Source of the DNA: an uncultured Candidatus Saccharibacteria bacterium
GTDB taxonomy: Bacteria > Patescibacteriota > Minisyncoccia > Phycocordibacterales > PALSA-1337
Assembly (NCBI GenBank): GCA_964394505.1
Contig: CAYMXR010000001.1
Coordinates: forward strand, 9,878 to 73,877
Direction of reading: 5' to 3'
DNA: 64,000 nucleotides
The position numbers were made by a program, and so were the translations under genes. Under the pieces are notes generated by a model. The model made no database searches. It saw nothing but the letters and a program-made list of their open reading frames with translations, and was not told where the DNA came from. This document shows positions 1-64,000 of the stretch, in pieces (within the stretch, counting starts at the first letter, position 1; each line of letters starts with the position of its first letter).

Positions 1-1251
1 AACATCACCTGATGATGTAGCGGTATCAACTGAGCCATTGTCGTTAAAATACTGACTCGGATTGCTGTAAATATCCTGACCACCACCAAGAGACCAATCA
101 ACCTGACTCAAATATCCTTGACCTGTTATCTTCGTCTCGTCATTTCCAGATCTCGAGATTGCGACTGAAACGCCAGATATTGGCAATCCTGTTACGACAT
201 CAGTTACGGACACCATCAAACTATTACCATTTTTTGGTACGACTACCAGTTGAATCTCCTGATTATTATCCGGATTCAGAGAAAAAGGACTATTGGGATT
301 GATACCGGCCACATCATAACTATCATCTCTAGGAGTAAGTGTGTATGTATCCCATTCCATAGAATTGAGGTCGAGAATGCCGCTACTATTCGTAGCCAAT
401 GTTTCTGAATATTTTGAAACCCCAGCACCAATGTTTTTTGCTCCAATCAAATCAAAATCGATATTTGCTATTGGCACACAAAGTGGAGAGACGCTAGATA
501 TTCGAAGAGTGCTCAACTTGTCAATTGCAAAACTAGCCTGACTAACCTGTTGATTCAAAATTGTAACATTTGGTTTGGTTGGGTTTGGATTACCAGCACC
601 ACCAAAAGCAAAAGTCTCTTCGGTCGAATAACCATCTTTTGATACAACTATTTTATACATATTTGTACCAGGTGGTACACCTATGACATTTAAAATTCCG
701 TAATTATTGGTAACATCTGTATTTCTAATAGAAGATGTTGCAACACTTTGTAAATCTACAGTTGCACCCTGAACTGGTTCACCATTTGCATTAAAAACTT
801 GAGCAACAAAAGCACCGCCATTCCCTGCCGACTGAAGATTGGCTGGTGCGATCTGGCCCGTTAAACTAACTGGCTGGAAATTGTGACAAGCTGGGCAATC
901 GACATTTACTTCTACCAATCTTTGACTAGCTTGAACCGTACTTGTTGATAGATTAATGTTTCGTATAACCAGATTAACATCGAAACTTATTCCTCCACGA
1001 GAAACCGTCTTGTTTCTTTCCAAAACACCAACAGGTATTCCATCTGTTAGACCGATATTTAGATACGGCATATTTCTAACGATCTCAAGTTGCTCAGACG
1101 CCAATTGTACCGCTAGAGTTCTAGCTTGATTTCCACTTGCAAGCTTGATCAGGTTTGTGAAAGAACTATAAATAGCAACTGCAACAATAAGAAAAATGGC
1201 TGAGCCAACCAAGACTTCCATAAGTGTAAAACCGTTAGTATTTCTTTTCAT
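1..1251 (-). CDS. Type IV pilin-like protein, large, C-terminally truncated by the window edge. The N-terminus MKRNTNGFTLMEVLVGSAIFLIVAVAIY carries the class III prepilin cleavage/methylation motif (G|FTLxE)
   Basis: Translated by hand from the minus strand; the ATG is the reverse complement of 1249-1251. The prepilin motif is followed by a hydrophobic helix. Lies downstream of pilB-pilC on the same strand. Missing from the ORF track because it runs off the window. Confidence 0.6.
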   Translation of the reverse strand, partial: MKRNTNGFTLMEVLVGSAIFLIVAVAIYSSFTNLIKLASGNQARTLAVQLASEQLEIVRNMPYLNIGLTDGIPVGVLERNKTVSRGGISFDVNLVIRNINLSTSTVQASQRLVEVNVDCPACHNFQPVSLTGQIAPANLQSAGNGGAFVAQVFNANGEPVQGATVDLQSVATSSIRNTDVTNNYGILNVIGVPPGTNMYKIVVSKDGYSTEETFAFGGAGNPNPTKPNVTILNQQVSQASFAIDKLSTLRISSVSPLCVPIANIDFDLIGAKNIGAGVSKYSETLATNSSGILDLNSMEWDTYTLTPRDDSYDVAGINPNSPFSLNPDNNQEIQLVVVPKNGNSLMVSVTDVVTGLPISGVSVAISRSGNDETKITGQGYLSQVDWSLGGGQDIYSNPSQYFNDNGSVDTATSSGDV

Positions 1252-1255
1252 TTTG

Positions 1256-1411
1256 TTTATTATAGCAATCCCTAATGATCAATGCTCAATAACCCCTTCT
1301 TCGCTCTCCGCTTCGCTACGAGCTTCCTCCTTCGCTAAAGCTTCGGAAGGACAGGTCTACGGGCAAGCAAGTGAATCGCAGCGTGCTTAATTGGAAATTG
1401 AAAATTAATCA
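1256..1411. repeat. Structured intergenic repeat related to 4549-4700. Shares CAATAACCCCTNCTNCGCTC and an AATGATCAATG block, and holds GGGCAAGCAAGTGAATCGCAG, which is the reverse complement of 4626-4646.
   Basis: Direct and inverted matches, compared by eye. Confidence 0.5.
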
Positions 1412-2629
1412 TTACATCGCATCCACCAAAGAATACATCGGTTGAATCATTGAAATTGCAAAAAATCCTACTGCCCCGCCAATGACCAAGATCAATATCG
1501 GCTCGATAATTGTAGACATATCTTTTGTTTTTTGGTTTACATCTTCCTCAAAATATTTTGCTACGCCCATTAACATTTCTCCAGTTTTACCTGTTTCTTC
1601 ACCAACACTCATCATTTCAACAAAGAAAATAGGATAATATTTCGTATACTCAGCAAATGTTTTTGACATCAATTCACCATTTTTGATAGCAAGAGAGGCT
1701 TTTTCCAAAGCTTTTTGAAAATAAATATTCTGAACAACCCTTGAAGTGATATTGACTGATTCGACTACATCTACTCCAGAACTGAGCAAAGAAGACATTG
1801 TTCTAGCAGTACGGGCAGTGTTAACTTCTTGCACCAAAGTTCCGATGACGGGAATCTTGAGTAAAAAAGCATGGATTGCCATTTTTCCGGAAGTCTTGCG
1901 CGCCCACCAGGATATAACTCCGATGACGGATAGTACAACAGCAAGAACAACCAAACCGTGATCCCTAACAAGATTACTTATAATCAAAACCACCTGGGTA
2001 GTTGCAGGTAATTTGACATGAAGATCGGTAAAAGTCTTGAGCAAAGTCGGAATAACAAACATAAACATGAGTATCGCAATGATGATCATCGCTATCAAGA
2101 TAACCGCTGGGTACATGAGCGCACCTCTGATCCTTTTGTCCAGAGTATATGCACTATCCATCTGTGAGGCTACAATAGCAAGAGAATCTGCCAAAGTTCC
2201 AGATTGCTCTCCAGCATGGACCATAGCAATGAATAGGTTTGAAAATACTTTTGGATGTTTGGACAAAGAATCAGCAAGAGTAACTCCTTTATCAACTTCC
2301 TGAATAACATCAGATATCACAGTTTTGAATACTGGATTCTTTGTCTGTTTCTCCAAAACAACAAGAGCTCTCGAAAGAGCCAAACCGGCCGATAACATCG
2401 CCCCTAGATTTCTAGCAAAATTTATCTTTTCAATAGTCTTGACCCTGCTCAACATAGAGATAGTCAAGTTGAGATGGATGCCTTTTCCATTTGATTTTTC
2501 TTTGTATTCTACAACTTCATCACCTTGACTACGAAGTAATTTGTACAATTCATAATGATCAGAAGCATCTCGCTCCCCTTTGTATATCTCTCCTGATATT
2601 TTTTTTGCTTTGAAAATAAAGTGGGACAT
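1412..2629 (-). CDS. pilC: Type IV pilus assembly platform protein PilC / GspF family
   Basis: 405 aa with two GspF repeats and three TM segments; adjacent to pilB on the same strand. Confidence 0.8.
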   Translation of the reverse strand: MSHFIFKAKKISGEIYKGERDASDHYELYKLLRSQGDEVVEYKEKSNGKGIHLNLTISMLSRVKTIEKINFARNLGAMLSAGLALSRALVVLEKQTKNPVFKTVISDVIQEVDKGVTLADSLSKHPKVFSNLFIAMVHAGEQSGTLADSLAIVASQMDSAYTLDKRIRGALMYPAVILIAMIIIAILMFMFVIPTLLKTFTDLHVKLPATTQVVLIISNLVRDHGLVVLAVVLSVIGVISWWARKTSGKMAIHAFLLKIPVIGTLVQEVNTARTARTMSSLLSSGVDVVESVNITSRVVQNIYFQKALEKASLAIKNGELMSKTFAEYTKYYPIFFVEMMSVGEETGKTGEMLMGVAKYFEEDVNQKTKDMSTIIEPILILVIGGAVGFFAISMIQPMYSLVDAM

Positions 2630-2745
2630 GATAGTGAAAAATTATAAGTGCAAAGTGAAAATTTAGATCTATAAATTTCAAATCAGTTTCAATCTTAAAT
2701 CTAAAATCTAAACTGATACCCGAACAAAACTCCTCAATCTCACAA

Positions 2746-4494
2746 CTAATCTGTAATCACACGCAAAACTTCTTCGATCGTAGTCAAACCTTGAACACAT
2801 TTGAATATACCGTCTTCCAACATGGTCAACATCCCCTCTTTTTTGGCTTGTTCTTCTATTTCACTCGAGGTTGCATTTTTCATGATCAAATTCTTGATTG
2901 ATTGGGTCATAGTCAAAACTTCGTGAATACCGACGCGACTCTTGAAACCATCATCGTCTGGTCCTGGTACAGCTTTCCAAAAAGATATTCTATCCCAATT
3001 ATCAGATGGCTTTATTATCTTCCCAGCCTTAAGCGCAGCTAAAACCCTATCGAGATCAACAATCTTTCCCAATTGAGCAAATTCATCCTTGGTCAATTTG
3101 TATTCTTGTTTGAGATCAGACAACCGACGTACCAATCGTTGGCCGATAACCACATCGAGAGTAGAAACCAAAAGAAATGGCTCAACTTTCATATCCAAAA
3201 GACGAGGAATCGCGCCAGCAGCAGAGTTTGTGTGTAAAGTAGAAAGAACCAAGTGTCCAGTAAGAGCCGCGTTTATAGCTAGTGCCGCTGTTTCATTGTC
3301 TCGAATCTCTCCTACCATGATCACATCTGGGTCTTGTCTAACCAAAGTTCGTATACCTTGAGGAAATGAAAAACCGATCTCTGGTCGAACTTGAGTCTGG
3401 TTTATCCGAGCCATCTGGTATTCGATAGGATCTTCTATTGTCGAAATATTAACATCCGGAGTATTCAAAATATCTAACATTGTATACAAAGTAGTAGTTT
3501 TTCCAGAACCAGTGGGGCCCGTCATGAGAATCATGCCTGTGGTTTTTTTCAGCACTTTATGAATAGCTTCAAGTCCTTCCCCATGAAAATTGAGATACTC
3601 CAAAGTAAAACCAGATATACTTTCGCGCAAAAGACGCATAACTATCTTTTCTCCATAATAAGTAGGCAGTATCGATACACGGAAAGAAACTTTTTCATCA
3701 CTCATGTCCACTTTGAAACGACCATCTTGAGGTAAACGCTTTTCATCGAGTTTCAAATTTGCCAATACCTTGATCCTAGCCGAAACCGATGGACCAGCCT
3801 GTTTTGGAAGCACCATCGCATCATGCAACAAGCCATCGATCCTGTACCTTATCAAAACCTGTTCTTCCATTGGCTCAATGTGAATATCGGATGCGTTTTG
3901 TAAAATTGCATGCTTAATGAGTGTGTCAACTATGCGGACGACTGGTAAATCTTCGGCAATCTTTTTTAGATCGGCCTCTGTGGCGTTTTCTCCACTTTCC
4001 TCAGAGATCATCTTGAGCGATGCTGTCTCTTTTTGGATTAGATCACCGAATTCTGCTTTTAGACTTTTCTGATATTGAACCAAAACTTCCTTGATCGAAT
4101 CCGAATCAGTCAGACGAGGCAAAATCTTTAGATTGACTTTCTTTTTAATAAAATCAATAGCCGAAAGGTCATTTACATCAAGCATTGCAACTTCCAAAGC
4201 AACATCGGTTTTTTTGAAAGCGACGATATTGTGAGCTCTTGCAATAGGTTCTGGAATAAGAGTTAATGTTTCAAAAGGTAGTTTTTTGCCTTTAAGATCA
4301 ACAAAAGGAATACCCAAACCATAGGCTTGCATTCGGCGGAGATTGTCGGCACTGATCTTGCCAGAAGTGACCAAAACATCTCCAAATGGTTTCTTTTTCG
4401 ACTCGCTTTCTTTCTTTGCGTCCAAAAGATCCTCTTTGCTTACCAAGCCAGAGTCGAGAATAAATTTATATAATTGGGTATCTTCAACGAGCAT
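2746..4494 (-). CDS. pilB: Type IV pilus assembly ATPase PilB / GspE family
   Basis: Walker A GPTGSGKTTTLY; Asp box and His box typical of the GspE family. The track start at 4548 is a TTG; the ATG at 4494 (MLVEDTQLYKF) is preferred. Lacks the C-terminal tetracysteine motif. Confidence 0.85.
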   Translation of the reverse strand: MLVEDTQLYKFILDSGLVSKEDLLDAKKESESKKKPFGDVLVTSGKISADNLRRMQAYGLGIPFVDLKGKKLPFETLTLIPEPIARAHNIVAFKKTDVALEVAMLDVNDLSAIDFIKKKVNLKILPRLTDSDSIKEVLVQYQKSLKAEFGDLIQKETASLKMISEESGENATEADLKKIAEDLPVVRIVDTLIKHAILQNASDIHIEPMEEQVLIRYRIDGLLHDAMVLPKQAGPSVSARIKVLANLKLDEKRLPQDGRFKVDMSDEKVSFRVSILPTYYGEKIVMRLLRESISGFTLEYLNFHGEGLEAIHKVLKKTTGMILMTGPTGSGKTTTLYTMLDILNTPDVNISTIEDPIEYQMARINQTQVRPEIGFSFPQGIRTLVRQDPDVIMVGEIRDNETAALAINAALTGHLVLSTLHTNSAAGAIPRLLDMKVEPFLLVSTLDVVIGQRLVRRLSDLKQEYKLTKDEFAQLGKIVDLDRVLAALKAGKIIKPSDNWDRISFWKAVPGPDDDGFKSRVGIHEVLTMTQSIKNLIMKNATSSEIEEQAKKEGMLTMLEDGIFKCVQGLTTIEEVLRVITD

Positions 4495-4548
4495 TAGGTT
4501 AATTATAATGCTATAAAACTTTTTAGTCCAATAGTTGTAAATTACCAA

Positions 4549-4700
4549 TTTTCAATTATCAATAACCCCTACTACGCTCGCTAATCGCGAGCTTCGCAGG
4601 GCAGGCAATGATCAATCAAACACACTGCGATTCACTTGCTTGCCCTTCGTAGCCCCGAGTTTTTATCGAGGGGCGTAGAAGGGAAAATTGATAATTATTT
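4549..4700. repeat. MITE-like palindromic element with imperfect terminal IRs (ATTATCAATAACCCCTACTACG / CGTAGAAGGGAAAATTGATAAT), a central 12/14 hairpin, and a CCCGAGTTTTTATCGAGGGG hairpin
   Basis: Seen directly in the sequence. Confidence 0.5.
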
Positions 4701-4952
4701 AAACCATTTGCACGCATTTGACAGTCATGCTATACTATTGTCGTCAAGTAACTGTTCGCCCACCGGCGAACATGTTTGTTAAAAGGGAGAATGTTTAGTG
4801 CAAAGTGTAAAGTTTTAGTTAATAGTTGATATTTATTATATTAAAATACTATACTGACTCAAAAAACTTAACGCCTTTCCACCACAACTTTGCATTTTAC
4901 ACTTTGCACTTTTCACTTACAATACAATTTAATAAAAACTAAATATAAGAAC

Positions 4953-6113
4953 ATGTTTGATCTAAAAGTAATTAATTCAGTAGTTCAACAATTAGAAGAA
5001 GAACGAGGTATTCCAAAAGAAAAGACACTGGAAGCCATCTCCATGGCCTTTGCTACTGCTTACAAAAAAGAATACGGCAAGAAAGGCCAGATTATTCGCG
5101 CTTCATTTGACCAAAACTCTGGTGCTGTTGAATTTTGGCAGGTAAAGATAGTAGTTGACCATGATCAAGTGATCATGGAAGGCGATGAAGATACTCAAGA
5201 AAATCTCAAAGAGACTGCCGTAGAAGACATCAAGATCCGCTTCAACCCAGAACAACACATTTTCATCGAAGATGCGCGCAAGATAAAGAGAGAAGCGATC
5301 ATCGGTGATGAATTGGTTTTTCCACTTGAGACAAAAGCTGATTTTGGTCGCATCGCCGCTCAGACAGCAAAACAAATCATCATCCAAAAGATTCGCGAGG
5401 CTGAAAAAGTCTCGGTTATGAGCGAATACGGCCAAAAAGAAGGTGAAATTGTCGCTGGAATAGTCGAAAGAGTCGAAAGGGGTGTCATATATATAGATAT
5501 GGGACGAGCGATTGGTGTTATTCCTTACGAAGAACAGATCCCTAGCGAACATTGGAAAACTGGTGACCGTATTCGCGCCTATCTCTTTGCCGTTGAAGAG
5601 ACACCAAAAGGCATTGTCCTCAAGCTTTCTCGCGCTCATCCAAAATTCCTCGCAAAACTATTTGAAACAGAGACCCCAGAGATTGCCTCCGGTGTTGTTG
5701 AGATCAAAAATGTTGCCCGAGAAGCAGGATCGAGATCGAAGATTGCAGTTATTTCTCATGATTCACATATCGATCCGATCGGATCCATGGTTGGTCAAAG
5801 AGGTGTACGCGTAACAACAGTTACCAGCGAGCTTTCTGGTGAAAAGATAGATATTGTCGAATGGAATGAGGATCCTGCTCTATTTATTGAGGAAGCCCTC
5901 TCTCCTGCCGAAGTTGTTTCTCTAGAATTAGATGAAAAAGAACATCGAGCTATAGTTACCGTCACCGAAGATGAGCAATCATTAGCAATCGGTAAGGGTG
6001 GCCAAAATGTCCGCCTTGCCGCCAAACTCACCGGCTGGAAGATTGATATCAAGTCAATTGGAGGAATAGAAGAGTTGGATTTACCTGAGAATGCTGAAGG
6101 TGTAGAGAAATAG
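4953..6113 (+). CDS. nusA: Transcription termination/antitermination factor NusA
   Basis: MFDLKVINSVVQQLEEERGIPKE N-terminus, S1 and KH regions; the track start at 4890 is extended and the ATG at 4953 is used. Confidence 0.9.
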   Translation: MFDLKVINSVVQQLEEERGIPKEKTLEAISMAFATAYKKEYGKKGQIIRASFDQNSGAVEFWQVKIVVDHDQVIMEGDEDTQENLKETAVEDIKIRFNPEQHIFIEDARKIKREAIIGDELVFPLETKADFGRIAAQTAKQIIIQKIREAEKVSVMSEYGQKEGEIVAGIVERVERGVIYIDMGRAIGVIPYEEQIPSEHWKTGDRIRAYLFAVEETPKGIVLKLSRAHPKFLAKLFETETPEIASGVVEIKNVAREAGSRSKIAVISHDSHIDPIGSMVGQRGVRVTTVTSELSGEKIDIVEWNEDPALFIEEALSPAEVVSLELDEKEHRAIVTVTEDEQSLAIGKGGQNVRLAAKLTGWKIDIKSIGGIEELDLPENAEGVEK

Positions 6114-6129
6114 ACTACTAAGGGTTTTT

Positions 6130-6150
6130 ATCTCGAGTTTTTATCGAGAG
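6130..6150. repeat. CTCGAG-family hairpin TCTCGAGTTTTTATCGAGAGA, nested in a larger AGGGTT...AACCCT palindrome
   Basis: Seen directly in the sequence. Confidence 0.5.
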
Positions 6151-6195
6151 AACCCTCAGGGTTGAGCCGTGAAATTAGAATAATTGGAATTAAAC

Positions 6196-6228
6196 AAAAC
6201 CCCTCGACTACTCTCGGGGTTTTGTTTT
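6196..6228. terminator. Rho-independent terminator hairpin (AAAACCCC-loop-GGGGTTTT, T-run on both sides), probably bidirectional for nusA(+) and the minus-strand gene ending at 6208
   Basis: 8-bp GC-rich stem with flanking A/T runs on both strands. Confidence 0.55.
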
Positions 6229-6654
6229 GGAAGACAAGATAATATTTACCTTCTCTTTGAGTTTTTCAAACTCAATAAGATCAACTTTTTTATTGTCTAC
6301 ATTCTGAACATATTCCAATCCAACCTTCAGGTCCTCTCGAAACTGATCAAGGATTGCACCAGTTTGTACTCTAATTATTTCTTTTAATTCATCGAATTTT
6401 TTGTCTACATCGTTAAATCTTTTGTCTATACCACTCAGTCTCTTGTCTATACCACCCAATCTAATATCAATACCATCTAATCTTTGCTCTATAACATTGA
6501 ATCTTTTATCAATAACATCGAATCTTTTACCATTTGTGTCGAACCTTGATCCTGTTTCGTCTCTAAAATCGCGCATCTCTGCCACGAAATCATTGAAATC
6601 TCTTTTGGAGACATAATCTAATAATTGGTGCTTTGGTATTTGGATTGTAGTCAT
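6208..6654 (-). CDS. Hypothetical coiled-coil protein with tandem heptad repeats (IDKRLSG/IDIRLGG/IEQRLDG/IDKRFNV)
   Basis: 148-aa ORF; 21-nt tandem DNA repeats between roughly 6400 and 6560 encode the heptads. Confidence 0.4.
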   Translation of the reverse strand: MTTIQIPKHQLLDYVSKRDFNDFVAEMRDFRDETGSRFDTNGKRFDVIDKRFNVIEQRLDGIDIRLGGIDKRLSGIDKRFNDVDKKFDELKEIIRVQTGAILDQFREDLKVGLEYVQNVDNKKVDLIEFEKLKEKVNIILSSKTKPRE

Positions 6655-6816
6655 TTATTTATTACATTTAGCTATTAACTTATCCATTCTGGCAACAAGT
6701 CGCGTCTCAAAACCTTGCAAAAACTTTATGTGTTCTTGCTTCATTTCTTTTAACTGAATATCAACTTGTTTTCTAAATTCAATTAATTTATCTTCTGTTG
6801 ATTCTGTTTTTGACAT
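6655..6816 (-). CDS. Small hypothetical protein (53 aa, MSKTESTEDKLIEFRKQVDIQLKEMKQEHIKFLQGFETRLVARMDKLIAKCNK)
   Basis: Hand-translated; immediately upstream of and co-directional with the heptad-repeat gene; below the ORF-track size cutoff. Confidence 0.25.
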   Translation of the reverse strand: MSKTESTEDKLIEFRKQVDIQLKEMKQEHIKFLQGFETRLVARMDKLIAKCNK

Positions 6817-7154
6817 TGTTTTAAATATACATTAATTCTCTGCCCTACCTCGTGCATAAGAGGAGAACAAAAAAATTTGTGAGTAAGTGGCAGGTGGAGT
6901 AATTATACCACCCCCAACTTTTTTGCAATCTATTCAAAGAAAAAATTTTGTTGGGTGGTGAGGGAAATAAAATTGGACCAATAATTAAAATGAAATTTAG
7001 TGCTTAGGCAATCATCGGAAGACACAAAAAAGTAGTTGTCAATACTGCAAAAGCCATTATTTCTGCTAGAATCTCGCATATTGTTAGTAGTCGTGGTGAT
7101 CTAGAGGGGTATCGTTAGTTTATTACAAAATATTAATTAACCATTTACAATAAA

Positions 7155-9140
7155 ATGCAATCGTCAGAAATTTTTGCTCTTGTCGCCTCAATTGTAGCCA
7201 TTGTTTACGGCATTTTCTTGATCACATCGATCATGAAGAAGTCCGCAGGCAACGAAAGGATGCAGGAGATCGCCGGAGCTATCCAAGCAGGTGCCAAAGC
7301 TTATCTAAATAGGCAATACCGCACAATTACTATGATAGCTGTTGTTCTGTTCATAGTTTTGTGGATTTTCCTTGGTATTGAGATCGGTATCGGTTTTATT
7401 CTTGGAGCAGTACTCTCTGCTCTAGCTGGATATATCGGCATGAATGTCTCAGTTAGAACAAATGTTCGTACAGCCGAAGCTGCTAGACATGGACTAGGAG
7501 CAGCCCTCTCTCTCGCCTTCAAAGGCGGAGCCGTTACCGGCCTTCTAGTAGTTGGCCTTGCACTTCTTGGTGTTACCGTTTTTTATTCTGTAACTGGAAG
7601 CGTCGAGTCCCTCATTGGCCTTGCTTTTGGTTCAAGCCTTATCTCTGTTTTTGCTCGTCTCGGTGGAGGTATATTCACAAAGGCTGCCGATGTTGGTACT
7701 GACCTAGTAGGCAAAGTCGAAGCTGGTATCCCAGAAGACGATCCAAGAAATCCAGGCGTTATCGCTGACAATGTCGGAGACAATGTTGGTGATTGTGCAG
7801 GTATGGCCGCCGATCTATTTGAGACTTACGCTGTTACAACCATTGCCGCTATGATGCTCGGTGCTGTGCTATTCGAAGGATTCGAAGGTGCTATCTTATA
7901 CCCTCTTGCTTTGGGCGCAATAGCAATATTTGCTTCAATCATAGGTACATGGTTTGTAAAACTAGGTAAATCCCAAAACATCATGGGTGCCATGTACAAA
8001 GGTCTCATTGTTGCTGGGGTACTTGCTGGTATTGCATTCTACCCAGTTACAAATGTGATGATGAAAACCAATGGTACATATAGTGTTCTAGATCTATTTG
8101 CCACAACCCTCATCGGTCTTATTGTCACCGCCCTTCTAGTAGTTATTACCGAGTACTACACATCGACCAAGTACAAACCCGTCCAATCAATCGCCGAAGC
8201 TTCAAATTCTGGACATGGTACAAACATTATCCAGGGTCTTGCTATCTCAATGAAAGCAACCGCATGGCCTCTCATTACTATCGTCGCCGGAATTCTAGCC
8301 GCTTACCATTTCGCTGGACTCTACGGTATCGCTATCGCTGCTATGAGTATGCTTTCTATGGCAGGAATCATCGTAGCAATTGATGCTTATGGACCAATTA
8401 CCGATAACGCTGGCGGTATTGCCGAGATGTCCAATCTTCCAAAAGAAGTTCGCGATGTCACCGATCCTCTAGATGCTGTCGGTAACACAACCAAAGCCGT
8501 AACAAAAGGCTACGCTATTGGTTCTGCCGGACTCGCCGCTTTGGTGCTCTTTGCATCATATACAGAAGAGATCGGTCAGACTGTTATATTTAGCCTGAGT
8601 GATCCAAAAGTTATCGTCGGTCTATTCATCGGAGGGCTTTTACCATATTACTTCGCTGCTTTGTGCATGGAAGCTGTAGGCAAAGCCGCAGGCAAAGTAG
8701 TAGACGAAGTTCGTCGCCAATTCCGCGAAATCAAGGGAATTATGCAAGGTACAGCAAAACCAGACTATGCTCGCTGTGTTGATATCGTGACAAGTGGTGC
8801 AATAAAAGAGATGGTTGCTCCAGCACTCATCCCTGTTCTTGCCCCTATCCTAGTTGGATTTATCCTCGGTCCAATCGCTCTTGGAGGTCTCTTGGTAGGT
8901 TCAATCATCACTGGTCTATTCGTTGCAATCTCTATGACTTCTGGTGGTGGTGCTTGGGATAATGCAAAGAAACATATCGAACAAGGCAATCACGGAGGAA
9001 AAGGCTCTGACGCTCACAAAGCTGCGGTTACAGGAGACACCGTCGGTGATCCATACAAAGATACCGCTGGTCCCGCAATAAACCCAATGATCAAGATCTT
9101 GAACATTGTAGCCCTACTTATTGTTGCGTTCTTGATCTAA
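7155..9140 (+). CDS. hppA: Membrane-bound H+(or Na+)-translocating pyrophosphatase
   Basis: 661 aa, polytopic; motifs [20 protein letters not shown] and [21 protein letters not shown]. Confidence 0.9.
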
Positions 9141-9218
9141 ATCAAAACCTCAATCAATCTGTGGTGTTGCTAGTGAACAAAGTTAGGTCTAGAAATAATC
9201 GTATTATTCAAAAATGTA

Positions 9219-9250
9219 CCTCGATAAATACTCGAGGGCATTTTTGTTTT
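9219..9250 (+). terminator. Terminator hairpin CCTCGA-TAAATA-CTCGAGG followed by TTTTTGTTTT; a member of the CTCGAG hairpin family
   Basis: Stem plus T-run 80 nt after the hppA stop. Confidence 0.45.
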
Positions 9251-9306
9251 GATTTAATGCTATAATAGTTCACATAGTTATAGATTATATTTAATTTAAA
9301 ATAAAC

Positions 9307-10176
9307 ATGTTTAAAATAAAAAACTTATATTTAGTGTTATGCGCTATTATCTTCGTCTTCTTTGTTTCCCTTCAAACCTCAAAAGCTCAGACCACTACCG
9401 ATTCAGCTCGTCCAACCAATGACCCTGCAAATTTGCGAGAAAAAATCAGGGCCGATGTCGACGCAAAGATTCAAAACATAAAGGCAAATCAAGAAACTAG
9501 AAATCAAATTATCGAAAAAGCTCGACTGTCTTCCACAACACCGAGAAATATTCCTCTCCAAAATAAAATTGAACAAAAAGTCGAAAAGCGAATAGAACAA
9601 AAGATTGAAAATAGAAATGATGATCGACTAGTAAAATGTTCAGACTCAACAAATCCAAACGAAAAATGTTTTCGTCCTGAAATTAAACCAAAAGAAAGAG
9701 AAGGTTACGAAGATAATGGTCGATCCATGCAAGTTAAAATTCTCAAAGAAAGAAAAGAAGTGGCTACAAAACAACTAAATATTGCCATTAAAAATTTGGA
9801 GGAACTCCGAAAGCGTATTGGTTCCAGAATGGAAAAGGACCGATTGGTCAATGAAGATATGAGCGCAATATCAGGATTAATTAAAATCGCAGATGCAAAG
9901 ATAGTCCTTGCCAAAGAAGCTGTAGCAAAACTTCGTTCTTATCAACCGATCGCAACAAGTACCAGTGCCACAACCACAGTCAACCTTGTTCGGGTTCGTG
10001 AACTTATGGATAATGCTCAAGTGGCCATAAAAGAAGCTCATCGTGCGCTGACTGACGTAGTAGTTGCTTTGGCAAAATTATCGGGCGTCAATGGAGCAAG
10101 AACAGCATCATCTACTTCCCCTAGAAACACTATCCTTCCGTCTCCTGTGACATCAATTCCACCTAGCACAAATTAA
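9307..10176 (+). CDS. Hypothetical secreted protein (signal peptide, coiled-coil, Ser/Thr-rich C-terminus)
   Basis: N-terminal MFKIKNLYLVLCAIIFVFFVSLQTSKA. Confidence 0.45.
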   Translation: MFKIKNLYLVLCAIIFVFFVSLQTSKAQTTTDSARPTNDPANLREKIRADVDAKIQNIKANQETRNQIIEKARLSSTTPRNIPLQNKIEQKVEKRIEQKIENRNDDRLVKCSDSTNPNEKCFRPEIKPKEREGYEDNGRSMQVKILKERKEVATKQLNIAIKNLEELRKRIGSRMEKDRLVNEDMSAISGLIKIADAKIVLAKEAVAKLRSYQPIATSTSATTTVNLVRVRELMDNAQVAIKEAHRALTDVVVALAKLSGVNGARTASSTSPRNTILPSPVTSIPPSTN

Positions 10177-10196
10177 TAACAATAATAATTAATCCT

Positions 10197-10559
10197 ATGG
10201 ATCAAGCAAACCAATTTACACCGGCCAATAATTTACCAAACAATACCCCACCATCTGCTCAAATACCTAGTGTTTTCCCTGACGAAAAAAAACCAAAAAA
10301 GATCGGCCCAATTATTGCTGTTCTTGTTGCTATCTTGATAATAGTCATAGTCTCACTATACCTAGTTGCTTCCAAAACCAGTCGAGGTGATACTGATTAT
10401 CAATCTGATCTAAACACTAATCCAATCTCAACCGATATTATTTCTACAGATGAAACACCACAAGAAATAAATCCAATATCAAATACCGCCGACGATATCG
10501 ATTCGTTACAAGCGGATCTAGAGCAAGCCATAAGTGGACTGGATTCTCAAAATATATAA
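10197..10559 (+). CDS. Hypothetical single-pass membrane protein
   Basis: TM helix IGPIIAVLVAILIIVIVSLYLVA. Confidence 0.4.
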   Translation: MDQANQFTPANNLPNNTPPSAQIPSVFPDEKKPKKIGPIIAVLVAILIIVIVSLYLVASKTSRGDTDYQSDLNTNPISTDIISTDETPQEINPISNTADDIDSLQADLEQAISGLDSQNI

Positions 10560-10589
10560 CAAGGTCACCGATAAGAGATGGTGGCTTAC

Positions 10590-10625
10590 AAAATCGCCCA
10601 CGATGTGATCATGGGCGATTTTGCT
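10590..10625 (+). terminator. Hairpin with an 11-bp stem (AAAATCGCCCA...TGGGCGATTTT)
   Basis: Perfect inverted repeat after the 10197..10559 gene. Confidence 0.4.
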
Positions 10626-10659
10626 TGCCAACTTCTATCACTTTCGCTAGACTGGCGAA

Positions 10660-11748
10660 ATGACAAATACAAATCAAAAAGAGACTATTAAATCTTATGA
10701 AAAGCTTGTTACAAAAAACTTGGATAAATCTCGTGTCGAGATAAGCGCTTCGATACCTGCAGAAGTTTGGGAAGAAAATCGAGCCAAAGCCCTCAAAAAT
10801 CTAAATGATTCTGTAACCATAGATGGTTTCCGCAAGGGCATGGTTCCAGAAAATATTTTGATAAACAAAGTAGGTCAAAATACCATTAATGAAGAGATGG
10901 CAGAATTGGCACTCTCGAAAGCTTATCTTGATATTTTGATCGATAACAAGATAGATGCTGTCGGTCGACCACAAGTACAAATTACAAAACTTGCTTCCGG
11001 CAATCCCCTCGAATTCAAAGCGACAACAGCTGTAGTTCCTACTGTCAAACTTCCAGATTACAAAAAGATTGCCGAGAAAGAGACAAAAGCGGATGCAAAA
11101 AATGAAATTAAAGTTGAAGAAAAAGATCTTGATGAAGCTATTTTGAAGATTCGTAAATCTCGTGTTTCACACGAAGGTCACGATCACGAAAAGATGACCC
11201 CTGAAGAACATGAAAAGGCAATCCTCGATTCTCTACCAGAATTCAACGATGAGTTTGTACGCGGTCTTGGTGACTTCAAAGATGTAGAGGATTTCAAGAC
11301 AAAGGTTCGTGAAATGATTGGTCAAAACAAGAGAGATGAAGCTCGTGAAAAGTTGCGCATCAAGATTGCCGATGCCCTCCTAGAAGCTACAACCATCGAG
11401 CTTCCCGAGATTATGATAGAAAGTGAACTTGATCGCACTCAAGCACAATTCTCCGGAGATATAGAAAAAATGGGAGTGAAACTTGAAGACTATCTCAAGC
11501 ATGCCAAAAAATCTCTAGAAGAGATCCGCAAAGAATGGACTCCTCATGCTGAGAAAAAAGCAAAATTACAATTGATCCTAAATGCAATAGCTGATACTGA
11601 AAAGATCAAGCCTGATCCAAAAGAGATAGAGGATGAAGTAAAACATATCATCGAGCATTACAAAGATGCTGACCGCGAAAGAGCTTCTACTTATGCGGAG
11701 ACCGTGCTAACCAACGAGAAAGTTTTCAGGATGTTGGAGGGAAAATAA
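10660..11748 (+). CDS. tig: Trigger factor (short form, no obvious PPIase domain)
   Basis: N-terminal ribosome-binding signature DGFRKGMVP; 362 aa. Confidence 0.7.
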   Translation: MTNTNQKETIKSYEKLVTKNLDKSRVEISASIPAEVWEENRAKALKNLNDSVTIDGFRKGMVPENILINKVGQNTINEEMAELALSKAYLDILIDNKIDAVGRPQVQITKLASGNPLEFKATTAVVPTVKLPDYKKIAEKETKADAKNEIKVEEKDLDEAILKIRKSRVSHEGHDHEKMTPEEHEKAILDSLPEFNDEFVRGLGDFKDVEDFKTKVREMIGQNKRDEAREKLRIKIADALLEATTIELPEIMIESELDRTQAQFSGDIEKMGVKLEDYLKHAKKSLEEIRKEWTPHAEKKAKLQLILNAIADTEKIKPDPKEIEDEVKHIIEHYKDADRERASTYAETVLTNEKVFRMLEGK

Positions 11749-11833
11749 CAAATACTGAAGTTGTTTACCTCGAGCCTCATGATCTGAGCTGGTCGAAGGT
11801 TTCGAGAGGCACCTCAGTGAAATCCGCCAGAAA

Positions 11834-12586
11834 TTACATCAACACCTTCGATAGGGCAACGACTGCGGCTGTCTCAGCACGCAAAATCTGTTTACCAAGG
11901 CTGCAAATCGAGACCTTGTTAGCGTGAAACATGTCTAGCTCAGCCGTCGACCACCCTCCTTCTGGCCCTATGAAAACAGCTAGCGACTGTCCGGCGAGGT
12001 CTGACCTCGCCCCACCATCTGTATGAAAAGCAACACCTCTGATAGATTCTGAGCCATCATTTGCGACAGGTTGAGAAAAAACCTGGGCGAGGTCAGACCT
12101 CGCCGAATGTACCACCGGTACATCACCCCTCCCACACTGTTCACTCGCCTCTACTGCAATTTTTTGCAGGCGTTCCATATTCAAATCTTTTTTTTCACTC
12201 CGTTCTGTGATAACTGGAACAATATCGGTAACACCGAGCTCGGTTGCTTTTTCCGTAATCCACTCAAATTTATCTTTTTTTACGACCGCCTGATATAAGA
12301 CAACTTTTCGCGTTGGCATAAATCGGCTAGGTCGGACCTCGCAGACTGCTAAATGCAATTGGCTCCCTCCGCGAGGTTTTTTACCCCGAGCGAAGTCGAG
12401 GGGAACCTCAAGGAGAACACATTCAAAATCATTACCAGACCCATCGAAAACTACAATCTTGTCGCCAGAACCCAAACGGAAAACTCGACTGATCTGATTT
12501 ACAAGTTCAGGCGAATCGATAACCAACTCTTTTTTTGAGCCAATTTTTTCTGTGATGTAAAATCGATGAAGTCTCATTTTGATCAC
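11834..12586 (-). CDS. rsmE: 16S rRNA (uracil1498-N3)-methyltransferase RsmE, carrying three in-frame palindromic-repeat insertions
   Basis: MRLHRFYI...VVFDGSG...IGPEGGWS...RAETAA motifs. The gene is GC-rich relative to its neighbours. Confidence 0.75.
   Translation of the reverse strand: MIKMRLHRFYITEKIGSKKELVIDSPELVNQISRVFRLGSGDKIVVFDGSGNDFECVLLEVPLDFARGKKPRGGSQLHLAVCEVRPSRFMPTRKVVLYQAVVKKDKFEWITEKATELGVTDIVPVITERSEKKDLNMERLQKIAVEASEQCGRGDVPVVHSARSDLAQVFSQPVANDGSESIRGVAFHTDGGARSDLAGQSLAVFIGPEGGWSTAELDMFHANKVSICSLGKQILRAETAAVVALSKVLM
11993..12011. repeat. Palindromic repeat GGCGAGGTC-T-GACCTCGCC (copy A, in-frame in rsmE, encodes ARSDLA)
   Basis: Perfect 9+1+9 palindrome. Confidence 0.8.
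12086..12104. repeat. Palindromic repeat GGCGAGGTC-A-GACCTCGCC (copy B, in-frame in rsmE)
   Basis: Perfect 9+1+9 palindrome. Confidence 0.8.
12328..12346. repeat. Degenerate copy of the palindromic repeat (GCTAGGTCGGACCTCGCAG), copy C, in-frame in rsmE
   Basis: Imperfect palindrome sharing the GGTCGGACCTCGC core. Confidence 0.5.
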
Positions 12587-12631
12587 TGAGGTGCAACCTC
12601 AGTACTGAGGCTTCCCCTCAGTGTTAAGCCA

Positions 12632-13213
12632 CTATTTTTTGGTCATTACTACATGATCGATAATTCCATACTTCTTTGCCTCCTCTGCATCCATGAAGAA
12701 ATCACGGTCAACATCTTTTTCAATACGCGCGACGGTTTGACCAGTATTCTTTGCTAGGAGTTTGTTCAATATACCTCTGGTCTTCAAAATATGTTTAGCG
12801 CTGATCTCAATATCCGAAGCTTGTCCTTCTGCCCCACCCAAAGGTTGGTGAATCATCACCTCAGAATTTGGTAAAGCTGTTCTCTTGCCTTTTGTTCCCG
12901 ATGATAAGACCAAGGCCGCACCAGAAGCAGCAATTCCGACACAGACTGTCGAAATATCATTTTTTATATAATTCATCGTGTCAATAATAGCCAGAGTTGC
13001 CGTTACTGAGCCTCCTGGAGAATTGATATACAATGAAATTTCTTTCTTTGGGTCTTCTGATTGCAAAAACAGTAATTGGGCGATAATGAGGTTGGCAATA
13101 TGATCATCTATCACACCACCTAGAAATATGACATTTTCTTTGAGTAGGCGTGAGTAAATATCGTAGGCGCGCTCACCAAAACTTGATTTCTCTATAACGG
13201 TTGGTATTAACAT
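12632..13213 (-). CDS. clpP: ATP-dependent Clp protease proteolytic subunit
   Basis: 193 aa; catalytic-triad context ([11 protein letters not shown]...MIHQP...D); strong family resemblance. Confidence 0.9.
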
Positions 13214-13495
13214 GGTATTTATTGGTTAAATTATGTGTTATTGACACATCCTACATCACGTGACCTCTTTTTTCAAGTCGTTGCAATATCCATCCGTTTC
13301 AGCTAATTCAAAAACTAGACAACTTACTTATTTAGTTATAAGATACAATTGTTACTAAATTTTAATTTTGATATCGCTTTTTACGAACTTTTCGTGACTT
13401 TCCAACTTATGAAATATATTGAAACAGAGCCACAATCGATCACTCATATGTTACATTCACAACCTTAGTTCGTAATAGGCGGATCCAAACCGCAT

Positions 13496-15025
13496 ATGTC
13501 ACTAAAACTAGTCGCACTATATCTCTCCATCGCCGGAGTAGTCGGTGTAGCTATTGGTTACTATCTGCGACTGATCATCTCTTTAGGCAAAAAGGGTTCC
13601 ATGGAACTCGAAATAAAGGAAATGCTCCTTGCTGCCAAAGAAGAAGCAAAGAAGATCACCGCAGATGCTGAAGCCAAAGCCACAAAGACTCACGATGATG
13701 CGAGATTAGAAATAAAAGAGAAAGAGGATAAAATTCATCAGACCGAAGACCGTCTCGCAAAAAGAGAGGATCTTTTGGATAAACGTCAGTCAGATATAGA
13801 CAAAGAAGTAGAGTTGATCAAACAACGCGTAGCAGAGATAAAAGCTATTCGTGAAAAGACAGACAAACTCGAAGAAGAAAGAAAGGCTTCCCTAGAAAAG
13901 ATTGCTAAACTTTCCGCCGAAGAAGCGAAAGAGCAACTTTTTAAACTTGTAGAAAAACAATCCGAGGAAGACATCTTTATTAGAATGAACAAACTAGAAT
14001 CTCAGGGCGAGGAGATGTTGGCTCAAAAGGCTCGCGACATATTGGCAATATCTATACAAAGACTCGCTTCATCGGTTGCACAAGATGTCATGTCTACATC
14101 CTTAGAGATTCCAAGTGATGATGTAAAAGGCAAGATTATAGGAAAAGAAGGTAGAAATATCAAAGCTTTCGAACGTATTACCGGTGTTGAAGTCATGGTT
14201 GATGACACTCCGGGAGCGATTACCATTTCTTCATTCGATCCCGTCAGGCGTCATGTTGCAAAAATGGCTCTAGCAGAACTCATCAAAGACGGTCGTATCC
14301 AACCAGCCAAGATTGAGCAAGTTGTAGAAAAAGCAAAGCAGGATATAAACAAAACTATTAAAGAAAAAGGCGAACAAGCTGCTTACGATTGTGGAATTAT
14401 TGGCTTAGATCCTAGAATTCTCCTTATCCTAGGCCGTTTACACTTCAGAACAAGTTATGGCCAAAATGTCTTACAGCACTCCATAGAGATGGCGCATATA
14501 GCTGGCATGATCGCCGAGGAACTTGGTGCAAATGTTCAGGTAGCCAAGGCTGGTGCCTTATTACACGATCTAGGCAAGGCCCTTGACCACGAAGTGGCTG
14601 GAACTCACGTCGAGATAGGTAGACGCATCCTACAGAAGTTTGGAGCCGGAGAAGAGATCATAAAAGCTATGCAAGCTCATCACGAGGAGTATCCTTATGA
14701 GACGGTAGAATCACGCATAGTCCAAACCGCAGATGCTATCTCTGGAGCAAGACCAGGAGCAAGACGGGATAATATAGAAAACTACCTAAAAAGACTTGGT
14801 GATCTAGAAGCCCTAGCCAATTCATTCCCTGGTATCGAAAAGTCCTATGCCCTACAAGCAGGCCGTGAAATCCGTATCTTCGTGAAACCAGAGGACATCG
14901 GTGATGTAGAAGCAAAGACTTTGGCTCGAGATATAGCGCTCAAAATCGAGAAAGATCTCAAATACCCAGGTGAAATCAAGGTTACGGTTATACGAGAGCT
15001 TAGAACCATCGAGTTCGCGAGATAA
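13496..15025 (+). CDS. rny: Ribonuclease Y
   Basis: N-terminal TM, coiled-coil, KH domain (GKIIGKEGRNIKAFE) and HD domain (LLHDLGKALDHE). Confidence 0.9.
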   Translation: MSLKLVALYLSIAGVVGVAIGYYLRLIISLGKKGSMELEIKEMLLAAKEEAKKITADAEAKATKTHDDARLEIKEKEDKIHQTEDRLAKREDLLDKRQSDIDKEVELIKQRVAEIKAIREKTDKLEEERKASLEKIAKLSAEEAKEQLFKLVEKQSEEDIFIRMNKLESQGEEMLAQKARDILAISIQRLASSVAQDVMSTSLEIPSDDVKGKIIGKEGRNIKAFERITGVEVMVDDTPGAITISSFDPVRRHVAKMALAELIKDGRIQPAKIEQVVEKAKQDINKTIKEKGEQAAYDCGIIGLDPRILLILGRLHFRTSYGQNVLQHSIEMAHIAGMIAEELGANVQVAKAGALLHDLGKALDHEVAGTHVEIGRRILQKFGAGEEIIKAMQAHHEEYPYETVESRIVQTADAISGARPGARRDNIENYLKRLGDLEALANSFPGIEKSYALQAGREIRIFVKPEDIGDVEAKTLARDIALKIEKDLKYPGEIKVTVIRELRTIEFAR

Positions 15026-15036
15026 CTTCTAAATAG

Positions 15037-15110
15037 TGCAAAGTGAAAAGTGAAAAATGCAAAGTTCTGTCGCGTCTGCGATTTCACTTTGCATTTTGCA
15101 CTACTAAATT
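15037..15110. repeat. GTGCAAAGTGAAAAGTGAAAAATGCAAAG ... TTTCACTTTGCATTTTGCAC imperfect palindrome (member of the GTGCAAAGTGAAAA motif family), between rny and hup
   Basis: Seen directly; related copies at 2649-2667, 4798-4816 and 4880-4912. Confidence 0.5.
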
Positions 15111-15276
15111 TGCATTAATATATGTCACATGTCAATCCACAACCATGGTTGCTTATAATACGGCTTACTATATAATTATAGCCATGGATCGAGACTCGTC
15201 TGCTCTCCCCTCGGAGATAGCGGTGCGGGGCGAGACCAGTTCGAGATTAATAATTATTAGAATAATAAAAACAACT

Positions 15277-15549
15277 ATGAACAAAGCAAGTATTGTTGAT
15301 GCAGTTCACGCAGTTCTAGCAGGAACAAAGGTTCAAGCAGAACAAGCAGTAGAGACAGTCATTAATAGCATTATTGACTCTCTAAAGAAAGGTGAAGAAG
15401 TTTCTATCGCAGGTCTCGGTATTTTCTCAGTCAAGCAAAGAGCCGCTCGTGAAGCACGCAATCCTCGCACAGGTGAGGCCATCAAGGTCCCAGCTATGAA
15501 AGTTCCAAAGTTCCGCGCAGCAAAGGCTTTGAAGGATGCGGTAAAATAG
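15277..15549 (+). CDS. hup: DNA-binding protein HU
   Basis: MNKASIVDAVHA...GLGIFSVKQRAAREARNPRTGEAIKVPAMKVPKFRAAKALKDAV; the track ORF from 15043 is an artefactual 5' extension. Confidence 0.85.
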   Translation: MNKASIVDAVHAVLAGTKVQAEQAVETVINSIIDSLKKGEEVSIAGLGIFSVKQRAAREARNPRTGEAIKVPAMKVPKFRAAKALKDAVK

Positions 15550-15581
15550 CACGCTTAGGTATTTCAATTTACAAAGTAACA

Positions 15582-15614
15582 AAAAACCCTGAGCATGTCG
15601 AAGGGTTTTTTGTT
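15582..15614 (+). terminator. Rho-independent terminator (AAAAACCCT-GAGCATGTCGA-AGGGTTTTTT); copy 1 of a duplicated ~65-bp module
   Basis: Stem-loop plus T-run directly after hup. Confidence 0.7.
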
Positions 15615-15629
15615 ATTTGAGCACAAACC

Positions 15630-16172
15630 TCAAAACCTCATTTCGTACCAGTCTAAGCCATAGATATCCTGAATTAATATCCTTTCACCCTTTGCCCATG
15701 TCTTATTACTCTCCAAACCAAGAAGACTGATGGCCTTTTTAACACTCTTTTCGCTTGGACCTTCAACCTCGAGAAATGCAGGCATTCCTGGATATTGGTC
15801 TATATCAAATGTCCAATCTTTTAATGAAAAGGTTGTACGAATTTTTTCTTGATGCGCATATTTCTCAAGCCCGATTTCTTGAAATAAATCCGATAATTGC
15901 TCCGGTGTATCAATATTAAAATTTATTTCTTTATGTTTTCTTACACCATTAGAAATATTTGACTTTGCTTTCCAAGTCACCTCGTGCTTCCCTTCAGAAT
16001 TCGACCTTATTCGTAAAAACCAAAGATCCTCACCCTCCTTCGTACCAATTGGTCTATACCAATCGACTGTTAAGGTAGTTTTCTGTATCTTTTTTGCCTT
16101 CAATAAAATTAGTGACTTAATAACTTTTTTCTCATCAATATCCAAGACTTTTGTTTCAATTTCGAATGCCAT
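15630..16172 (-). CDS. CYTH-domain protein (triphosphate tunnel metalloenzyme / class IV adenylate cyclase-like)
   Basis: EIE.K...LRIR...E.K pattern; size 180 aa. Confidence 0.5.
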   Translation of the reverse strand: MAFEIETKVLDIDEKKVIKSLILLKAKKIQKTTLTVDWYRPIGTKEGEDLWFLRIRSNSEGKHEVTWKAKSNISNGVRKHKEINFNIDTPEQLSDLFQEIGLEKYAHQEKIRTTFSLKDWTFDIDQYPGMPAFLEVEGPSEKSVKKAISLLGLESNKTWAKGERILIQDIYGLDWYEMRF

Positions 16173-16176
16173 AAGA

Positions 16177-16623
16177 TTATTTAATCTCGTTACGAATTAG
16201 CTCTGAAACAACTCTCAGTTCTTCTTCAGGATTTTGTTCTCGGCTACCAGGGCGGTATAAAAATTTCCTTGGCTCATATTTGGTGATACCATCATCGCCG
16301 GCTTTTCTTGGTAACATGTGCAAATGAAAATGCGGAATCGATTGCCCTGCTATCTCACCTTCGTTCCATGCATAATTAAATCCCTCGGCTTGAAATACCA
16401 CGGTCAGTGACTTCTTCAATTTATTACAAATATCAAAAATGGCAGATTTTTCTTTGTCAGTAAGATCTTCAAAAAATGCGACGCAACGAAGGGGCGCTAT
16501 CAAGACATGTCCAGGTACTATGGGGATATTTGTTGGAAACGCCCACGCTAGATCATTTTTTATAATCATTCTTTCTTTAATAGCCGGGATACTGCAATAC
16601 GCACACCGTGCTTTATTTTTCAT
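16177..16623 (-). CDS. HIT-family (histidine triad) nucleotide hydrolase
   Basis: HFHLHMLPR histidine triad. Confidence 0.8.
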   Translation of the reverse strand: MKNKARCAYCSIPAIKERMIIKNDLAWAFPTNIPIVPGHVLIAPLRCVAFFEDLTDKEKSAIFDICNKLKKSLTVVFQAEGFNYAWNEGEIAGQSIPHFHLHMLPRKAGDDGITKYEPRKFLYRPGSREQNPEEELRVVSELIRNEIK

Positions 16624-16687
16624 GGGATAACTATATCAATAGAAGGAAATATATCAAAATAATACTACTTTGGTAGCTTATATATAA

Positions 16688-16716
16688 AAAACCACCCGCA
16701 CCGATCGCGAGTGGTT
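16688..16716 (-). terminator. Minus-strand terminator (AACCAC-loop-GTGGTT followed by TTTTTTATATAT)
   Basis: Hairpin plus T-run just past the stop of the 16737..17033 gene. Confidence 0.45.
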
Positions 16717-16736
16717 GTGAGGTAACCCGGAGCTGC

Positions 16737-17033
16737 CTACTTCTTGAAGCAGACAATGCCAAGACTATTGATACCGATTACCCCTTTGGCCACATTGATT
16801 ATGCTGATGTATTGATCTTCCCTTTCGTTATGGGATATCAGTCCCAGGAGAAACGCAGCCAACGAACACATAAACCCGACACCTAAACCAAACAACGCTG
16901 ACCGCCAAAGATCAAAACCCAACGACAGTGTACCCACCAGCCCGCACACCAATGCAGACCACGGGGTAAATGACATAAAAGCCATACTGAACCAGAGCGC
17001 AGCCTTGAAATGCAGCAGTGTCAATTTCTTCAT
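16737..17033 (-). CDS. Small hypothetical membrane protein
   Basis: Three hydrophobic segments in 98 aa. Confidence 0.35.
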   Translation of the reverse strand: MKKLTLLHFKAALWFSMAFMSFTPWSALVCGLVGTLSLGFDLWRSALFGLGVGFMCSLAAFLLGLISHNEREDQYISIINVAKGVIGINSLGIVCFKK

Positions 17034-17098
17034 ACAGTCTCCTACGTTTGATTGTTAACGAACATTGCTCTATGAATCCACGACATCATGTCATGGAC

Positions 17099-17923
17099 TC
17101 AATTGAACAACTCCTTTACCTTTCTAGGAGTAAAGAATCTATCTTTATAATACGAATCTTCTTTGAACCCTGGCTTTATTCTAAATTTCTCATACTCCCT
17201 GTACCCCCGCGTTGAGTCAGTCTTATTTACAACATATTTTGCCAATTCGTATGGATCCAACCAATATCTCTGCTCGGCATCTGTATCTGTAAAGACAAAG
17301 GGTCTTGTAATAACTTCATGCGGACACAAAACAGAAGAAATACTAAAAACAAGCATCGACATATTACTATTATCAGAAACTGTCTTGATCATATATTCTT
17401 TAACTTTCTCTATCGTTTTCCACCACGATTGATGAACAAGTGGACGATGTTTATCTGCAATCCCAGCGAAAATAATGCATTTACTTTTACCTTCCCAACA
17501 TTTATTCAGTGTAGATGTGGCTGAAACAAATGATTCAAAAGTTAGTCTGTTAACCTCATCATTAATTCCGTCGCCATTATTATCATTTTCAATTTTGATA
17601 GAACCATTATTATCAACCTCAAAGGGATACAAACCTAGAGCGTGAACATATACCAACTCGCTGACACAAGAATAATCAATCTCTTTGAATAGTCTTCCGT
17701 AGTCTAAGCCTTCTCCGATAGAACAAATCAAAGTCGCCAAAGGCATCTTGCCACCTTTCAAAAACACTTCTACAGGCTGAGCTTTCCTACTTATACCGTA
17801 GATCACAGTATCTTTTCTTTGGCCATAGGCAGCAAACAAAGCACTACCAATAGCACCAGTGACGCCAGAAATTATTACTAATTTTTTCTTGTTATTTTTC
17901 ACACCCAAATTATCCCACATCAA
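17099..17923 (-). CDS. Hypothetical protein with an N-terminal Rossmann-type NAD(P)-binding motif (IISGVTGAIGSAL)
   Basis: GxxGxxG motif near the N-terminus; the remainder is unrecognised. Confidence 0.4.
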   Translation of the reverse strand: MMWDNLGVKNNKKKLVIISGVTGAIGSALFAAYGQRKDTVIYGISRKAQPVEVFLKGGKMPLATLICSIGEGLDYGRLFKEIDYSCVSELVYVHALGLYPFEVDNNGSIKIENDNNGDGINDEVNRLTFESFVSATSTLNKCWEGKSKCIIFAGIADKHRPLVHQSWWKTIEKVKEYMIKTVSDNSNMSMLVFSISSVLCPHEVITRPFVFTDTDAEQRYWLDPYELAKYVVNKTDSTRGYREYEKFRIKPGFKEDSYYKDRFFTPRKVKELFN

Positions 17924-17986
17924 TTTGACAATGTCATATAAAAGTTGCTATATTGGGTATTAGTAAACTTTTTGTTTACTTTAGCG

Positions 17987-17992
17987 TATAAT
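17987..17992 (+). promoter_or_regulatory. -10 hexamer TATAAT 7 nt upstream of the ATG at 18000 (leaderless transcript predicted); TTGACA at 17931-17936 further upstream
   Basis: Sequence match to the sigma70 consensus. Confidence 0.4.
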
Positions 17993-17999
17993 ATAAGCC

Positions 18000-18851
18000 A
18001 TGAATATACTTAAACCGAAACATATTGAGGAACAAATAATTAACCTTCTCGTAGGTGGTGAGAAATCCACAACCTCTCTTCTCGAACTAATGAGTACAAA
18101 GGTAAAGATAACCAAACAAGGCTTTTATGCTTCACTCCGAAAGCTTCGAGCCAATGAAACTGTCGTGGTTTACAAAGGCAAAGTCTCTCTAAATACAACT
18201 TGGATAGGCAAGATGCGCGATCTCGTGGAAATGATGAGCCGTACATATACCGCTGAGCCATATTCATCTGACTTTCTAAACCTTAACGACAAAGAAAGTA
18301 TTTCCTATTCATTCACTTCTATAAAAAGTTTGGATTCTTTTTGGGGTCATGTTCAAAATATCTTAATTCACAACACCAATAAAAATGAACCTATATACTG
18401 CTACGATCCACATTATTGGCTCTATCTAGTCCGCAGAGACACGGAAAAGGCCTTACTCAAAGAGATTGTAAGTATAAAAAGACAATTTCTGATGAGTAAT
18501 GGAGCGAAAAACAAACTTGACCGACTAATTAAAACAGATTTCAACAGCAATTATTTACAATATAATTACAAAAGACTGTTCGAAAAAGAAAATTACTATA
18601 TTACCGTTATCGGTGATTATATAACCGAAGTGTATATCGATGAAAAAGTTGCCAAGGATATTGATGCTATCTATAAAAATGAAGGTCTAGATACCAAAAC
18701 AGCAATTGAACTTCTAGCCGAATTCCTGCATTCAAGGACACGCAACAGGATCAAGATATCCAAAAATGCAAAACGGGCAATTAAACTAAAGAAAATGATG
18801 GGAAAAGACTTTTTTGTGATGGGGAGAAAAATAGAATCAGAGAGTCACTAA
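18000..18851 (+). CDS. Hypothetical protein with an N-terminal winged-helix-like segment
   Basis: 283 aa; the N-terminal ~60 aa resemble MarR/PadR-like wHTH proteins; C-terminus unknown. Confidence 0.4.
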   Translation: MNILKPKHIEEQIINLLVGGEKSTTSLLELMSTKVKITKQGFYASLRKLRANETVVVYKGKVSLNTTWIGKMRDLVEMMSRTYTAEPYSSDFLNLNDKESISYSFTSIKSLDSFWGHVQNILIHNTNKNEPIYCYDPHYWLYLVRRDTEKALLKEIVSIKRQFLMSNGAKNKLDRLIKTDFNSNYLQYNYKRLFEKENYYITVIGDYITEVYIDEKVAKDIDAIYKNEGLDTKTAIELLAEFLHSRTRNRIKISKNAKRAIKLKKMMGKDFFVMGRKIESESH

Positions 18852-18885
18852 TATCACGCCTAGGTATTTCAATTTTCAAAGTAAC

Positions 18886-18920
18886 AAAAGACCCTGAGCA
18901 TGTCGAAGGGTTTTTTGTTA
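18886..18920 (+). terminator. Rho-independent terminator; copy 2 of the duplicated ~65-bp module (near-identical to 15547-15614)
   Basis: Same stem-loop sequence and flanks as the hup terminator. Confidence 0.65.
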
Positions 18921-18941
18921 AAGCAATTAATCTGCCTGCGG

Positions 18942-19370
18942 TCACTTGCCCTTTTGTTGCGTCCGTCTTAAGCCATCAATATTGTCCATTGAAGCTTGTA
19001 TCCTTCTCGCAAGAATCTTATCATCGTAGAAATACTCACAAACGATCCTCATTTGTGCTGTATTCATTTTCAAATTTCTTTTTCTAAGAAATTCATCTCC
19101 GTGTGCGTCTATAATGTGAAGATAAAATTCTCTAGCTCCCTCCAAATCTTTTTCTTTATCAAAGCTTGGTTGAACCTCATGATCAATAAGTTCACGCGTT
19201 GCAACCAAACATTCTTCAAAAAATTCTCTAGCTTTTGTTGCATCTTCTGGTGAGCCGTGGTCTGCATTCCACAATTGATCGATACATGTTTGTAGCAAGG
19301 CAACTCTTTCGGCTTCTAATCTTTTTAACGAATCTTCATTACTTTCTGGCTCTGGCATGGCTTCACTCAT
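18942..19370 (-). CDS. Hypothetical acidic protein
   Basis: 142-aa ORF with no recognisable motifs. Confidence 0.4.
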   Translation of the reverse strand: MSEAMPEPESNEDSLKRLEAERVALLQTCIDQLWNADHGSPEDATKAREFFEECLVATRELIDHEVQPSFDKEKDLEGAREFYLHIIDAHGDEFLRKRNLKMNTAQMRIVCEYFYDDKILARRIQASMDNIDGLRRTQQKGK

Positions 19371-19451
19371 ATAATTAATTGATTAAGTATTAATGTATCA
19401 ATTTTAAAGTTAATTACTATTAATTACAACATGTAAATTATGGATCATTTT

Positions 19452-19525
19452 TGGTGCGGGATGGGAGAATCGGACTCCCGACCACAGTTTGGAAAACTGT
19501 TATTATACCATTTAACTAATCCCGC
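19452..19525 (-). tRNA. tRNA-Gly (anticodon UCC); CCA is encoded
   Basis: Hand-folded cloverleaf: GCGGGAT acceptor stem, anticodon loop TTTCCAA. The T-loop reads TCCGATT (C at position 55), which is atypical. Confidence 0.6.
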
Positions 19526-19559
19526 TATTTCTAGTTAACAGCAAAATCAATACTAGCAA

Positions 19560-19994
19560 TTATTTGTTATTTTCGCCAGAATTATCGACAACTGCTTCTT
19601 TTATCTCCACGATATTCTTTTCTATCTCTTTTATTGTATTTTGAATTTCTTTAAGCTCAATTCCCTCTTCTTTGATCTCCTTTTCAGTCTTTTCTGCCAA
19701 TTTCTTTTCGCCACTCATACCACTGATGAGCACCGTATCGCCAATGAAATAAGAGACAAAGAGTCCTGAAGCTAGAAGTATCACGGTCACAATAACCAAG
19801 TTGTTTGGCTCATAAAATAACCAGCCCAACCAACCTCCTTGAGCTTGAAGCATGTCTGCTGTATGCCAGATCCCTCTCCAAAAAAGCACAATCGCTATGC
19901 CGCCAATAAATGTATACAAAATAGGGTGATGACTAAGACGCCCCCTCACTTTATCTTCAAATTTATCAAAATAATTAATTATTTTCTTAAACAT
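19560..19994 (-). CDS. Hypothetical membrane protein with a coiled-coil C-terminus
   Basis: Two TM helices. Confidence 0.45.
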   Translation of the reverse strand: MFKKIINYFDKFEDKVRGRLSHHPILYTFIGGIAIVLFWRGIWHTADMLQAQGGWLGWLFYEPNNLVIVTVILLASGLFVSYFIGDTVLISGMSGEKKLAEKTEKEIKEEGIELKEIQNTIKEIEKNIVEIKEAVVDNSGENNK

Positions 19995-20087
19995 AATTCA
20001 AATTGTAACATACTCATGCGTAAATTTCCCAAAGAAAAAGAGGTGCCTTATTTTTAAGATTTAAGATTTGAGATTTTATATTTAATG

Positions 20088-20160
20088 TCGGAGCGCCGGG
20101 ATTCGAACCCGGAGTCGCCTCTTCCCAAAAGAGGAATGTTAGCCGTTACACCACGCTCCG
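20088..20160 (-). tRNA. tRNA-Pro (anticodon UGG); CCA not encoded
   Basis: Cloverleaf folded by hand: anticodon loop TTTGGGA with G37, T-loop TTCGAAT, perfect D-stem. Confidence 0.8.
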
Positions 20161-20182
20161 ATAACAGAACTATCCTAGCACA

Positions 20183-20563
20183 TTACAAAATAATATTCTC
20201 TATCATCCTCACTTTTGCTTTTTTTGTCTCAAAATTGAGGTACACGCATATTACATGAAAAGCGAACTCAATTTCAAGTCCTTTATCATTTTCATCAAAA
20301 TAAGTTTGAACCATCTTGCGTATTTGCCTGATTTTCCAATTATCCACATTCTCTTCTGGTTTATGTCCATTGATAACAGTCGGACAATTGGAGACACTTT
20401 TGACTTCAATAAAGTGAATGAGACTGTCTTTGTTGGCGATAATGTCTATTTCACCCCATCTTTTCCTATAGTTTCTAGTTTCAATACAAAAACCATTTTT
20501 AACTAGATATTCACAGGCTATTCTTTCTCCAATTTCCCCTATTTTGCGTGTATTTTTGGTCAT
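20183..20563 (-). CDS. yraN: YraN-family (UPF0102) endonuclease
   Basis: GEIGERIACEYLVKNGFCIETRNYR...GEIDIIA...IHFIEVK motif pattern. Confidence 0.75.
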   Translation of the reverse strand: MTKNTRKIGEIGERIACEYLVKNGFCIETRNYRKRWGEIDIIANKDSLIHFIEVKSVSNCPTVINGHKPEENVDNWKIRQIRKMVQTYFDENDKGLEIEFAFHVICVYLNFETKKAKVRMIENIIL

Positions 20564-20596
20564 TTTTAACGCATTTAAGCCATTAAAGTCGTCTTT

Positions 20597-20626
20597 TATT
20601 CACATAATCCCCAAGCTTATCCACAG
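20597..20626. promoter_or_regulatory. Two DnaA-box 9-mers (TTATTCACA at 8/9, TTATCCACA at 9/9), 12 bp apart, 34-63 bp upstream of yraN
   Basis: Direct match to the TTATCCACA consensus. Confidence 0.35.
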
Positions 20627-20746
20627 TTGTCCATTACGAAATACTATTTTGAGCCATATATTACAGACAACAACTTTTCTTGTAGATAATAGAAAAATTC
20701 AAAATTGCAGAGCCACAATAGGCTTTCTTTGAGACTAACTTCCCTG

Positions 20747-20817
20747 TGCGGGTAGGGAGAATCGAACTCCCACCTCGTCCTTGGCAAGGACGCGTCCTAC
20801 CACTAAACGATACCCGC
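20747..20817 (-). tRNA. tRNA-Gly (anticodon GCC); CCA not encoded
   Basis: Anticodon loop TTGCCAA, T-loop TTCGATT, 7-bp acceptor stem GCGGGTA/TACCCGC. Confidence 0.8.
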
Positions 20818-21063
20818 CTACGCAAATTTAGACCTCCGGTCTAAATTCGCTACGGCGGGCAAGCCCGCTTTGTCCGTAGTAATCTAGAACGAATTAATTG
20901 CCTAAATAAGCAACAAAAGAAGTATACCGTAATAATATTTTTTTACAAATCTAAATGTGCTGGCACTACTACACTCCTCGCAAGCTCAGCGCTACGAAGT
21001 GCTGGCACTACGAAGCCCTACATCGCGCACCAGCACACTGGTGCGCGATTGCGGGCGAAGTAG

Positions 21064-21135
21064 TGCCCTCGGAGGGACTCGAACCCCCAACAGCGGTTCC
21101 GAAGACCGATGTGATATCCATTTCACCACGAGGGC
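21064..21135 (-). tRNA. tRNA-Arg (anticodon UCG); CCA not encoded
   Basis: Acceptor GCCCTCG/CGAGGGC, perfect D-stem, anticodon loop CTTCGGA, T-loop TTCGAGT; one mismatch at the base of the anticodon stem. Confidence 0.6.
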
Positions 21136-21806
21136 GCATTACCATAATACTGTATTAATAGCTTTTGCCAAGCTCTCATAAGCCTAAAAACATAAACATC
21201 TGCAACACTTAATCCCATACAGCCCTTATAATCAGGGTTTTTCTTGACAGTATGCTTGGTCGGTTTGTATATAGTTTTCATGAAAAGACCTGGCTCTAAG
21301 CCCAATTTACCTGCCCAAAATAATTCAATATTTTCATATCCAGGAACTTTGTGAATAAAAAGTCTGCATTTTATTCTTGCTTTTTCTATTTTCAAAAATT
21401 TTTGAACCCAATTGTGCATAAAGATGACCATGTCCGGATCAGAGTTAACAAATTGGAAAACACTGTGCTTCTTGGCCCCTTCGGCCCAATACAATGCGAT
21501 ACCAATCAAAAAACGCTGATCTTTCATATTATCCGCAAAAATCCTCTTTGCATCTTCAAAAGCTACAATCTCCCTAGCAAGTCTTTTTTGCCTGTTTGTA
21601 GCCGACGATTTTATTATTCCAGCTCCCCTAGTTCCAACCATTTTCGAAGCTATCCTTTCTTTTTCTTCAGTGGTAAGTACCAAATCTTTGAACCAATATG
21701 AAAGCAAACCCTTTGAAACTGGTACGATTTTGGCTATTTCAGAGTAAGTCATACCCTGTTTTCGTAGCTCTATTGCTTGATTTTTATCCATTAACCTAGC
21801 TGTCAT
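21123..21806 (-). CDS. HTH-domain protein of unknown function; possibly a homing-endonuclease-like or mobile-element remnant (LIGIALYWAEG resembles a degenerate LAGLIDADG motif)
   Basis: N-terminal helix-turn-helix (AIELRKQGMTYSEIAKIVPVSKGLLSYWF); the 3' end overlaps tRNA-Arg by 13 nt. Confidence 0.3.
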   Translation of the reverse strand: MTARLMDKNQAIELRKQGMTYSEIAKIVPVSKGLLSYWFKDLVLTTEEKERIASKMVGTRGAGIIKSSATNRQKRLAREIVAFEDAKRIFADNMKDQRFLIGIALYWAEGAKKHSVFQFVNSDPDMVIFMHNWVQKFLKIEKARIKCRLFIHKVPGYENIELFWAGKLGLEPGLFMKTIYKPTKHTVKKNPDYKGCMGLSVADVYVFRLMRAWQKLLIQYYGNAPSW

Positions 21807-21917
21807 GTTATATAACCATATTACTATGTTTAATTTGTGAAATCAAGCTACAATGTTACACGTGAAAGTACCAAAATGAGCCAAAATACGAACCTCTATG
21901 ATAAAAGCTCGAACTAT

Positions 21918-21925
21918 TGTAGAAT
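21918..21925 (+). promoter_or_regulatory. Extended -10 (TGTAGAAT) 6 nt upstream of the cca ATG; leaderless
   Basis: TGn-TAGAAT match. Confidence 0.35.
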
Positions 21926-21931
21926 CATGGA

Positions 21932-23416
21932 ATGAAGGAAACAAATCAAGCATTGCCAAATGAAGTCATAAAAGCTGTCGAAACGCTGGAAAAGGCTGGT
22001 TTTGAAGCATATCTAGTTGGTGGCTGTGTCCGTGACATTCTCCTTGGCAGAAAACCAAAAGATTGGGACATAACGACAAATGCCACACCAGACAAAATTC
22101 AATCAATATTTCCAAAAACCGTATACGAAAATACATTTGGTACCGTTGCCATAATAGACGAAAACACTACTGATCCAACTTTAAAAAGTATTGAGGTGAC
22201 ACCATACAGAACCGAATCAGCATACTCAGATAGAAGACATCCTGATGAAGTAAAATTCAGCGACAAGCTAGAAGACGATTTAAAGCGACGAGACTTTACA
22301 GTCAATGCAATTGCTATAAATCTGTCTAATGGGGCAATAAAGGACATTATAGACCTCTACGATGGCATTAAAGACATTAAGTCTAAAACAATAAGGACAG
22401 TCGGAAAGCCTGAGGATAGATTCAATGAGGACGCTCTTCGAATGATGCGCGCTATTAGACTAGCTGTCGAGCTTGGTTTCACGTGTAATCCTGAGACGAT
22501 CTTGGCTATACAGAGCCATAATTTTTTAATGAAGGATGTATCAATCGAAAGAATTAGAGATGAGTTTACTAAGATAATTGTGTCTAGCAACCCAAAATTG
22601 GGGATTGAAATGCTTCGGAATGTAGGTTTACTTAAGCATATCGTTCCGGAATTAGAATCTGGTATGGGTGTAAAACAGCCACAAGCACATATGTACGATG
22701 TTTGGGAACATCTTTTGCGTACCCTTCAACATTCAGCTGATAAGGGTTATGACCTGGAAATGCGACTTTCGGCGCTATTTCATGATATAGGTAAGCCAAA
22801 AACAAAGGACTTTTCACGTGAGACAAATCAACCCACCTTTTATGGCCATGAAGTGGTTGGTTCACGTGAAACACGCAAAATTCTTGAAAGAATGAAGTTT
22901 TCACGTGCAACAATAGAGAAAGTTACGAAATTAGTGCGTTGGCACATGTTTTTTGCTGATCCTGAGCAAATTAGCCTTGCAGGAGTAAGGAGAATGGTTG
23001 CAAATGTTGGGGCAGATAATATCTGGAATCTCATGAACCTCCGAATGTGTGATCGCATAGGGACAGGTAGACCAGTAGAAGATCCTTATAGGCTAAGAAA
23101 ATATAAAGCTATGATAGAGGAAGCTGTGCGGGCTCCTATATCTGTGAAAATGCTTAAAATTGACGGTGCTAAGATAATGGAGTTAACCAAGATTGCTCCC
23201 GGACCAAAAGTCGGAATGATCCTAAACGCCCTCATGGATGAAGTATTAGAAAATCCGGAATTAAATACAGAAGATTACTTGGAGAAAAAATCTCTAAAAC
23301 TTATTTCATTATCCGAAAATGAATTAATTGAACTTGCTCAAAAAGGGAAGATAAAAAAAGATGAAGCTGAGGATGAAAAAATAAAAGAAATTAGAAAGAA
23401 ACATAATGTGAGATAG
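21932..23416 (+). CDS. cca: CCA-adding tRNA nucleotidyltransferase with an HD domain
   Basis: GGCVRDILLGRKPKDWDITT polymerase-beta-type motif; HD motif (HDIGK). Confidence 0.85.
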   Translation: MKETNQALPNEVIKAVETLEKAGFEAYLVGGCVRDILLGRKPKDWDITTNATPDKIQSIFPKTVYENTFGTVAIIDENTTDPTLKSIEVTPYRTESAYSDRRHPDEVKFSDKLEDDLKRRDFTVNAIAINLSNGAIKDIIDLYDGIKDIKSKTIRTVGKPEDRFNEDALRMMRAIRLAVELGFTCNPETILAIQSHNFLMKDVSIERIRDEFTKIIVSSNPKLGIEMLRNVGLLKHIVPELESGMGVKQPQAHMYDVWEHLLRTLQHSADKGYDLEMRLSALFHDIGKPKTKDFSRETNQPTFYGHEVVGSRETRKILERMKFSRATIEKVTKLVRWHMFFADPEQISLAGVRRMVANVGADNIWNLMNLRMCDRIGTGRPVEDPYRLRKYKAMIEEAVRAPISVKMLKIDGAKIMELTKIAPGPKVGMILNALMDEVLENPELNTEDYLEKKSLKLISLSENELIELAQKGKIKKDEAEDEKIKEIRKKHNVR

Positions 23417-23419
23417 GAA

Positions 23420-24000
23420 GTTAGCTATATTTGTAGCCATATACTACTATCGGACATAACATCATCTAGTTATCCACATAATGTCCTTTACACATTTTTG
23501 TATAAGACATAAAATAGTATAAGACCAGTTTGTCATCCGAGGAGATCGCAGAAATTTGTAAGAGAAAAAATATTTGTATTAAAAAATTAAATTCAAATAA
23601 TTTTTTAATTTCATTTACAGATTTCTGCGATCGAGGCAGACTATGTTCTTTATAAAAGTAAGGTAGGCTTCTACTCCTAGTTCGAGTGTGAAGTCGTCTC
23701 GAAACAATTTAGTTTTTGTGTTGACCCTCGTTTGCTTAGGCAAATGACGATGCGCTTGTTCTCACTTTTATTTTAGGCGCCCCCGTGGCGACCATTTAGT
23801 ACGACAACAGTGCGCACCGTCACCTAATGAGGAGACGTCCGGTCAATTTCGGATCCAACTTTTCGGATCCGCGGGTCCAAAAAACCCATTGTTCTTTAGT
23901 TTGTTAGCGTGAAGTCCGCGTTTCGAGAGGACTTAAAAAGCCGCGTGCACCTGTTCTCTCTGAACTGCGTATCACGCGGTTTTCTTTTTGGTTAATTTGA
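23420..24000 (+). other. Structured non-coding region and candidate ncRNA of unknown class. It holds a perfect DnaA box (23470-23478), a 17/18-nt inverted repeat (23541-23560 with 23616-23636), several GC-rich hairpins and a terminator-like stem (CCGCGTG...CACGCGG followed by TTTTCTTTTT near 23938-23998).
   Basis: 580 bp with no credible ORF, locally GC-rich hairpins and a 3' terminator. Confidence 0.3.
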
Positions 24001-24075
24001 GACTCACAAAAATAGGCAATGCGTGTGCATTTATCATATACAATCATGTATACAGTGTAAGTAGTGCCTCCACTT

Positions 24076-24870
24076 CTACCCCATCTCCAAATAAATAGGG
24101 CAGTGGTCACTTCCCATTACACTATCCAAAATTTTAGTACTCTTAACTTTTTTCAAGACACCATCAGTTACAAAGAAATAATCTATTCTCCAACCAACAT
24201 TACGATCGCGGGCAAAGGTTTTCATGTCCCAATAAGTGAATTTACCAGTCTCATCTGGATGCAAATGGCGAAAAACATCGGTATAGCCAGCAGAGACAAC
24301 TTTGTCTAACCAGGCGCGCTCGATAGGGAGAAAGCCGGTATTATCAACATTTTCTTTTGGTCGAGCGAGGTCTATCTCGGTATGAGCGGTATTAATATCT
24401 CCACAAAATATAACTTCATAGCCGTCTTTGCGTAAATTATTTACATATTCCAAAAAATGATCGTAATATTCTAACTTGAACTTCAATCTTTCCGGACCAC
24501 CTCCGCCGTTAGGGAAGTAGACGTTGAGTAGAACAAATTTACCCAATTTATTATCAAAAGCATTTTCATCATAAAATAAAGCCAAAAATCTACCTTCTTG
24601 GTCATATTCATGTTTTCCTAAACCATATTCTACCTTTAAGGGTTTTGCCTTCGAATATACCGCGACACCACTATAACCTTTGCGACCTTTGGAATGATCG
24701 AAATATGAATAGTAGCCAACAGGATTGCGTACACCGTCTTCTAGTTGTTCTGCTTCGGCTTTGACCTCCTGTATACAGTAGATATCCGGCGACTCGCTCA
24801 AAAACCAATCAAAACCACCTTTTTTAATGTTGGCTCGAAAGCCGTTTACGTTCCAGGAAATAATGCGCAT
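24076..24870 (-). CDS. xth: Exodeoxyribonuclease III (AP endonuclease)
   Basis: MRIISWNVNGFRA...; C-terminal SDHCPIYLE. Confidence 0.9.
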   Translation of the reverse strand: MRIISWNVNGFRANIKKGGFDWFLSESPDIYCIQEVKAEAEQLEDGVRNPVGYYSYFDHSKGRKGYSGVAVYSKAKPLKVEYGLGKHEYDQEGRFLALFYDENAFDNKLGKFVLLNVYFPNGGGGPERLKFKLEYYDHFLEYVNNLRKDGYEVIFCGDINTAHTEIDLARPKENVDNTGFLPIERAWLDKVVSAGYTDVFRHLHPDETGKFTYWDMKTFARDRNVGWRIDYFFVTDGVLKKVKSTKILDSVMGSDHCPIYLEMG

Positions 24871-24959
24871 TAGATTAGTATAACAGATTCCCCGAAGAGA
24901 TTTATCTCGACTTGTCCTGAGTTATTCAAAGGAATTTTTATCAAAACAAGCCTCAATAA

Positions 24960-25880
24960 TTAGCCACGCTTCTTCCCATGAAACATTTTATGGACCTTTC
25001 GGAGTTCCGCATCAGTCACATGAGTATATATTTGCGTTGTATTTATATTGGAGTGACCAAGCAGCATCTGGACCGAACGAAGATCAGCGCCGTTGGAGAG
25101 TAGGTCGGTGGCGAACAGATGCCTCAAAACGTGAGGCGTAACCTTTTTAGAAATACCGGCTTTGATGGCACAGTATTTGATAATCCTCTCAACCGAGCGC
25201 GGATCGAGAGCTAGATCGCCATTCTTGGCGCTTTCCCGACTTAACCTGATAAATAAGGCGTCATCTACATCTACTCTCTTGTCCAGATATTCTTTTATAG
25301 CTTTCTTTGCTTCAGAAGAGAGAAATACGACACGGATTTTTTCTCCCTTACCTCGAATAGAGAATTCATCTGCATCAAGATCTAGATCACGCGATAGGGA
25401 ACAGAGTTCTGAGACACGCAATCCTGTTGAAAAAAGTAACTCTAGTATGGCTTTATCTCTTAATGATTTCAGGTCTTTGCCATCCGAGGAAGCAAGCAGT
25501 CTTTTTAATTCTTCTCCAGAAATAAGATCCAAATGCCTCTCTCCAACTTTGGCTAGCTCTATATGCTCTGGTGAAAGAGACTTGACCCCTCTCTTTACTA
25601 GGAATTTCAAAAATGCCCTAAGAGCAATCAGGTAATAATTCTGAGTTTTCTTTTTCAGAGTCTTGCTGTCAGGATTTTTACCGCTTGGCTGACGGTTCAA
25701 CCATAGATGAAACTCTCGCACCATTCTATCTGTTATATCTTCGGCTCTTTTTAGCTTGGAATAATCTATAAATCGAGTCAAATAGTGATCATAGTTCCGC
25801 ACCGTAAGCAGAGAACGGCCTTTTTCGATCTCTATATATTCAAGAAACTGTTGTTTTAGATCATGAAGATTTTGCGACAT
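24960..25880 (-). CDS. xerC: Tyrosine site-specific recombinase, XerC/XerD family
   Basis: HVLRHLFATDLLSNGADLRSVQMLLGHSNINTTQIYTHV catalytic region (R..H..R..Y). Confidence 0.85.
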   Translation of the reverse strand: MSQNLHDLKQQFLEYIEIEKGRSLLTVRNYDHYLTRFIDYSKLKRAEDITDRMVREFHLWLNRQPSGKNPDSKTLKKKTQNYYLIALRAFLKFLVKRGVKSLSPEHIELAKVGERHLDLISGEELKRLLASSDGKDLKSLRDKAILELLFSTGLRVSELCSLSRDLDLDADEFSIRGKGEKIRVVFLSSEAKKAIKEYLDKRVDVDDALFIRLSRESAKNGDLALDPRSVERIIKYCAIKAGISKKVTPHVLRHLFATDLLSNGADLRSVQMLLGHSNINTTQIYTHVTDAELRKVHKMFHGKKRG

Positions 25881-25927
25881 ACCTCTATTGTAAGCCTAAA
25901 GCCGTCCTTGCGCCAATTTTCCATTCA

Positions 25928-25936
25928 TGCTATGAT
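25928..25936 (+). promoter_or_regulatory. Extended -10 (TGCTATGAT) 7 nt upstream of the rpsO ATG; leaderless
   Basis: TGnTATGAT match. Confidence 0.4.
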
Positions 25937-25943
25937 GATGCCC

Positions 25944-26210
25944 ATGTTAACACCACGACAAAAGGTCAAAATAATCAAAGAAACCGGCATCCACGAAAAG
26001 GACAGTGGTTCTTCTGAGGTTCAAGTTGCCCTTCTTACAAAAAGAATTGATGAATTGACTGATCATCTCCGCAAACACCGCAAAGACAATCACTCCAGAC
26101 GCGGTCTTCTAGGCATGGTAGCAAATCGCCAGACACATTTGGTCTATCTCAAGAAAAATCACCCTCGACGCTATTCTACTATCATCAAGAAGTTGGATCT
26201 AAAGAAATAG
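25944..26210 (+). CDS. rpsO: 30S ribosomal protein S15
   Basis: MLTPRQKVKIIKETGIHEKDSGSSEVQVALLTKRI...HRKDNHSRRGLLGMV; the track ORF from 25863 is extended. Confidence 0.9.
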   Translation: MLTPRQKVKIIKETGIHEKDSGSSEVQVALLTKRIDELTDHLRKHRKDNHSRRGLLGMVANRQTHLVYLKKNHPRRYSTIIKKLDLKK

Positions 26211-26231
26211 TTACCCAGTAGTTCTCCGCGA

Positions 26232-26343
26232 AAGAATATCTCTCTCACAAAAATCCTGCGTATCCCGAGGAACTCCTCACTCCTTTGGTCGTTCGTCGCT
26301 CGGGAGAAATACTCGGATTTTCATGAGAGAGATATTCTTTCAC
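26232..26343 (+). promoter_or_regulatory. Long nested stem-loop (27-nt arms with 2 mismatches, plus an inner 7-bp hairpin) downstream of rpsO; a candidate terminator or RNase III processing site
   Basis: GAAAGAATATCTCTCTCACAAAAATCC paired with GGATTTTCATGAGAGAGATATTCTTTC. Confidence 0.5.
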
Positions 26344-26411
26344 TTCGAACTATTTAGGGTATAATAATAGAAGAGGAAGCATTTTAATAAAATTAGTAAC
26401 GTAACATTTTC

Positions 26412-26933
26412 ATGTCAATAATTAAACACAAGGAGCAAAGGGTAGGCGTCTTTATCGATGCCCAAAACCTTTATCATAGCGGTAAAAATCTATATCATTC
26501 AAAAGTAAACTTCGGCCAAATAGTCAAAGACTCACTGGACGGTCGCAAACTAGTGCGTGCCGTAGCATATGTAATCTCGACAGAATCGGGCGAAGAAAAT
26601 GCTTTCTTTGATGCTTTAACAAAGATGGGCATTGAGACCAAAGTCAAAGATCTTCAAGTCTTCAGTTCTGGTGCAAAAAAGGCGGACTGGGATGTCGGAC
26701 TAGCTATAGATGCGGTCAAATTATCACCAAAACTAGACTCGGTTATCTTGATAACGGGGGACGGTGACTTCGTGCCATTGGTAGAATATCTTCAGATGAA
26801 TCAAGGTTGCCAAGTTGAGGTAGTATCTTTCGGCAAATCCACATCTGCAAAGCTGATAGAATCCGCCGACAACTTCATGGATCTAGATGAAAGTCCAAAT
26901 AAATACCTACTCAGAGCAGGAGGGAAGAAGTAA
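26412..26933 (+). CDS. NYN-domain (LabA-like / DUF88) predicted RNase
   Basis: VFIDAQNLYHS...GDGDFVPL pattern. Confidence 0.7.
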   Translation: MSIIKHKEQRVGVFIDAQNLYHSGKNLYHSKVNFGQIVKDSLDGRKLVRAVAYVISTESGEENAFFDALTKMGIETKVKDLQVFSSGAKKADWDVGLAIDAVKLSPKLDSVILITGDGDFVPLVEYLQMNQGCQVEVVSFGKSTSAKLIESADNFMDLDESPNKYLLRAGGKK

Positions 26934-26936
26934 TCT

Positions 26937-26982
26937 CCTTGAGGTTTCTCTCGATAAACACTCGAGATAAATAAACTCAAGG
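26937..26982. repeat. Nested hairpin containing a member of the CTCGAG hairpin family (TCTCGATAAACACTCGAGA), with an outer CCTTGAGG/CCTCAAGG stem
   Basis: Inverted repeats directly after the NYN gene stop. Confidence 0.45.
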
Positions 26983-27045
26983 AACAAAAAAGCGCCTTTC
27001 ACCCGGAGGTTACTTGGCGCGGTCCACTAAATGGAGCCGGTAGGC

Positions 27046-27669
27046 TCAGCTTCTGGAACAGTAATGAACCGAGGAATCGGCCTGTGGGTCATGAGTCCCA
27101 AATGTGAATGGCGTCGTCAATTCATCATAACCCTTGATCGACGGAAACAATCTCTGCATCTGTTCGTGCCGTCTCCGCCATTTGGCAAAGAGGTCACGAG
27201 CCTTTATGGGATCCTTCTCCTGAATAGCGCAGATTGCCTCTAATTCAGAAACCAAGGCTTTCTCGATCGCCTTCTCAACGTCGTCGAGCGCGCTCCAGTC
27301 TTCAAACTGTCTTCCGGTGACGCTTTCGACATACTGGATCGCTTCGATGAAGTCGACCGCGTTCTGCCAGTACTCAGAGCGACCGGCGAACGGCCAGGAA
27401 AACAGCCAAGTAATGACGGCACAGACCACCACAAACAGACCAACTATGACCCATGCCATTACAGACCATGATGTATTCACAAAAACTCCAAAGGCGGCAA
27501 AGGAGTAGCCGAATACGACGAAGGAAATCACCGCCACCAAAGCCACAAGCCACCGAGCTCCGCTCTTCGCTCTTTCATGAAGAAATACGGCTTCAACCAA
27601 ATCGTCGATCTCTGTCGGGTTCCAATCCGCATTAGAACCATAGGCAATTATTCTTCTTGCAAGTTTCAT
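27046..27669 (-). CDS. Hypothetical membrane protein encoded in a GC-rich (~50%) islet
   Basis: 207-aa ORF with 3-4 TM helices; the many overlapping ORFs on both strands reflect the high GC, so strand choice is uncertain. Confidence 0.35.
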   Translation of the reverse strand: MKLARRIIAYGSNADWNPTEIDDLVEAVFLHERAKSGARWLVALVAVISFVVFGYSFAAFGVFVNTSWSVMAWVIVGLFVVVCAVITWLFSWPFAGRSEYWQNAVDFIEAIQYVESVTGRQFEDWSALDDVEKAIEKALVSELEAICAIQEKDPIKARDLFAKWRRRHEQMQRLFPSIKGYDELTTPFTFGTHDPQADSSVHYCSRS

Positions 27670-27874
27670 AAAACCACCTCCTCAATACCCCAATTCACAA
27701 TGCCAGGCTTTCAGGCGGACACATCGGTTTCAACCGACACGTCGTTACAAGCAAAGAGATGGGTAGGGGAAATTTACGCACATCTAGTGTGAAATTACAT
27801 CTAATAATGGTGTCTGTCAAGTTCAATTAAAATCACGGGCGTGTTAAATTGGTATTGCTTGGCGATGTCGCTTG

Positions 27875-27895
27875 TCTCGAGTTTATCGAGAGAGA
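27875..27895. repeat. CTCGAG-family hairpin TCTCGAGTTTATCGAGAGA, immediately followed by a GACCTCGCC half-site
   Basis: Seen directly in the sequence. Confidence 0.5.
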
Positions 27896-28013
27896 CCTCG
27901 CCCGAAGCACCTTATCAATTAATACTCACCCCCAGATACACAGGTTTTTGTGGCAAATTTTTGCAAAGCGTTTCAAAAACAAAATTTGCAATCTGTAATC
28001 TCGGGATGAGTTT

Positions 28014-28044
28014 CGCTTCCGGCGAGGTCGGACCTCGCCGGAAA
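28014..28044. repeat. Extended perfect palindrome TTCCGGCGAGGTC-G-GACCTCGCCGGAA (copy D), 10 nt upstream of the pnp ATG
   Basis: 13+1+13 palindrome. Confidence 0.8.
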
Positions 28045-28054
28045 CAACAAAAAA

Positions 28055-30205
28055 ATGAATAAAAAAGAATATACGCTCGAGATCGGTTCGAAAACTCTTA
28101 CAGCAGAGTTCAACGATATCACCGATCAGACAAACGGGGCAGTGATGCTTCGCTACGGTAACACCGTCGTCCTAGCCACAGCCGTCATGGGCAAGGAACC
28201 AAAAGATGGTGACTTTTTTCCACTTACAGTCGATTACGAGGAAAGGTTTTATGCCACTGGCAAGATTCTCGGTTCTAGATTTATGCGTAGAGAAGGTAGA
28301 CCTTCGACCGAAGCTATTCTCTCCGGAAGAATAGTCGACCGTACTATCCGCCCTCTCTTCAATCAAAAAATGCGTCACGAAGTACAGGTAGTGCTTACAA
28401 CATTGTCCATAGGCGATGAGGACGCAGATTCTGTTTCGGTTATTGCCGCTTCTCTTGCTCTAGGAACTTCTGATATTCCATGGAATGGACCAGCATCGGC
28501 CATCAGAATTGGAAAAAAGGAAACTTATGTTATCAATCCGGAAACCAAGGACCGTGAAGGTGCAGATGTAGCGTTGGACATGATCGCTTGCGGAAAAGAT
28601 GGCATGATCAATATGATCGAAGTCGGAAGTAAAGAGGTTAGCGAAGAAACAGTAAACGAGGCTCTTGCTATCGCTTCAACAGAAATCGAAAAAATCCAGA
28701 CTTGGCAAAAAAAGATCATTGCAGATATCGGAAAAGAAAAGAAGATTGTCGAATTGCCAGTTGCAACCGAGGGAACAAAAGAATTATTTGAGGCGGAGAT
28801 TGCTCCCAAATTGAAAAAGTATGTCTTCAGTGGTCCAGGGAAAAAGAAATTGGAAGAAATCACCGATGAGTGGATGAAAATATTTATAGAAAAATTCCCA
28901 GAAGGAAATACTGGCATGGCTATGGAAATATTTGAGGAAGCTGTAAACGACTTGCTTCACAATGAAGCGATCGAGAATGACAAACGCCCTGATGGCAGAA
29001 CAATGGACGAAGTCCGGCCACTATTTGCACGAGCTGGTGGCATATCACCAATTCTTCATGGTTCGGGAATATTTTACCGAGGTGGAACGCATGTTTTATC
29101 TATCCTTACACTCGGATCTCCCGGAGATGCTCTTCTCATCGACGGCCTCACCATGCAAGAAAACAAAAGATTTATGCACCACTACAACTTCCCACCATTT
29201 TCGACAGGAGAGGTTGGTCGCATGGGTGGAACAAATAGAAGAATGATTGGACACGGTGCTTTGGCAGAAAAAGCTTTATTGGCAGTCATACCAGACAAAG
29301 ATAAATTCCCATATACAATCCGTCTAGTGTCCGAAGCTTTGGCCTCAAACGGATCAACTTCAATGGGTTCGGTTTGCGGATCTACTCTCGCCCTCATGGA
29401 TGGTGGTGTTCCAATAAAAGCTCCTGTTGCTGGCATTGCATCTGGTCTTATGATGTCACCAAACTTTGCTCGAGACGGTAAATACAAAGTTCTTACTGAC
29501 ATCCAAGGCCCAGAAGATCATCATGGTGATATGGACTTCAAAGTCGCTGGTACTAGAAACGGGATCACGGCGGTCCAAATGGATGTTAAAGTTGGCGGTA
29601 TTCCTCTCAAAATCCTAGCTGAAGCTTTCGTCAAAGCCAAAAATGCCCGATCCAAAATTCTCGATGTTATAGAAAAAGAAATTCCTGCTTCTCGTGAAAA
29701 AATTTCTCCAAATGCTCCAGAAATTATTGTTATGAAAATAAAACCAGATCAGATTGGTTTAGTCATAGGCACTGGAGGCAAAACTATAAATGAAATTCGT
29801 GAGGTTACCAAAGTGGAAGATATAACCATAGAAGACGACGGGACTGTATTTATTACCGGTAAAAATGAAACTGCACAGAAAGCAAAAGATATCATCTATG
29901 GAATGACAAGGGAATATTTACCAGGAGAGAAATTTGACGGGGAAGTAGTCCGACTTATGGACTTCGGCGCTTTCGTAAAAATTGGACCAAATGCCGAAGG
30001 ATTGGTACATGTCTCAGAGATTGCCCCATTCCGCGTGGAAAGAGTTGAAACTTATATCAAGGAAGGGGACATCGTTCCTGTTGCGGTCAAAGAAAAAGAT
30101 GAAAAGGGAAGATTGAATCTATCGATCAAGAACGCAAACCCGACATTCTTTACTAAAAAAGAAGAGATGCCAAAACCAAAGTCAGAGTTTAAGAAAAGGT
30201 TTTAG
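28055..30205 (+). CDS. pnp: Polyribonucleotide nucleotidyltransferase (PNPase)
   Basis: 716 aa; two RNase PH domains, KH and S1 domains. Confidence 0.95.
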   Translation: MNKKEYTLEIGSKTLTAEFNDITDQTNGAVMLRYGNTVVLATAVMGKEPKDGDFFPLTVDYEERFYATGKILGSRFMRREGRPSTEAILSGRIVDRTIRPLFNQKMRHEVQVVLTTLSIGDEDADSVSVIAASLALGTSDIPWNGPASAIRIGKKETYVINPETKDREGADVALDMIACGKDGMINMIEVGSKEVSEETVNEALAIASTEIEKIQTWQKKIIADIGKEKKIVELPVATEGTKELFEAEIAPKLKKYVFSGPGKKKLEEITDEWMKIFIEKFPEGNTGMAMEIFEEAVNDLLHNEAIENDKRPDGRTMDEVRPLFARAGGISPILHGSGIFYRGGTHVLSILTLGSPGDALLIDGLTMQENKRFMHHYNFPPFSTGEVGRMGGTNRRMIGHGALAEKALLAVIPDKDKFPYTIRLVSEALASNGSTSMGSVCGSTLALMDGGVPIKAPVAGIASGLMMSPNFARDGKYKVLTDIQGPEDHHGDMDFKVAGTRNGITAVQMDVKVGGIPLKILAEAFVKAKNARSKILDVIEKEIPASREKISPNAPEIIVMKIKPDQIGLVIGTGGKTINEIREVTKVEDITIEDDGTVFITGKNETAQKAKDIIYGMTREYLPGEKFDGEVVRLMDFGAFVKIGPNAEGLVHVSEIAPFRVERVETYIKEGDIVPVAVKEKDEKGRLNLSIKNANPTFFTKKEEMPKPKSEFKKRF

Positions 30206-30206
30206 G

Positions 30207-30300
30207 AGAGAGGTAGGAGCTAAGAGGTAAGAGTTAAGAATTTAACACGCTGGGCTTTCCTCTTACCTACTAACTCCTACCTCTTAACTCTAACTCTCTG
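30207..30300 (+). terminator. Large imperfect hairpin with ~40-nt arms built from GTAAGAG/CTAAGAG-like 7-mers; probable pnp terminator
   Basis: GAGAGAGGTAGGAGCTAAGAGGTAAGAGTTAAG pairs with CTTAACTCTAACTCTC... downstream. Confidence 0.5.
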
Positions 30301-30301
30301 T

Positions 30302-30307
30302 TATAAT
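30302..30307 (+). promoter_or_regulatory. -10 TATAAT 6 nt upstream of the ATG at 30314 (leaderless)
   Basis: Consensus hexamer. Confidence 0.35.
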
Positions 30308-30313
30308 ATACGC

Positions 30314-31651
30314 ATGAGTGATGACCCTATCTTAAACAAACCAGCACTAGACATGACAAGTACCGATACGGACAATGATGCCGCCGAAGAAAATGCCGGC
30401 CCAAAAATATTCGACATTACTCCTGATCTCAATATTGCACCAGCGAAAGACGAGGTAACAGAAGATACCACCAAGATAAATGCCGCTCAAATTCTTGAGA
30501 GCATATCAAAAAAACCAGAAGTTGCCCCTGTGCCAGAAGAACCAAAACCAACCGTGTTGCCTGCTTTTGGCCCCGCAAACCCACCTGCAAAAACCGTCGG
30601 TTTCAGTAGACCATTGGTCACTGGAGAAGTAGAAAAAAAAGCTAGAACATTGCAACAAGCTATCAGTGAAAATATAGATCCATTATCTCAAAAACGAAAG
30701 ATGCCTGAGATCCATCCAGACCTAAAATCTATCCGAACCTATGAAAAAGATTTCGCCGAGGCTATATCAAAAAAGCACATATCTACAGCATCATTCGTAA
30801 TAGCAGAAGACAAAAAGAAAGTAGCGGATCTAGCAACAGACTCTTCTATAGATGAGAGAACTGGACAGCCAAATACAAAAATTTCCAAAAATTCATCCAG
30901 CAAAAAATGGTTTTTGGGTATTACTAGCCTGATTTTAATTTGCGGAGCTTTGTTTTCTGGTTATTATCTTTACTCAAATAGTTCACTAGCCCCAGTCAAA
31001 CAGCCAACAGACACGACCAACAATTCACCCCTTATACCAAACTCAATAATCAAGCCAGATAGTAAGTCGATAATCAATATCGACAATAAAAGACAGAGCG
31101 AGATAATATCGACAACCAAAGATGAGATAAGCAAAGACCAGACCAAAGACTCTATTAAAGAAATTGTTTTTATCCAACAAAAAGGGAACGATCAGGTTAA
31201 GGTTACAGCAAATGACATACTAAAGACCATGAATATAAGTGCTCCGGATATCTTCCAAAGATCTCTCGGTTCAGATTGGATGTTAGGTGTCTATACTGGA
31301 GAGCTTGGACAAAAAAATGCATTCGTAATCACAACCAACGACTTTTTCCAAAACGCTTTTGCAGGAATAATTCAATGGGAAAAAACACTTCCTGAAGACC
31401 TTAAACAATTCCTATACTCACCAATAGTAGGACAGGACGGATCATCGACCTCAACAACAAGTTATACTTTGCGTGGCAAATTTGAGGACCGCCTTATATT
31501 AAACAAAGATGTTCGGGAATACGTAACAGATAATGGACATATCATGTTCTTGTATTCATTTATAGGTAATGACAAATTGGTAATTACAAACAACGAAGAA
31601 GCGCTGCAGGAGATCATTACAAGACTTGAAAATAATACTCCTGTAAGGTAA
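30314..31651 (+). CDS. Hypothetical membrane-anchored protein (acidic, disordered N-terminus, one TM, C-terminal globular domain)
   Basis: TM WFLGITSLILICGALFSGYYLY. Confidence 0.45.
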   Translation: MSDDPILNKPALDMTSTDTDNDAAEENAGPKIFDITPDLNIAPAKDEVTEDTTKINAAQILESISKKPEVAPVPEEPKPTVLPAFGPANPPAKTVGFSRPLVTGEVEKKARTLQQAISENIDPLSQKRKMPEIHPDLKSIRTYEKDFAEAISKKHISTASFVIAEDKKKVADLATDSSIDERTGQPNTKISKNSSSKKWFLGITSLILICGALFSGYYLYSNSSLAPVKQPTDTTNNSPLIPNSIIKPDSKSIINIDNKRQSEIISTTKDEISKDQTKDSIKEIVFIQQKGNDQVKVTANDILKTMNISAPDIFQRSLGSDWMLGVYTGELGQKNAFVITTNDFFQNAFAGIIQWEKTLPEDLKQFLYSPIVGQDGSSTSTTSYTLRGKFEDRLILNKDVREYVTDNGHIMFLYSFIGNDKLVITNNEEALQEIITRLENNTPVR

Positions 31652-31660
31652 AATACCGTC

Positions 31661-32023
31661 ATGAATAAAAAAGATTTAGAATATTTCAAAGCTAAATTAT
31701 TGGCAGAGAAATCTCAGTTGGAAGAAGAACTTTCCGAAGTTGCCTACAAAGATCCATCGCTAGCACAAGGGTGGGAGGCTACATCCGGAGGAATGGTTGT
31801 TGATTCTGCAGATGACAATGAAGTTGCCGATAAATTTGAAGAAATGGAGGGTAACAAAGATGTCACTGACAAACTTGCTGTTCAATTGGAAATGGTAAAC
31901 TCTGCTCTAGAAAACATCGATTCAAACACTTACGGTATTTGCCGTACTTGCAATAAGCCTATTGAAAGGGGTCGCCTCGAAGCAAATCCTTCTGCAAAAG
32001 GTTGCGTTGTGCATTCAAGCTAA
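31661..32023 (+). CDS. DksA/TraR-family zinc-finger protein
   Basis: Coiled-coil N-terminus plus C-terminal CRTC...GC motif. Confidence 0.55.
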   Translation: MNKKDLEYFKAKLLAEKSQLEEELSEVAYKDPSLAQGWEATSGGMVVDSADDNEVADKFEEMEGNKDVTDKLAVQLEMVNSALENIDSNTYGICRTCNKPIERGRLEANPSAKGCVVHSS

Positions 32024-32090
32024 GATTTTCTTCATCGTTTCTTTATCAGAAATTCATCAGGATTTTATCTCTCTTTGATATTATCCATCC

Positions 32091-33614
32091 ATGGGTTTAG
32101 CAAAATCATTTAGCGCCCAACTTGTCGGACTAAAATCCGAGGTGGTGAATATCGAGGTAGATATAACAAATGGTCTACATTCTTTTTCTGTGGTTGGATT
32201 GGGCGATAGAGCAGTAGAAGAATCAAAAGACCGCATTGCAGCTGCGATCAAAAACAGCGGTTTCGTCTCGCCGAAACAGAAAAATCAAAAGATCGTCATA
32301 TCATTGGCACCAGCAGACATTCGCAAAGAAGGGCCATCTTTCGATCTTGGCATGGCCCTATCTTACCTTTTGGCAAGTGAAGAGATAGATTTTGAACCAG
32401 AAGGAAAACTGTTTTTGGGCGAATTGTCACTTGAGGGTAGGCTTTGCAAAATACATGGCATATTACCAATCTTATGTCAGGCCAGATCTCAGGGTTTTAC
32501 CGAGGCATATATTTCCATGGATAATTCAGAAGAGTCCTCACTTGCGGAAGACATAACAGTCTATCCAGCCAGATCACTAAATGAAGTCATCGAACATCTT
32601 ACAGGAAAAAAAATTATTAGCCCAAATCCGAAAAAATATATTTCGAATGACACAAAAGATGAAAAAGATCTTGATATGTGTAACATAAAAGGCAACGAAG
32701 TGGCAAAAAGGGGTCTAGAGATAGCCGCTGCAGGTGCACACAACATCATAATGTGTGGACCGCCAGGTACAGGCAAGACCATGTTAGCCAAATCATTTTC
32801 TTCTATACTTCCAGACCTTTCGTATGAACAAGCAATAGAAGTCACCAGTATCCATTCTGTCGCCCAAAATCTAAACAAAGGTTTTATTCACAAACCACCT
32901 TTCCGCTCTCCACATCATACAGCCTCTTATCCATCTATCGTTGGGGGTGGAGGATTCCCAAAACCAGGGGAGATCACCCTTGCTCATCGAGGAGTTTTAT
33001 TTCTAGATGAATTCCCAGAGTTCCACAAAAGTGTTATCGAAGCTCTTCGTCAACCACTTGAAGATCGAATCATTACAATATCAAGAGCTAGGGGAGTAAT
33101 AACCTTTCCTGCCCAATGTATTTTGATAGCATCTATGAATCCTTGTCCTTGTGGAAAGGGTAGTGGCAACGGCTGTACCTGTACAATGAAATCATTAGGA
33201 GCCTATCAGCACAAAATATCTGGGCCAATATTCGACCGACTAGATGTTTGGTTGAATATCAACAAAATAGACTACGCAAAATTATCAAACAAAGAATCAA
33301 ATGCAGAAAAATCTATAACGATAAGAGAACGAGTGATCAAAGCAAGGGAAATTCAAAAAAGACGATTTGCTTCAAATAACATAAATAAGATTTTTAATTC
33401 CGAAATGAGTGCTTCCGATCTCGAAAACATTATCAATATAGAAGAGAGCGCGCGGTCCACTCTGACAAAATCAGCAGAAAAAATGGAGTTATCTGGAAGA
33501 TCTTTTCACCGAATTATAAAAATGTCCCAGACCATCGCAGATCTAGCAGGATCAGAATCCATAACAAATGAGCATATACTAGAGGCTTTGCAGTATAGAC
33601 AAAAAATACTCTAG
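32091..33614 (+). CDS. comM: YifB/ComM family Mg-chelatase-like AAA+ ATPase
   Basis: Lon-like N-terminal domain, Walker A MCGPPGTGKTM, and a C-terminal ChlI-type domain. Confidence 0.85.
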   Translation: MGLAKSFSAQLVGLKSEVVNIEVDITNGLHSFSVVGLGDRAVEESKDRIAAAIKNSGFVSPKQKNQKIVISLAPADIRKEGPSFDLGMALSYLLASEEIDFEPEGKLFLGELSLEGRLCKIHGILPILCQARSQGFTEAYISMDNSEESSLAEDITVYPARSLNEVIEHLTGKKIISPNPKKYISNDTKDEKDLDMCNIKGNEVAKRGLEIAAAGAHNIIMCGPPGTGKTMLAKSFSSILPDLSYEQAIEVTSIHSVAQNLNKGFIHKPPFRSPHHTASYPSIVGGGGFPKPGEITLAHRGVLFLDEFPEFHKSVIEALRQPLEDRIITISRARGVITFPAQCILIASMNPCPCGKGSGNGCTCTMKSLGAYQHKISGPIFDRLDVWLNINKIDYAKLSNKESNAEKSITIRERVIKAREIQKRRFASNNINKIFNSEMSASDLENIINIEESARSTLTKSAEKMELSGRSFHRIIKMSQTIADLAGSESITNEHILEALQYRQKIL

Positions 33615-33624
33615 TTGCTTGGGA

Positions 33625-34704
33625 CTAATGACATGCTCCACTAGCAAAAGGATTTCGTGCTCCACGAATTTCGTAATGAAGATGTGGTCCAGTGGTCATA
33701 CCAGAGATACCGATATATCCAATCTTATCACCCTTTGAGACTTTGTCCCCAACATCTACTATACTTTTCTGCATATGGGCGTATAGAGTCTGAGTTCCAT
33801 TATTATGAGAAATAACAATAAAATTACCGTAACCACCATTCCATGTTCCGTTTGATTTGCTGATCATAACCACTCCATCAGCCGAAGCTAAAATCGGAGT
33901 ACCGACTGGCGCGGCCAAATCAATGGCGTTGCGACCATGCAGAGACTGAGACAATCTTGCGCCATAAACTGGACAATTGTAGTAACCGGCATATGAAGGA
34001 AGTTTGCTAATATTTACTAGCAAAGGATCATCCGGCACAATCATTCCATTCAATGCCCGAACCACGACCGATGAAGTGGTAATGTCTCCATCAGGAATAA
34101 TTATACTTTGGCCAACGACTAGCTTGTTAGACGAATCGAGATCATTGTAATTGTAAATTTCGTTTACATCGGCCCTAAATTTCTTTGCGATGCTTACAAC
34201 CGTATCATCCTTTCGAATTGTGTATTTAACTCCAGTAACAGGCAAAATTGTTAAAGTTTGGCCGACTTTAATAGTTGATTTGCTATTGAGGTCGTTTGCC
34301 CAAAGAACGGTGTTTCTCGACACATTAAACATCTTGGCTATACTTGCAATCGTATCACCTTCTTGAACTGTATATATACTAATCAAGTTGGAAGGTTTTG
34401 TTGACTCTGACGAGTTGGTACTGGCAATATCAGCAATCAATGTCTCGCCACCAGAAACCGGTACAGCATCAAAGGCTTTGTCCGGATTAGGGTCGATATT
34501 AACGGCCGCCATAGGTAACACCGCTCTTGAAGAATAAGTGAGAGTCTCGACACTGACTTTTGCAGATGCTTTTTCTCCTGGGAAGATAGAAGAAAAAAGA
34601 CCGGCATGAACGGTCGACACTGACATCATAGCAACAACCAAAGAGCAGGAAATGACTGCAAGAAAATTGCTTAACTTATTTATCTTTTTTAGAATTAATT
34701 GCAT
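33625..34704 (-). CDS. LysM-domain M23 family peptidoglycan endopeptidase
   Basis: Two LysM repeats (YTVQEGDTIASIAKMF, YTIRKDDTVVSIAKKF) and the M23 HxxxD/HLH motifs (GPHLHYEIR). Confidence 0.8.
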   Translation of the reverse strand: MQLILKKINKLSNFLAVISCSLVVAMMSVSTVHAGLFSSIFPGEKASAKVSVETLTYSSRAVLPMAAVNIDPNPDKAFDAVPVSGGETLIADIASTNSSESTKPSNLISIYTVQEGDTIASIAKMFNVSRNTVLWANDLNSKSTIKVGQTLTILPVTGVKYTIRKDDTVVSIAKKFRADVNEIYNYNDLDSSNKLVVGQSIIIPDGDITTSSVVVRALNGMIVPDDPLLVNISKLPSYAGYYNCPVYGARLSQSLHGRNAIDLAAPVGTPILASADGVVMISKSNGTWNGGYGNFIVISHNNGTQTLYAHMQKSIVDVGDKVSKGDKIGYIGISGMTTGPHLHYEIRGARNPFASGACH

Positions 34705-34981
34705 AACAATATTTATATCTTGGCAATAGCAAACATCGATCTCTTGTCCTGTTTTTAAGATATTCTTACAGATAAAAATGGCTCTAATTGGCCATATTTA
34801 TTATTCAATCCATGATGGATCTATTTAGGTTATCAATAAGGACTTTATTGTCAATGATTGCTATACACAGATATTTTATTTGCATACCTGTCAAAAATTA
34901 TTGGGTGATTAGTATTCTGGTATTGTCCGGATTCAAAGGTTAGTCTTTTGTTAGAGTCTGCGCGATCAACTGTGTTAAACT

Positions 34982-36922
34982 ATGCCAATGCCATCACTAA
35001 ATGAAGCTCAGGAGCGAGCAGTAAGCACAACCGAGGGTCCGGTTTTGATCGTGGCTGGGGCCGGAACAGGCAAGACCAGGGTCATTACCCACAGAATCCT
35101 AAATCTGATCAAGGCGGGTACAGCACCTCATTCTATTTTAGCCATTACTTTTACCAACAAAGCGGCAAGCGAGATGCGCGAAAGAGTCTTACATCTGATT
35201 TCAGAAGACCAAGACCTCAATCTACCAGTAACTATGAATGAACGGCCTTTCGTTAGTACTTTTCACTCTCTTGGTGTCCATATCATCAGAGAAAACGCCT
35301 CTTTGTTAGGACTTACAAGACATTTCACTATATTCGATCGAGGAGACTCAAAAAGGGCAATCAAGGAGTCTTTGGAGCAATCATCTTTGGATCCAAAACA
35401 ATACGATCCTGGAACAATCTTAAACATGATTTCTCGTGCAAAAGGGGAAGGTCTCGGGTATTTGGAATATCGAGATCATGCAAAAGGATATATGGAAGAG
35501 ATTGTCTCTCAAGTCTGGGAAAAATACGATGCAATATTGAGCAAAGAAAAAGCTTTGGACTTTGATGATCTGCTTCTAAAGACAGCCTCTCTATTAGAAA
35601 AAAATCAAGATGTTCGGAAACATTACGGTTCAATCTGGAAATATATCCACGTTGACGAATATCAAGATACCAACCGAGTTCAATACAAGATCGCAAAATA
35701 TCTCGCTGAATATCATCACAATATTTGTGTCGTTGGTGATGCGGATCAAAATATATATAGCTGGAGAGGTGCAACGATAGAAAATATTCTAAACTTTGAA
35801 AAAGATTATCCAGAAGCAACTATTATTACTCTAGAAAAAAACTATCGCTCAACAAAAAACATCTTATCAGCCGCCAATAATGTTATAGAAAAAAACAGGC
35901 AGAGGAAGAAAAAGACTTTGTTTACCGATAACGATAGTGGAGAAAAGATCTCTCTATCAGTTTCTTACACCGAGCAAGACGAGGCAAGAAATATAGCGGA
36001 TATGACGCGAGACCTTGTCGAAAAAGGCATATCGGCTAGAAATATAGCCGTTCTTTATCGAACAAACTTCCAATCACGAGTGCTAGAAGAATACTTCATA
36101 AAAAAGAACTTGCCATACCAACTTGTTGGTGTCCGATTTTTCGAAAGAAAAGAAATAAAAGATGTTCTATCTTACATCAAAGCTTCACTAAACAGAGATA
36201 GTTGGAATGATATCGGAAGAATTATCAATGTCCCAGTTCGTGGAATAGGGAAGGCTACTGTAGCAAAGATAATGTCAAAGAGAGAAGATCTATTACCAGA
36301 AGGAATGCGGGTCAAAATCAATAACTTTTGGAAATTACTCGATGATATTAATAAAGAAATAAAAGAGAAAAAACCATCGGAGGTGGTAAAATTTGTGATA
36401 GAAGAAACTGGATTGGAAAAATCTTTGCGTGATGGTACGGCGGAGGATGAAGAAAGATTATTGAACATCCGAGAACTAGTAACAGTGGCAACGGGCTATG
36501 ATCATTTGCCCGGCGAAGAAGGTATCGAATCATTTCTGACAAATTCGGCTCTAGCATCAGATCAAGATGATCTCGAAAGAGATACTGATGCTGTGAAACT
36601 GATGACGGTTCATGCTTCTAAGGGTCTAGAATTTGAATATGTTTTTATTGCCGGAATGGAACAAGATCTGTTTCCGTTTAAACATTTACAAGAGGAAAAT
36701 ATCAACGAATCAGAAGAAGAGGAGGAACGACGGCTCTTTTATGTGGCCCTAACAAGGGCCAAAAAGAAGGTTTTTCTTAGTTATACGATCATAAGAAGCA
36801 TATATGGAGCCCAAAAAGTGAATACTCCCTCGGAATTTATCGATGATATAGAGAAAAGTCTAATTGAAGAGGCGGTGCCAGATAAACCAAGTGGGGCAAA
36901 AGCGCTATTCATAGATTTTTGA
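34982..36922 (+). CDS. pcrA: ATP-dependent DNA helicase, UvrD/PcrA/Rep family
   Basis: Motif I AGAGTGKTRVITHRI, motif II DEYQDTN, and the remaining SF1 helicase motifs. Confidence 0.9.
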   Translation: MPMPSLNEAQERAVSTTEGPVLIVAGAGTGKTRVITHRILNLIKAGTAPHSILAITFTNKAASEMRERVLHLISEDQDLNLPVTMNERPFVSTFHSLGVHIIRENASLLGLTRHFTIFDRGDSKRAIKESLEQSSLDPKQYDPGTILNMISRAKGEGLGYLEYRDHAKGYMEEIVSQVWEKYDAILSKEKALDFDDLLLKTASLLEKNQDVRKHYGSIWKYIHVDEYQDTNRVQYKIAKYLAEYHHNICVVGDADQNIYSWRGATIENILNFEKDYPEATIITLEKNYRSTKNILSAANNVIEKNRQRKKKTLFTDNDSGEKISLSVSYTEQDEARNIADMTRDLVEKGISARNIAVLYRTNFQSRVLEEYFIKKNLPYQLVGVRFFERKEIKDVLSYIKASLNRDSWNDIGRIINVPVRGIGKATVAKIMSKREDLLPEGMRVKINNFWKLLDDINKEIKEKKPSEVVKFVIEETGLEKSLRDGTAEDEERLLNIRELVTVATGYDHLPGEEGIESFLTNSALASDQDDLERDTDAVKLMTVHASKGLEFEYVFIAGMEQDLFPFKHLQEENINESEEEEERRLFYVALTRAKKKVFLSYTIIRSIYGAQKVNTPSEFIDDIEKSLIEEAVPDKPSGAKALFIDF

Positions 36923-36947
36923 TTGTTTCGTTGTGCCAATCGTTCCG

Positions 36948-37088
36948 TGTGCCATGTTTTCTCAACCACGATCGGCTCTGCTCGAATAACAGAAACCTCG
37001 CAGAGCCGTCTCTTCTCGCGCCACCTTTTATTGTGTTCAACTCACTCTTCAGTGGCGCTCCGAAGGGGTTTCGAAAACATGGCACACT
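36948..37088. other. 141-nt three-stem structured element: a perfect 15-bp outer stem GTGTGCCATGTTTTC/GAAAACATGGCACAC enclosing 9-bp and 7-bp inner hairpins. Candidate small ncRNA or MITE-like element.
   Basis: Perfect long-range inverted repeat plus internal hairpins in the uvrD-ksgA spacer. Confidence 0.35.
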
Positions 37089-37175
37089 CCACTCTGGCAC
37101 AACGAAAACGATCAAAATCATTTATTGTGACGATAAAAACTAAAACTGGATAGTTATTCACATCGATCATTTTTA

Positions 37176-37979
37176 ATGTATGATAAAGAAACGATGTATT
37201 TACAAGCCAAAAAATCGCTGGGGCAACATTTTCTCAATTCCAGACATGTTTTGGATATTATCATTGAGTGTGCCGAAATTGAAAAAGGGGAACAAATTCT
37301 TGAGATAGGTCCGGGAACAGGAATATTAACGGAAGCATTACTTCTGGCGGGTGCAAATGTAATAGCGATCGAAAAAGATGATCGAGCAATAGATCTACTA
37401 AATGAAAAATTTAGAGGACAAATTTCTTCGAAGCAACTACAAATTATTCGTGGAGATGTTTTGGAAAACACTCCAGACGACCTACCAAAAGACACTTTCA
37501 AAGTTGTTGCCAATATTCCTTACTATATTACCGGAGCAATATTAGAAAAATTTTTAGAAGGCGAGACGAGGCCAACCTCTATGGTTTTATTAGTTCAAAA
37601 AGAGGTAGCCGAAAGGATAGTAGCGCGTGACAGAAAAGAAAGCGTACTTTCTATCTCGGTAAAAGCTTTTGGCGAACCGCGCCTGATCGCAAAAGTCCCA
37701 AGGGGGGCTTTCACACCACCACCAACCGTTGACTCGGCCATTTTGGCTATAGAAAATATTTCTGATGGATTATTTGTAAAGAATGGCCTAGACATAAAGC
37801 GTTTTTTTGAAATAGTCAAAGCCGGTTTTGCTCACAAAAGAAAGTTTGCGATAAGAAATTTGGAAACGGTAGTAGAAAAAGAAAAACTAGAAAAAATTTG
37901 GGAGGCTAGGGGCTATGACCCCAAAATTAGACCTGAAGACATGGCCGTAGGGGACTGGATTGGAATCATACAAGATTAA
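37176..37979 (+). CDS. rsmA: 16S rRNA (adenine1518/1519-N6)-dimethyltransferase
   Basis: LGQHFL...EIGPGTGILT...NIPYYIT. Confidence 0.9.
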   Translation: MYDKETMYLQAKKSLGQHFLNSRHVLDIIIECAEIEKGEQILEIGPGTGILTEALLLAGANVIAIEKDDRAIDLLNEKFRGQISSKQLQIIRGDVLENTPDDLPKDTFKVVANIPYYITGAILEKFLEGETRPTSMVLLVQKEVAERIVARDRKESVLSISVKAFGEPRLIAKVPRGAFTPPPTVDSAILAIENISDGLFVKNGLDIKRFFEIVKAGFAHKRKFAIRNLETVVEKEKLEKIWEARGYDPKIRPEDMAVGDWIGIIQD

Positions 37980-38085
37980 GCTTTTCACTTGAATACCAAA
38001 AGATCACAGACAGATCTAGAGGGACCGCCCACTGTCCACAGAATATAATAATAAAACTGAGTAATTTGCTATAATTGTGATTAGC

Positions 38086-38973
38086 ATGGCAAAAACCTAC
38101 CCGCAGAAACAAACTTTAGTGATTTTTATTGTTTGCGTTATTTTTGTGGCTGGAACTGCGACTTACATTTACGGTTGGCCCTCAACAAAAAACTCCATAA
38201 AATATAGAAATTCCAGTATTCAGCCACAGATAGTAACAAATAATACCAGTACCGGCCCGGAGTCAGACTGGCAAAATCAATTTATTGATGGCAAAGCTAG
38301 CACAACCTTTAGATACGATCCGGTAACACAGAAGAATCCGAAAGCTGGGGTACCAATAAACCCAACTGAAGAATTGGGTCGGGATTTTTTTACAAAATAT
38401 GTCGAATTAAGACAATCAGGACTTAATACGGATGCCAAGACTGTTGATAATGTGGCTACTCAATTAATTAAGGAAAGTGCCTCCAAAATATCGAAACCAA
38501 AAGCATACACTTCCAAAGATATAACTATTGTTCCTGTGGGAACTGGAGTAAACGCAACAAAAATTTACGCTGAAAATCTAGTGGGAATTCTAAAATCATG
38601 GATGCCTGTCAAAAACGAAGCTGAGATTGCCATGGAGGCTTTCGAGGCGGGAGATATGACTTTGTTAAAAGGCATAGACACTGTAATTGCCGGATACAAA
38701 AACGCTGTAACAAGGTTATTGGAGACACCAGTTGTACAGCCCCTAGCCGAAAGTCATCTTGATCTTATAAACGCTATATCTATGCAGACATTCAATGCTC
38801 AAGGGTTAAGAAATTCTGATACAGATCCACTTACCGGTCTAGCAGCCATAAGCCTGGAAGTAAAGAGTTTGGAAGCGATTGCTACCGCTATAGGAAAGAT
38901 GCAAAGTTACTTTGCTTCATCAGGTATTGTATTTAATCTTCCAGTTTCTGGATCAATTCTTCAAAGCCAATAA
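38086..38973 (+). CDS. Hypothetical signal-anchored protein; first gene of the T4SS-like cluster
   Basis: N-terminal TM LVIFIVCVIFVAGTATYIY. The track start at 38077 is a GTG; the ATG at 38086 lies 10 nt after a TATAAT. Confidence 0.4.
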   Translation: MAKTYPQKQTLVIFIVCVIFVAGTATYIYGWPSTKNSIKYRNSSIQPQIVTNNTSTGPESDWQNQFIDGKASTTFRYDPVTQKNPKAGVPINPTEELGRDFFTKYVELRQSGLNTDAKTVDNVATQLIKESASKISKPKAYTSKDITIVPVGTGVNATKIYAENLVGILKSWMPVKNEAEIAMEAFEAGDMTLLKGIDTVIAGYKNAVTRLLETPVVQPLAESHLDLINAISMQTFNAQGLRNSDTDPLTGLAAISLEVKSLEAIATAIGKMQSYFASSGIVFNLPVSGSILQSQ

Positions 38974-38974
38974 C

Positions 38975-40576
38975 ATGTTCAATAATACAATTAGAAAACT
39001 TCAAAAACCCGTTTCCGTCATAATGATATTATCTGTACTACTAATCTCTGTACCAAAACAAACTTTTGCAATCCTCGGTGCTGGCGATACGGTAGTAGTT
39101 GTTGGAGATGTAAGTCCTACAGGAATAACAAACTTTGTCAATCATACTCTGATCAAACTCAAGGAGTTTGTGCTCGACAAAATGGCCACCATGTTAATGA
39201 AGCAAATATTGCATCAAATGACCATGGAAGTTGTTAACTGGATCAATGGAGGCTTTCAGGGAAGCCCTGCATTTCTCACAAACCCAGGAGCATTTTTTCT
39301 AGAGGCAGCCGATCAAGTAACTGGCGCTTTTTTGGCCACAAACGGCCCACTTTCTTCACTTTGTTCACCGTTTGCCATTGACATCCGATTAGCATTGGCA
39401 CTAAGTAAGACATCTATGCTTAATCAGCGATATACATGTACCCTTGGAAAAATTATCCAGGCACAAAAAAACGGTCCGGATATAATCGTGAACGGACAAG
39501 TTGTTCGCTCTTCTCAGGGTTCTATGAATGGATTCCTGCGAGGAGACTTCAATCAAGGTGGATGGCCTGCATTCATTGCTCTCACGACTGAACCCAAAAA
39601 CAATCCCTACGGGGCTTTCCTGTCTGCTGAAGCAGACTTAAACGCAAGAATAAATGCAAAACAAGCAACAATTAGGGCCGATATCCAGCTCGGCCAGGGT
39701 TTCATGTCATGGCAAAAATGTTCAGACATACCTGGAGGAACAGTTGATGCTGAAGACGATTACCAAGTTAATACAGTAGAAAGTATGGTAGGTGTTGACC
39801 CTTCAATCAACCGAAAGGTTAACAAAGACGGAACGATAACATATCAATCTTGCGAAACCCAGACACCTGGATCTGTCATTGCGGGTACCCTACAAACACA
39901 CCTCAATGTTCCAGTGGTAGAACTAGAGCTGGCAGACGACATAAATGCGATCATAAATGCTCTGTTTACAAAAATGACATCGACAATAATTTCTGGTGGA
40001 TTAGGAGCATTGAGTGGTAATTCTGGTGCGGGACCATCGTACACGCAACAAGTAATAGATGAAATAGGTACGGCACAAGTAGATCAGGGGACTTTGGACA
40101 ATTTACAGAATGATATCGGACCAGCAATTCAGAAAATCGATTCATATGTATCGATTTATAAAAAAGCCATAGAAGTGCTATCAGAAACAAAAAACAAATT
40201 TATGGTCGCCAGAAAATGCTTTAGCGATAAGTCGGCAAGCGAGTACGCAGGAAACAAGTTATCAGAAATTGATCTAATAATAAATTCTGATATCAATACA
40301 TCAATCGCCTCAATTGAGGCAAGTATCGCATCCGCAATGGCAGATAGAAAAAAGCTTGAGGATATGTCTCTTACCCTTGCCGGCACAGGTTCTCCAAAGA
40401 AAGTTCAGGCTCAGGCCGAAAGATACTCCCAATTCGTTCAAAGTGGTGGCTTGGATATTCAGTCAAAAATCCAAGTTGCCGAAACCATGCTTGAAAATGC
40501 CCAGAAAAAAGCCAAAGATCTTGATATGAAGGCCACCTTGTTACAACTTGAGTGTTACAGAATGGTTACACCGTAG
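38975..40576 (+). CDS. Hypothetical secreted protein (signal peptide)
   Basis: MFNNTIRKLQKPVSVIMILSVLLISVPKQTFA; the track start at 38912 is extended. Confidence 0.45.
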   Translation: MFNNTIRKLQKPVSVIMILSVLLISVPKQTFAILGAGDTVVVVGDVSPTGITNFVNHTLIKLKEFVLDKMATMLMKQILHQMTMEVVNWINGGFQGSPAFLTNPGAFFLEAADQVTGAFLATNGPLSSLCSPFAIDIRLALALSKTSMLNQRYTCTLGKIIQAQKNGPDIIVNGQVVRSSQGSMNGFLRGDFNQGGWPAFIALTTEPKNNPYGAFLSAEADLNARINAKQATIRADIQLGQGFMSWQKCSDIPGGTVDAEDDYQVNTVESMVGVDPSINRKVNKDGTITYQSCETQTPGSVIAGTLQTHLNVPVVELELADDINAIINALFTKMTSTIISGGLGALSGNSGAGPSYTQQVIDEIGTAQVDQGTLDNLQNDIGPAIQKIDSYVSIYKKAIEVLSETKNKFMVARKCFSDKSASEYAGNKLSEIDLIINSDINTSIASIEASIASAMADRKKLEDMSLTLAGTGSPKKVQAQAERYSQFVQSGGLDIQSKIQVAETMLENAQKKAKDLDMKATLLQLECYRMVTP

Positions 40577-40591
40577 AGATTCCATTAACCT

Positions 40592-42490
40592 ATGAAAATG
40601 AGATTACTAAAAAAATACATACCGCTCATAATCTGTTTGTTTGTCCTGCAGACGGATTTCGCTTTTGCACAAGGTGATATAGCAAAGATTTTTGCATTTA
40701 CTGGAATTGTTGAATTAGCTGACTCCGTAGTAGCCATATTTGCCAATATGGCAATGACGGTAGCGAGCTGGTTACTCATAGCTGCGGGGTATATTTTGGA
40801 CATCTCCATTCAATTGACTCTAAATATCAAAGGTTTTGTAAAAGCTACACCAGCAATCTTCACGGTTTGGAAAAGTCTAAGAGATATTACTGGTCTATTT
40901 TTCATCTTCTATTTGTTATACGCAGCAATACAGATGATGACTGGCTGGGGAAAGGAGAGTTATGGATCAACAATCAAAAATATTGTTATTGCTGGAGTCT
41001 TGATTAACTTTAGTTTCTTTATTGTCAGTTTTGGTATCGATGTCTCCAACATTACCTCCCAAGCTCTTTACGGTGCGATGGTACCAAACAAAGTTATTGT
41101 AAAAATCGACGAGAATGCCAGTATCCAAACTCTGGTGAGTAATGCAGGCAAGTCAGACATTTCAAATATCTTCATGAACACTTTGCGTATCCAATCGATA
41201 TACGACACAAAAGGAAACAAACTTGGCACAGAGATAGGGAATCCGATCAAAACAACTCTTATCGGCATCACTGGTGTAATAATGATGATTACCACTGCGG
41301 CAAGCTTTATCCTCGCAGCCTTGGCATTTATTGCCCGTCTAGTTATTTTGCTATTCCTCTTAGCATTTTCTTCTATTTGGTTTGCCAGCATGGTGATACC
41401 GCAATTAAAAGAAGCCGGCAGCAAATTCCAAGGCGCTCTTATGTCACAACTGCTTTTTATGCCAGCCTATCTGCTCCTCATGTATGTTGCTTTGTCGATA
41501 ATCAATGGTAGTACCATATTCCGTGCTGGGGTGATAGACGGCGCTGCAGCGGGTATCACCGGATCAAATTGGATAATGCCGTATATTATACTTCTGGTAA
41601 ATTTTGCCATCATAATATTTATTTTAAACCTACCCCTCGTGGTTGCGCTTAGTATGGGTGGTTATGCTACCAGCTGGTTCAAGGGCTCGATAGACAAATG
41701 GGACGCATTGAAGGTGTGGAGGAATGTTGGGGGATGGGCGAAAGATAATGCCTGGAGAGGTACCGGTGGCCGAGTCGCAAGCACATTAGCCAAAAGTGAA
41801 GGCCTTAAGAACATTGCTGCTAAAAGCAAATTTGGCGAGCTTGTCTTAAAAGGAGTGCGAGGTGCCGGTGGAAGTTACGATAAGAAACTTGCTGAACAGG
41901 TTGAAGCGAGAACTAAGTTTGCAGAATCACTTGGTGCAAATGAAGGAGAGATAATTGGAATTAAAAAGAAATACAGATCACTCATAGAAAATGCTCTTAC
42001 ACAAGAAAAGCGGGCAAGATCAATGGGTGACACGGTAGCCGCGGATAGATACAAGGCATACGCTGAAAATCTTAAAAAGCAACTTGGCGTAGACTTAGTA
42101 AATAAACAAAAAGAAAGACAAGTAAGTTATGCCGAAAGGATTTCTGATCCTGGTATTCTTAGTACATATCCTAATTTGTGGACAAAAGTTGCCAGAAAAG
42201 ACAAGGTGGCGGCAGCTAAAATCAATATCGATGTATGGCAAAAACAACTAGATAAGAAAAAAGAGGCTGTAACTAAGATAAAACAAGATCTGGAACGCAT
42301 TAAAACAGATATAAGAAGGGAAAAGGCAGCCCGCGGTGGCGTCGTCAGTAAAATAAATGAGGACGAACAAAACAAACTTGAACAAAAGTTAAAAGAAGCA
42401 ACTACTAACCCAAGTCACGGAGGTGATGTTGATGCGATGGGTACAGACGATCTTCAGGACTTGATTGATCAGGAAAAATTAACTAAATAA
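40592..42490 (+). CDS. VirB6/TrbL-like polytopic membrane protein (signal peptide, ~8 TM helices, C-terminal charged coiled-coil)
   Basis: Topology and size resemble T4SS VirB6/TrbL proteins; no sequence motif is decisive. Confidence 0.45.
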   Translation: MKMRLLKKYIPLIICLFVLQTDFAFAQGDIAKIFAFTGIVELADSVVAIFANMAMTVASWLLIAAGYILDISIQLTLNIKGFVKATPAIFTVWKSLRDITGLFFIFYLLYAAIQMMTGWGKESYGSTIKNIVIAGVLINFSFFIVSFGIDVSNITSQALYGAMVPNKVIVKIDENASIQTLVSNAGKSDISNIFMNTLRIQSIYDTKGNKLGTEIGNPIKTTLIGITGVIMMITTAASFILAALAFIARLVILLFLLAFSSIWFASMVIPQLKEAGSKFQGALMSQLLFMPAYLLLMYVALSIINGSTIFRAGVIDGAAAGITGSNWIMPYIILLVNFAIIIFILNLPLVVALSMGGYATSWFKGSIDKWDALKVWRNVGGWAKDNAWRGTGGRVASTLAKSEGLKNIAAKSKFGELVLKGVRGAGGSYDKKLAEQVEARTKFAESLGANEGEIIGIKKKYRSLIENALTQEKRARSMGDTVAADRYKAYAENLKKQLGVDLVNKQKERQVSYAERISDPGILSTYPNLWTKVARKDKVAAAKINIDVWQKQLDKKKEAVTKIKQDLERIKTDIRREKAARGGVVSKINEDEQNKLEQKLKEATTNPSHGGDVDAMGTDDLQDLIDQEKLTK

Positions 42491-42491
42491 T

Positions 42492-43709
42492 ATGGATTTT
42501 GACTATAAAACAATAGAAGAATCTTTCTCCAAACTACCAACTGAACTTCAGGGTATTTTGACATCTCCACACATTGTAGAGAAAATTAAATCGGTTGCCA
42601 CAAAAAACGGCTTACTTATAGACCAGATGTCTTCATTATTTGATATTACTAGTTATATAATATTGGGTTTGATTCCTGCATCCAAATTTTCAGAAATGCT
42701 GATAAAAGAAACTCAAGTCGACAAAGCAAAATCACTGAAAATTGCCGAGGAAATAAATAAGGAGGTCTTTTCAACAATAAAATCAATGATGCGAGAGAAG
42801 CAGGAAGTGGCTGATTTATCAAATACGCCAATACAACCTGCAATCCCGCAAAATATTAATTTAGATGGGAATGTTTCAACTATAACCAAACCATCCCACA
42901 TCACCGATCTGGAGAAAGCTGGTGGATTCACAATAGAGCATGATATGGGAAACGGGGAAGTGGGACTTGGTAGCGAAGATTTACGGGCAATGCCAATGAG
43001 GGACAAATGGTCTCCGTTTGGGCAAACTATCGTTCCAACACCGACTAAACAAACAGTCGAAGCATCTCCTGTGATTACAAAGACCATTGAGGTACAACAA
43101 CCTATTCCAAAATCAGACAATATTCCAACTGAACCATCAACACCAACCCCAGTCATAATAAAGACGATTGAAGCAAAAGAAACCTTTATCAAAGAGCCAA
43201 TAATATCCAAACTAACAGCTCCTGTCGTTGAAGCGCCTATTCAAAAGACTACAGAAGTGATTGAACAAAAAGTTGAGACAAAAATTGAACCGGAAGTTGA
43301 AGTAAAAGAAGAGGTAGTGTCAACAGTTCCAGACAATCTACCAATAGAGCCAGTCACCTTACCAAAAGCAACAGAAGAATCGCCTATACCAAAAGAGCAG
43401 ATCGTTTTACCAAAAACTGTAGGAGAGCCATCTGTGCCAATAGAACCGGAGAATAACTCGCTAGCAGAAACAATAATCAATCTACGCAGGATTAAAGATG
43501 CTACGCCAAAACCACAAATCGAACAGATGCCAACAATTGAACAGCCAACGAAATCAGAGTCAAACACTAAAAAAGAACAAACACCCCCTCCACAACCCGC
43601 TCCAGAATTAATAGTTCCAGAGAAAATAAAATTAAATCCTGGTATACCAAAACCAATCGAACAGCAAAGACCTAGATCGTCTGATCCATACAGAGAACCG
43701 ATAAACTAA
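42492..43709 (+). CDS. Hypothetical protein with a Pro/Glu/Val-rich repetitive C-terminal half
   Basis: 405-aa ORF translationally coupled to the preceding gene. Confidence 0.4.
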   Translation: MDFDYKTIEESFSKLPTELQGILTSPHIVEKIKSVATKNGLLIDQMSSLFDITSYIILGLIPASKFSEMLIKETQVDKAKSLKIAEEINKEVFSTIKSMMREKQEVADLSNTPIQPAIPQNINLDGNVSTITKPSHITDLEKAGGFTIEHDMGNGEVGLGSEDLRAMPMRDKWSPFGQTIVPTPTKQTVEASPVITKTIEVQQPIPKSDNIPTEPSTPTPVIIKTIEAKETFIKEPIISKLTAPVVEAPIQKTTEVIEQKVETKIEPEVEVKEEVVSTVPDNLPIEPVTLPKATEESPIPKEQIVLPKTVGEPSVPIEPENNSLAETIINLRRIKDATPKPQIEQMPTIEQPTKSESNTKKEQTPPPQPAPELIVPEKIKLNPGIPKPIEQQRPRSSDPYREPIN

Positions 43710-43752
43710 ATTCCTTCGCGAGAAAATGATATTTGCAGTATAATATACACAA

Positions 43753-44181
43753 ATGCGATTCCAAGTTCCTCAATTTATAGAAATGGAAGATAAAATCTTC
43801 GGACCACTTACACTCAAACAGTTTATCTATTTGGCTGGCGGAGGAGGTTTGTCATTCGTCGTTTATGTATTCTTAGACAGCCTCATATTATCAATCATCC
43901 CAATTGCTTTAATTGTCGGCATATCTACTTCTTTGGCTTTTTACAAGATAAACAACAAACCCCTTATTTCTATTCTCGAATCAGCTTTTTATTATTACTT
44001 CGGCAACAAATTGTATATCTGGAAAAAGGAAGCTAATGCAAAAAAGGTCAGCGATCCCCAAGCAAATTCAAATAGCTATGCTTCGATCATGGTTCCAAAA
44101 ATTTCCGATAGCAAACTCAAAGACTTAACTTGGAGTTTAGACATAAAAGAAAGTATATATTCCAACAAAAAGCAACAATAA
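43753..44181 (+). CDS. Small two-TM membrane protein, VirB3-like by position and topology
   Basis: Hairpin TM pair; immediately upstream of the VirB4 genes. Confidence 0.35.
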   Translation: MRFQVPQFIEMEDKIFGPLTLKQFIYLAGGGGLSFVVYVFLDSLILSIIPIALIVGISTSLAFYKINNKPLISILESAFYYYFGNKLYIWKKEANAKKVSDPQANSNSYASIMVPKISDSKLKDLTWSLDIKESIYSNKKQQ

Positions 44182-44182
44182 A

Positions 44183-44824
44183 ATGGCCAATTCATCAAAA
44201 GCAACTCAAGAGTTCGTGCCCATCAAGGAGATCCGTGATGGTATTGTGATACTCAAAAATGGGGGAATGAGAAGCCTTGTACTTGTTTCATCTTTGAATT
44301 TCGCACTCAAATCTGAGGATGAGCAAAGCTCAATACTTATGCAGTTTCAAAATTTTCTAAATTCACTTGATTTCTCAGTACAAATCTTTATTCAATCAAA
44401 AAAACTGGACATAAGGCCGTATGTAGCTTTACTAGAAGATCGATATAAAGACCAAGTAAGTGAGCTTATGAAAATCCAGGTCAGAGAATACATAGAATTC
44501 GTCAAGACCTTTGTCGAAAATACAAGCATTATGTCAAAAAGTTTTTTTGTAGTCGTACCTTACGATCCAGCGGCGATAAACATTTCCAAGAATCCTATTT
44601 CTAAATTTTTTCCAGGGAAAAACAATAACCAGACTCAATCAGAAAACGCTGACGAGCAATTCAACGAATACCGAAGCCAGCTAGAGCAAAGAGTAGCGGT
44701 AGTCGAACAGGGTTTAGTCAGGTGTGGTATCAGAACCGCAGAACTCGGTACCGAGGAAGTGGTAGAATTGTATTACAAACTTTTCAATCCCGGAGAAACA
44801 GAGAAACCGATCCAAATAACATAA
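44183..44824 (+). CDS. VirB4/TrbE/CagE-family N-terminal domain as a separate ORF
   Basis: ATQEFVPIKEIRDGIVILKNGGMRSLVLVSSLNF resembles the VirB4 N-terminus. The stop is 4 nt before the next ATG, in a different frame. Confidence 0.55.
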   Translation: MANSSKATQEFVPIKEIRDGIVILKNGGMRSLVLVSSLNFALKSEDEQSSILMQFQNFLNSLDFSVQIFIQSKKLDIRPYVALLEDRYKDQVSELMKIQVREYIEFVKTFVENTSIMSKSFFVVVPYDPAAINISKNPISKFFPGKNNNQTQSENADEQFNEYRSQLEQRVAVVEQGLVRCGIRTAELGTEEVVELYYKLFNPGETEKPIQIT

Positions 44825-44828
44825 AATT

Positions 44829-46643
44829 ATGTCTTTCATTTCAAAATTACTAGGAAAAAAAGAAGAATCGCCAATAGTCTCTGTTCTCCCGGAGGAGATA
44901 TACCAGGCTGGGGTCTTGGAACTCCGAGATGTTATAGCCCCATCAGCTCTCAAGGTAAGCCCCAAGGATCTAAACCTTGGAGAAAAGGTTGGTCGAACAC
45001 TCTTTGTGATTTCATACCCCCGTTTTGTGAACGAAGGGTGGTTTGCCCCGATCATCAACCTAGACAAAGTCTTCAATGTTTCAATATTCATTCACCCCGT
45101 CGATACCGCCAAAATTCTTCGTCATTTCCAAAAGAAAGTTGCCGAAGTTCAAAGCCAAATTTCAAGAAGGGAAGAGAAGGGTTTGGTCCGAGAACCTTCT
45201 TTGGATACTGCATATCAAGATCTAGAATCTCTTCGCGATCAATTGATGCAGGCACAAGAACATCTATTTGATGTCGGTGTTTACATCACAATATTTGCCG
45301 ATTCCGACAATGAGCTCGACAAACTCGAATCAGAGATAAAATCAATTCTTGAGTCGAAGCTAGTCTATGTAAAACCTGCTTTGTTCCAACAAGAACAAGG
45401 TTTCAAAAGCGTTTTGCCGATCGGCGACGATCTCTTGGCAGTTCATTCCAAACTCAACTCTTCACCACTTTCTTCTTTGTTTCCTTTTGTTTCTTTTGAT
45501 CTTACTTCCGACAAGGGAATACTTTACGGCATAAACCGCCACAACTCTTCATTGGTTCTTTTTGATCGTTATTCATTAGAAAATTACAATTCTGTAACAT
45601 TTGCTGTTGCTGGTTCTGGTAAATCTTACTGCACAAAACTTGAGATTCTTCGAACTTTGATGTTCGACACTGATGTCATAGTTATCGATCCAGAAAAAGA
45701 ATACGAATATATGGCCTCGGCTACTGGTGGAAAATATTTCAACATTTCACTCAATTCAGAACATCACATCAACCCATTTGATCTACCAATACCTAGAGAA
45801 GACGAATCCGCCAGTGATGTTTTGCGTTCAAATATCATCAACCTTGTGGGTTTGTTTCGTATCATGCTTGGAGGTTTGTCACAAGAAGAAGATGCTATCA
45901 TTGACCGAGCAATCACCGAGACTTATGCCTTGAAAGACATTACTCCCGAATCAGATTTTCACAATGTAGAACCTCCTCTATTGTCAGATTTCGAGCTTGT
46001 CTTGGCTGGAATGGAAGGAGCAGATTCCTTGGTGCAAAGATTATCCAAATATACAAAAGGCACTTGGGCAGGTTTCATAAACCGACCATCAAATGTTGAT
46101 ATCAACAAAAAATTTGTCGTCTTCTCTTTACGAGACATGGAGGATGAACTCAAACCTGTGGCAATGTACATCGTCACTCACTATATCTGGAACGCTATTA
46201 GAAAAAACCTAAAGAAGAGACTTCTGGTCATAGACGAAGCTTGGTGGATGATGAAATCCGAAGATACCGCTTCATTCCTTTTTGGTCTAGCCAAAAGAGG
46301 CAGAAAATATTTCCTTGGTTTGGCCACTATCACCCAAGATGTTGATGATTTCCTGAAATCTCCTTACGGTTTACCAATTCTTACAAACTCTTCTATCCAA
46401 ATATTGCTCAAACAATCTCCGACTGTGATAGATCACATTCAGCAGACATTCCACCTTACCGATGAAGAAAAATACCTGTTATTGGAGTCGGATGTGGGGG
46501 AGGGTATATTCTTCGTTGGCCTCAAACATGTCGCTATAAAAATAGTCGCTTCATATACAGAAGACCAGATAATCACCACTAATCCTGCTCAAGTCATACA
46601 AATAGCTCAAGCAAAAAAAGAACTAGAAAATCTTGGTAAGTAA
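44829..46643 (+). CDS. virB4: VirB4-like type IV secretion ATPase (C-terminal NTPase portion)
   Basis: Walker A AVAGSGKSY, Walker B LLVIDEAWWM, conserved YPRFVNEGWFAPI region, and the TITQDVDDF motif. Confidence 0.8.
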   Translation: MSFISKLLGKKEESPIVSVLPEEIYQAGVLELRDVIAPSALKVSPKDLNLGEKVGRTLFVISYPRFVNEGWFAPIINLDKVFNVSIFIHPVDTAKILRHFQKKVAEVQSQISRREEKGLVREPSLDTAYQDLESLRDQLMQAQEHLFDVGVYITIFADSDNELDKLESEIKSILESKLVYVKPALFQQEQGFKSVLPIGDDLLAVHSKLNSSPLSSLFPFVSFDLTSDKGILYGINRHNSSLVLFDRYSLENYNSVTFAVAGSGKSYCTKLEILRTLMFDTDVIVIDPEKEYEYMASATGGKYFNISLNSEHHINPFDLPIPREDESASDVLRSNIINLVGLFRIMLGGLSQEEDAIIDRAITETYALKDITPESDFHNVEPPLLSDFELVLAGMEGADSLVQRLSKYTKGTWAGFINRPSNVDINKKFVVFSLRDMEDELKPVAMYIVTHYIWNAIRKNLKKRLLVIDEAWWMMKSEDTASFLFGLAKRGRKYFLGLATITQDVDDFLKSPYGLPILTNSSIQILLKQSPTVIDHIQQTFHLTDEEKYLLLESDVGEGIFFVGLKHVAIKIVASYTEDQIITTNPAQVIQIAQAKKELENLGK

Positions 46644-46663
46644 AATTCTGATATAATCTGAGT

Positions 46664-47149
46664 ATGTCTACGAAGGGAAACAGATCAAAGGGAATTGGTT
46701 GGATAATCATGTATATTTTTACAGGAGCGGTTGACTTATTCCAGATCTTCGTTTCCGCTACTGGTATCGGAATCGTCGCAAGTGAATTTGTTGAATTTGC
46801 AATGCCCTTTATTTTGATATTTGTTTTTCAGTTTATAATCAAAGCCTCCGTCATTACCAAACCAGACCGACTAGGATCTATTGCCGGTGCTTTGGGTCTA
46901 GGCGCCCTCACCGGCGGGATCGCGCCATTTTGGATTGTTGATGTTTGGTATATTCAGAGAAGTGTAAAAAAAGAAGATGCCGAATACAATAGGCAAGAAC
47001 AAAAGCAGCAACTATTGACCAACAACACTAGACAGACACTTTACCGAGACGGAGTAAGGCAACCACAAAGACTAGGACAAGGTGAGGGCAACGATTCTGG
47101 ACCACAATACAAAGAGGGTATACGGACACCAAACGGGGGACTGAAATAG
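46664..47149 (+). CDS. Hypothetical small polytopic membrane protein
   Basis: 3-4 TM helices. Confidence 0.4.
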   Translation: MSTKGNRSKGIGWIIMYIFTGAVDLFQIFVSATGIGIVASEFVEFAMPFILIFVFQFIIKASVITKPDRLGSIAGALGLGALTGGIAPFWIVDVWYIQRSVKKEDAEYNRQEQKQQLLTNNTRQTLYRDGVRQPQRLGQGEGNDSGPQYKEGIRTPNGGLK

Positions 47150-47209
47150 GGATGTGTCACATCCCCCCCTTCAATTGATTAAAGTGCGATTTGCCAGTAA
47201 AATATAGCA

Positions 47210-48211
47210 ATGAATCGTTTGCTATTTTTTATAACATTGATCTTTATAAGCACATTTTCGATTGTCTCGACTAGCGCCCAAGGGCTTCCCATAAACGGTG
47301 GAGGGATAATTTTGACAATGTCTACCGAGAGTCCTGTCCCCGGTCAAAAAATAACCATTACGGCCAGAAGTTACACTATAGACATCAATTCATCAGAAGT
47401 AACATGGTCAATTGATGACAAAATCATTCAAAAAGGATTTGGCTTAACAAAAATGGAAACGATCGCTCCTCCCCTTGGTAAAAAGGTTACAGTGACTGTT
47501 TCGGCCTCTACCAATACAGGAATAAAAATTTCTGACTCTATAACCATAAGCCCCGGTTCAGTCGATATGATAATAGAAGGGGATGGTTATGTTACGCCAC
47601 TTTTCCAAGGCAAATTACCATTATCATACCAAAACACTTTTCGTATAATCGCTGTGCCACACCTAGCAGATTCCAAAGGAGTCGAATACAAAGCGAAAGA
47701 TTTGGTTTATCAATGGAAAAGGAATAGCCGAGTTATAGAAGAAGATAGCGGTTATGGAAAACAAACCTTATCTTTGACAGGAGATATTGTGCCAAGAGAA
47801 GCGACGATAAGTGTCACGGTTTCAACAAGAGATGGTAAAGAGAGAACTACTGGTTATATCTCTGTCCCTTATATTTCTCCTTCTGTATTATTTTATGAAG
47901 ATGACTATTTGTATGGACCTCTTTTCAATAAAACTATAAAAGATACAATTATTATTGGCAAAGAAAAAGAACTTAATGTCTTGATGGCACCTTTTGGTTT
48001 CAATAAACCAACAAAAGGTCTTGGTGATTTGAATCTGCTTTGGACGATCAATGGTTATGAACATCCAGAACTATCTTCAAACGAATCAATTACCCTCCGA
48101 GCTCCAGCGGGTATGTCTGGGTCATCACGAATTGGTCTAGAAATCACTAATGATAAAGATATTCTTCAAAATGCTGATAATGGCTTTTCCATAAAATTTA
48201 ATTCAAAATGA
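47210..48211 (+). CDS. Hypothetical secreted protein (signal peptide)
   Basis: MNRLLFFITLIFISTFSIVSTSAQG. Confidence 0.4.
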   Translation: MNRLLFFITLIFISTFSIVSTSAQGLPINGGGIILTMSTESPVPGQKITITARSYTIDINSSEVTWSIDDKIIQKGFGLTKMETIAPPLGKKVTVTVSASTNTGIKISDSITISPGSVDMIIEGDGYVTPLFQGKLPLSYQNTFRIIAVPHLADSKGVEYKAKDLVYQWKRNSRVIEEDSGYGKQTLSLTGDIVPREATISVTVSTRDGKERTTGYISVPYISPSVLFYEDDYLYGPLFNKTIKDTIIIGKEKELNVLMAPFGFNKPTKGLGDLNLLWTINGYEHPELSSNESITLRAPAGMSGSSRIGLEITNDKDILQNADNGFSIKFNSK

Positions 48212-49419
48212 AAAATCTAAATAAAATCTTACTGGTGGTTGCAATGATTTCGATCTTGGGGTCTTCATATTCATGTTTGGCACAATCTGATGCAAAATAT
48301 ACTGTACTTGCTCCTTTACCTTGTATAGAAAGCGCAGAAACTACATATATTGACAGCCAGGGCCAATCCAGAACCAATCCAGGTATCACTTGCGAAGGTA
48401 ATGGTTCGGTTGCAACTGAAGTAGATTTCAAAACTTATGTGCAATACACCATGAATCTTCTCATTGCTCTATCTGCTGTCGTAGCTGTGGTAATGTTGGT
48501 TTGGGGAGGTATAGAGTACATGTTCACAAGCTCTTTTTCTTCAAAAAAGAGCGGTTTGGAGCGAGCGCAAAACGCTTTGGTTGGTCTATTACTTGTACTC
48601 ACCTCCTACATCATTCTCCGCACCGTAGACCCTAGGTTGGTAGAGATACCAAATACTCTAGTGCCACAATTGACGGTAAGGGAGGAGTTACGGGAAGATG
48701 TGTTTGACTCATTCACGACTCAATTAGAAAATGAAATTACTGAGTATGACAAAAATCGAACTAAGCTCGGTGAAGAGCTGACTGATATTAGACGAAAAAG
48801 AGCGGAGCTAGCAGAAAAAGAAAAAGATCTTCAAAGAAGGATCGCCTCTTCTACAGATCCTGTAGAGATTAATAAGTTAAAGGTGGAACTGGAAAAGACA
48901 ATGGAAGAAAATATTCAAAAGAAAGCGGTTGATATTGTAAAAAAGGCAACAATCGCAATTAATGGCAACTTGGATGAAATAGCAAAGATTGTGCTTGAGG
49001 GGAGGGATTACCAACACCAAGACAAGTTTGATGTGATAAGCCGAAATATGGGACTACTCAACAAGCACCTTGCAAATATGCAGATAGAGTATGCAGTCGC
49101 GACCGAAGAGTTAGGCAAGATTAGAGTGTTTGACAGCACATCTTTAAGGGACCAGAGGAATCATTACACAACGATCGGTAGACTAGACATGTTGAATTTA
49201 TCAATCGGTAGTATCACTGGCTCAAATAATTATTACGATGTAATTCTAACCAATGGAACCAAAGATAAGAAAAGGGGTCCTGTACTGAAAGAGGAAATCC
49301 AGACTGAAATCAACAGTCTGCAAAGATTTATCGACGCAACAACCGATACTGAACTTAAACAAAAAATGGTGACCAAAAAAGCCCAGGTAGAAGCAGCACT
49401 AAAAAATAAACTTCCATAA
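48208..49419 (+). CDS. Hypothetical secreted protein with a Cys-containing N-domain, a two-TM hairpin and a long coiled-coil; 4-nt ATGA overlap with the upstream gene
   Basis: Signal peptide plus the MNLLIALSAVVAVVMLVWGGIEY / ALVGLLLVLTSYIIL hydrophobic pair. Confidence 0.4.
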   Translation: MKNLNKILLVVAMISILGSSYSCLAQSDAKYTVLAPLPCIESAETTYIDSQGQSRTNPGITCEGNGSVATEVDFKTYVQYTMNLLIALSAVVAVVMLVWGGIEYMFTSSFSSKKSGLERAQNALVGLLLVLTSYIILRTVDPRLVEIPNTLVPQLTVREELREDVFDSFTTQLENEITEYDKNRTKLGEELTDIRRKRAELAEKEKDLQRRIASSTDPVEINKLKVELEKTMEENIQKKAVDIVKKATIAINGNLDEIAKIVLEGRDYQHQDKFDVISRNMGLLNKHLANMQIEYAVATEELGKIRVFDSTSLRDQRNHYTTIGRLDMLNLSIGSITGSNNYYDVILTNGTKDKKRGPVLKEEIQTEINSLQRFIDATTDTELKQKMVTKKAQVEAALKNKLP

Positions 49420-49427
49420 AAAAATAA

Positions 49428-50759
49428 ATGCGAAACTCGACCAAAATAATCTGGATAATATTAATCATACTGATCATTTCGGTTGCTTTGTATTGGTACT
49501 TCTTCTTTTATGGCCCAGGCAATCAGATAGAACCTATTGTAAATGATCCAAACACACCTTCTGGTTTCGTACCTCTAAATAGCAATAATCCAACAAACAA
49601 TCCGGTAAGCACGACCGAACCCGATATCGATTCCGCAACGACGACGGATAATGGCCTAGACTTGCAAACGATCGAGGGTACATTGCCAAAATTGCGTTTA
49701 CTTAGCAACACACCGATCGGTGGTTATGGAGCAAGTACAACCGCAAGTACAACCGTTGTCCGTTGGATCGATAGAGGGAGGGGTAATATCCTAGAAGCCA
49801 AGGGTGATTCCGGTGAAATTGTCATATTGTCAAACACTCTTTTGCCACGAATGTATGAGGGGGTTTGGAATAAGAACATAACCGCTTTCATCGGATCATT
49901 AATCAATAATAATGCCGACACCCCATCAACTGTCTATGCAAAACTTTATTCCCAAGCAAGCACAACAAGCAAAGTCGCAACCTCAACCTCAATTGCAACA
50001 ACAACTGATGAAAAAAATACCAATGTTACTCCTTATTATATAAAAGGTAAAAACTTACCAGAAAACATCATAGATTATGCCGTATCACCAGGAGGTGACA
50101 AAGTATTCCTTCTAATAAAAGAATCCGGTCAAGGTGTCGGGTATGTGGCAAATTTCGATGGAACAAAACTAATTCAAATATTCAATCAACCGCTCACAGA
50201 AGTCAATGTTGATTGGCCAGAAGAAAACACCCTAACCATAGCAACCAAAGGGTCAGCAAACCATCAAGGTTTTCTATATTTTGTTAACGCAAAAACTGGA
50301 ATATGGCAAAAGGTTCTTGGTCCAATATATGGACTTAGCGCCAAGGTAAGCAGGGACGCAAAATATATTCTTGTCTCAACCATCAATGCCGACAAGGAAC
50401 CAGTAATAAAAATATACAAAGTAGGAACAAGCGCACCAATCGACACCATGATCAGGACTTTGGCAGATAAATGCGTCTGGGGCAACAACTACAAAGAACT
50501 GGTTTACTGCGCAGTACCATCAAATACAGAAAACGCCACTTATCCCGATGATTGGTACAAAGGTTCCGTTGACTTTAGTGACAAGATTTTACAATACAAC
50601 ACAAAAGACGAAACTATTTCGGTCGTCTCTCCTATACTAGATCAAACCGATAGACTTATAGACGCTTTCAATCTTGGAGTCGACGACCGTGATGATTTTC
50701 TATTCTTTATGAACAAGCACGATCTATCGTTTTGGTCATTGGACCTTAGTGCAGAGTAA
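49428..50759 (+). CDS. Hypothetical membrane-anchored beta-rich extracytoplasmic protein
   Basis: N-terminal TM IIWIILIILIISVALYWYFFFY. Confidence 0.4.
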   Translation: MRNSTKIIWIILIILIISVALYWYFFFYGPGNQIEPIVNDPNTPSGFVPLNSNNPTNNPVSTTEPDIDSATTTDNGLDLQTIEGTLPKLRLLSNTPIGGYGASTTASTTVVRWIDRGRGNILEAKGDSGEIVILSNTLLPRMYEGVWNKNITAFIGSLINNNADTPSTVYAKLYSQASTTSKVATSTSIATTTDEKNTNVTPYYIKGKNLPENIIDYAVSPGGDKVFLLIKESGQGVGYVANFDGTKLIQIFNQPLTEVNVDWPEENTLTIATKGSANHQGFLYFVNAKTGIWQKVLGPIYGLSAKVSRDAKYILVSTINADKEPVIKIYKVGTSAPIDTMIRTLADKCVWGNNYKELVYCAVPSNTENATYPDDWYKGSVDFSDKILQYNTKDETISVVSPILDQTDRLIDAFNLGVDDRDDFLFFMNKHDLSFWSLDLSAE

Positions 50760-50767
50760 TTGAGGAA

Positions 50768-51526
50768 TTATCTTATGTGTTTTTTCTTGATGTACAACTC
50801 TTGTGCCAAAGTAAACAGGGAACTAACTGACCAGTAGATCGCAATGATTGAGGCGGCTTGGGGGAAACTAGCTGGAATAATCCAGTATATTGAAGCGAAA
50901 GCAACAACTGGAAGTATGTACTTCATCTGAGTATTCATTGAGCTTGCCATCTGTGAAGCAGGGTCAAGCTTGCCTCCGCTCTTAACTGTAGCATCTGCCA
51001 TATCCTGTTGCTGACGAGCAGCAACTGAATACTTGAGTTGGAAATATTGGATCACTCCAGTAATAAGAGCCAAAATAAAACTCTTTTGAGTCAGATCTAG
51101 ACCCAAAAGGGTAGCGCTGGCGTGCGGAGCCTGAATAAAAGAATACAATAATTCTGGTTGAACGTTTGGGATAATCTTGTAAAAGACCGAGATCAGAGCA
51201 AAAAGGATCGGTAACTGAATAATCAAAAGTAATATACTAGAAAGAGGATTAACTCCTTTTTGTTTATAAAGTTCCATTATCTTCAAAGCCTGTTCTTGTT
51301 TGTTGTTTGAGTACTGCAACCTGATCTTATTTGCTTCTGGTTCAATCGCTTTCATCCTAACTTGAGTAAGTAAAGCTTTTTTTGATAGAGGAAATAGAAT
51401 AAATTTGATAATACAAGTAAAAATAACTACTGCAAGACCAACATCTATACCAGGAATAATGTTCATAATTCCAATAAGGCCGTTGTATAAGGGAAGAAAA
51501 ATTAGCTCTTTATATAAATTGTACAT
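50768..51526 (-). CDS. yidC: Membrane protein insertase YidC (short form)
   Basis: 252 aa with YidC/Oxa1 core helices; sits in the rpmH-rnpA-yidC synteny. Confidence 0.85.
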   Translation of the reverse strand: MYNLYKELIFLPLYNGLIGIMNIIPGIDVGLAVVIFTCIIKFILFPLSKKALLTQVRMKAIEPEANKIRLQYSNNKQEQALKIMELYKQKGVNPLSSILLLIIQLPILFALISVFYKIIPNVQPELLYSFIQAPHASATLLGLDLTQKSFILALITGVIQYFQLKYSVAARQQQDMADATVKSGGKLDPASQMASSMNTQMKYILPVVAFASIYWIIPASFPQAASIIAIYWSVSSLFTLAQELYIKKKHIR

Positions 51527-51535
51527 CTGTGTATT

Positions 51536-51865
51536 TTACTTTATAAGCCCGGCTTTTACAAAGATTTCTTTTACCTCTTCTAATAATGAATCTTTTTCTG
51601 TTTTTGTTTTCAAACACAAGACCATTTGATAACCAGAGAGGGGGAGGCTTCCACAAATCAAAGCAATTGCATTGTACATCTTTCTTCTATAACCGACTCT
51701 CTGCGAAGCCTTGCTTGCAATTTTTTGTGGAACTATGGCCGAAAACCTAGTCTGGCCTTCGTTTTTTATAATTCTCAACCAAAAAGACGGTGTATGAACA
51801 ACTTTGCCAGTTTTCATAACCAAATCTAACTGTTCACTAGAGAGTCTTTTTGAACGGGGGAGCAT
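51536..51865 (-). CDS. rnpA: Ribonuclease P protein component
   Basis: MLPRSKRLSS...; RNR-motif-like basic region; the track ORF from 51931 is extended. Confidence 0.8.
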   Translation of the reverse strand: MLPRSKRLSSEQLDLVMKTGKVVHTPSFWLRIIKNEGQTRFSAIVPQKIASKASQRVGYRRKMYNAIALICGSLPLSGYQMVLCLKTKTEKDSLLEEVKEIFVKAGLIK

Positions 51866-51872
51866 GCTTCCA

Positions 51873-52007
51873 TTATACAGCCACGCGCTTCCTGCCGATA
51901 CTGCGTCTTCGGGCCAAAACCTTGCGACCACCAGGACTTTTCATTCGAACACGAAAACCGTGTGACTTTGCTCTTTTTCTTTTGTTTGGATTGTATGTAA
52001 ATGACAT
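51873..52007 (-). CDS. rpmH: 50S ribosomal protein L34
   Basis: Hand-translated: [44 protein letters not shown]; below the ORF-track size cutoff. Confidence 0.85.
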
Positions 52008-52088
52008 GATTTGGCTACTATACATTATCTTTTACCAAGGCGCAACTTTTTTGCTGTGTTTTTTGCTTTATAAAAAGTTATGAACAAC

Positions 52089-52116
52089 TTATCAACATAT
52101 TTTAAAGCTCTCCACA
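52089..52116. promoter_or_regulatory. DnaA-box-like 9-mers (TTATCAACA at 8/9; CTCTCCACA at 7/9) in the rpmH-dnaA spacer
   Basis: Matches to TTATCCACA. Confidence 0.35.
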
Positions 52117-52152
52117 AGTTTGCAGATTTATAAACAGGTATATACTAGTGTC

Positions 52153-53493
52153 ATGAACGATCACGCAAAAATGTGGCAAACTGCTTTAATCGAAATTCAA
52201 ACCGATGTTTCGCAAGCAAACTTTTCTACATGGTTCAAAGAAACCAATATCGTCAAAGAAGAAGAGGGGGTTGTTTATCTCGGCGTGCCAAACTCTTTTA
52301 CGCAAGAGTGGCTGTACAAAAAATTTCATAATTCAATACTAAGAATTTTGCGCCAACTAAACGAACGAGTCCGCGCCCTTGAATATGTAATAATAAAAGA
52401 AGACAAAAAGGGCGAACATTCCAAAAAAAGCCCCCTCGCTCCAACTTTATCCATACCACTTCAAGATTTTTATATCAACAAAGAAGATAATCTGAACCCA
52501 AGATACACTTTTGATAATTTCGTTGTTGGCCCATACAACGAGCTGGCTCACGCCGCCTCACATACTGTGATCAAAAGCCCAGGCAGGGTATACAACCCAC
52601 TGTTTGTTTATGGCTCGACAGGTAGAGGCAAAACTCACCTCATACAGGCGATAGGAAATGAGATCAAAAAAACCCACCCTGACAAAAAAGTCTTTTACCT
52701 AACCTCCGAGCGTTTCGGTTCAGAGTTCTTTGTCGCCATCCAAGAAGGAAAGGTGCAATCATTCAAAGACCGTTACAGAAAATATGATGTGATGATCATG
52801 GATGATGTACAGTTTTTCTCCAACAAAGATAAGTTTCAAGAGGAATTATTCCATTTTTTTAACACTTTCCATGACACAGGTAGGCAGCTCATATTTTCTT
52901 CAGATCGCCATCCAAACATCATTCCTGGACTTGAAGACCGTTTGCGTGGTCGCTTTAGTGTCGGAATGATCGTCGACATTCCGGAACCAGACAACGAATC
53001 CAGGGCCGCTATCGTCAAAACCAAGTGCGCTCTACATTCTATAACCCTTTCCGACGAATCTATTGGTCTCATAACCGCAGCAATAGAGGACAATATCAGG
53101 GAAATAGAGGGTATCATCAATGTTATTGCTTGCCAAACCCAACTCCGTAACCGCGAACTAACGATCAATGAGATAAAAAACATCCTAAAAAACAGCAGTA
53201 AACCAAAAAAGAATGTTTTGGTTAAAGATATAATAAAAACCATAGCAGAGTTCTACAATACCGACGAAGAAAGTATCCTCAACAAAACTAGACGCAAGGA
53301 GGTGGTAAGACCAAGACAGGTGATCATGTACATACTTAGAGAGGATTTTGGAGTATCTTTTCCTTCTATAGGAGAAAAGCTTGGGGGAAGAGATCATACA
53401 ACCGTTATTCACTCTTATGAAAAAATAAAGGGTGAAGTAAAAAATGACACGGTCTTATCGCAAGAGATAGCACAAATTCGATCCATGCTATAA
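52153..53493 (+). CDS. dnaA: Chromosomal replication initiator DnaA
   Basis: Walker A GSTGRGKTHL and a C-terminal DNA-binding domain. The ATG at 52153 lies 6 nt after TATACT (leaderless); the track start at 52120 is a TTG. Confidence 0.9.
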   Translation: MNDHAKMWQTALIEIQTDVSQANFSTWFKETNIVKEEEGVVYLGVPNSFTQEWLYKKFHNSILRILRQLNERVRALEYVIIKEDKKGEHSKKSPLAPTLSIPLQDFYINKEDNLNPRYTFDNFVVGPYNELAHAASHTVIKSPGRVYNPLFVYGSTGRGKTHLIQAIGNEIKKTHPDKKVFYLTSERFGSEFFVAIQEGKVQSFKDRYRKYDVMIMDDVQFFSNKDKFQEELFHFFNTFHDTGRQLIFSSDRHPNIIPGLEDRLRGRFSVGMIVDIPEPDNESRAAIVKTKCALHSITLSDESIGLITAAIEDNIREIEGIINVIACQTQLRNRELTINEIKNILKNSSKPKKNVLVKDIIKTIAEFYNTDEESILNKTRRKEVVRPRQVIMYILREDFGVSFPSIGEKLGGRDHTTVIHSYEKIKGEVKNDTVLSQEIAQIRSML

Positions 53494-53516
53494 CCTTGAT
53501 AAGTTGTTATTAAGAC

Positions 53517-53662
53517 GGGGGATAATTTGGGGATTAGTGGTTAACAATTCGGACGGTGGTGGTTTGTTAAATTTTCAAAAACAATTTATTAACATAGTAA
53601 TAAACTAAGGAGAAAAAAATATGGCTAGCAATAAGGATAAATAAGCTATCAACATATCCACT
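53517..53662. promoter_or_regulatory. Candidate oriC: AT-rich dnaA-dnaN spacer with four 7/9 DnaA-box matches (GGGGGATAA 53517-53525, TAAGGATAA 53632-53640, CTATCAACA 53646-53654, TATCCACT 53655-53662)
   Basis: Box matches plus the conserved rpmH-rnpA-yidC/dnaA-dnaN gene order. Confidence 0.45.
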
Positions 53663-53679
53663 CTCCTAATAGTAATAAA

Positions 53680-54786
53680 ATGAAAATTGAATTAAATATA
53701 CAGAAACTTAAAAACGCGGTGACTGCTGTGGAAAAGATTGCAGGAAAACACATAACCCTTCCTGTGTTATCGTGTATTTTAATAGAAGTAAAAAACAATA
53801 TAGCTGTTTTTAAATCAACAAACCTTGATGTTGGTATAGAAGTATCTGTTCCTGTAAAATCAAGCGAAGATGGAATAATTGCCGCTCCTGCCCACACCCT
53901 TTCCGCTTTCGTCTCTCAAATAGTTGAAAACGATCAAATAGTGAAACTTGACGACTCTTCAGGAAATCTAAAAATTACAACAACAAAAACAACAGGGACG
54001 ATAAAAATTCAAGCATTTGATGATTTTCCTTCAATACCAAGGGTCACTGATGGTAAAAAAATTGTATTGTCTTCAGAAATCTTTCTTAAGGGTTTGAAGT
54101 CGGTTTGGTACAGTTCTTCTGTTTCGAGTGTTAAACCGGAGCTTTCTAGTGTTTTTATATACAAAGATGAAGGAAATTTGGTCTTTGTTGCTACCGACTC
54201 TTTTCGTTTGGCGGAAAGAAAAGTAAAACTACCAAATACAGCCGACATTAGTGATATTTTGATTCCATTCAAAAACATTCCAGACCTAAGTCGGGTTTTG
54301 GAGAACATGAACGAAGATATTGAGGTTACTATAAACAAAAACCTAATCTCCTTTGAAGGAAAGGGAATATATGCCGTTTCCAGGCTTATCGATGGTATTT
54401 TCCCAGATTACAGACAGATCATTCCAAAAAATTACAGCACGGAGGTTATTCTACTAAAACAGGATCTAACCAACGCTTTAAAAGTCTCAAACATTTTTTC
54501 AGATAAATTTAACCAAGTTCGTTTTGTAATAGACCCCAAAGCCAAAATATTCAACATACAGACAAAAAATAGCGACATAGGGGAGAATGTTACTTCCTTG
54601 GACGCTTCATTGACTGGAGAGGTTTTGGAGATTAATTTCAATTACAAATACATTGTAGATTGTTTCCAATCAATAGACGCGGACAGTGTTTCCTTATCTT
54701 TGGGTGGTATAAGTAAACCGATGGTGATAAGGCCAATATCCGGAGACCAATCGTTTATGTATCTAGTTATGCCAATGAATCGATAA
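53680..54786 (+). CDS. dnaN: DNA polymerase III beta sliding clamp
   Basis: 368 aa with a three-domain clamp-like profile, directly after dnaA. Confidence 0.9.
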   Translation: MKIELNIQKLKNAVTAVEKIAGKHITLPVLSCILIEVKNNIAVFKSTNLDVGIEVSVPVKSSEDGIIAAPAHTLSAFVSQIVENDQIVKLDDSSGNLKITTTKTTGTIKIQAFDDFPSIPRVTDGKKIVLSSEIFLKGLKSVWYSSSVSSVKPELSSVFIYKDEGNLVFVATDSFRLAERKVKLPNTADISDILIPFKNIPDLSRVLENMNEDIEVTINKNLISFEGKGIYAVSRLIDGIFPDYRQIIPKNYSTEVILLKQDLTNALKVSNIFSDKFNQVRFVIDPKAKIFNIQTKNSDIGENVTSLDASLTGEVLEINFNYKYIVDCFQSIDADSVSLSLGGISKPMVIRPISGDQSFMYLVMPMNR

Positions 54787-54788
54787 AA

Positions 54789-55040
54789 ATGTTTGGAATT
54801 ACCGATTTTTTCAAGAATATTCAAAACGCTTTTACAAAAGAGATACTTTTACGCACAAAGATTAAAGAAATAGTAGAAAAACAAACAGGAATAAGTATTC
54901 CTATAGAGAATATTGTTTACAAAAACGAAGTTGTGAGTCTAAAAAAGACAAATTCCTCGATTTTGTCTGTAATTTACATAAAAAAAGCAAAGATTTTAGA
55001 AGAACTCAAAAGTGTTGGGATTGTTAAGGATATTAGATAG
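54789..55040 (+). CDS. Small protein, possibly DUF721/DciA-like (by position after dnaN)
   Basis: 83-aa ORF coupled to dnaN; assignment rests on position only. Confidence 0.3.
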   Translation: MFGITDFFKNIQNAFTKEILLRTKIKEIVEKQTGISIPIENIVYKNEVVSLKKTNSSILSVIYIKKAKILEELKSVGIVKDIR

Positions 55041-55061
55041 TAGCGTATTTGCTGATCAAAC

Positions 55062-57587
55062 CTACCTAATTTGAAAACTAAGAGAGTCTTGGCCTTTGTT
55101 GTAGACCGAGTCGTAGACTGTTACAGAAAGCGTGTTAACGGGAGATAGGTTGCCGACATCTGCTGGAACAAAAGAGATATTCAAAGGGTCCGATTCTTTC
55201 GTAAGAACGTATTTGTCATTTAGATAAACCTCAACCTTTTTTGGTTGGTTTGGACCAGAGATTCGAATTTTGATTGATAATTGCTGATTTGGATCGATCG
55301 AAACGTTTTGTTCTGGAGAAACAATCTTAACTTGAGGAAATTTGTCTGGAACATGGACATTATCGGTTTCTTTTGGAATTTCAAAATTTGTTGTTTCTCT
55401 GAAGCCTGGATTGGCTACCTTCCATTCGTCAAACCATTTTCTAACCGCGTATTCCCAATAAGGGTACTGGGTGTCTTTGGTTGGATCTGTTGGTATTGGA
55501 CCGTTGGGGTTGTTTTTATCTACCCAGTGCAAAATATTATGGACATCATTAAATACAACCTCCTTCAAAGTTTCTTTTGGAGTGTATTCGGTAGCAACTT
55601 TTCCAGAAATAGTATCTATGTTGTATGAAATTCCTCCCTGCCAAATACCACGAATCACTGGTTTTGTATCAGTGCGAGGAGTTGGTGGGGGAAGGAAGTC
55701 TTCCGGCGGATAGTTTTTTGCCACTTGGGACATAAAGGCTCCCCAGAGAGGAGATATTATAAGTCCTGCAATATTTTGGCTCATTGGAGTGTTGTCGTTA
55801 TTGCCCGCCCAGGCTCCAACAACAATGTTTGGTGTATAACCAATTGCCCAAACATCTCGATAGTCGTTAGTTGTACCCGTCTTAATGGTAACTTTTCTTC
55901 CAACACTGTCAGCAATTGGTTTTAGGCTGTTTATTCGAACAGAGTTGTCGGCCAAAATGCTGTTTATTTGTCTGGCAATTTGTGAATCTAGTGATCTTGA
56001 GGGGTAGAGAGATGCGCTTTCAAGAACATTACCTTTACTGTCAGTAATTTCTAGGATTGACCGGGTTGGATTGCGTATACCGTCATTGGCAAATGTTGCG
56101 TAAGCTCCGGTCATTTCTAGCAAACTAACTTCTCCTCCACCCAGGACCATAGTTAAACCATATTTATTTGGATCGTTCAGGCTTGTTATTCCAAGGTCGC
56201 GCGCAGTTTGAATAGATTGTGGTATACCGGCCAAGTACAAGGCTTTTACTGCGGGGATGTTGCGTGATTGACCCAATGCTTTTCGGATAGTCATTGGTCC
56301 TGGATATATAGAGTCAAATTCCCTTGGAGAATAGCAAACTTTTTCTGGGTCATCGTTTGGATTTATTGGTTTTCCTTCTGGTGTGCAGTATGACGAAAAC
56401 TCAGTTCTCACATCAAAAAGAACAGTTTCTGGAGTGTAGCCTTTTTTAAACAGCGTCGAATACACAAAAGGTTTGAATGTTGAACCTGGTTGTCTTTTTG
56501 CTAATGCAGTATTGTAATTGCCATCAATTGTTTTACTAAAATAATCTTTTGATCCCACCATCGTTAAGATGTCTCCGGTTTTTGGGTCTATTGCGACCAT
56601 AGACGCGTTGCTGGCTTTGTAATTTTCTTCTATTGATGGGGCAAATTTTTTAATTACCTCCTCAGCTTTTTGTTGCATATCAAAATCAAGAGTTGTCTTG
56701 ACACGAAGACCACCGACACTTGCAGAATCTTCTCCGTATTTTTGGATTAGATAGTCTCTAATGTACATTACAAAATGTGGAGCCCGGATATTTTCTGAAT
56801 TTTTTGTTAAAAACTCAACTTTTTCTTTTTGTGCTAAATCGTAATCTTCTTTTGTTATCATTCCAAGAGACAACATCCGATCTAGAACTAGTTTTTGTCT
56901 AGCGTCTAAGGCTTTTTTGTTTTTTCCATAAGGTGAATAGTAGGTCGGAGCTTTTGGAATAGCGGCTAAATATGCAGATTGGGCCAGGGTTATTTCGGAA
57001 GCTGGCTTACCAAAGAAGGTTTGGCTAGCCTGTTCAACGCCGTATATTGTTCCGCCGTAAGGACTTTCGTTCAGATATATCTCAAGAATTTGATCTTTAC
57101 TCATGAGCCTTGTTATCTTTATTGCCAAAATCCACTCTTTTATTTTTCTTGTTACCGTCTTGTCTTGAGTTAAAAGAGAGTTTTTTATCACCTGTTGAGT
57201 GATCGTAGATGCCCCCTGACTGTAATTTCCTGAAAGAAAGTTTGCAATAACTGCTCTAAATATTGAACTAGGCTCGATCCCGATATTATTGTAAAAATTT
57301 GAATCTTCTATCGCAATGGTACCTTTTTGTAAATAAGGGGACATGGAAGATAGGGGAACTGATGTAGATTTTACATTGGTACCTGTATCATAAAGCAAAA
57401 CCGTTCCCGTTCGGTCGTATATTTTTGTTGATTCTGTAACTTTGCGACTTTGAAAAGAACTAAGGTCCGGTATTTTTAGTGTCGCTATCCATAAAGCAAA
57501 AACCCCGATCATTATGAGAATGACCGAGCTTATAAGCAGGATTAGCGATTTTAAATGTCGAAAGACACGCTTTTTTCCTCTAGACAT
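55062..57587 (-). CDS. ponA: Class A penicillin-binding protein (bifunctional glycosyltransferase/transpeptidase) with a C-terminal extension
   Basis: GT motifs (EDSNFY, GASTITQQ), TP motifs (STFKP, SRN, KTGTTN), and an N-terminal TM. Confidence 0.9.
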   Translation of the reverse strand: MSRGKKRVFRHLKSLILLISSVILIMIGVFALWIATLKIPDLSSFQSRKVTESTKIYDRTGTVLLYDTGTNVKSTSVPLSSMSPYLQKGTIAIEDSNFYNNIGIEPSSIFRAVIANFLSGNYSQGASTITQQVIKNSLLTQDKTVTRKIKEWILAIKITRLMSKDQILEIYLNESPYGGTIYGVEQASQTFFGKPASEITLAQSAYLAAIPKAPTYYSPYGKNKKALDARQKLVLDRMLSLGMITKEDYDLAQKEKVEFLTKNSENIRAPHFVMYIRDYLIQKYGEDSASVGGLRVKTTLDFDMQQKAEEVIKKFAPSIEENYKASNASMVAIDPKTGDILTMVGSKDYFSKTIDGNYNTALAKRQPGSTFKPFVYSTLFKKGYTPETVLFDVRTEFSSYCTPEGKPINPNDDPEKVCYSPREFDSIYPGPMTIRKALGQSRNIPAVKALYLAGIPQSIQTARDLGITSLNDPNKYGLTMVLGGGEVSLLEMTGAYATFANDGIRNPTRSILEITDSKGNVLESASLYPSRSLDSQIARQINSILADNSVRINSLKPIADSVGRKVTIKTGTTNDYRDVWAIGYTPNIVVGAWAGNNDNTPMSQNIAGLIISPLWGAFMSQVAKNYPPEDFLPPPTPRTDTKPVIRGIWQGGISYNIDTISGKVATEYTPKETLKEVVFNDVHNILHWVDKNNPNGPIPTDPTKDTQYPYWEYAVRKWFDEWKVANPGFRETTNFEIPKETDNVHVPDKFPQVKIVSPEQNVSIDPNQQLSIKIRISGPNQPKKVEVYLNDKYVLTKESDPLNISFVPADVGNLSPVNTLSVTVYDSVYNKGQDSLSFQIR

Positions 57588-57622
57588 ATTAGTTCAATTG
57601 TAGCAGAAATCTCTGCGAACTG

Positions 57623-57892
57623 TTACTGCTCCCATTTATCCTGGAAAGGATTTAATTCATCATCATCTAGAGATAGGCCCTCCTCGTCTTCTTCTGGGTC
57701 TTCTGTAGCGACCAAAGGATCTTCCTCGATCTTTTCTTCAATAACAGAAGCAGGTTCTAGTGCCGCTTCCAAATCGACGGGTTTTTTTGATTTTGTTTCT
57801 TCTGTCTCGGGTATATCCAGTTCATTTTCTGCATCCCTTTCAACTTTTTTGTTTTTTGCCTGTTTTTGGTGAACGATTTTTTTCTGAGCCAT
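57623..57892 (-). CDS. Small, highly acidic hypothetical protein
   Basis: 89 aa; C-terminus DPEEDEEGLSLDDDELNPFQDKWEQ. Confidence 0.35.
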   Translation of the reverse strand: MAQKKIVHQKQAKNKKVERDAENELDIPETEETKSKKPVDLEAALEPASVIEEKIEEDPLVATEDPEEDEEGLSLDDDELNPFQDKWEQ

Positions 57893-57928
57893 CTCTTTAA
57901 AATTAATTTTAATTATCGTGCATATGTT

Positions 57929-58489
57929 TTAACAAATCCTTGTATTTTTGCAAGAAAGATGGGTTGGGGATAAGCGACGCGCTGAATGGGTGAGGGCAAC
58001 GGCGATCGCGTCGTATTCGTCATCGAGAGAAATTTTCTTTGGAATTTTGACCAGAAGGTGTATCATTTTTATTATTCTAGTTTTGTCACTGGTTCCGTCA
58101 CCAGTGATAGCCGACTTTATCTGAAGTGGGGTGTATTCGAAAATGGGGATGTTATTTTTTACTGCTTCATAAATTATAATTCCACGCACTTCGGCCACTC
58201 GCATGGCCGTTTTCTGGTTTTTTGCGACAAATAGAGATTCCATGGCCAGTTCGTTTGGGTTGTATTTTTTTATTATCGAAGATATTTCCTGCCCGATAAT
58301 CTTGAATCGATCATAAATGTTTTCACTGCGGTCGGTCTCTATGCAATTTGAAAATAAAACAGTTTCTTTGTCCTTGCCTTTTTCGATCACAGCTAGACCC
58401 AAGCGACCATAACCAGGGTCGATACCGAGGATAATGGCTGGACGGACAGTTGAAGCTGTAGCCGTTTCTGGGTAGGCTTGAGACTTCAT
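57929..58489 (-). CDS. ruvC: Holliday junction resolvase RuvC
   Basis: ILGIDPGYGRLGLAV...; the track ORF extends to 58531 and overlaps yebC, so the MKSQ start is preferred. Confidence 0.85.
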   Translation of the reverse strand: MKSQAYPETATASTVRPAIILGIDPGYGRLGLAVIEKGKDKETVLFSNCIETDRSENIYDRFKIIGQEISSIIKKYNPNELAMESLFVAKNQKTAMRVAEVRGIIIYEAVKNNIPIFEYTPLQIKSAITGDGTSDKTRIIKMIHLLVKIPKKISLDDEYDAIAVALTHSARRLSPTHLSCKNTRIC

Positions 58490-58499
58490 TGTCTTGGAA

Positions 58500-59030
58500 T
58501 TACTCTGCGTTGGTGAAGACTTCTTGAACATCGTCGTTATTTTCTAGATCCTCTACAAGCTTAGTTAGGACTTCGATATCGGCGTCTTCGATCGGCATTG
58601 TGCTAGTGGGTTTCCAGCCCTCGTGTGTCTTTTCGAATGCCCAAGAAGCACTACCGGGGGAGGCGAGCTCGAAGCCGTTCAGAGATAGGATGTGTTTGAT
58701 CTCCTGCGCAGCTTTATTTCTGTTATCAGTAAGAACTGAGATAAGAATTGCTACACCACCGGGGCCATAAGTCTCGTAAATAATATTTTCCATAGCAGCA
58801 CTGTTGTCGGTCATGGCTTTTTTGACTGCACGGTCGATGGTGTCATTTGGCATGTTTTCCTTGCGAGCTTTTTCGATGGCGGTAGCGAGGCCGGGGGATG
58901 AGAGATTGCCTTTGGCGGCTTTTGCTTCGACTGCTATGAGTCGAACAAGTTTGCCAAATTGCTTGCTCTTTTGAGCATCATTCTTGGCTTTGATATGTTT
59001 GATCTTCGAATATTTATTATGTCCTGACAT
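58500..59030 (-). CDS. yebC: YebC/PmpR-family protein (short, 176 aa)
   Basis: MSGHNKYSKIKHIKAKNDAQKSKQFGKL N-terminus. Confidence 0.75.
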   Translation of the reverse strand: MSGHNKYSKIKHIKAKNDAQKSKQFGKLVRLIAVEAKAAKGNLSSPGLATAIEKARKENMPNDTIDRAVKKAMTDNSAAMENIIYETYGPGGVAILISVLTDNRNKAAQEIKHILSLNGFELASPGSASWAFEKTHEGWKPTSTMPIEDADIEVLTKLVEDLENNDDVQEVFTNAE

Positions 59031-59043
59031 AATTTTGATTTAA

Positions 59044-60054
59044 TTATAATAATTTACCACTATCTTTTATCCCAACATGTTTGTATGCCTTATCTGTCGC
59101 AATTCTACCCCTAGGCGTCCTCTCTAGTAATCCCAACTGAATCAGATACGGCTCATAGACCTCTTCTATGGTTGCTTGCTCTTCAGACAGCGCAGCTGCG
59201 ATTGTATTTAACCCCACAGGTCCGCCGCCGAATTTATTTATAATAACTTTCAAAATATCTCGATCTGCTCCAGTAAGTCCGATATTGTCTACACCAAGCA
59301 TGACCAAAGCTTTCTCAACGATCTCTTTTGATAGGGAAGTCTTATTAATTTGGGCGAAGTCACGACATCTTTTTAGGTGATAGTTGGCTGTTCTTGGGGT
59401 GAAGCGTGAACGGACAGCTATTTCTGTAACCGCTTCTGGATGGATTTCTATATCGAGGATCTTGGCCGAGCGGTTTATTATCTTACTTATTTCGTCATTT
59501 GAATAAAATTCGAGTTTGAAAACTCCACCAGAAAAACGAGATCGGAGTGGCGCCGAGATCATAGCAATTCTGGTAGTCGCAGCAATAAGAGTAAACGGTG
59601 GAAGATCGAGTTGAATAGTTCTCGCAGACGGACCTTTGCCGATGATGATATCGAGCTTTCCTGTTTCCATGGCAGGGTAGAGGACTTCTTCAATGGCTTT
59701 GTTCAATCTGTGAATTTCGTCTATAAAAAGAATATCACCAGCAGAAAGATTTGTAAGTACCGATGCCAAGTCTCCAACTTTAAGAATTGCTGGCCCGGAA
59801 GTCACTTTCATTTGTGCCTCGGTCTCTTTTGCGATGAGGTGAGCAAGGGTGGTCTTGCCGAGCCCCGGTGGACCATAAAAAAGTATGTGTTCAGGTGGGT
59901 GTTTGCGCTCTTTTGCGGCAGTAAGGAGGATGTGCAGGTTATCTTTTATGTTTTTTTGACCAATGTATTCGTCCCAACGAGATGGTCGCAGGGTCTGGTC
60001 CAAAAACCCTGGGTCTTTTTCGGTGGTCGATGAATTGTTTGAAGTCCTTGACAT
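59044..60054 (-). CDS. ruvB: Holliday junction branch-migration helicase RuvB
   Basis: Walker A GPPGLGKTTLA, the sensor motifs, and a winged-helix C-terminus. Confidence 0.95.
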   Translation of the reverse strand: MSRTSNNSSTTEKDPGFLDQTLRPSRWDEYIGQKNIKDNLHILLTAAKERKHPPEHILFYGPPGLGKTTLAHLIAKETEAQMKVTSGPAILKVGDLASVLTNLSAGDILFIDEIHRLNKAIEEVLYPAMETGKLDIIIGKGPSARTIQLDLPPFTLIAATTRIAMISAPLRSRFSGGVFKLEFYSNDEISKIINRSAKILDIEIHPEAVTEIAVRSRFTPRTANYHLKRCRDFAQINKTSLSKEIVEKALVMLGVDNIGLTGADRDILKVIINKFGGGPVGLNTIAAALSEEQATIEEVYEPYLIQLGLLERTPRGRIATDKAYKHVGIKDSGKLL

Positions 60055-60330
60055 TTTTATTGCTCTATGCTAGTATTCTGTCGTAGTAGATTTGTAGTCT
60101 TTAAATACTGTATTTGTCTAAATATTTCGTTTATTTTTTCTTCTACTCTTTCGAGCCCGTAAACCTCTAAGCAATGGCCTTCCGAGGTTTGGGCATAGTG
60201 CTAAGGACATCTTGGTTGTAACGCTTCGGCGTTGCGTACTGGTATTATCCTCGGGACTCTGCCTCGCATAACGCATCACGCGATATGATATTGCTTAGAG
60301 ATTTATGTTCTTGAAGAGAACTTCCAAATT

Positions 60331-60438
60331 TGACGCATTTTTTCGTCATTTCGCTCATGTGCCCCTGCAATGTATAGGCAATACATTTTAGTCGCGCATT
60401 TCGCTCATTCCTCAAACTGCATTCAAATTTGGAAGTTC
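60331..60438. repeat. Element bounded by a perfect 18-bp inverted repeat (GAGAACTTCCAAATTTGA / TCAAATTTGGAAGTTCTC); the interior carries a GCATTTCGCTCAT direct repeat
   Basis: Seen directly in the sequence. Confidence 0.6.
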
Positions 60439-60525
60439 TCACAGCACTCCTTCTTTCTGCATCCTACCCCTGTCCACAGGAAAAAAGCAATTGACAGTGG
60501 GGATAATTTTGAGTTTGAGTGAATT

Positions 60526-60650
60526 GGACGTACACACTCGGCGCATTTCTTCGTTGCTTCGTTCGTTTGAAATCAAGCAGTATTACTATACAGCTTGATT
60601 TCAAGCCTCACTTGCGCCTCGAACTGCATCCAAGTGTGTACGTCCTAATT
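60526..60650. repeat. Second, related element bounded by a 15-bp IR (GGACGTACACACTCG / CAAGTGTGTACGTCC), with an inner GAAATCAAGC/GCTTGATTTC hairpin. Shares the CGCATTTYTTCGT and CCTCRAACTGCAT motifs with the first element.
   Basis: Seen directly in the sequence. Confidence 0.6.
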
Positions 60651-60664
60651 ATTAAAATCAAAAA

Positions 60665-62356
60665 CTAATCTTGTAAAGCGATAACCCTCTCAAGTTCTTC
60701 CAAAGAAGTAATACCTTGAAGAGCTTTTAATACTCCATCTTGACGCATGTTCAAAATACCTTGACCCTTGGCGGCGGCCCAGATCTCGCGGTCGTTCGGA
60801 TTCATCTCTACCGCATCTTCGATTTTTTTATCAGTTAATATTGCCTCGTATACTCCAATTCTACCTTTGTAGCCGGTGTTGTTACATTTGTCGCAACCTA
60901 CAGGTATCCAAATTTTTGACCTTTCGCTAGGTACTAAACTTTTATCTTCTATTTCATTTATTATAATTTCTACCTCTTTTTGCATCTCTCCTTCGAGTGG
61001 AATTTCCTTTCTACAATACAGACAAAGTTTACGTGCCAATCTTTGGGCCATCGCCACGCGGATAGCCGAGGTTATGACTTTTGAATTGACTCCAAGGTCT
61101 ATAAGACGGGGAAATGTACCAGCAGCGTTATTTGTGTGCAATGTCGAGAAGACCATGTGACCCGTGAGAGCAGAATTTACGGCAATACTTGCGGTTTCAT
61201 TGTCGCGGATTTCGCCGATCATTATTACATCCGGATCTTGGCGGACCGTAGCTCGCAAACCTTCGGCAAAGTTGTAACCTTTTTCATTGACTTGAGTCTG
61301 TACTATCCCTTCTAGGTGGTATTCGATAGGGTCTTCAAGGGTGATAATTTTTAGATCAGGTGAATGAATCTTTTTTAGGAACGAATAGAGCGTTGTTGTT
61401 TTTCCAGAACCTGTAGGTCCAGTGGTTAGGATCATGCCATCTGGGCGAGTCATTTCTTTGAGTAAAATGTTGAGCAGTTTTGGATGTATACCTAAACTTT
61501 CTAGTGGAACATCTATCGATTTTGGATTGAGAAGACGCATCACAACAGATTCATTGTAAGCTCCGGGGAGGATCGATACGCGCACTTCGATATCTCCAAT
61601 TGCGAGTTTTATACTAAACCTTCCATCTTGGTTGTCTTTTTTGATATTCAATTTCATTCCCGAGATGAGTTTGATACGCGAAAGGAGTAGGGCATATGTG
61701 TCATTGTCAAAGCGGATAATGTCATGAAGAACACCGTCTAGGCGATAGCGAAGCAAGGCATAACCCTGCTCTGGTTCGAAATGAATGTCGGAGGCATCTA
61801 ATGCAAGAGCTCCAGCCACGGATGTTTCCAAAATTCTAGAAACCCTGTAACTCATTCGGGTCGCAAGTAATGTTTGGAGAATCTTAACCACATCAGGCAA
61901 GGTCTTGGTTTGGTTTATTATCTTAGTGATTTCTTCATTAGAAATTTCTAGTGAACCAGCTTTGCTTTCGTAAGCAAAAGAGAGGTCTTTGTAACCAAGC
62001 CAAGCTTTCTCTAGGCTTTGAGTGGAAGCTATGTTTAATTCTGGGGTATAACCTTTGGCTCTAAGTCCTTCTAGAACGGCGACAACTTTTTCGTCTTCTG
62101 GGTTTCTAGATGCAACTTTGATTTTTTTATCAACAATGGCGTACCCGGCCACTTGGGCATTTCTAGCGGTTGTTTCGTCTATCAATCGCAGAGCGTCGGT
62201 GTTTATGTTTATCGAGATAAGATTGACATAATCGAGGCCGTATTTACCGGAAAGAACCTGAACGAGATCCTCCTCTTCTTTGTGTAAAAGATCATTCAGT
62301 TTTCTCTTTTGTTTGTCTTCGTCGAATGTGATGGTCATGTAAACATTATAGCGCAT
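60665..62356 (-). CDS. Second GspE/PilB-family secretion ATPase (retains the C-terminal tetracysteine motif)
   Basis: Walker A GPTGSGKTTTLY; CLYCRKE...CDKCNNTGYKGR. Confidence 0.85.
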   Translation of the reverse strand: MRYNVYMTITFDEDKQKRKLNDLLHKEEEDLVQVLSGKYGLDYVNLISININTDALRLIDETTARNAQVAGYAIVDKKIKVASRNPEDEKVVAVLEGLRAKGYTPELNIASTQSLEKAWLGYKDLSFAYESKAGSLEISNEEITKIINQTKTLPDVVKILQTLLATRMSYRVSRILETSVAGALALDASDIHFEPEQGYALLRYRLDGVLHDIIRFDNDTYALLLSRIKLISGMKLNIKKDNQDGRFSIKLAIGDIEVRVSILPGAYNESVVMRLLNPKSIDVPLESLGIHPKLLNILLKEMTRPDGMILTTGPTGSGKTTTLYSFLKKIHSPDLKIITLEDPIEYHLEGIVQTQVNEKGYNFAEGLRATVRQDPDVIMIGEIRDNETASIAVNSALTGHMVFSTLHTNNAAGTFPRLIDLGVNSKVITSAIRVAMAQRLARKLCLYCRKEIPLEGEMQKEVEIIINEIEDKSLVPSERSKIWIPVGCDKCNNTGYKGRIGVYEAILTDKKIEDAVEMNPNDREIWAAAKGQGILNMRQDGVLKALQGITSLEELERVIALQD

Positions 62357-62400
62357 AAGAGGGAAGTTCTGCGAATGCTATATTTTCCGCGAGGTGTTGT

Positions 62401-62427
62401 GGAGGGCGAGGTCGGACCTCGCCCTCC
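62401..62427. repeat. Extended perfect palindrome GGAGGGCGAGGTC-G-GACCTCGCCCTCC (copy E) in the divergent spacer
   Basis: 13+1+13 palindrome. Confidence 0.8.
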
Positions 62428-62532
62428 AATCGATCTTGACAAGTGAGGTCTATCCGTGCTAGTATCATAAGCGAATCTCAAGGCTGTGTGGTCTTGGGGA
62501 AAAACAACAATTCAGAAATCGGAGAACTTAGA

Positions 62533-62826
62533 ATGAAGACTCAATATTTTTTGTCGGCACTGGTCGCTTTACTGGTGTGCACCTCGGGGTGCGGGACTTT
62601 CAACAACGAGACAGTGAAGTTCACGGATACCAAGTTCGATCCTGGGACCACAAATGTGGTGTCCAGGACTGAGTTCGAACAGGTTAACCGATCTCGGTCG
62701 TTTAACCAGCCTGGTTCGTCCGTCGGCCACGACGGCACGTTTCTTCGGTTTCGGGCTTCGGTTGGGGGTGGAGCTCCGTATCAACCTATCTGGATCCAGC
62801 AGGGTCCCTACAGGTACTCCCAATGA
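62533..62826 (+). CDS. Small secreted or lipoprotein-like hypothetical protein in a GC-rich (~55%) islet
   Basis: MKTQYFLSALVALLVCTSGCG signal; GC content far above the flanks. Confidence 0.35.
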   Translation: MKTQYFLSALVALLVCTSGCGTFNNETVKFTDTKFDPGTTNVVSRTEFEQVNRSRSFNQPGSSVGHDGTFLRFRASVGGGAPYQPIWIQQGPYRYSQ

Positions 62827-62894
62827 ATGGTTTATCAGTTCGGAACGCCGATCAGTAATCGGTACCGAAATGACTAACCTCCCAGCTTCACTTC

Positions 62895-62935
62895 GGCCGC
62901 TTTCTCCATTGGGGAAGGCGGCCTCAACTTTTTAT
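62895..62935 (+). terminator. Hairpin GGCCGC-loop-GCGGCC followed by a T-run
   Basis: Stem-loop after the 62533 gene. Confidence 0.35.
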
Positions 62936-63117
62936 GAGACTATTTCTAGTTGATTTGAGATGGTAATAATAAGGCGAGGGCAGTAAGATTTTGAGCCATT
63001 AGAATGTAGCAGACCATTGACTTTTCTTTATATATAGTATATAATGCTACCATAAGATTAATTTCAATACACGGCTTAATGGAGGCCTAAATCAGATCGG
63101 GTAATCACGAAAATTAT

Positions 63118-63540
63118 ATGAAAAACACAAATAATTCAAAGATCATCCTTGTAGCATTGGCAGTAATGCTCGCTTTTGGCGTTGTTTCTATTATGCCAGA
63201 AAGTGCAAATGCTGGTTACGGCTACTCTGAATCTGGTTATTATGGTAGTGGTGCCAACTATTACGGTTCTTATTATGACGGCAGTGGACACGGTTATTAT
63301 TCTGGTGGCATGTATGTTCAAGGTTTAGCCGGACAACAGTCACCATGGTACCCATCTATAGTTGTGCCGATCGAGAGTCAAAGTTTCTTCATAGAACAAA
63401 CTTGGAGAAATTACGGCTTTAGTAGTCGTGACCTTAAACCTTTTTCTAACTCCTACTCTAGTCAATATTACAACTCCTACTCAAATTCCTACCATCCAGT
63501 ACAAAATTCTGGTGGCTTAAGAGGTGGTTACGGATATTAA
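63118..63540 (+). CDS. Secreted Gly/Tyr/Ser-rich low-complexity protein
   Basis: Signal peptide, then GYGYSESGYYGSGANYYGSYYDGSGHGYY and a C-terminal SYSSQYYNSYSNSY run. Confidence 0.4.
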   Translation: MKNTNNSKIILVALAVMLAFGVVSIMPESANAGYGYSESGYYGSGANYYGSYYDGSGHGYYSGGMYVQGLAGQQSPWYPSIVVPIESQSFFIEQTWRNYGFSSRDLKPFSNSYSSQYYNSYSNSYHPVQNSGGLRGGYGY

Positions 63541-63680
63541 GACTACCGGGATGTCTTCCTCGACTTCCCTCGACTTCGCTCCCTCGACTGGTTCGACAGG
63601 CTCACCACAAGAAAGCTCGGGACAAGATCGGGATAAATCGCTCGGAATAGACCTCATCCTTTTTGTGATATATTATTTAC

Positions 63681-64000
63681 ATGCAAAAACGCATCTCGCA
63701 TAGCCTAGAAGAAACAGATCAAATTGCCCGAGAGTGGCTTTTGGAAATGGAGACGAAATACGCGCAAAGAGACAGAGCTCTCGTCGTCGGCTTGTCCGGA
63801 CATCTAGGGGCAGGCAAGACCGCTTTTGTAAAAGCGGTGGCGAAGGCTTTGGAAATAGAGGAATCGGTTACAAGTCCGACTTTTGTCATAATGAAGATGT
63901 ACGACTGCCGATCCATTCAATGGAAAAAACTAATACACATTGATCTATATCGCCTAGAAAAGAAAGAAGAGATGGTTGCGTTAAAATTGGAAGAAGTGAT
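63681..64000 (+). CDS. tsaE: tRNA threonylcarbamoyladenosine biosynthesis ATPase TsaE (partial, runs off the window)
   Basis: GLSGHLGAGKTAFVKAVAKAL P-loop and the SPTF motif. Confidence 0.75.
   Translation, partial: MQKRISHSLEETDQIAREWLLEMETKYAQRDRALVVGLSGHLGAGKTAFVKAVAKALEIEESVTSPTFVIMKMYDCRSIQWKKLIHIDLYRLEKKEEMVALKLEEV

Follow-up and report, generated by a model that had tools for sequence, protein, structure and literature searches.

The window analysed in the current work, being the whole stretch of 64 kb of DNA, contains between positions 38086 and 50759 a cluster of 11 closely packed genes on the (+) strand (here named g1 to g11), as retrieved from the list of open reading frames (ORFs) of the window. 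The cluster is flanked by uvrD-ksgA on one side and by yidC-rnpA-dnaA-dnaN on the other, these flanking genes having been identified by Pfam and including ksgA and yidC, the core genes which an earlier note on this DNA had named. From g1 to g11, successive genes are separated by 1, 15, 1, 43, 1, 4, 20, 60, -4 and 8 nt, and no compositional anomaly was observed, the GC content being 0.38-0.41 inside the cluster and 0.36-0.45 over the whole window. All ORFs claimed by the earlier note were recovered at its coordinates, but two starts were revised: g1 most likely starts at the ATG at 38086 (M4) and g2 at the ATG at 38975, alignments and independent gene calls being in agreement on both. The strand carrying the cluster is also that of most genes downstream of the probable origin of replication, the probable oriC, a new detail of this analysis, being located ~30 kb from dnaA. 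Comparisons with relatives involved 80 fetched loci, all from Patescibacteria/Paceibacteria-type MAGs or bins.

The ATPase module of the cluster is encoded by g5, g6 and g7. The product of g5 (43753..44181, +) is a PrgI/VirB3-like protein with two hydrophobic segments, matching Pfam PrgI with an E-value of 4.1e-9 and 37.3 bits (cut-off 27), which bears out the two-TM VirB3-like protein proposed upstream of VirB4; g5 is located one gene upstream of VirB4, a VirB3-like small membrane protein next to VirB4 being a feature of type IV secretion systems (T4SSs), and has a median identity of 57% over 76 loci. The next gene, g6 (44183..44824, +), specifies a TrsD/TraD-like protein, which stands alone but is homologous to the N-terminal domain of VirB4, with NCBIfam matches to VirB4_plasma (4.5e-12, model positions 99-233), TrsD (4.4e-5) and positions 2-88 of the CD1110 VirB4 model, and with a precomputed annotation as PF26593 TraC-like. 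Finally, g7 (44829..46643, +) encodes a VirB4 ATPase of the monoderm (MPF_FATA/CD1110) type, matching NCBIfam conju_CD1110 at 375 bits (E 7e-112, cut-off 325) and Pfam P-loop_TraG at 2e-25, together with a weak match to NCBIfam CedB (2e-8). The presence of a VirB4 with Walker motifs, for which a VirB4 HMM match at 44829..46643 had been named as the check, is therefore confirmed above a curated cut-off; Walker A (AVAGSGKS, residues 259-266) and Walker B (LLVIDEAW, residues 468-475) are kept in g7 and in 79 of its 80 orthologues. The description of VirB4 as a split gene had to be abandoned, since g6 forms an ORF of its own in 79 loci (median identity 65%) and the TrsD-like and VirB4 ORFs are separate in all 79 relatives having both. 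This arrangement, a TrsD-like ORF directly upstream of a monoderm-type VirB4, is a feature of the Patescibacteria-clade T4SS, for which the separate ORFs were previously published (PMC12102498).

Two further genes specify recognizable T4SS components. The first, g3 (40592..42490, +), encodes a VirB6-fold protein, an extended VirB6/TrbL-like polytopic channel subunit with a cleavable signal peptide, about seven hydrophobic helices and a charged coiled-coil tail of ~230 aa predicted to be cytoplasmic; the signal peptide and the coiled-coil tail thus agree with the earlier description, whereas the number of TM helices is about seven rather than eight. Sequence identity to the solved VirB6-family proteins R388 TrwI and Legionella DotA is only 9%, and g3 differs from both by its Sec signal peptide and its coiled-coil tail, by which it is an “extended VirB6”. 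A VirB5 partner for g3 was not found. The second, g10 (48208..49419, +), consists of a VirB2-like T4SS pilin domain followed by a variable helical C-terminal extension of ~265 aa, its N-terminal part comprising a signal peptide, a YTxLxPLP mature end and a two-TM hairpin at residues 84-140. The window copy scores just below the cut-off of Pfam T4SS_pilin (PF18895; 9.3e-6, 26.1 bits versus 26.6), while 30 of the 31 scanned sequences (30 orthologues plus the window copy) match this family with a best E-value of 4.7e-10, and one sequence also matches TrbC/VirB2. Orthologues range in length from 151 to 628 aa. The proposal of g10 as a VirB2 analogue is thus sustained, its description as Cys-rich being overstated (three Cys precede the hairpin), and a PF18895 VirB2-like pilin close to virB4 is another feature of the Patescibacteria-clade T4SS.

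The remaining six of the 11 proteins (g1, g2, g4, g8, g9 and g11) were not assigned to any family, in accordance with the expectation that most components would be of this kind. Among these, g4 (42492..43709, +) specifies a soluble protein between VirB6 (g3) and VirB3 (g5), in which a Pro-rich, hypervariable linker joins a conserved helical N-domain of ~100 aa to a C-terminal tail, DPYREPIN, that is nearly invariant; no TM segment, signal peptide, Pfam match or PDB match was detected. Each locus has a single DPYRE motif, which in 57 of the 58 is separated from the stop by 2-4 residues at most and in the remaining one by 19, and all synonymous codons occur in it. Clustered at 50% identity, the g4 family amounts to 1,906 clusters in a library of 1.84 billion proteins, and ~140 of the best 150 terminate in D-x-Y-[RHK]-E or a variant close to it. 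The position of g4 between VirB6 and VirB3 is constant in the examined loci, and is the same in a more distant lineage. The g4 family with its DPYRE tail is a new detail of this analysis.

The product of g1 (38086..38973, +) is a bitopic membrane protein with a single hydrophobic segment as its N-terminal anchor (residues 13-31) and a mostly helical outside domain of ~260 aa, without a match in Pfam, NCBIfam or PDB sequences; g1 is syntenic in 46 loci at a median identity of 27%, bacterial TSP3 repeats being present in eight orthologues. Immediately downstream, g2 (38975..40576, +) encodes a secreted 533-aa protein with a signal peptide, a conserved Cys-containing N-domain (motif WINxGFxGSPxF) and a C-terminal helical bundle, representing an orphan family of 214 homologues, all annotated as ‘hypothetical’ and essentially none with a Pfam domain. 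Alignment of 67 g2 sequences revealed 30 invariant columns; the AF2 model is poor (pLDDT 68), being confident only in the C-terminal bundle and one beta region, and Foldseek against the PDB returned only generic helical bundles. The small membrane protein g8 (46664..47149, +), with at least two TM segments recognized as hydrophobic segments and a charged tail, is lineage-restricted, being detectable in only 12 of 80 loci, and profile search found no family for it. In the case of g9 (47210..48211, +), a secreted beta-rich protein with a signal peptide present in 69 of 80 loci, tandem Ig-like/beta-sandwich domains are probable, considering the similarity between segments 26-118 and 119-222 (z 4.1), the weak matches of orthologues to BiPBP_C (four) and Ig_3 (two), and the weak Ig-like PDB sequence matches obtained. 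Similarly, g11 (49428..50759, +; 52 loci, median identity 31%) specifies a bitopic protein with one N-terminal TM segment, whose outside domain is probably a TolB-like beta-propeller as judged by weak profile matches to several TolB chains (E 0.008-0.8) and by one orthologue matching DUF5050. Profile searches, including those with orthologues, detected no toxin or enzyme domain in the proteins of the cluster. Judged only by position and conservation, g1, g2, g4, g8, g9 and g11 may all act as T4SS parts.

Putative promoters were recognized upstream of three genes. An extended -10-like box, TGCTATAAT (38067..38075, +), lies 10 nt before the ATG of g1 as putative promoter of a g1-g4 unit, with a similar box in eight of the 14 loci where the g1 start could be placed. 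A second extended -10-like box, CAGTATAAT (43736..43744, +), located 8 nt before the ATG of g5, would be a leaderless promoter of a g5-g7 unit (VirB3, TrsD, VirB4), a TAnWAT box at -16 to -10 being found before g5 in 48 of 75 loci as compared with 4 of 67 before g7. The third, the -10-like box CAGTAAAAT (47195..47203, +), situated 6 nt before the ATG of g9 and kept in 14 of 16 loci, may likewise serve as leaderless promoter of a g9-g11 unit, and a similar sequence, TATAAT (46652-46657, +), precedes g8. These conserved, leaderless-looking promoters, a new detail, appear to divide the cluster into three to four units.

Several parts of conjugative systems were not encountered. When 41 ORFs of the 64-kb window were searched with Pfam, a set exclusive of about a dozen short ORFs (<180 aa), no relaxase, coupling protein (T4CP; VirD4/TcpA) or VirB11 was detected, so that the absence of these three, as previously noted, is borne out for the scanned ORFs; T4CP-like genes have been reported elsewhere in most Patescibacteria genomes (PMC12102498), and a coupling protein may thus be encoded at a distance from the cluster. 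The statement that no integrase is visible holds for element-type integrases but not for tyrosine recombinases, one of which, of XerC/D architecture, is present at 24960-25880 (-), 12 kb upstream of the cluster and separated from it by housekeeping genes. Together with two PilB-type ATPases in the window, it looks like XerC/D plus type IV pilus genes rather than T4SS parts. For VirB8, no Pfam, NCBIfam or PDB sequence signal was obtained from any cluster protein, the bitopic candidates g1 and g11 looking helical and propeller-like by sequence, respectively; a 2025 survey did not find VirB8 outside class ABY1 (PMC12102498). A VirB1-type cell-wall hydrolase was also not detected within 38086-50759 (Pfam, NCBIfam). 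Upstream of uvrD-ksgA, 3.4 kb upstream of the cluster, a gene at 33625..34704 (-) encodes a peptidoglycan peptidase with LysM and M23 domains (Pfam Peptidase_M23 2.7e-30, LysM 1.7e-23), which has the same position in a more distant lineage and may be a candidate stand-in for the absent VirB1 hydrolase. VirB1-profile matches with M23/LysM domains have been reported, associated with virB4 mainly in Paceibacteria (PMC12102498).

Close relatives of the VirB4 protein were found in >591 species-level genomes, and the identity of 79-96% between g7 and its relatives, hundreds of which are Patescibacteria VirB4 proteins, suggests that g7 falls within the monophyletic Patescibacteria clade of VirB4; the organism itself belongs to the Patescibacteria, being of Paceibacteria type (Parcubacteria). 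Dozens of species-level genomes carry the entire block in synteny, at the same chromosomal position flanked by ksgA and yidC, and its position is fixed wherever a fetched locus reaches far enough to show it. The expectation that the cluster be conserved as a unit in relatives thus holds, as does the one that its neighbours not be unrelated enzymes, given that VirB3/PrgI, a VirB6-fold protein and a VirB2-like pilin are among them. Median identity per gene amounts to 81% for VirB4, 65% for TrsD, 59% for DnaA, 58% for UvrD, 57% for PrgI, 53% for DnaN, 50% for KsgA and 42% for YidC, being only 27-34% for the outside-facing parts, the VirB3/PrgI-TrsD-VirB4 motor module being better conserved than the adjoining replication genes. 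Considering that the block is syntenic and that its VirB4 is better conserved than DnaA and DnaN, it represents a vertically inherited core machine and not a mobile element. The hallmarks of a conjugative element (variable presence, an element-type integrase, att borders and atypical composition) were not observed.

A non-conjugative T4SS cluster close to dnaA is carried by most ultrasmall Patescibacteria (CPR bacteria), and Quinonero-Coronel et al. (2025) described the same architecture across 2,400 genomes, with the same neighbours (dnaA, dnaN, rnpA, ksgA) for 2,425 VirB4 proteins (PMC12102498). The window cluster shares with this Patescibacteria-clade T4SS (PMC12102498, PMC10633639) the monoderm-type VirB4 with separate TrsD, PrgI/VirB3, VirB6 and the PF18895 pilin, the absence of a relaxase or nearby T4CP, and the chromosomal site beside dnaA, dnaN, rnpA and ksgA in a Patescibacteria host. 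The earlier reading as a chromosomal, non-conjugative T4SS of a reduced-genome organism agrees with these publications and is therefore right but not novel: the system is known from papers of 2023-2025, and only the unassigned accessory genes are still new ground. The order VirB6 ... PrgI-TrsD-VirB4 is common to the window cluster and to the Se locus (S. epibionticum SEML1_0006-0019). The Paceibacteria layout differs from the latter in that the array of six short pilins is replaced by one pilin gene, extended considerably at its C-terminal end, in that the cluster itself includes neither a lysozyme gene nor an NTF2-like one, and in its different, unannotated accessory set (g1, g2, g4, g8, g9, g11).

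With the conjugative Firmicutes systems of the MPF_FATA type (pGO1/pSK41 trs, pIP501 tra, pCF10 prg, CTn2/CD1110-type ICEs) the cluster has in common the CD1110-type VirB4, the order VirB3-like, TrsD-like, VirB4, a monoderm envelope and no VirB7, VirB9 or VirB10. Unlike in these, searches for a relaxase, a T4CP, a VirB1-type hydrolase, a VirB8-like protein and a surface adhesin found none in the cluster, which possesses a VirB2-like pilin lacking from Gram-positive T4SSs and is chromosomally fixed and vertically inherited, in contrast to the Firmicutes ICE/plasmid systems. The DNA-importing H. pylori ComB and crenarchaeal Ced systems are similarly chromosomal and not mobile, with no coupling protein or relaxase and a VirB4-family ATPase as the only motor, although ComB is diderm, contains VirB7-10 and works with ComEC, and Ced involves CedA membrane proteins, the latter not being seen here. 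The cluster is very probably a chromosomal, vertically inherited Patescibacteria-clade T4SS of Paceibacteria layout, derived from MPF_FATA conjugation machinery without its DNA-processing parts and acting as a contact-dependent conduit to the host.

In such a machine, g3 (VirB6) and g5 (VirB3) would constitute the membrane platform, on whose cytoplasmic face g6 and g7 (TrsD and VirB4), the only ATPase, would dock and pull the g10 pilin from the membrane to polymerise a pilus or tube. The exported or anchored and fast-evolving g1, g2, g9 and g11 proteins would build or decorate the wall-crossing, host-touching part, while g4 could be a cytoplasmic adaptor whose C-terminal DPYRE peptide is docked on the motor. 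The epibiont most likely needs the machine for its growth, as a contact-dependent conduit to the bacterium serving as host: S. epibionticum, whose class is Saccharimonadia and not Paceibacteria, cannot grow as an epibiont without the homologous locus SEML1_0006-0019 (Wang et al. 2023; PMC10633639, PMC12857230). Since no coupling protein or relaxase was found, contact with the host by means of the pilus, together with uptake of its macromolecules, is slightly favoured over effector export, by analogy with ComB and Ced and on the basis of one preprint, in which tubular structures and host-RNA uptake are described for a cultured relative (bioRxiv 10.64898/2026.06.21.733656).

A more specialised alternative, a dedicated ComB/Ced-like machine in which a VirB4-only T4SS takes up DNA or RNA from host or medium as a nucleotide source, is possible but clearly the less probable reading. 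Import was proposed by the 2025 survey (PMC12102498) and the 2026 preprint (bioRxiv 10.64898/2026.06.21.733656), and this reading is consistent with T4CP and relaxase being absent as in ComB and Ced, with Patescibacteria being without nucleotide synthesis, with the CedB match of g7, and with the conserved block also containing ComM-type (32091-33614) and UvrD helicase genes. However, this CedB match spans only the shared P-loop region, the adjoining DNA-repair genes may be plain origin-proximal housekeeping genes, and, although ComB delivers to ComEC, S. epibionticum can do without comEC but not without the T4SS (PMC10633639, PMC12857230). Somewhat more doubtful still is a system for effector export or killing which, in the manner of T4SS effector translocators, would introduce proteins into the host cell and so manipulate or permeabilise it, with substrates among g2, g9 or g4. 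Wang et al. suggested protein export as one option for the Se system (PMC10633639), the outside-facing components diverge fast, and g4, being soluble and disordered with a conserved C-terminal motif, resembles proteins carrying the C-terminal signals of T4SS substrates; against this, nearly all known effector translocators need a T4CP, none of which is near the cluster, no toxin or enzyme domain was detected in the cluster proteins, and g2 and g9 carry Sec signal peptides, so that the T4SS is not needed for their exit. A decayed integrative conjugative element or plasmid remnant, as might be envisaged from the Firmicutes ICE-type VirB4 (CD1110 family), the upstream tyrosine recombinase and a PrgI-TrsD-VirB4 order mirroring trsC-trsD-trsE of pGO1-type plasmids, is in our view already refuted by the shared ksgA-yidC position, a VirB4 more conserved than DnaA with intact Walker motifs, flank-like GC content, missing relaxase and T4CP, and a recombinase that is XerC/D-like and set apart by housekeeping genes.

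Returning to the contact-dependent conduit, the unassigned genes of the Paceibacteria layout might tentatively be regarded as true lineage-specific T4SS subunits, the clearest being g4 as a previously unrecognised cytoplasmic adaptor, whose DPYRE tail would either attach to TrsD/VirB4 or signal translocation, partly replacing the coupling protein. The window provides a clean and complete Paceibacteria example with nothing new at the level of the system, showing a motor more constrained than DnaA, fast-evolving exposed parts and six conserved partners without a family; these partners, including g4 with its striking conserved tail peptide, are concrete targets for experimental work. Patescibacteria, which account for a large part of bacterial diversity, are host-dependent, and before theirs no T4SS had been shown to be essential for the growth of its owner.

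The eleven open reading frames (ORFs) present on the plus strand at 38077-50759, which the earlier note had recognised as a co-directional cluster, represent a typical member of the Patescibacteria type IV secretion system (T4SS), a system that has already been described. The corresponding genes, numbered g1 to g11 in order, are separated by 1, 15, 1, 43, 1, 4, 20, 60, -4 and 8 nt, respectively. The longest-ORF starts of g1 (GTG at 38077) and g2 (TTG at 38912) are probably wrong, with alignments and independent gene calls favouring ATG codons at 38086 and 38975, by which the apparent 62-nt overlap of both genes is replaced by a 1-nt gap. The genetic code is standard bacterial with a normal mix of stop codons, and the GC content of the cluster (0.38-0.41) matches that of its flanks. 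Ordinary core genes surround the cluster, those on the upstream side being PNPase, a 445-aa ORF, a DksA-type zinc finger, a ComM-type Mg-chelatase-like ATPase, a LysM-M23 peptidase (minus strand), uvrD and ksgA; on the downstream side, yidC and rnpA (minus strand) precede dnaA, dnaN and the gene for a class A PBP. The genes for the ComM-type ATPase and the divergent LysM-M23 peptidase (32091-34704) are located directly upstream of uvrD-ksgA; in other bacteria, ComM is known as a helicase associated with transformation.

A close relative of the VirB4 protein is encoded at more than 591 loci, as determined by a scan with one genome per species. The 80 related loci that were fetched are all from Patescibacteria MAGs, labelled as Paceibacterota, Parcubacteria, Zambryskibacteria or Taylorbacteria or carrying generic labels, and exhibit a VirB4 identity of 79-96%. 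The order of uvrD-ksgA, g1 to g11 and yidC-rnpA-dnaA-dnaN is retained at every locus whose contig extends far enough, and in a more distant lineage (locus L084) the block is intact, with the LysM-M23 peptidase and ComM genes in the same places (L084 1-1585). Median identities to the window proteins, taken across the 80 species-level relatives, are 81% for VirB4, 65% for TrsD (g6), 59% for DnaA, 58% for UvrD, 57% for PrgI (g5), 53% for DnaN, 50% for KsgA, 42% for YidC and 27-34% for the products of g1, g2, g3, g9, g10 and g11. VirB4 (44829-46643) is thus clearly better conserved than DnaA and DnaN, encoded a few kb away (52120-54786), indicating that the constraint on the motor exceeds that on the replication initiator, while rapid divergence is seen in the surface-exposed parts. 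This pattern of sequence conservation fits an indispensable machine that is inherited vertically and whose outer components would track changing hosts. A mobile element of the ICE type, including a decaying one, is contradicted by synteny, conservation and composition.

The VirB4-family ATPase proposed in the earlier note is encoded by g7 (44829-46643, plus strand), the product of which scores 375 bits against NCBIfam conju_CD1110 (E 7e-112; cut-off 325), matches Pfam P-loop_TraG at 2e-25, and contains a Walker A (AVAGSGKS, 259-266) and a Walker B motif (LLVIDEAW, 468-475), both of which are retained in 79 of the 80 orthologues. This ATPase had been described as split, and two ORFs are indeed found at 44183-46643, although these do not correspond to a single broken gene. 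The product of g6 (44183-44824, plus strand) aligns with the N-terminal region of complete VirB4 models and with TrsD/TraD, and has a precomputed Pfam TraC-like match, so that a full VirB4 is tiled by g6 and g7 jointly; the two are separate ORFs in every relative possessing both (79 loci), which excludes a frameshift, and this conservation, together with the standard code and a TAA stop at g6/g7, also discards a genetic-code artefact. Therefore, g6 and g7 are a TrsD and VirB4 pair as in pGO1-type plasmids.

The assignments previously made for three membrane components also held. The VirB3-like protein, encoded by g5 (43753-44181, plus strand), passes the PrgI cut-off (37.3 versus 27 bits). The possible pilin or VirB2 analogue, encoded by g10 (48208-49419, plus strand), consists of a Sec signal peptide, a conserved mature end (YTxLxPLP) and a two-transmembrane (TM) hairpin matching Pfam T4SS_pilin; with 26.1 bits the window copy lies just below the cut-off of 26.6, and 30 of the 31 sequences scanned match this model (best 4.7e-10), one of them matching TrbC/VirB2 as well. 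C-terminal to the hairpin lies a helical extension of widely variable length (orthologues ranging from 151 to 628 aa in total), which, given VirB2 topology, would face the cell exterior; the T4SS pilins known so far are short. Regarding the VirB6/TrbL-like protein encoded by g3 (40592-42490, plus strand), direct Pfam and NCBIfam scans of the window copy returned nothing above noise, and a comparison of the orthologue profile to PDB sequences produced coiled-coil noise from the tail only. TrbL/VirB6 is matched by 4 of 29 orthologues, TrbL_3 or TrbL is carried by database homologues, and TrwI chains obtained the highest Foldseek probabilities, the evidence for a VirB6 fold being good.

As had been stated earlier, no relaxase, VirD4/TcpA-type coupling protein or VirB11 is encoded among the 41 window ORFs subjected to Pfam scans, an analysis that covered 64 kb of genome and all but about a dozen short ORFs (<180 aa); genes resembling those for type IV coupling proteins (T4CPs), which have been reported in most Patescibacteria genomes (PMC12102498), may be located at a distance. 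Two T2SSE-family ATPases are present, one with an MshEN domain (2746-4548, minus strand), which adjoins PilC (T2SSF; both within 1412-4548, minus strand), and a second at 60665-62356 (minus strand). Being PilB-like, and the first having an MshEN domain and a PilC neighbour, they are attributed to type IV pili, whose genes are located at both window ends, apart from the T4SS cluster. The reported lack of an integrase stands as far as element-type integrases are concerned; a tyrosine recombinase is nonetheless encoded at 24960-25880, with XerC/D architecture and with housekeeping genes between it and the cluster.

The interpretation of the cluster as a chromosomal, non-conjugative T4SS is supported by the lack of DNA-processing parts within the 64 kb analysed and by its match to published Patescibacteria systems. 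In the saccharibacterium S. epibionticum, the T4SS encoded by SEML1_0006-0019 was shown by Tn-seq to be essential for epibiotic growth (Wang et al. 2023, PMC10633639); this locus resembles Gram-positive conjugative T4SSs and includes a pilin array, yet is devoid of coupling and relaxase proteins, and its gene table displays the order VirB6 ... PrgI, TrsD-like protein, VirB4, adjoining dnaA (PMC10633639). A survey of 3,035 genomes (Quinonero-Coronel et al. 2025, PMC12102498) identified 2,425 VirB4 proteins that form a Patescibacteria clade within MPF_FATA, associated with TrsD, PrgI/VirB3, VirB6 and PF18895 pilins, with VirB8 almost never found, relaxases rare and T4CPs rarely nearby, and with the Paceibacteria virB4 neighbourhood being enriched in dnaA, dnaN, rnpA, ksgA and rpmH. 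A 2025 review (PMC12857230) regards these systems as a new branch of the superfamily that is already established, and a 2026 preprint describes, for a cultured relative, tubular structures as well as uptake of host RNA, with T4SS pili suggested (bioRxiv 10.64898/2026.06.21.733656).

Direct Pfam and NCBIfam scans of the products of g1, g2, g4, g8, g9 and g11 yielded nothing above noise. The g1 product is bitopic with a mostly helical outside domain, to which bacterial TSP3 repeats are added in eight orthologues, and its orthologue profile has no match among PDB sequences. The g2 product is a secreted protein of 533 aa with 30 invariant positions, among them conserved Cys residues and a WINxGFxGSPxF motif. 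The 214 homologues found are without exception annotated as "hypothetical" and essentially lack Pfam domains. Its AF2 model is confident only at a C-terminal helical bundle, with low confidence in the most conserved domain, and both Foldseek and the profile comparison to PDB sequences returned generic helical bundles, a VirB5-like reading of the bundle being unsupported by any meaningful Foldseek match. The g8 product is a small membrane protein present in only 12 of 80 loci. The secreted, beta-rich g9 product contains an internal repeat and weak BiPBP_C/Ig signals, and the bitopic g11 product weak TolB/DUF5050 propeller signals, for which the orthologue profiles gave only weak Ig and weak TolB hints, respectively, against PDB sequences.

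The g4 product (42492-43709, plus strand) is a member of a large unannotated family, in which a helical N-domain of approximately 100 aa, present in one to three copies, is followed by a Pro-rich linker of hypervariable length and an almost invariant C-terminal DPYRE(P)xx tail. A word-indexed search with the N-domain profile recovered two matches only, and an exhaustive search of 1.84 billion representatives was used instead, which retrieved 1,906 clusters, defined at 50% identity, with E <= 1e-3 and 200 with <= 1e-10. The C-terminus of about 140 of the 150 best consists of D-x-Y-[RHK]-E or a variant close to it (mostly DPYRE) plus a few residues. DPYRE occurs exactly once per locus in 58 related loci, always in the g4 orthologue, being positioned 2-4 residues from the stop in 57 and 19 residues before it in the remaining one; every synonymous codon is used for this motif, which indicates that selection acts on the peptide. 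A design of domain, flexible linker and conserved tail recalls the tails of SSB and FtsZ, and suggests, as a hypothesis only, that the tail serves as a peptide for docking or as a C-terminal signal for translocation. The g4 product contains neither a signal peptide nor a TM segment, the family has no Pfam or PDB match, and profile-profile comparison revealed no relation of the N-domain to the g3 family. In the loci examined, orthologues from the fetched set and from L084 (10001-10510) are always located between VirB6 and VirB3. Searching the literature for DPYRE yielded no relevant publication, and in one example of a survey table the gene intervening between VirB6 and VirB3 carries no assignment (PMC12102498).

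TAnAAT -10-like boxes, often with a TG-type extension, are located 6-10 nt 5' of the ATG at many first genes of operons in the window (e.g. before 18000, 19994, 21932, 25880, 30314, 31661, 32091 and 51526), and no Shine-Dalgarno sequence is found at these starts. Scans for sigma-70 and terminator consensus sequences remained at shuffle level and were uninformative; the conserved boxes were found by direct inspection, those in the cluster being at 38067-38075 (g1), 43736-43744 (g5), 46652-46657 (g8) and 47195-47203 (g9), all on the plus strand. The box is conserved in relatives at g1, at g5 (48/75 loci) and at g9 (14/16), as compared to 4/67 for the internal gene g7. Based on these boxes and their conservation, the cluster is probably transcribed as three to four leaderless or near-leaderless units (g1-g4, g5-g7, g8 and g9-g11), and the boxes suggest that leaderless transcription is widespread in this lineage.

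Perfect DnaA boxes are present at 20340, 20617 and 23470 (within 20340-23478, among tRNA genes), with five one-mismatch boxes at 20.6-21.5 kb, and both the GC skew sign and the gene orientation switch at approximately 21.8-22.0 kb. These features point to a probable oriC about 30 kb from dnaA (52120-53493) rather than in the rnpA-dnaA spacer; the T4SS cluster is located 16-29 kb from this probable origin and is co-oriented with replication. An Rfam search returned nothing beyond four tRNAs. No Pfam family was obtained for six ORFs of 207-445 aa, at 30314-31651, 9307-10176 and 18000-18851 (plus strand) and at 17099-17923, 21123-21806 and 27046-27669 (minus strand), of which the one at 21123-21806, overlapping with the DnaA-box cluster, may be a spurious gene, and the 445-aa ORF is preceded by a leaderless-type promoter and lies 5' of the DksA-type zinc-finger gene. 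A membrane H+-translocating pyrophosphatase (7155-9140, plus strand; Pfam H_PPase, E 1.8e-274) is likely a means of membrane energisation, the phylum being described in the publications cited here as generally without a respiratory chain.

With regard to mechanism, VirB6 (g3) and VirB3 (g5) would constitute a membrane platform on which TrsD and VirB4 (g6 and g7), as the sole ATPase, would dock to dislocate the g10 pilin from the membrane into a polymerised pilus or tube. The products of g1, g2, g9 and g11 would take the place of VirB8, VirB1 and VirB5 as parts that span the wall or contact the host, and the upstream LysM-M23 peptidase, a candidate substitute for the missing VirB1, may open the wall. 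Pilus-mediated contact and uptake of host macromolecules is slightly favoured over effector export because of the analogy with VirB4-only systems (ComB, Ced) and the dependence on host nucleotides. Within that analogy, a ComB-style route via ComEC probably does not represent the essential function, since comEC is dispensable in S. epibionticum (PMC12857230). The remaining value of this cluster resides in its conserved accessory proteins without assignment, above all the family with the DPYRE tail.

Follow-up and report, generated by a model that had tools for sequence, protein, structure and literature searches.

The VirB4 motor of the T4SS encoded in the window (the whole 64,000-nucleotide stretch of DNA that we analyzed) is split between two neighboring genes, and this split is ancient, conserved, and under selection. 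The two-cistron locus very probably represents the normal, predicted functional form of the VirB4 motor in Patescibacteria T4SSs, with the N-terminal domain shared between ORF1 (its first half) and ORF2 (its second half, together with the ATPase). The coordinates and lengths of the ORFs (213 + 604 = 817 aa), as well as the TAA-AATT-ATG junction, are exactly as described in a previous sequence-only reading, which proposed an ORF for the VirB4 N-terminal domain followed by an ORF for the ATPase. The ATPase is indeed located on ORF2 (RecA-like domain, residues ~228–583); however, the N-terminal domain is itself cut midway rather than where it meets the ATPase domain, such that its second half (residues ~30–227) also resides on ORF2. 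The pair is located on the chromosome of an ultra-small bacterium, with rnpA, yidC, dnaA, and dnaN as neighbors, and the features of the surrounding T4SS cluster are collected in Table 1.

Table 1. Coordinates of the VirB4 gene pair, its junction, and other genes of the T4SS cluster within the window.
Feature	Position	Strand	Description
Polytopic membrane protein	40592..42490	+	632 aa; 7 TM-like hydrophobic segments; same cluster
PrgI-family (VirB3-like) small membrane protein	43753..44181	+	142 aa; Pfam PF12666 PrgI, E 4.1e-9, above cut-off
ORF1	44183..44824	+	ATG start; 213 aa; stop TAA at 44822-44824; stand-alone TrsD/TraC-like protein
Junction	44817..44831	+	TAA in ORF2 frame, 44817-44819; ORF1 stop TAA, 44822-44824; AATT, 44825-44828; ATG, 44829-44831
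ORF2	44829..46643	+	ATG start; 604 aa; VirB4 core
Protein with T4SS-pilin-like segment	48208..49419	+	Pfam PF18895 T4SS_pilin; downstream in cluster

ORF2 is a VirB4-family T4SS ATPase whose activity is predicted from its profile matches and motifs. Its best model is the CD1110 (CTn2-type) VirB4, NCBIfam NF045971, rather than a pGO1-type model; the score is 375 bits (cut-off 325, E 7.2e-112), and Pfam P-loop_TraG is matched with 89.7 bits (cut-off 25.8). [quoted passage not shown] The Walker A motif (GSGKS, residues 262–266) and the Walker B motif (DE, residues 469–470) are both present, and Gly262, Gly264, Lys265, Asp469, and Glu470 are invariant in the homologue alignment. What ORF2 does not contain is a complete N-terminal domain, which spans ~400 aa in TrwK; the missing first half is supplied by ORF1.

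The 213-aa ORF had been said to resemble the VirB4 N-terminal domain, and we find that the homology of ORF1 covers its first half. It matches NCBIfam VirB4_plasma at model positions 99–233 of 894 (E 4.5e-12) and the NCBIfam CD1110 VirB4 at model positions 2–88, while BLASTP aligns its residues 6–205 with residues 21–193 of a 783-aa Clostridium perfringens VirB4 (E 4e-8). An AlphaFold model of ORF1 built from an alignment of 100 diverse sequences reached a pLDDT of 89.3; an earlier run with a shallow alignment (20 sequences at 77–86% identity, pLDDT 46.6) was discarded. In a Foldseek comparison of the model against the PDB, the best 14 matches were all TrwK/VirB4, and the model superposes on TrwK; the predicted fold of ORF1 is that of an experimentally solved VirB4 (TrwK). 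Neither ORF1 by itself nor the 100-sequence profile retrieved anything relevant in sequence searches of the PDB, so the link between ORF1 and TrwK comes from the fold comparison only. ORF1 also resembles TrsD of the staphylococcal plasmid pSK41: profile alignment places the ORF1 family colinearly on TrsD residues 32–217 (hhalign probability 79%, E 1.6e-5), the pairwise BLASTP match being weak (E 0.012), and the NCBIfam TrsD/TraD model NF041427 is matched with 23.4 bits (E 4.4e-5), which does not reach its curated cut-off of 200. Pfam PF26593 (“TraC-like”) is listed in precomputed tables for ORF1 and all ORF1 homologues, and a local Pfam profile search gave noise only.

At least 8000 homologues of ORF1 were found at E<=1e-3, and this number, together with the score of ORF2 above the VirB4 cut-off, places the matches of both ORFs far beyond chance. 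Every one of the best 120 homologues is 211–235 aa long, and 149 of the best 150 representatives of 50%-identity clusters are stand-alone proteins (146–443 aa). No TM segment was found in ORF1, whose C-terminal sequence, NPGETEKPIQIT, hardly varies across 20 homologues. ORF1 is of a soluble type of ~200–230 aa whose gene lies between that of a VirB3-like protein and that of a VirB4-like ATPase without the N-terminal ~200 residues. The homologues are labelled Paceibacterota, Patescibacteria, or Taylorbacteria.

VirB4/TrwK of R388, TraC of F, and the CD1110-family VirB4 of Clostridia are single polypeptides, whereas two are encoded here, and ORF1 and ORF2 cover single-chain VirB4 colinearly over the whole protein. 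ORF2 residues 30–564 align with residues 210–754 of the 783-aa C. perfringens VirB4 that ORF1 also matches. A fused protein of 797 aa, found in three MAGs of Candidatus Colwellbacteria, aligns at its residues 1–214 with ORF1 residues 1–208 (46% identity) and at its residues 225–796 with ORF2 residues 27–597 (56% identity). In both alignments (21–193/210–754 and 1–214/225–796) the end of ORF1 and the start of ORF2 abut with no overlap, bearing out the proposal that the two together make up one full-length VirB4. Two short regions are additional to the fused forms: a conserved N-terminal leader of ~27 residues on ORF2 and a tail of ~5 residues on ORF1.

It could be argued that no true split exists, ORF1 being an independent accessory protein (e.g., a paralogue of the VirB4 N-terminus that has its own role) and ORF2 a self-sufficient VirB4. 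TrsD/TraD is a family of its own in NCBIfam, to which no function is assigned, as also in Quinonero-Coronel et al. (Microb Genom 2025, PMC12102498), where Gracilibacteria TrsD homologues are also reported not to adjoin virB4; furthermore, long low-complexity C-terminal extensions in 35 of the 150 ORF1-homologue representatives hint at extra roles. However, the VirB4 matches of ORF2 begin only at position 184 of the CD1110 model (184–733 of 752), at position 293 of the 894-position VirB4 model, and at residue 210 of the C. perfringens protein, and the Pfam TraC_F_IV match in the fused Colwellbacteria protein (residues 169–394) runs across the junction position. Because ORF2 is without the region that ORF1 supplies and TraC_F_IV crosses the junction, ORF1 and ORF2 are complementary, non-redundant pieces of one VirB4, and we regard the accessory-protein explanation as improbable.

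Two further explanations had been left standing by the sequence-only reading. A sequencing or assembly error, in which an indel near 44820 makes one virB4 look like two ORFs, has as its sole support two neighboring ORFs in different frames (44183 mod 3 = 2, 44829 mod 3 = 0) whose lengths add up to one VirB4. Against it, the identical 213-aa and 604-aa pair occurs at the same 4-nt spacing on contigs from three independent samples (JGI 3300055001, Logan DRR198493, and JGI 3300043411), ORF2 possesses its own conserved leader, and the stop and restart are retained in 80/80 related species genomes, in which both the spacer (−4 to 421 nt, median 6) and the relative frame vary. The split is thus conserved in related genomes, and we reject a frameshift artefact, whose probability is close to nil, on the strength of the independent samples and the 80 species.

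A recent pseudogenisation, with virB4 broken by a nonsense or frameshift mutation and now decaying, has nothing in its favor beyond the split itself. Because dS was saturated in 78/80 comparisons, NG86 dN/dS was replaced by raw pN and pS. For ORF1, pN is 0.16 (range 0.10–0.24) versus a pS of 0.86, and for ORF2, pN is 0.08 (range 0.04–0.16) versus a pS of 0.84, with synonymous sites saturated in both ORFs (pS 0.74–1.0). Neither a pN/pS near 1 nor scattered further stops were seen in the relatives. Both halves of VirB4 are therefore under strong purifying selection; moreover, the positions of the stop and restart are kept over 80 species at 63–85% protein identity, the Walker A and Walker B residues of ORF2 are intact, and a TrsD homologue is listed as essential in Southlakia epibionticum (PMC12102498). 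With pN far below pS in both halves, recent pseudogenisation is rejected as hardly conceivable.

Programmed recoding, by which a ribosomal frameshift or stop read-through would yield one fused VirB4 of 817 aa in addition to, or in place of, the two separate proteins, would fit the 4-nt junction with ORF2 in the +1 frame and the viability of the fused form in Colwellbacteria. However, the in-frame TAA that closes the ORF2 frame lies only 3 codons 5′ of the ORF2 ATG, leaving almost no room for a shift. Across the 80 species, the three relative frames (0, +1, and +2) are about equally common (30/29/21), spacers extend up to 421 nt and may hold hairpin repeats or, in one species, a whole inserted gene, and no slippery motif is conserved at the homologous junctions. 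Recoding is rejected on these grounds as very improbable. The stop codons of the ORF1 homologues are TAA in 47 species, TGA in 17, and TAG in 16.

Translational coupling had been proposed for the junction. The short or overlapping junctions favor termination-reinitiation coupling in most species, but such coupling would not be obligatory; since the spacer is >=19 nt in about one-quarter of the 80 species and one species carries an inserted gene, it is not universal. Reading the sequence directly, we found no Shine-Dalgarno-like motif just upstream of the ATG of either ORF1 or ORF2. A scan of positions 37900–51000 detected promoter and terminator sites no more numerous than in shuffled sequence, with none at the junction. 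The order PrgI (VirB3-like)-ORF1-ORF2 is conserved and tightly packed: a single nucleotide separates the stop of the PrgI-family gene from the ORF1 ATG, and a PrgI-like gene lies immediately 5′ of the ORF1 homologue on the same strand in 79/80 related genomes (median spacer 2 nt). PrgI, ORF1, and ORF2 are probably co-translated from one mRNA.

In R388, the VirB4 N-terminal domain (residues 15–400 in TrwK) is wrapped by VirB3, and dimer contacts are made via the N-terminal domains (PMC9259494). In our proposed model, ORF1 and ORF2 would bind non-covalently after translation and thereby restore the N-terminal domain in full. If the R388 structure is taken as a guide, the restored domain may be clasped by the VirB3-like PrgI protein, which has two TM-like segments (residues 27–46 and 48–66), and would hold the ATPase hexamer at the membrane and mediate contacts between subunits.

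A close counterpart is the pair TrsD and TrsE (= TraD and TraE) encoded on pGO1 and pSK41, two conjugative plasmids of Staphylococcus aureus (MPF_FATA, pGO1 subclass); their genes are arranged in the same order as the genes here. In pSK41, a small VirB3-like membrane protein is followed by TrsD (227 aa), a 14-nt spacer, and the VirB4-like ATPase TrsE (672 aa), and the break between TrsD and TrsE is the same as that between ORF1 and ORF2, with ORF2 residue 4 aligning with TrsE residue 2 (E 2e-37). The staphylococcal trs genes are plasmid-borne and part of a conjugation system that includes a relaxase and a coupling protein, whereas the genes described here are chromosomal. The order VirB3-like/N-half/ATPase is also found in Geobacillus pGspE55-1 and C. 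botulinum pCBG. VirB3-VirB4 fusions in some Gram-negative T4SSs, cited in PMC12102498, show that a module of VirB3, VirB4 N-half, and VirB4 core can be packaged in varying numbers of polypeptides; that change runs in the opposite direction, fused there versus split here, and the survey in PMC12102498 found no VirB3-VirB4 fusion in Patescibacteria.

A single ancient fission common to Patescibacteria T4SSs and monoderm systems of the pGO1/pSK41 type (and of some Bacillus and Clostridium), later reversed by secondary fusion in lineages such as Colwellbacteria, might have freed the N-half for separate control of docking modules versus ATPase cores; we put this forward as a conjecture that is rather unlikely to be right. 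If true, the cell could set separately how many membrane-docking modules (PrgI with the TrsD-like protein) and how many ATPase cores are made or assembled, which is impossible with a single-chain VirB4.

The two-gene VirB4 arrangement is already published, and models for the TrsD-like proteins exist in Pfam (PF26593) and NCBIfam (NF041427). Guglielmini et al. 2014 (PMC4027160) do not name TrsD in their main text, and the 2025 FEMS nomenclature review mentions neither TrsD nor a split VirB4. PMC12102498 describes TrsD as a remote homologue of the VirB4 N-terminus, reports that among T4SS components in Patescibacteria the TrsD-like proteins are the most abundant, and counts 2,272 TrsD homologues, of which 1,664 adjoin virB4; the present locus is an instance of the TrsD-like/VirB4 pairs reported there and shows no substantive difference from them. 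Relative to the accessible portions of that paper, our analysis adds the exact break point, its coincidence with that in pSK41, statistics on spacers and frames, the fused Colwellbacteria variant, and the structural match to TrwK.

The arrangement matters mainly for annotation and does not by itself open a new question. A short “hypothetical protein” preceding a “truncated” VirB4, in Patescibacteria and in many Firmicute elements, should be read as the first half of VirB4, and such short ORFs should not be annotated as frameshifted, pseudogenised, or unrelated. An essential T4SS cluster is described for S. epibionticum (Wang et al. 2023, PMC10633639). Epibiotic growth of the sole genetically tractable Patescibacterium is reported, in that work and in PMC12102498, to depend on the T4SS as an essential system; the two-chain motor is therefore relevant to structural modelling, reconstitution, and inhibition.

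The remainder of the cluster also resembles Patescibacteria T4SSs, in which the TrsD-like gene adjoins virB4, with PrgI upstream and a pilin-like gene nearby. The 632-aa polytopic membrane protein, for which a Pfam search gave no match, is a possible candidate for a VirB6-like channel subunit, judging by its position and topology. The pilin-like segment downstream of ORF2 matches PF18895 with an E of 9.3e-6 and 26.1 bits, just below the cut-off of 26.6.

Two adjacent genes follow the PrgI gene, which encodes a VirB3-like small membrane protein: ORF1, a TrsD/TraC-like gene, and ORF2, a VirB4 core gene. Reading the sequence reproduced exactly the coordinates, lengths, 4-nt spacing and different frames that the sequence-only reading had assigned to them. 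ORF2's own frame is shut by a TAA at 44817–44819, three codons upstream of its ATG, and neither ATG is preceded by a Shine-Dalgarno-like motif.

Features of the window in and around the two-gene VirB4 locus
Feature	Position	Strand	Remarks
tRNA genes Gly-TCC, Pro-TGG, Gly-GCC, Arg-TCG	19452–21135	-	four genes clustered within about 1.7 kb
405-aa ORF	42492–43709	+	just 5' of the PrgI gene
PrgI-family gene	43753–44181	+	142 aa; ends 1 nt ahead of ORF1
ORF1	44183–44824	+	213 aa; stop TAA
ORF1/ORF2 spacer			4 nt, AATT
ORF2	44829–46643	+	604 aa; frame differs from ORF1
yidC	50768–51526	-	
rnpA-like gene	51536–51931	-	Ribonuclease_P match in the near-identical locus L084
dnaA	52120–53493		
dnaN	53680–54786		

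ORF2 is a VirB4-family ATPase by sequence comparison: with the CD1110 VirB4 model of NCBIfam it scores 375 bits (cut-off 325; model positions 184–733 of 752), and its residues 228–583 align with the VirB4 C-terminal domain structure 4AG5 (E 1.3e-37). Its Walker A (GSGKS, 262–266) and Walker B (DE, 469–470) motifs are intact and invariant in the alignment with Firmicute homologues. In every VirB4 model, the first 180–290 positions have no ORF2 match, and the family-model search showed that ORF1 covers precisely this part: it matches VirB4_plasma (positions 99–233 of 894, E 4.5e-12), CD1110 VirB4 (model positions 2–88) and, far below the curated cut-off, the TrsD/TraD family (E 4.4e-5). An AlphaFold2 model of ORF1 built with a 100-sequence alignment is confident (pLDDT 89.3, pTM 0.78), and its best 14 Foldseek matches in the PDB are all TrwK/VirB4 chains (probability 0.99–1.00, TM-score on query 0.34–0.55), with the matches beneath them falling to noise.

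Single-chain homologues place the two halves side by side. In the 783-aa VirB4 of a C. perfringens plasmid, residues 21–193 correspond to ORF1 6–205 and residues 210–754 to ORF2 30–564. Among the best 150 matches in 1.84 billion cluster representatives, one relative is fused, a 797-aa protein found in three Candidatus Colwellbacteria MAGs, whose residues 1–214 match ORF1 1–208 (46% identity) and residues 225–796 match ORF2 27–597 (56% identity). Thus, the end of ORF1 and the start of ORF2 are contiguous on full-length VirB4, without the overlap that the sequence-only reading had named as the sign of a frameshift artefact. That reading's two-ORF VirB4 holds, while its placement of the cut at the border between the N-terminal domain and the ATPase does not: the Pfam TraC_F_IV N-terminal-domain match spans the junction in the fused Colwellbacteria protein (residues 169–394), and the N-terminal domain of TrwK, the VirB4 of R388, comprises residues 15–400 (PMC9259494), so the cut falls within the N-terminal domain.

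The sequence-only reading had also allowed for a sequencing frameshift or recent pseudogenisation. ORF1 has at least 8000 homologues, the best 120 of which are all 211–235 aa long, and those with a named source are labelled Paceibacterota, Patescibacteria or Taylorbacteria. Its C-terminus, NPGETEKPIQIT, is almost invariant among 20 homologues, three of which carry single conservative substitutions, and contigs of three independent samples encode the identical 213-aa protein followed at equal spacing by a 604-aa gene. Among 80 species-representative genomes (ORF1 identity 63–85%, ORF2 identity 77–96%), all 80 retain the ORF1 stop at the homologous position and begin the ATPase gene anew with an ATG. 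The junction itself varies: spacer length lies between -4 (an ATGA overlap) and 421 nt (median 6; modes 1, -4 and 4), the three relative frames occur 30/29/21 times, the ORF1 stop is TAA in 47, TGA in 17 and TAG in 16 species, hairpin repeats occur in several spacers, and a complete 114-aa gene in one. Substitution at synonymous sites has reached saturation (pS about 0.85), with pN at 0.16 for ORF1 and 0.08 for ORF2. Taken together, the homologues, independent samples, junction statistics and pN far below pS rule out sequencing error, recent decay and a conserved recoding signal at the junction, and the two-gene VirB4 is genuine.

The 114-aa gene, a '23S rRNA-intervening sequence protein' by its Pfam match (PF05635, E 5.9e-33), lies at 4683–5027 (+) of the Candidatus Zambryskibacteria locus L072, where a spacer of 421 nt separates the TrsD-like gene from virB4. 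Long inverted repeats occupy spacers of 68–194 nt, at about locus positions 4640–4840, in the related loci L009, L025 and L027, and also in L023, L028, L029, L039, L066, L069 and L083; they look like small repeat/MITE-like elements or terminator-like hairpins inserted at the junction. A GTCATTCCCGCGAAAGCGGGAATCC-type palindrome is common to L009 and L025, and L027 has a related one. In the Parcubacteria MAG JBKJHK010000019 (L080:4652–8446, +), the VirB4-core gene encodes 1264 aa and contains, just past the Walker A region, an intein that carries a LAGLIDADG homing endonuclease (Pfam Intein_splicing E 2.3e-20, LAGLIDADG_3 E 4.5e-21). ORF1-family proteins can also be longer, 35 of the 150 best representatives having 261–450 aa; the two sequences read, P0180 (443 aa) and P0148 (356 aa), bear long Pro/Ala/Thr/Gln-rich low-complexity C-terminal tails past the conserved ~205-aa domain, and the homologue on a Geobacillus plasmid is likewise extended (318 aa).

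Both the literature and the family databases already contain the two-gene arrangement. Quinonero-Coronel et al. 2025 (PMC12102498) explicitly report TrsD-virB4 in Patescibacteria, describe TrsD as remotely homologous to the N-terminal portion of VirB4 and as the commonest T4SS component in the group (2,272 homologues, 1,664 adjoining virB4), and list S. epibionticum TrsD as essential; Pfam holds a family for TrsD-like proteins (PF26593, TraC-like). On the Staphylococcus plasmid pSK41, a small VirB3-like gene precedes trsD (227 aa) and a 672-aa DUF87/VirB4-like gene (TrsE), with a trsD/TrsE spacer of 14 nt compared to 4 nt in the window. TrsE from residue 2 onward aligns with ORF2 from residue 4 onward (E 2e-37), and the aligned break point is therefore equal in both; TrsD is colinear with the ORF1 family profile (hhalign probability 79%, E 1.6e-5). 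The same split is present on plasmids of Geobacillus and C. botulinum, each with a PrgI gene ahead. To the published description our analysis adds the exact break position within the N-terminal domain and its identity with the pSK41 TrsD|TrsE break. It also quantifies the junctions across species, identifies a fused form in Colwellbacteria and matches the TrsD-like protein to TrwK by structure.

All ATPase halves examined in split systems (window, pSK41 TrsE, Geobacillus and C. botulinum; window 44829–44870 and columns 1–25 of the ORF2 alignment with Firmicute homologues) begin M..F/L-KKK(K/E), hydrophobic then basic, and a comparable Lys-rich stretch stands at the N-terminus of the single-chain C. 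perfringens VirB4. This motif may be a compositional coincidence or a common membrane- or partner-binding tail.

The ORF1 and ORF2 proteins complement each other and are both conserved; 79 of the 80 relatives have the genes in the order PrgI-ORF1-ORF2, PrgI and ORF1 being a median of 2 nt apart. In R388, the VirB4 N-terminal domain is wrapped by VirB3 and dimer contacts run via the N-terminal domains (PMC9259494). By analogy, ORF1 would bind ORF2 at its N-terminal part and so complete the VirB4 N-terminal domain, PrgI would clasp this domain at the membrane, and the resulting hexamer of two-chain VirB4 would power the Patescibacteria T4SS. Junctions that are short or overlapping in most species suggest that the two are co-translated from one mRNA; long spacers in about one quarter of species show that translational coupling is dispensable.

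The T4SS-like cluster (about 38077–50759) directly adjoins yidC, the rnpA-like gene, dnaA and dnaN, and therefore lies at the presumed replication origin. Locus tags of the essential S. epibionticum T4SS are also very low (SEML1_0006–0019), so this position may be conserved. The 405-aa ORF has no family match and no TM segment; it is rich in Pro/Glu/Thr/Ile/Lys with repeated 'PxxxE/K' stretches, and its size varies (378 vs 405 aa) among the otherwise near-identical contigs L084/L085 and L086.

Follow-up and report, generated by a model that had tools for sequence, protein, structure and literature searches.

The spacer between ruvB and a pilB-like gene carries two copies of a palindromic repeat of about 125 bp that is widespread in CPR/Patescibacteria. 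The repeat is probably a non-autonomous mobile element, of which the two copies are separate insertions. Beside them lies a conserved structured domain of 142 nt, unrelated to the repeat family, that is a candidate small RNA. No further copy of the family was found by BLAST or by the covariance model in the window, i.e. in the whole stretch of 64 kb that was analysed.

The spacer covers positions 60055-60664 (610 bp). It is bounded on one side by ruvB (59044-60054, minus strand, with yebC and ruvC downstream) and on the other by the gene of a PilB-like T2SSE ATPase (60665-62356, minus strand, TAG stop codon at 60665-60667). A non-coding spacer of 560 bp at 60100-60660 was described in the original prediction; the spacer is real, but it is longer than was thought. 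The RuvB homologues bear the names Candidatus Paceibacterota, Pacebacteria and Taylorbacteria. An open reading frame at 60245-60442 (65 aa, GTG start) runs across the border between the first element and the conserved domain. It had rightly been considered implausible, as relatives without this element cannot have the frame.

Some other features of the region are worth recording. In relatives, a variable insertion is found between ruvB and yebC, consisting of a Bro-N domain gene that is sometimes accompanied by a TrmB-like gene (L004:8638-9726, L005:3421-4311, L006:3354-4745, L008:11560-12432). It is absent in the window and marks a second hypervariable spot of the operon. A cluster of rnpA, dnaA and dnaN with yidC is located at 51536-54786, so the chromosomal origin region is probably inside the window; at the 64-kb scale the GC skew was uninformative about a replication-strand bias of the elements. 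Four tRNA genes (Gly-TCC, Pro-TGG, Gly-GCC, Arg-TCG) are interleaved with small ORFs at 19452-21135 on the minus strand, and four tRNAs are all that Rfam reports at gathering score in the whole window.

Both elements are 125-nt copies of the same hairpin repeat family, read on the minus strand. Element 1 is located at 60316-60440 and obtains 117.5 bits with the covariance model R1. Its arms are perfectly complementary over 18 bp (60316-60333, the 3' arm in the minus-strand sense, and 60423-60440, the 5' arm), and they enclose the core motifs ATGCAGTTTGAGG (60410-60422) and GACGAAAAAATGCG (60334-60347) and an apical hairpin at about 60357-60399. Element 2 is located at 60524-60648, 16 nt from the pilB stop codon, and obtains 126.1 bits but belongs to a different subfamily. 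Here the arms (60524-60541 and 60630-60648) are 18 and 19 nt long with one wobble or mismatch and one bulge, the core motifs are ATGCAGTTCGAGG (60617-60629) and AACGAAGAAATGCG (60542-60555), and the inner hairpin at 60567-60604 has arms of 17 nt with 94% complementarity.

The two elements can be aligned from end to end. Their terminal stems differ at nine positions, and six of these are compensated on both sides. Two interior motifs, GCGCATTTYTTCGT and CCTCRAACTGCAT on the plus strand, are common to both elements and touch the arms, in agreement with the earlier statement that the elements share two short interior motifs while their termini differ. The fold z-scores are between -5.7 and -9.0 compared with shuffled sequence, and the fold is more stable on the minus than on the plus strand. 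It is therefore confirmed that two related elements bounded by inverted repeats are present, as was originally noticed: the arms, the fold, the compensated changes and at least 100 homologous copies elsewhere all agree, although the coordinates were off by 3-15 nt. For element 1 (given as 60331-60438) the perfect 18-bp repeats were correct while the start was placed about 15 nt too far in, and for element 2 (given as 60526-60650) the 15-bp repeats and the inner 10-bp hairpin that were described are both longer.

The description of the elements as a tandem pair does not hold. They are only 62% identical to each other, while element 1 is 79% and element 2 83% identical to copies in other genomes. 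Each element is thus closer to copies in foreign genomes than to its neighbour, which argues for two independent insertions and against a local tandem duplication.

To collect the family, the pattern ATGCAGTTYGAG-N50-80-GAARAAATGC was built from the two window copies in the minus-strand sense and was searched in a collection of species-representative genomes. Among the 126 matches listed, 100 are flanked by complementary arms of 17-19 bp, giving at least 100 verified copies. The other 26 have no arms, and they come mostly from unrelated taxa and have atypical spacing. Nearly all the true copies are found in MAGs labelled Paceibacterota (Taylor-, Kaiser-, Nomura-, Lloyd-, Yonath-, Azam- and Zambryskibacteria), Moraniibacteriota or Saccharibacteria, and a few in bins labelled Bdellovibrionales, Micavibrio and similar; the taxa are the MAG labels, and both this host range and the apparent conservation of the core are biased because the pattern was derived from the two copies of the window. 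In the IMG/VR phage collection, a single atypical match was found. Seven genomes were tallied and each contains at least 3-11 copies among the matches listed, with at least 10-11 in the Taylorbacteria genome MHSK01. Within a genome, the identity between copies at separate loci reaches 99.2%, and the medians for two genomes are 92-94%. A full-text literature search on repeats and structured RNAs of CPR/Patescibacteria found no description of the family.

A variant form was also observed. Here two core units follow each other head-to-tail, with a short spacer common to both and without full complementary arms for each (L103:3169-3434; L066:3528-3669 and 5172-5313, in a MAG labelled Porphyromonas). 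The family may thus also occur as tandem arrays. Several copies in other genomes (L010, L026 and others) adjoin pilB/pilC-like, ruvB, ssb or translational-GTPase (GTP_EFTU domain) genes, and these recurring neighbours may represent old orthologous insertions or a preference for certain spacers.

Each copy forms a complete hairpin over its full length. In the minus-strand sense of the window the consensus is (A/T)TAGGACTTACGCAGTTGG-A-TGCA-G-TTC-GAGG ... CAAC-GAA-GAAA-TGCG-CCRACTGCGTAAGTCCTA(T/A), with a total length of about 125 nt. The terminal stem P1 consists of 17-19 bp, usually TAGGACTT...AAGTCCTA, and inside it a bulged A is followed by the short helices UGCA/UGCG and UUC/GAA. Next comes a conserved internal loop, GAGG opposite CAACGAAG, which is purine-rich and retained in diverged copies, and beyond it three more helices of variable sequence. 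All eight members tested have the same rod fold, with z-scores from -3.9 to -10 (seven of them between -7 and -10, while an array unit of L103 has -3.9).

The covariation is extensive. In the alignment of the 100 copies, 93.5% of the cells in the consensus structure are paired, compared with 75% when the partners are shuffled and about 37% when they are displaced by 1-3 columns. Changes on both sides affect 593 cells, against 147 in the shuffles. Even the helices that are fixed by the search pattern covary in diverged copies found with the covariance model R1, where UGCA/UGCG becomes UACA/UGUG and UUC/GAA becomes UCC/GGA. Two apparently orthologous copies with the same flanks were seen in two Saccharibacteria MAGs (L082:363-504 and L098:2104-2243); their terminal stems differ by compensated changes from G-C to A-U, i.e. 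the pairing was kept after insertion.

The strand that carries ATGCAG, which is the minus strand in the window, is more stable than its complement in all 100 copies, with a mean of -55.7 compared with -44.1 kcal/mol, and it contains 311 G-U pairs compared with 163 on the complement. This bias holds in either orientation relative to the neighbouring genes. Such a strand-specific fold, independent of the local gene orientation, suggests that selection acts when the element propagates, through a single-stranded DNA or RNA intermediate.

The synteny of pilB, spacer and ruvB is retained in relatives in which the elements are not. Both elements are present in relatives whose RuvB is 99% identical. 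At 97% identity, element 2 is absent and element 1 is reduced to seven nucleotides of one arm, '[T/G]AGAACT' (L130, L132). At 96%, an internal deletion has left about 55 nt of element 1 and element 2 is missing, and at 92% there is no trace of either. None of 50 further related spacers from metagenomes contains a copy of the family. A clean junction between a filled and an empty site was not obtained, as the near-empty relatives keep the seven nucleotides and the insert-free DnaG sequences are too diverged at the junction.

Two of the 100 copies, approximately, were verified as intragenic. One is located in DnaG of the Lloydbacteria genome MHLP01 (L123:6375-6501), where it is in-frame and in the sense orientation, adds 43 aa and splits the Pfam domain DNAG_N at profile position 65/66; DnaG orthologues without the insert exist. 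The other is located in a sugar-phosphate nucleotidyltransferase of the Taylorbacteria genome JACPHR01 (L114:6482-6605), also in-frame and sense, where it adds 42 aa and splits NTP_transferase at 98/99. The two inserts are 126 and 129 nt long, the size of the whole unit bounded by the inverted repeats. The family has thus multiplied within genomes, landed in AT-rich sites at gene ends and occasionally in-frame inside genes, and the inserted copies have later decayed or been deleted.

The position of the copies relative to genes is not random. An ORF of at least 80 codons reads into 67 of the 100 copies and ends within about 17 nt, and only a few run further in. The spacing to the stop codon depends on the orientation. 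At the 3' end of the ATGCAG strand, the stop codon is within -6 to +2 nt in 30 out of 42 cases, and it is often a TAG or TAA supplied by the element itself. Only 4 out of 25 ORFs come this close at the 5' end, where gaps of 8-17 nt are usual (Fisher p = 1e-5 between the ends). Copies are antisense to neighbouring genes in a ratio of 97:56 (p = 0.001). The window copies fit both spacing patterns, as element 2 is in the sense orientation beyond the pilB stop, while element 1 adjoins the end of the candidate small RNA domain in antisense. The model of a mobile repeat does not explain this non-random orientation, and strong covariation with a strand-specific fold is also what would be expected of a functional RNA.

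These are the arguments for a different explanation, namely that the elements are cis-acting RNA modules with a function for the host (3'-end stabilisers, RNase III processing sites or terminators), kept for the effect of the transcribed hairpin on its neighbours. It would fit the heavy covariation, the fold preference and the orientation-dependent spacing to stop codons, and the known MITEs Correia and ERIC modulate the fate of mRNAs (PMC10969869). However, close relatives with the same genes miss both copies, near-identical copies appear in bursts within genomes, and copies are located in-frame within DnaG and the nucleotidyltransferase. Further, the better-folding strand is antisense to the neighbours in most copies, so it would usually not be the transcribed strand, and the hairpin is not followed by a U-tract. 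We therefore consider this explanation unlikely, although less so than the other two. An intrinsic terminator in particular was rejected, since a terminator scan flagged neither element and the flank profile contains no T-run.

The ends of the copies bear on a second explanation, that they are classical MITEs of a TA-targeting DDE transposon (IS630/Tc1-mariner type), mobilised in trans and with duplication of a TA target. The elements end in (A/T)TAGGAC...GTCCTA(T/A), and TA is found at both ends in 52 of the 100 copies. Together with the inverted repeats, the small size and the AT-rich sites this would fit a TA-MITE, as would the consensus, in which one reading frame begins at an ATG immediately within the left arm, stays open up to a stop codon in the right arm and looks like a transposase gene that has collapsed. 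However, in copies with terminal dinucleotides other than TA, the two ends are inverted complements of each other 16 times and direct repeats once, so they act as the outermost base pairs of the hairpin rather than as a duplicated target. Each in-frame insert has the length of the entire unit, and if a TA duplication is assumed the genes would have been frameshifted before the insertion. Neither the terminal dinucleotides nor the in-frame inserts thus show a target-site duplication. Moreover, a double-stranded DNA mechanism would require neither the covariation of the interior helices nor the preference for one strand. An insertion sequence with matching ends was not found in about 1.07 Mb of loci examined, where pairs of termini at long range are separate elements only, and a DDE transposase was not seen near the copies. 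A TA-targeting origin is therefore improbable, somewhat more so than a cis-acting function.

Other mobilising enzymes were also searched for. Clustering of 782 neighbouring ORFs and Pfam analysis of the 150 nearest ORFs revealed no transposase, reverse transcriptase or integrase, only housekeeping genes and no enriched family, and RAYT is absent from the frequent neighbour families. ORFs for an IS200/IS605-type TnpA (Y1 HUH transposase) were noticed in two related contigs (L165:4480-4908, minus strand, and L161:3430-3894), adjoining no hairpin element; a tblastn search with an approximate IS200 TnpA query matched only these two, both without copies.

Finally, it is very improbable that the copies are an independently transcribed family of small RNA genes, i.e. 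trans-acting or protein-binding paralogues, because the strand-specific fold and the conserved internal loop of GAGG opposite CAACGAAG between covarying helices, which suggests a protein-binding site, stand against the lack of a conserved promoter or terminator at any fixed distance, the insertion of copies within ORFs, the different presence among near-identical genomes and a copy number that varies widely between genomes.

Sequence conservation reaches exactly as far as the hairpin and breaks off at its two end bases. Outside the hairpin the information content is close to zero and the flanks are merely AT-rich, with neither a promoter nor a U-tract at a fixed distance in the flank profile of the copies; the terminator scan flagged nothing at the window elements. 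With Rfam 15 at E <= 10 the elements of the spacer match only MIR1428 (23.1 bits, gathering score 79) and MIR7533 (13.7 bits, gathering score 230), which are generic long-hairpin matches to microRNA precursors below threshold, and no known RNA family explains the elements. A coding mini-gene was rejected as well: the consensus has an open frame, but the core varies between 84 and 91 nt among copies without a 3-nt periodicity, and in element 2 the frame is soon interrupted by a stop codon. A hammerhead or K-turn motif does not fit the core positions of the consensus, as judged by eye.

The 142-nt domain is located at 60162-60303, probably on the plus strand, and consists of a closing stem and three hairpins. 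It is almost invariant among relatives while its surroundings diverge. A metagenome scan found the domain in 50 more loci, and about 57 related loci are known overall. It is located 50-270 nt upstream of ruvB wherever the contig reaches ruvB, and pilB is on the other side in nearly all cases. Two of the hairpins covary strongly. One of these is the UUCG-loop hairpin AACGC-TTCG-GCGTT, which forms the tip of the central arm of the domain (60218-60235, core 60220-60233, plus strand). Among relatives its stem covaries, and the plus-strand loop is UUCG in most and UCCG, UUUG, CUUG or CUUGU in others. The hairpin had been predicted at about 60223-60236; it is real, but its core starts 3 nt further to the left and it is one arm of the domain rather than free-standing.

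Regarding the strand of the domain, the plus strand folds better in 36 of 38 distinct sequences, and its RNAalifold consensus energy is -50.6 kcal/mol, compared with -41.1 kcal/mol for the complement. The loop sequences UUCG, UCCG, UUUG and CUUG, as read on the plus strand, and the promoter described next also speak for this strand. As a single outer closing pair points to the minus strand instead, the plus strand is probable but not proven. A sigma-70-type promoter at 60048-60076 on the plus strand points to the domain. It consists of TTGACA, 17 nt and TAGTAT, with a TG at the extended -10 position, and its -35 box overlaps the ATG of ruvB (60052-60054). In 38 of 39 distinct related loci, the plus strand contains TTGACA-N17-TAnnnT with TATGM immediately upstream. 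Judged by its sequence, the domain is probably a plus-strand small RNA candidate that would be driven by this near-consensus promoter, with its 5' end predicted near 60083. It is either a candidate new small RNA or a candidate cis-antisense partner of the ruvB leader, and no Rfam family matches it at E <= 10.

Another conserved block lies between the two elements, at 60467-60519, and can be read on either strand. On the plus strand it contains a hairpin (CCCCTGTC...GACAGTGGGG) followed by a U-rich run, and on the minus strand TTGCTT-N18-TAGGAT. Either the plus-strand RNA would have its 3' end here, or the block would be a minus-strand promoter of ruvB; the terminator scan did not flag it. A regulatory region for the secretion ATPase, one of the initial proposals for the spacer, finds no support, since the conserved domain and the plus-strand promoter overlapping the ruvB start codon are the only conserved parts. 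The elements have no demonstrated role for pilB or ruvB. At this locus they look like passengers, as close relatives do without both.

The proposals of a pair of MITEs and of a structured ncRNA each captured a part of the picture. The elements do belong to one dispersed, multi-copy, non-coding family bounded by inverted repeats, but they are not classical MITEs, as no target-site duplication and, in the loci examined, no matching insertion sequence was found, and they are not a tandem pair. They have the structure of an ncRNA, with covariation and a strand-specific fold, but not its behaviour, as they have no promoter or terminator, are missing in close relatives and occur in-frame in genes. 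According to our preferred model of a mobile repeat, the strand-specific fold and the covariation would belong to the lineage of the element and not to a local host transcript, and the fold of one strand, as single-stranded DNA or RNA, is probably what the mobilising machinery recognises, as was proposed for REPINs.

A more far-reaching version of the model is possible but doubtful. Here, the family would be a structure-dependent mobile element of an uncharacterised kind, a 125-nt rod that propagates by way of single-stranded DNA or RNA, always with the same polarity, with its conserved sub-terminal internal loop read by a CPR enzyme, and that inserts without target duplication, preferentially at the 3' ends of genes and in a fixed orientation. 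The adjacent 142-nt domain would be a new class of strongly expressed small RNA of a Paceibacterota clade, tied to ruvB.

CPR genomes are among the smallest and most streamlined, and a selfish repeat that persists in many of their lineages, even in essential genes, is therefore unexpected baggage. The family provides a hairpin in hundreds of natural variants, with sharply defined ends and a strand polarity that is clear. It may help to find out if elements of this kind influence 3' ends and proteins where the genome is reduced. In practice, the repeats will create spurious ORFs, such as the one across the end of element 1, and assembly breaks in CPR MAGs, and they should be masked or annotated. 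The 142-nt domain, which element 1 adjoins on the 3' side, is a clean candidate for a new small RNA with a textbook promoter in organisms that have almost no known regulatory RNAs. It would resemble housekeeping small RNAs such as 6S RNA, as a separate RNA of about 140-180 nt that is closed by a long stem and has a sigma-70 promoter of great strength. It differs from 6S RNA in the absence of an Rfam match at the threshold given above, in its fixed locus next to ruvB and in one of its three inner arms, where hairpin c covaries strongly as a true hairpin and not as an open bubble.

The repeats belong to the known class of small palindromic non-autonomous repeats (MITE/REPIN/RPE-like), and the family is new for CPR bacteria in the literature searched. 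In integron attC sites and comparable single-strand recombination sites that fold, the structure is conserved over the sequence, the fold is strand-specific and the size range is similar, and in all this the family is alike. However, it has no R/L boxes (GTTRRRY) at its ends and no cassette arrays or integrase nearby, and its neighbours are housekeeping genes. With MITEs the family shares a small size (125 nt, i.e. below 300 bp), the non-coding nature, terminal inverted repeats of 17-19 bp, AT-rich targets and dispersed copies. Transcripts of the classical MITEs Correia/CREE, ERIC and QMITE are predicted to form very stable stem-loops (PMC10969869). The differences are that neither a target-site duplication nor a parent insertion sequence was detected for our family, that its interior covaries throughout and that one strand folds better.

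For a single-strand mechanism, REPINs are the nearest precedent. These hairpin-forming REP doublets, which RAYT transposases mobilise, show compensatory evolution of the hairpin and no target duplication, and their excision leaves about 6 bp of one end (PMC3116915). Likewise, our family is a non-autonomous hairpin of about 100 nt with two inverted halves kept by compensatory changes, without target duplication and with amplification within genomes, and the seven nucleotides of one arm of element 1 left in L130 and L132 compare with the 6 bp of the REPINs. However, it has no GTAG/CGTC REP tag and ends in TAGGAC, usually after A or T, its most conserved part is sub-terminal and not terminal, some copies are intragenic, and neither a RAYT nor a Y1 transposase was found beside any copy.

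Rickettsia palindromic elements (RPEs), whose signature the behaviour of our family recalls, are palindromic repeats of about 100-150 bp in the small genomes of host-dependent bacteria, located in intergenic regions and in-frame in housekeeping genes, where they add a peptide, and they have no known transposase (PMC10969869). Compared by features and not by sequence, our family is similar, with in-frame copies and an open frame through the element that adds 42 aa in NTP_transferase and 43 aa in DnaG and splits the Pfam domains. RPEs occur in another phylum and are often intragenic, unlike our family with its few intragenic copies. The family further differs by the fold bias towards one strand in 100 out of 100 copies and by a sub-terminal core that is conserved across several phylum-level CPR lineages. 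It may help to explain how RPE- and REPIN-like palindromic elements move, and if the structure is indeed what is read, it would be a tractable model in which to study RPE-like palindromic elements, whose mobility has long lacked an explanation.
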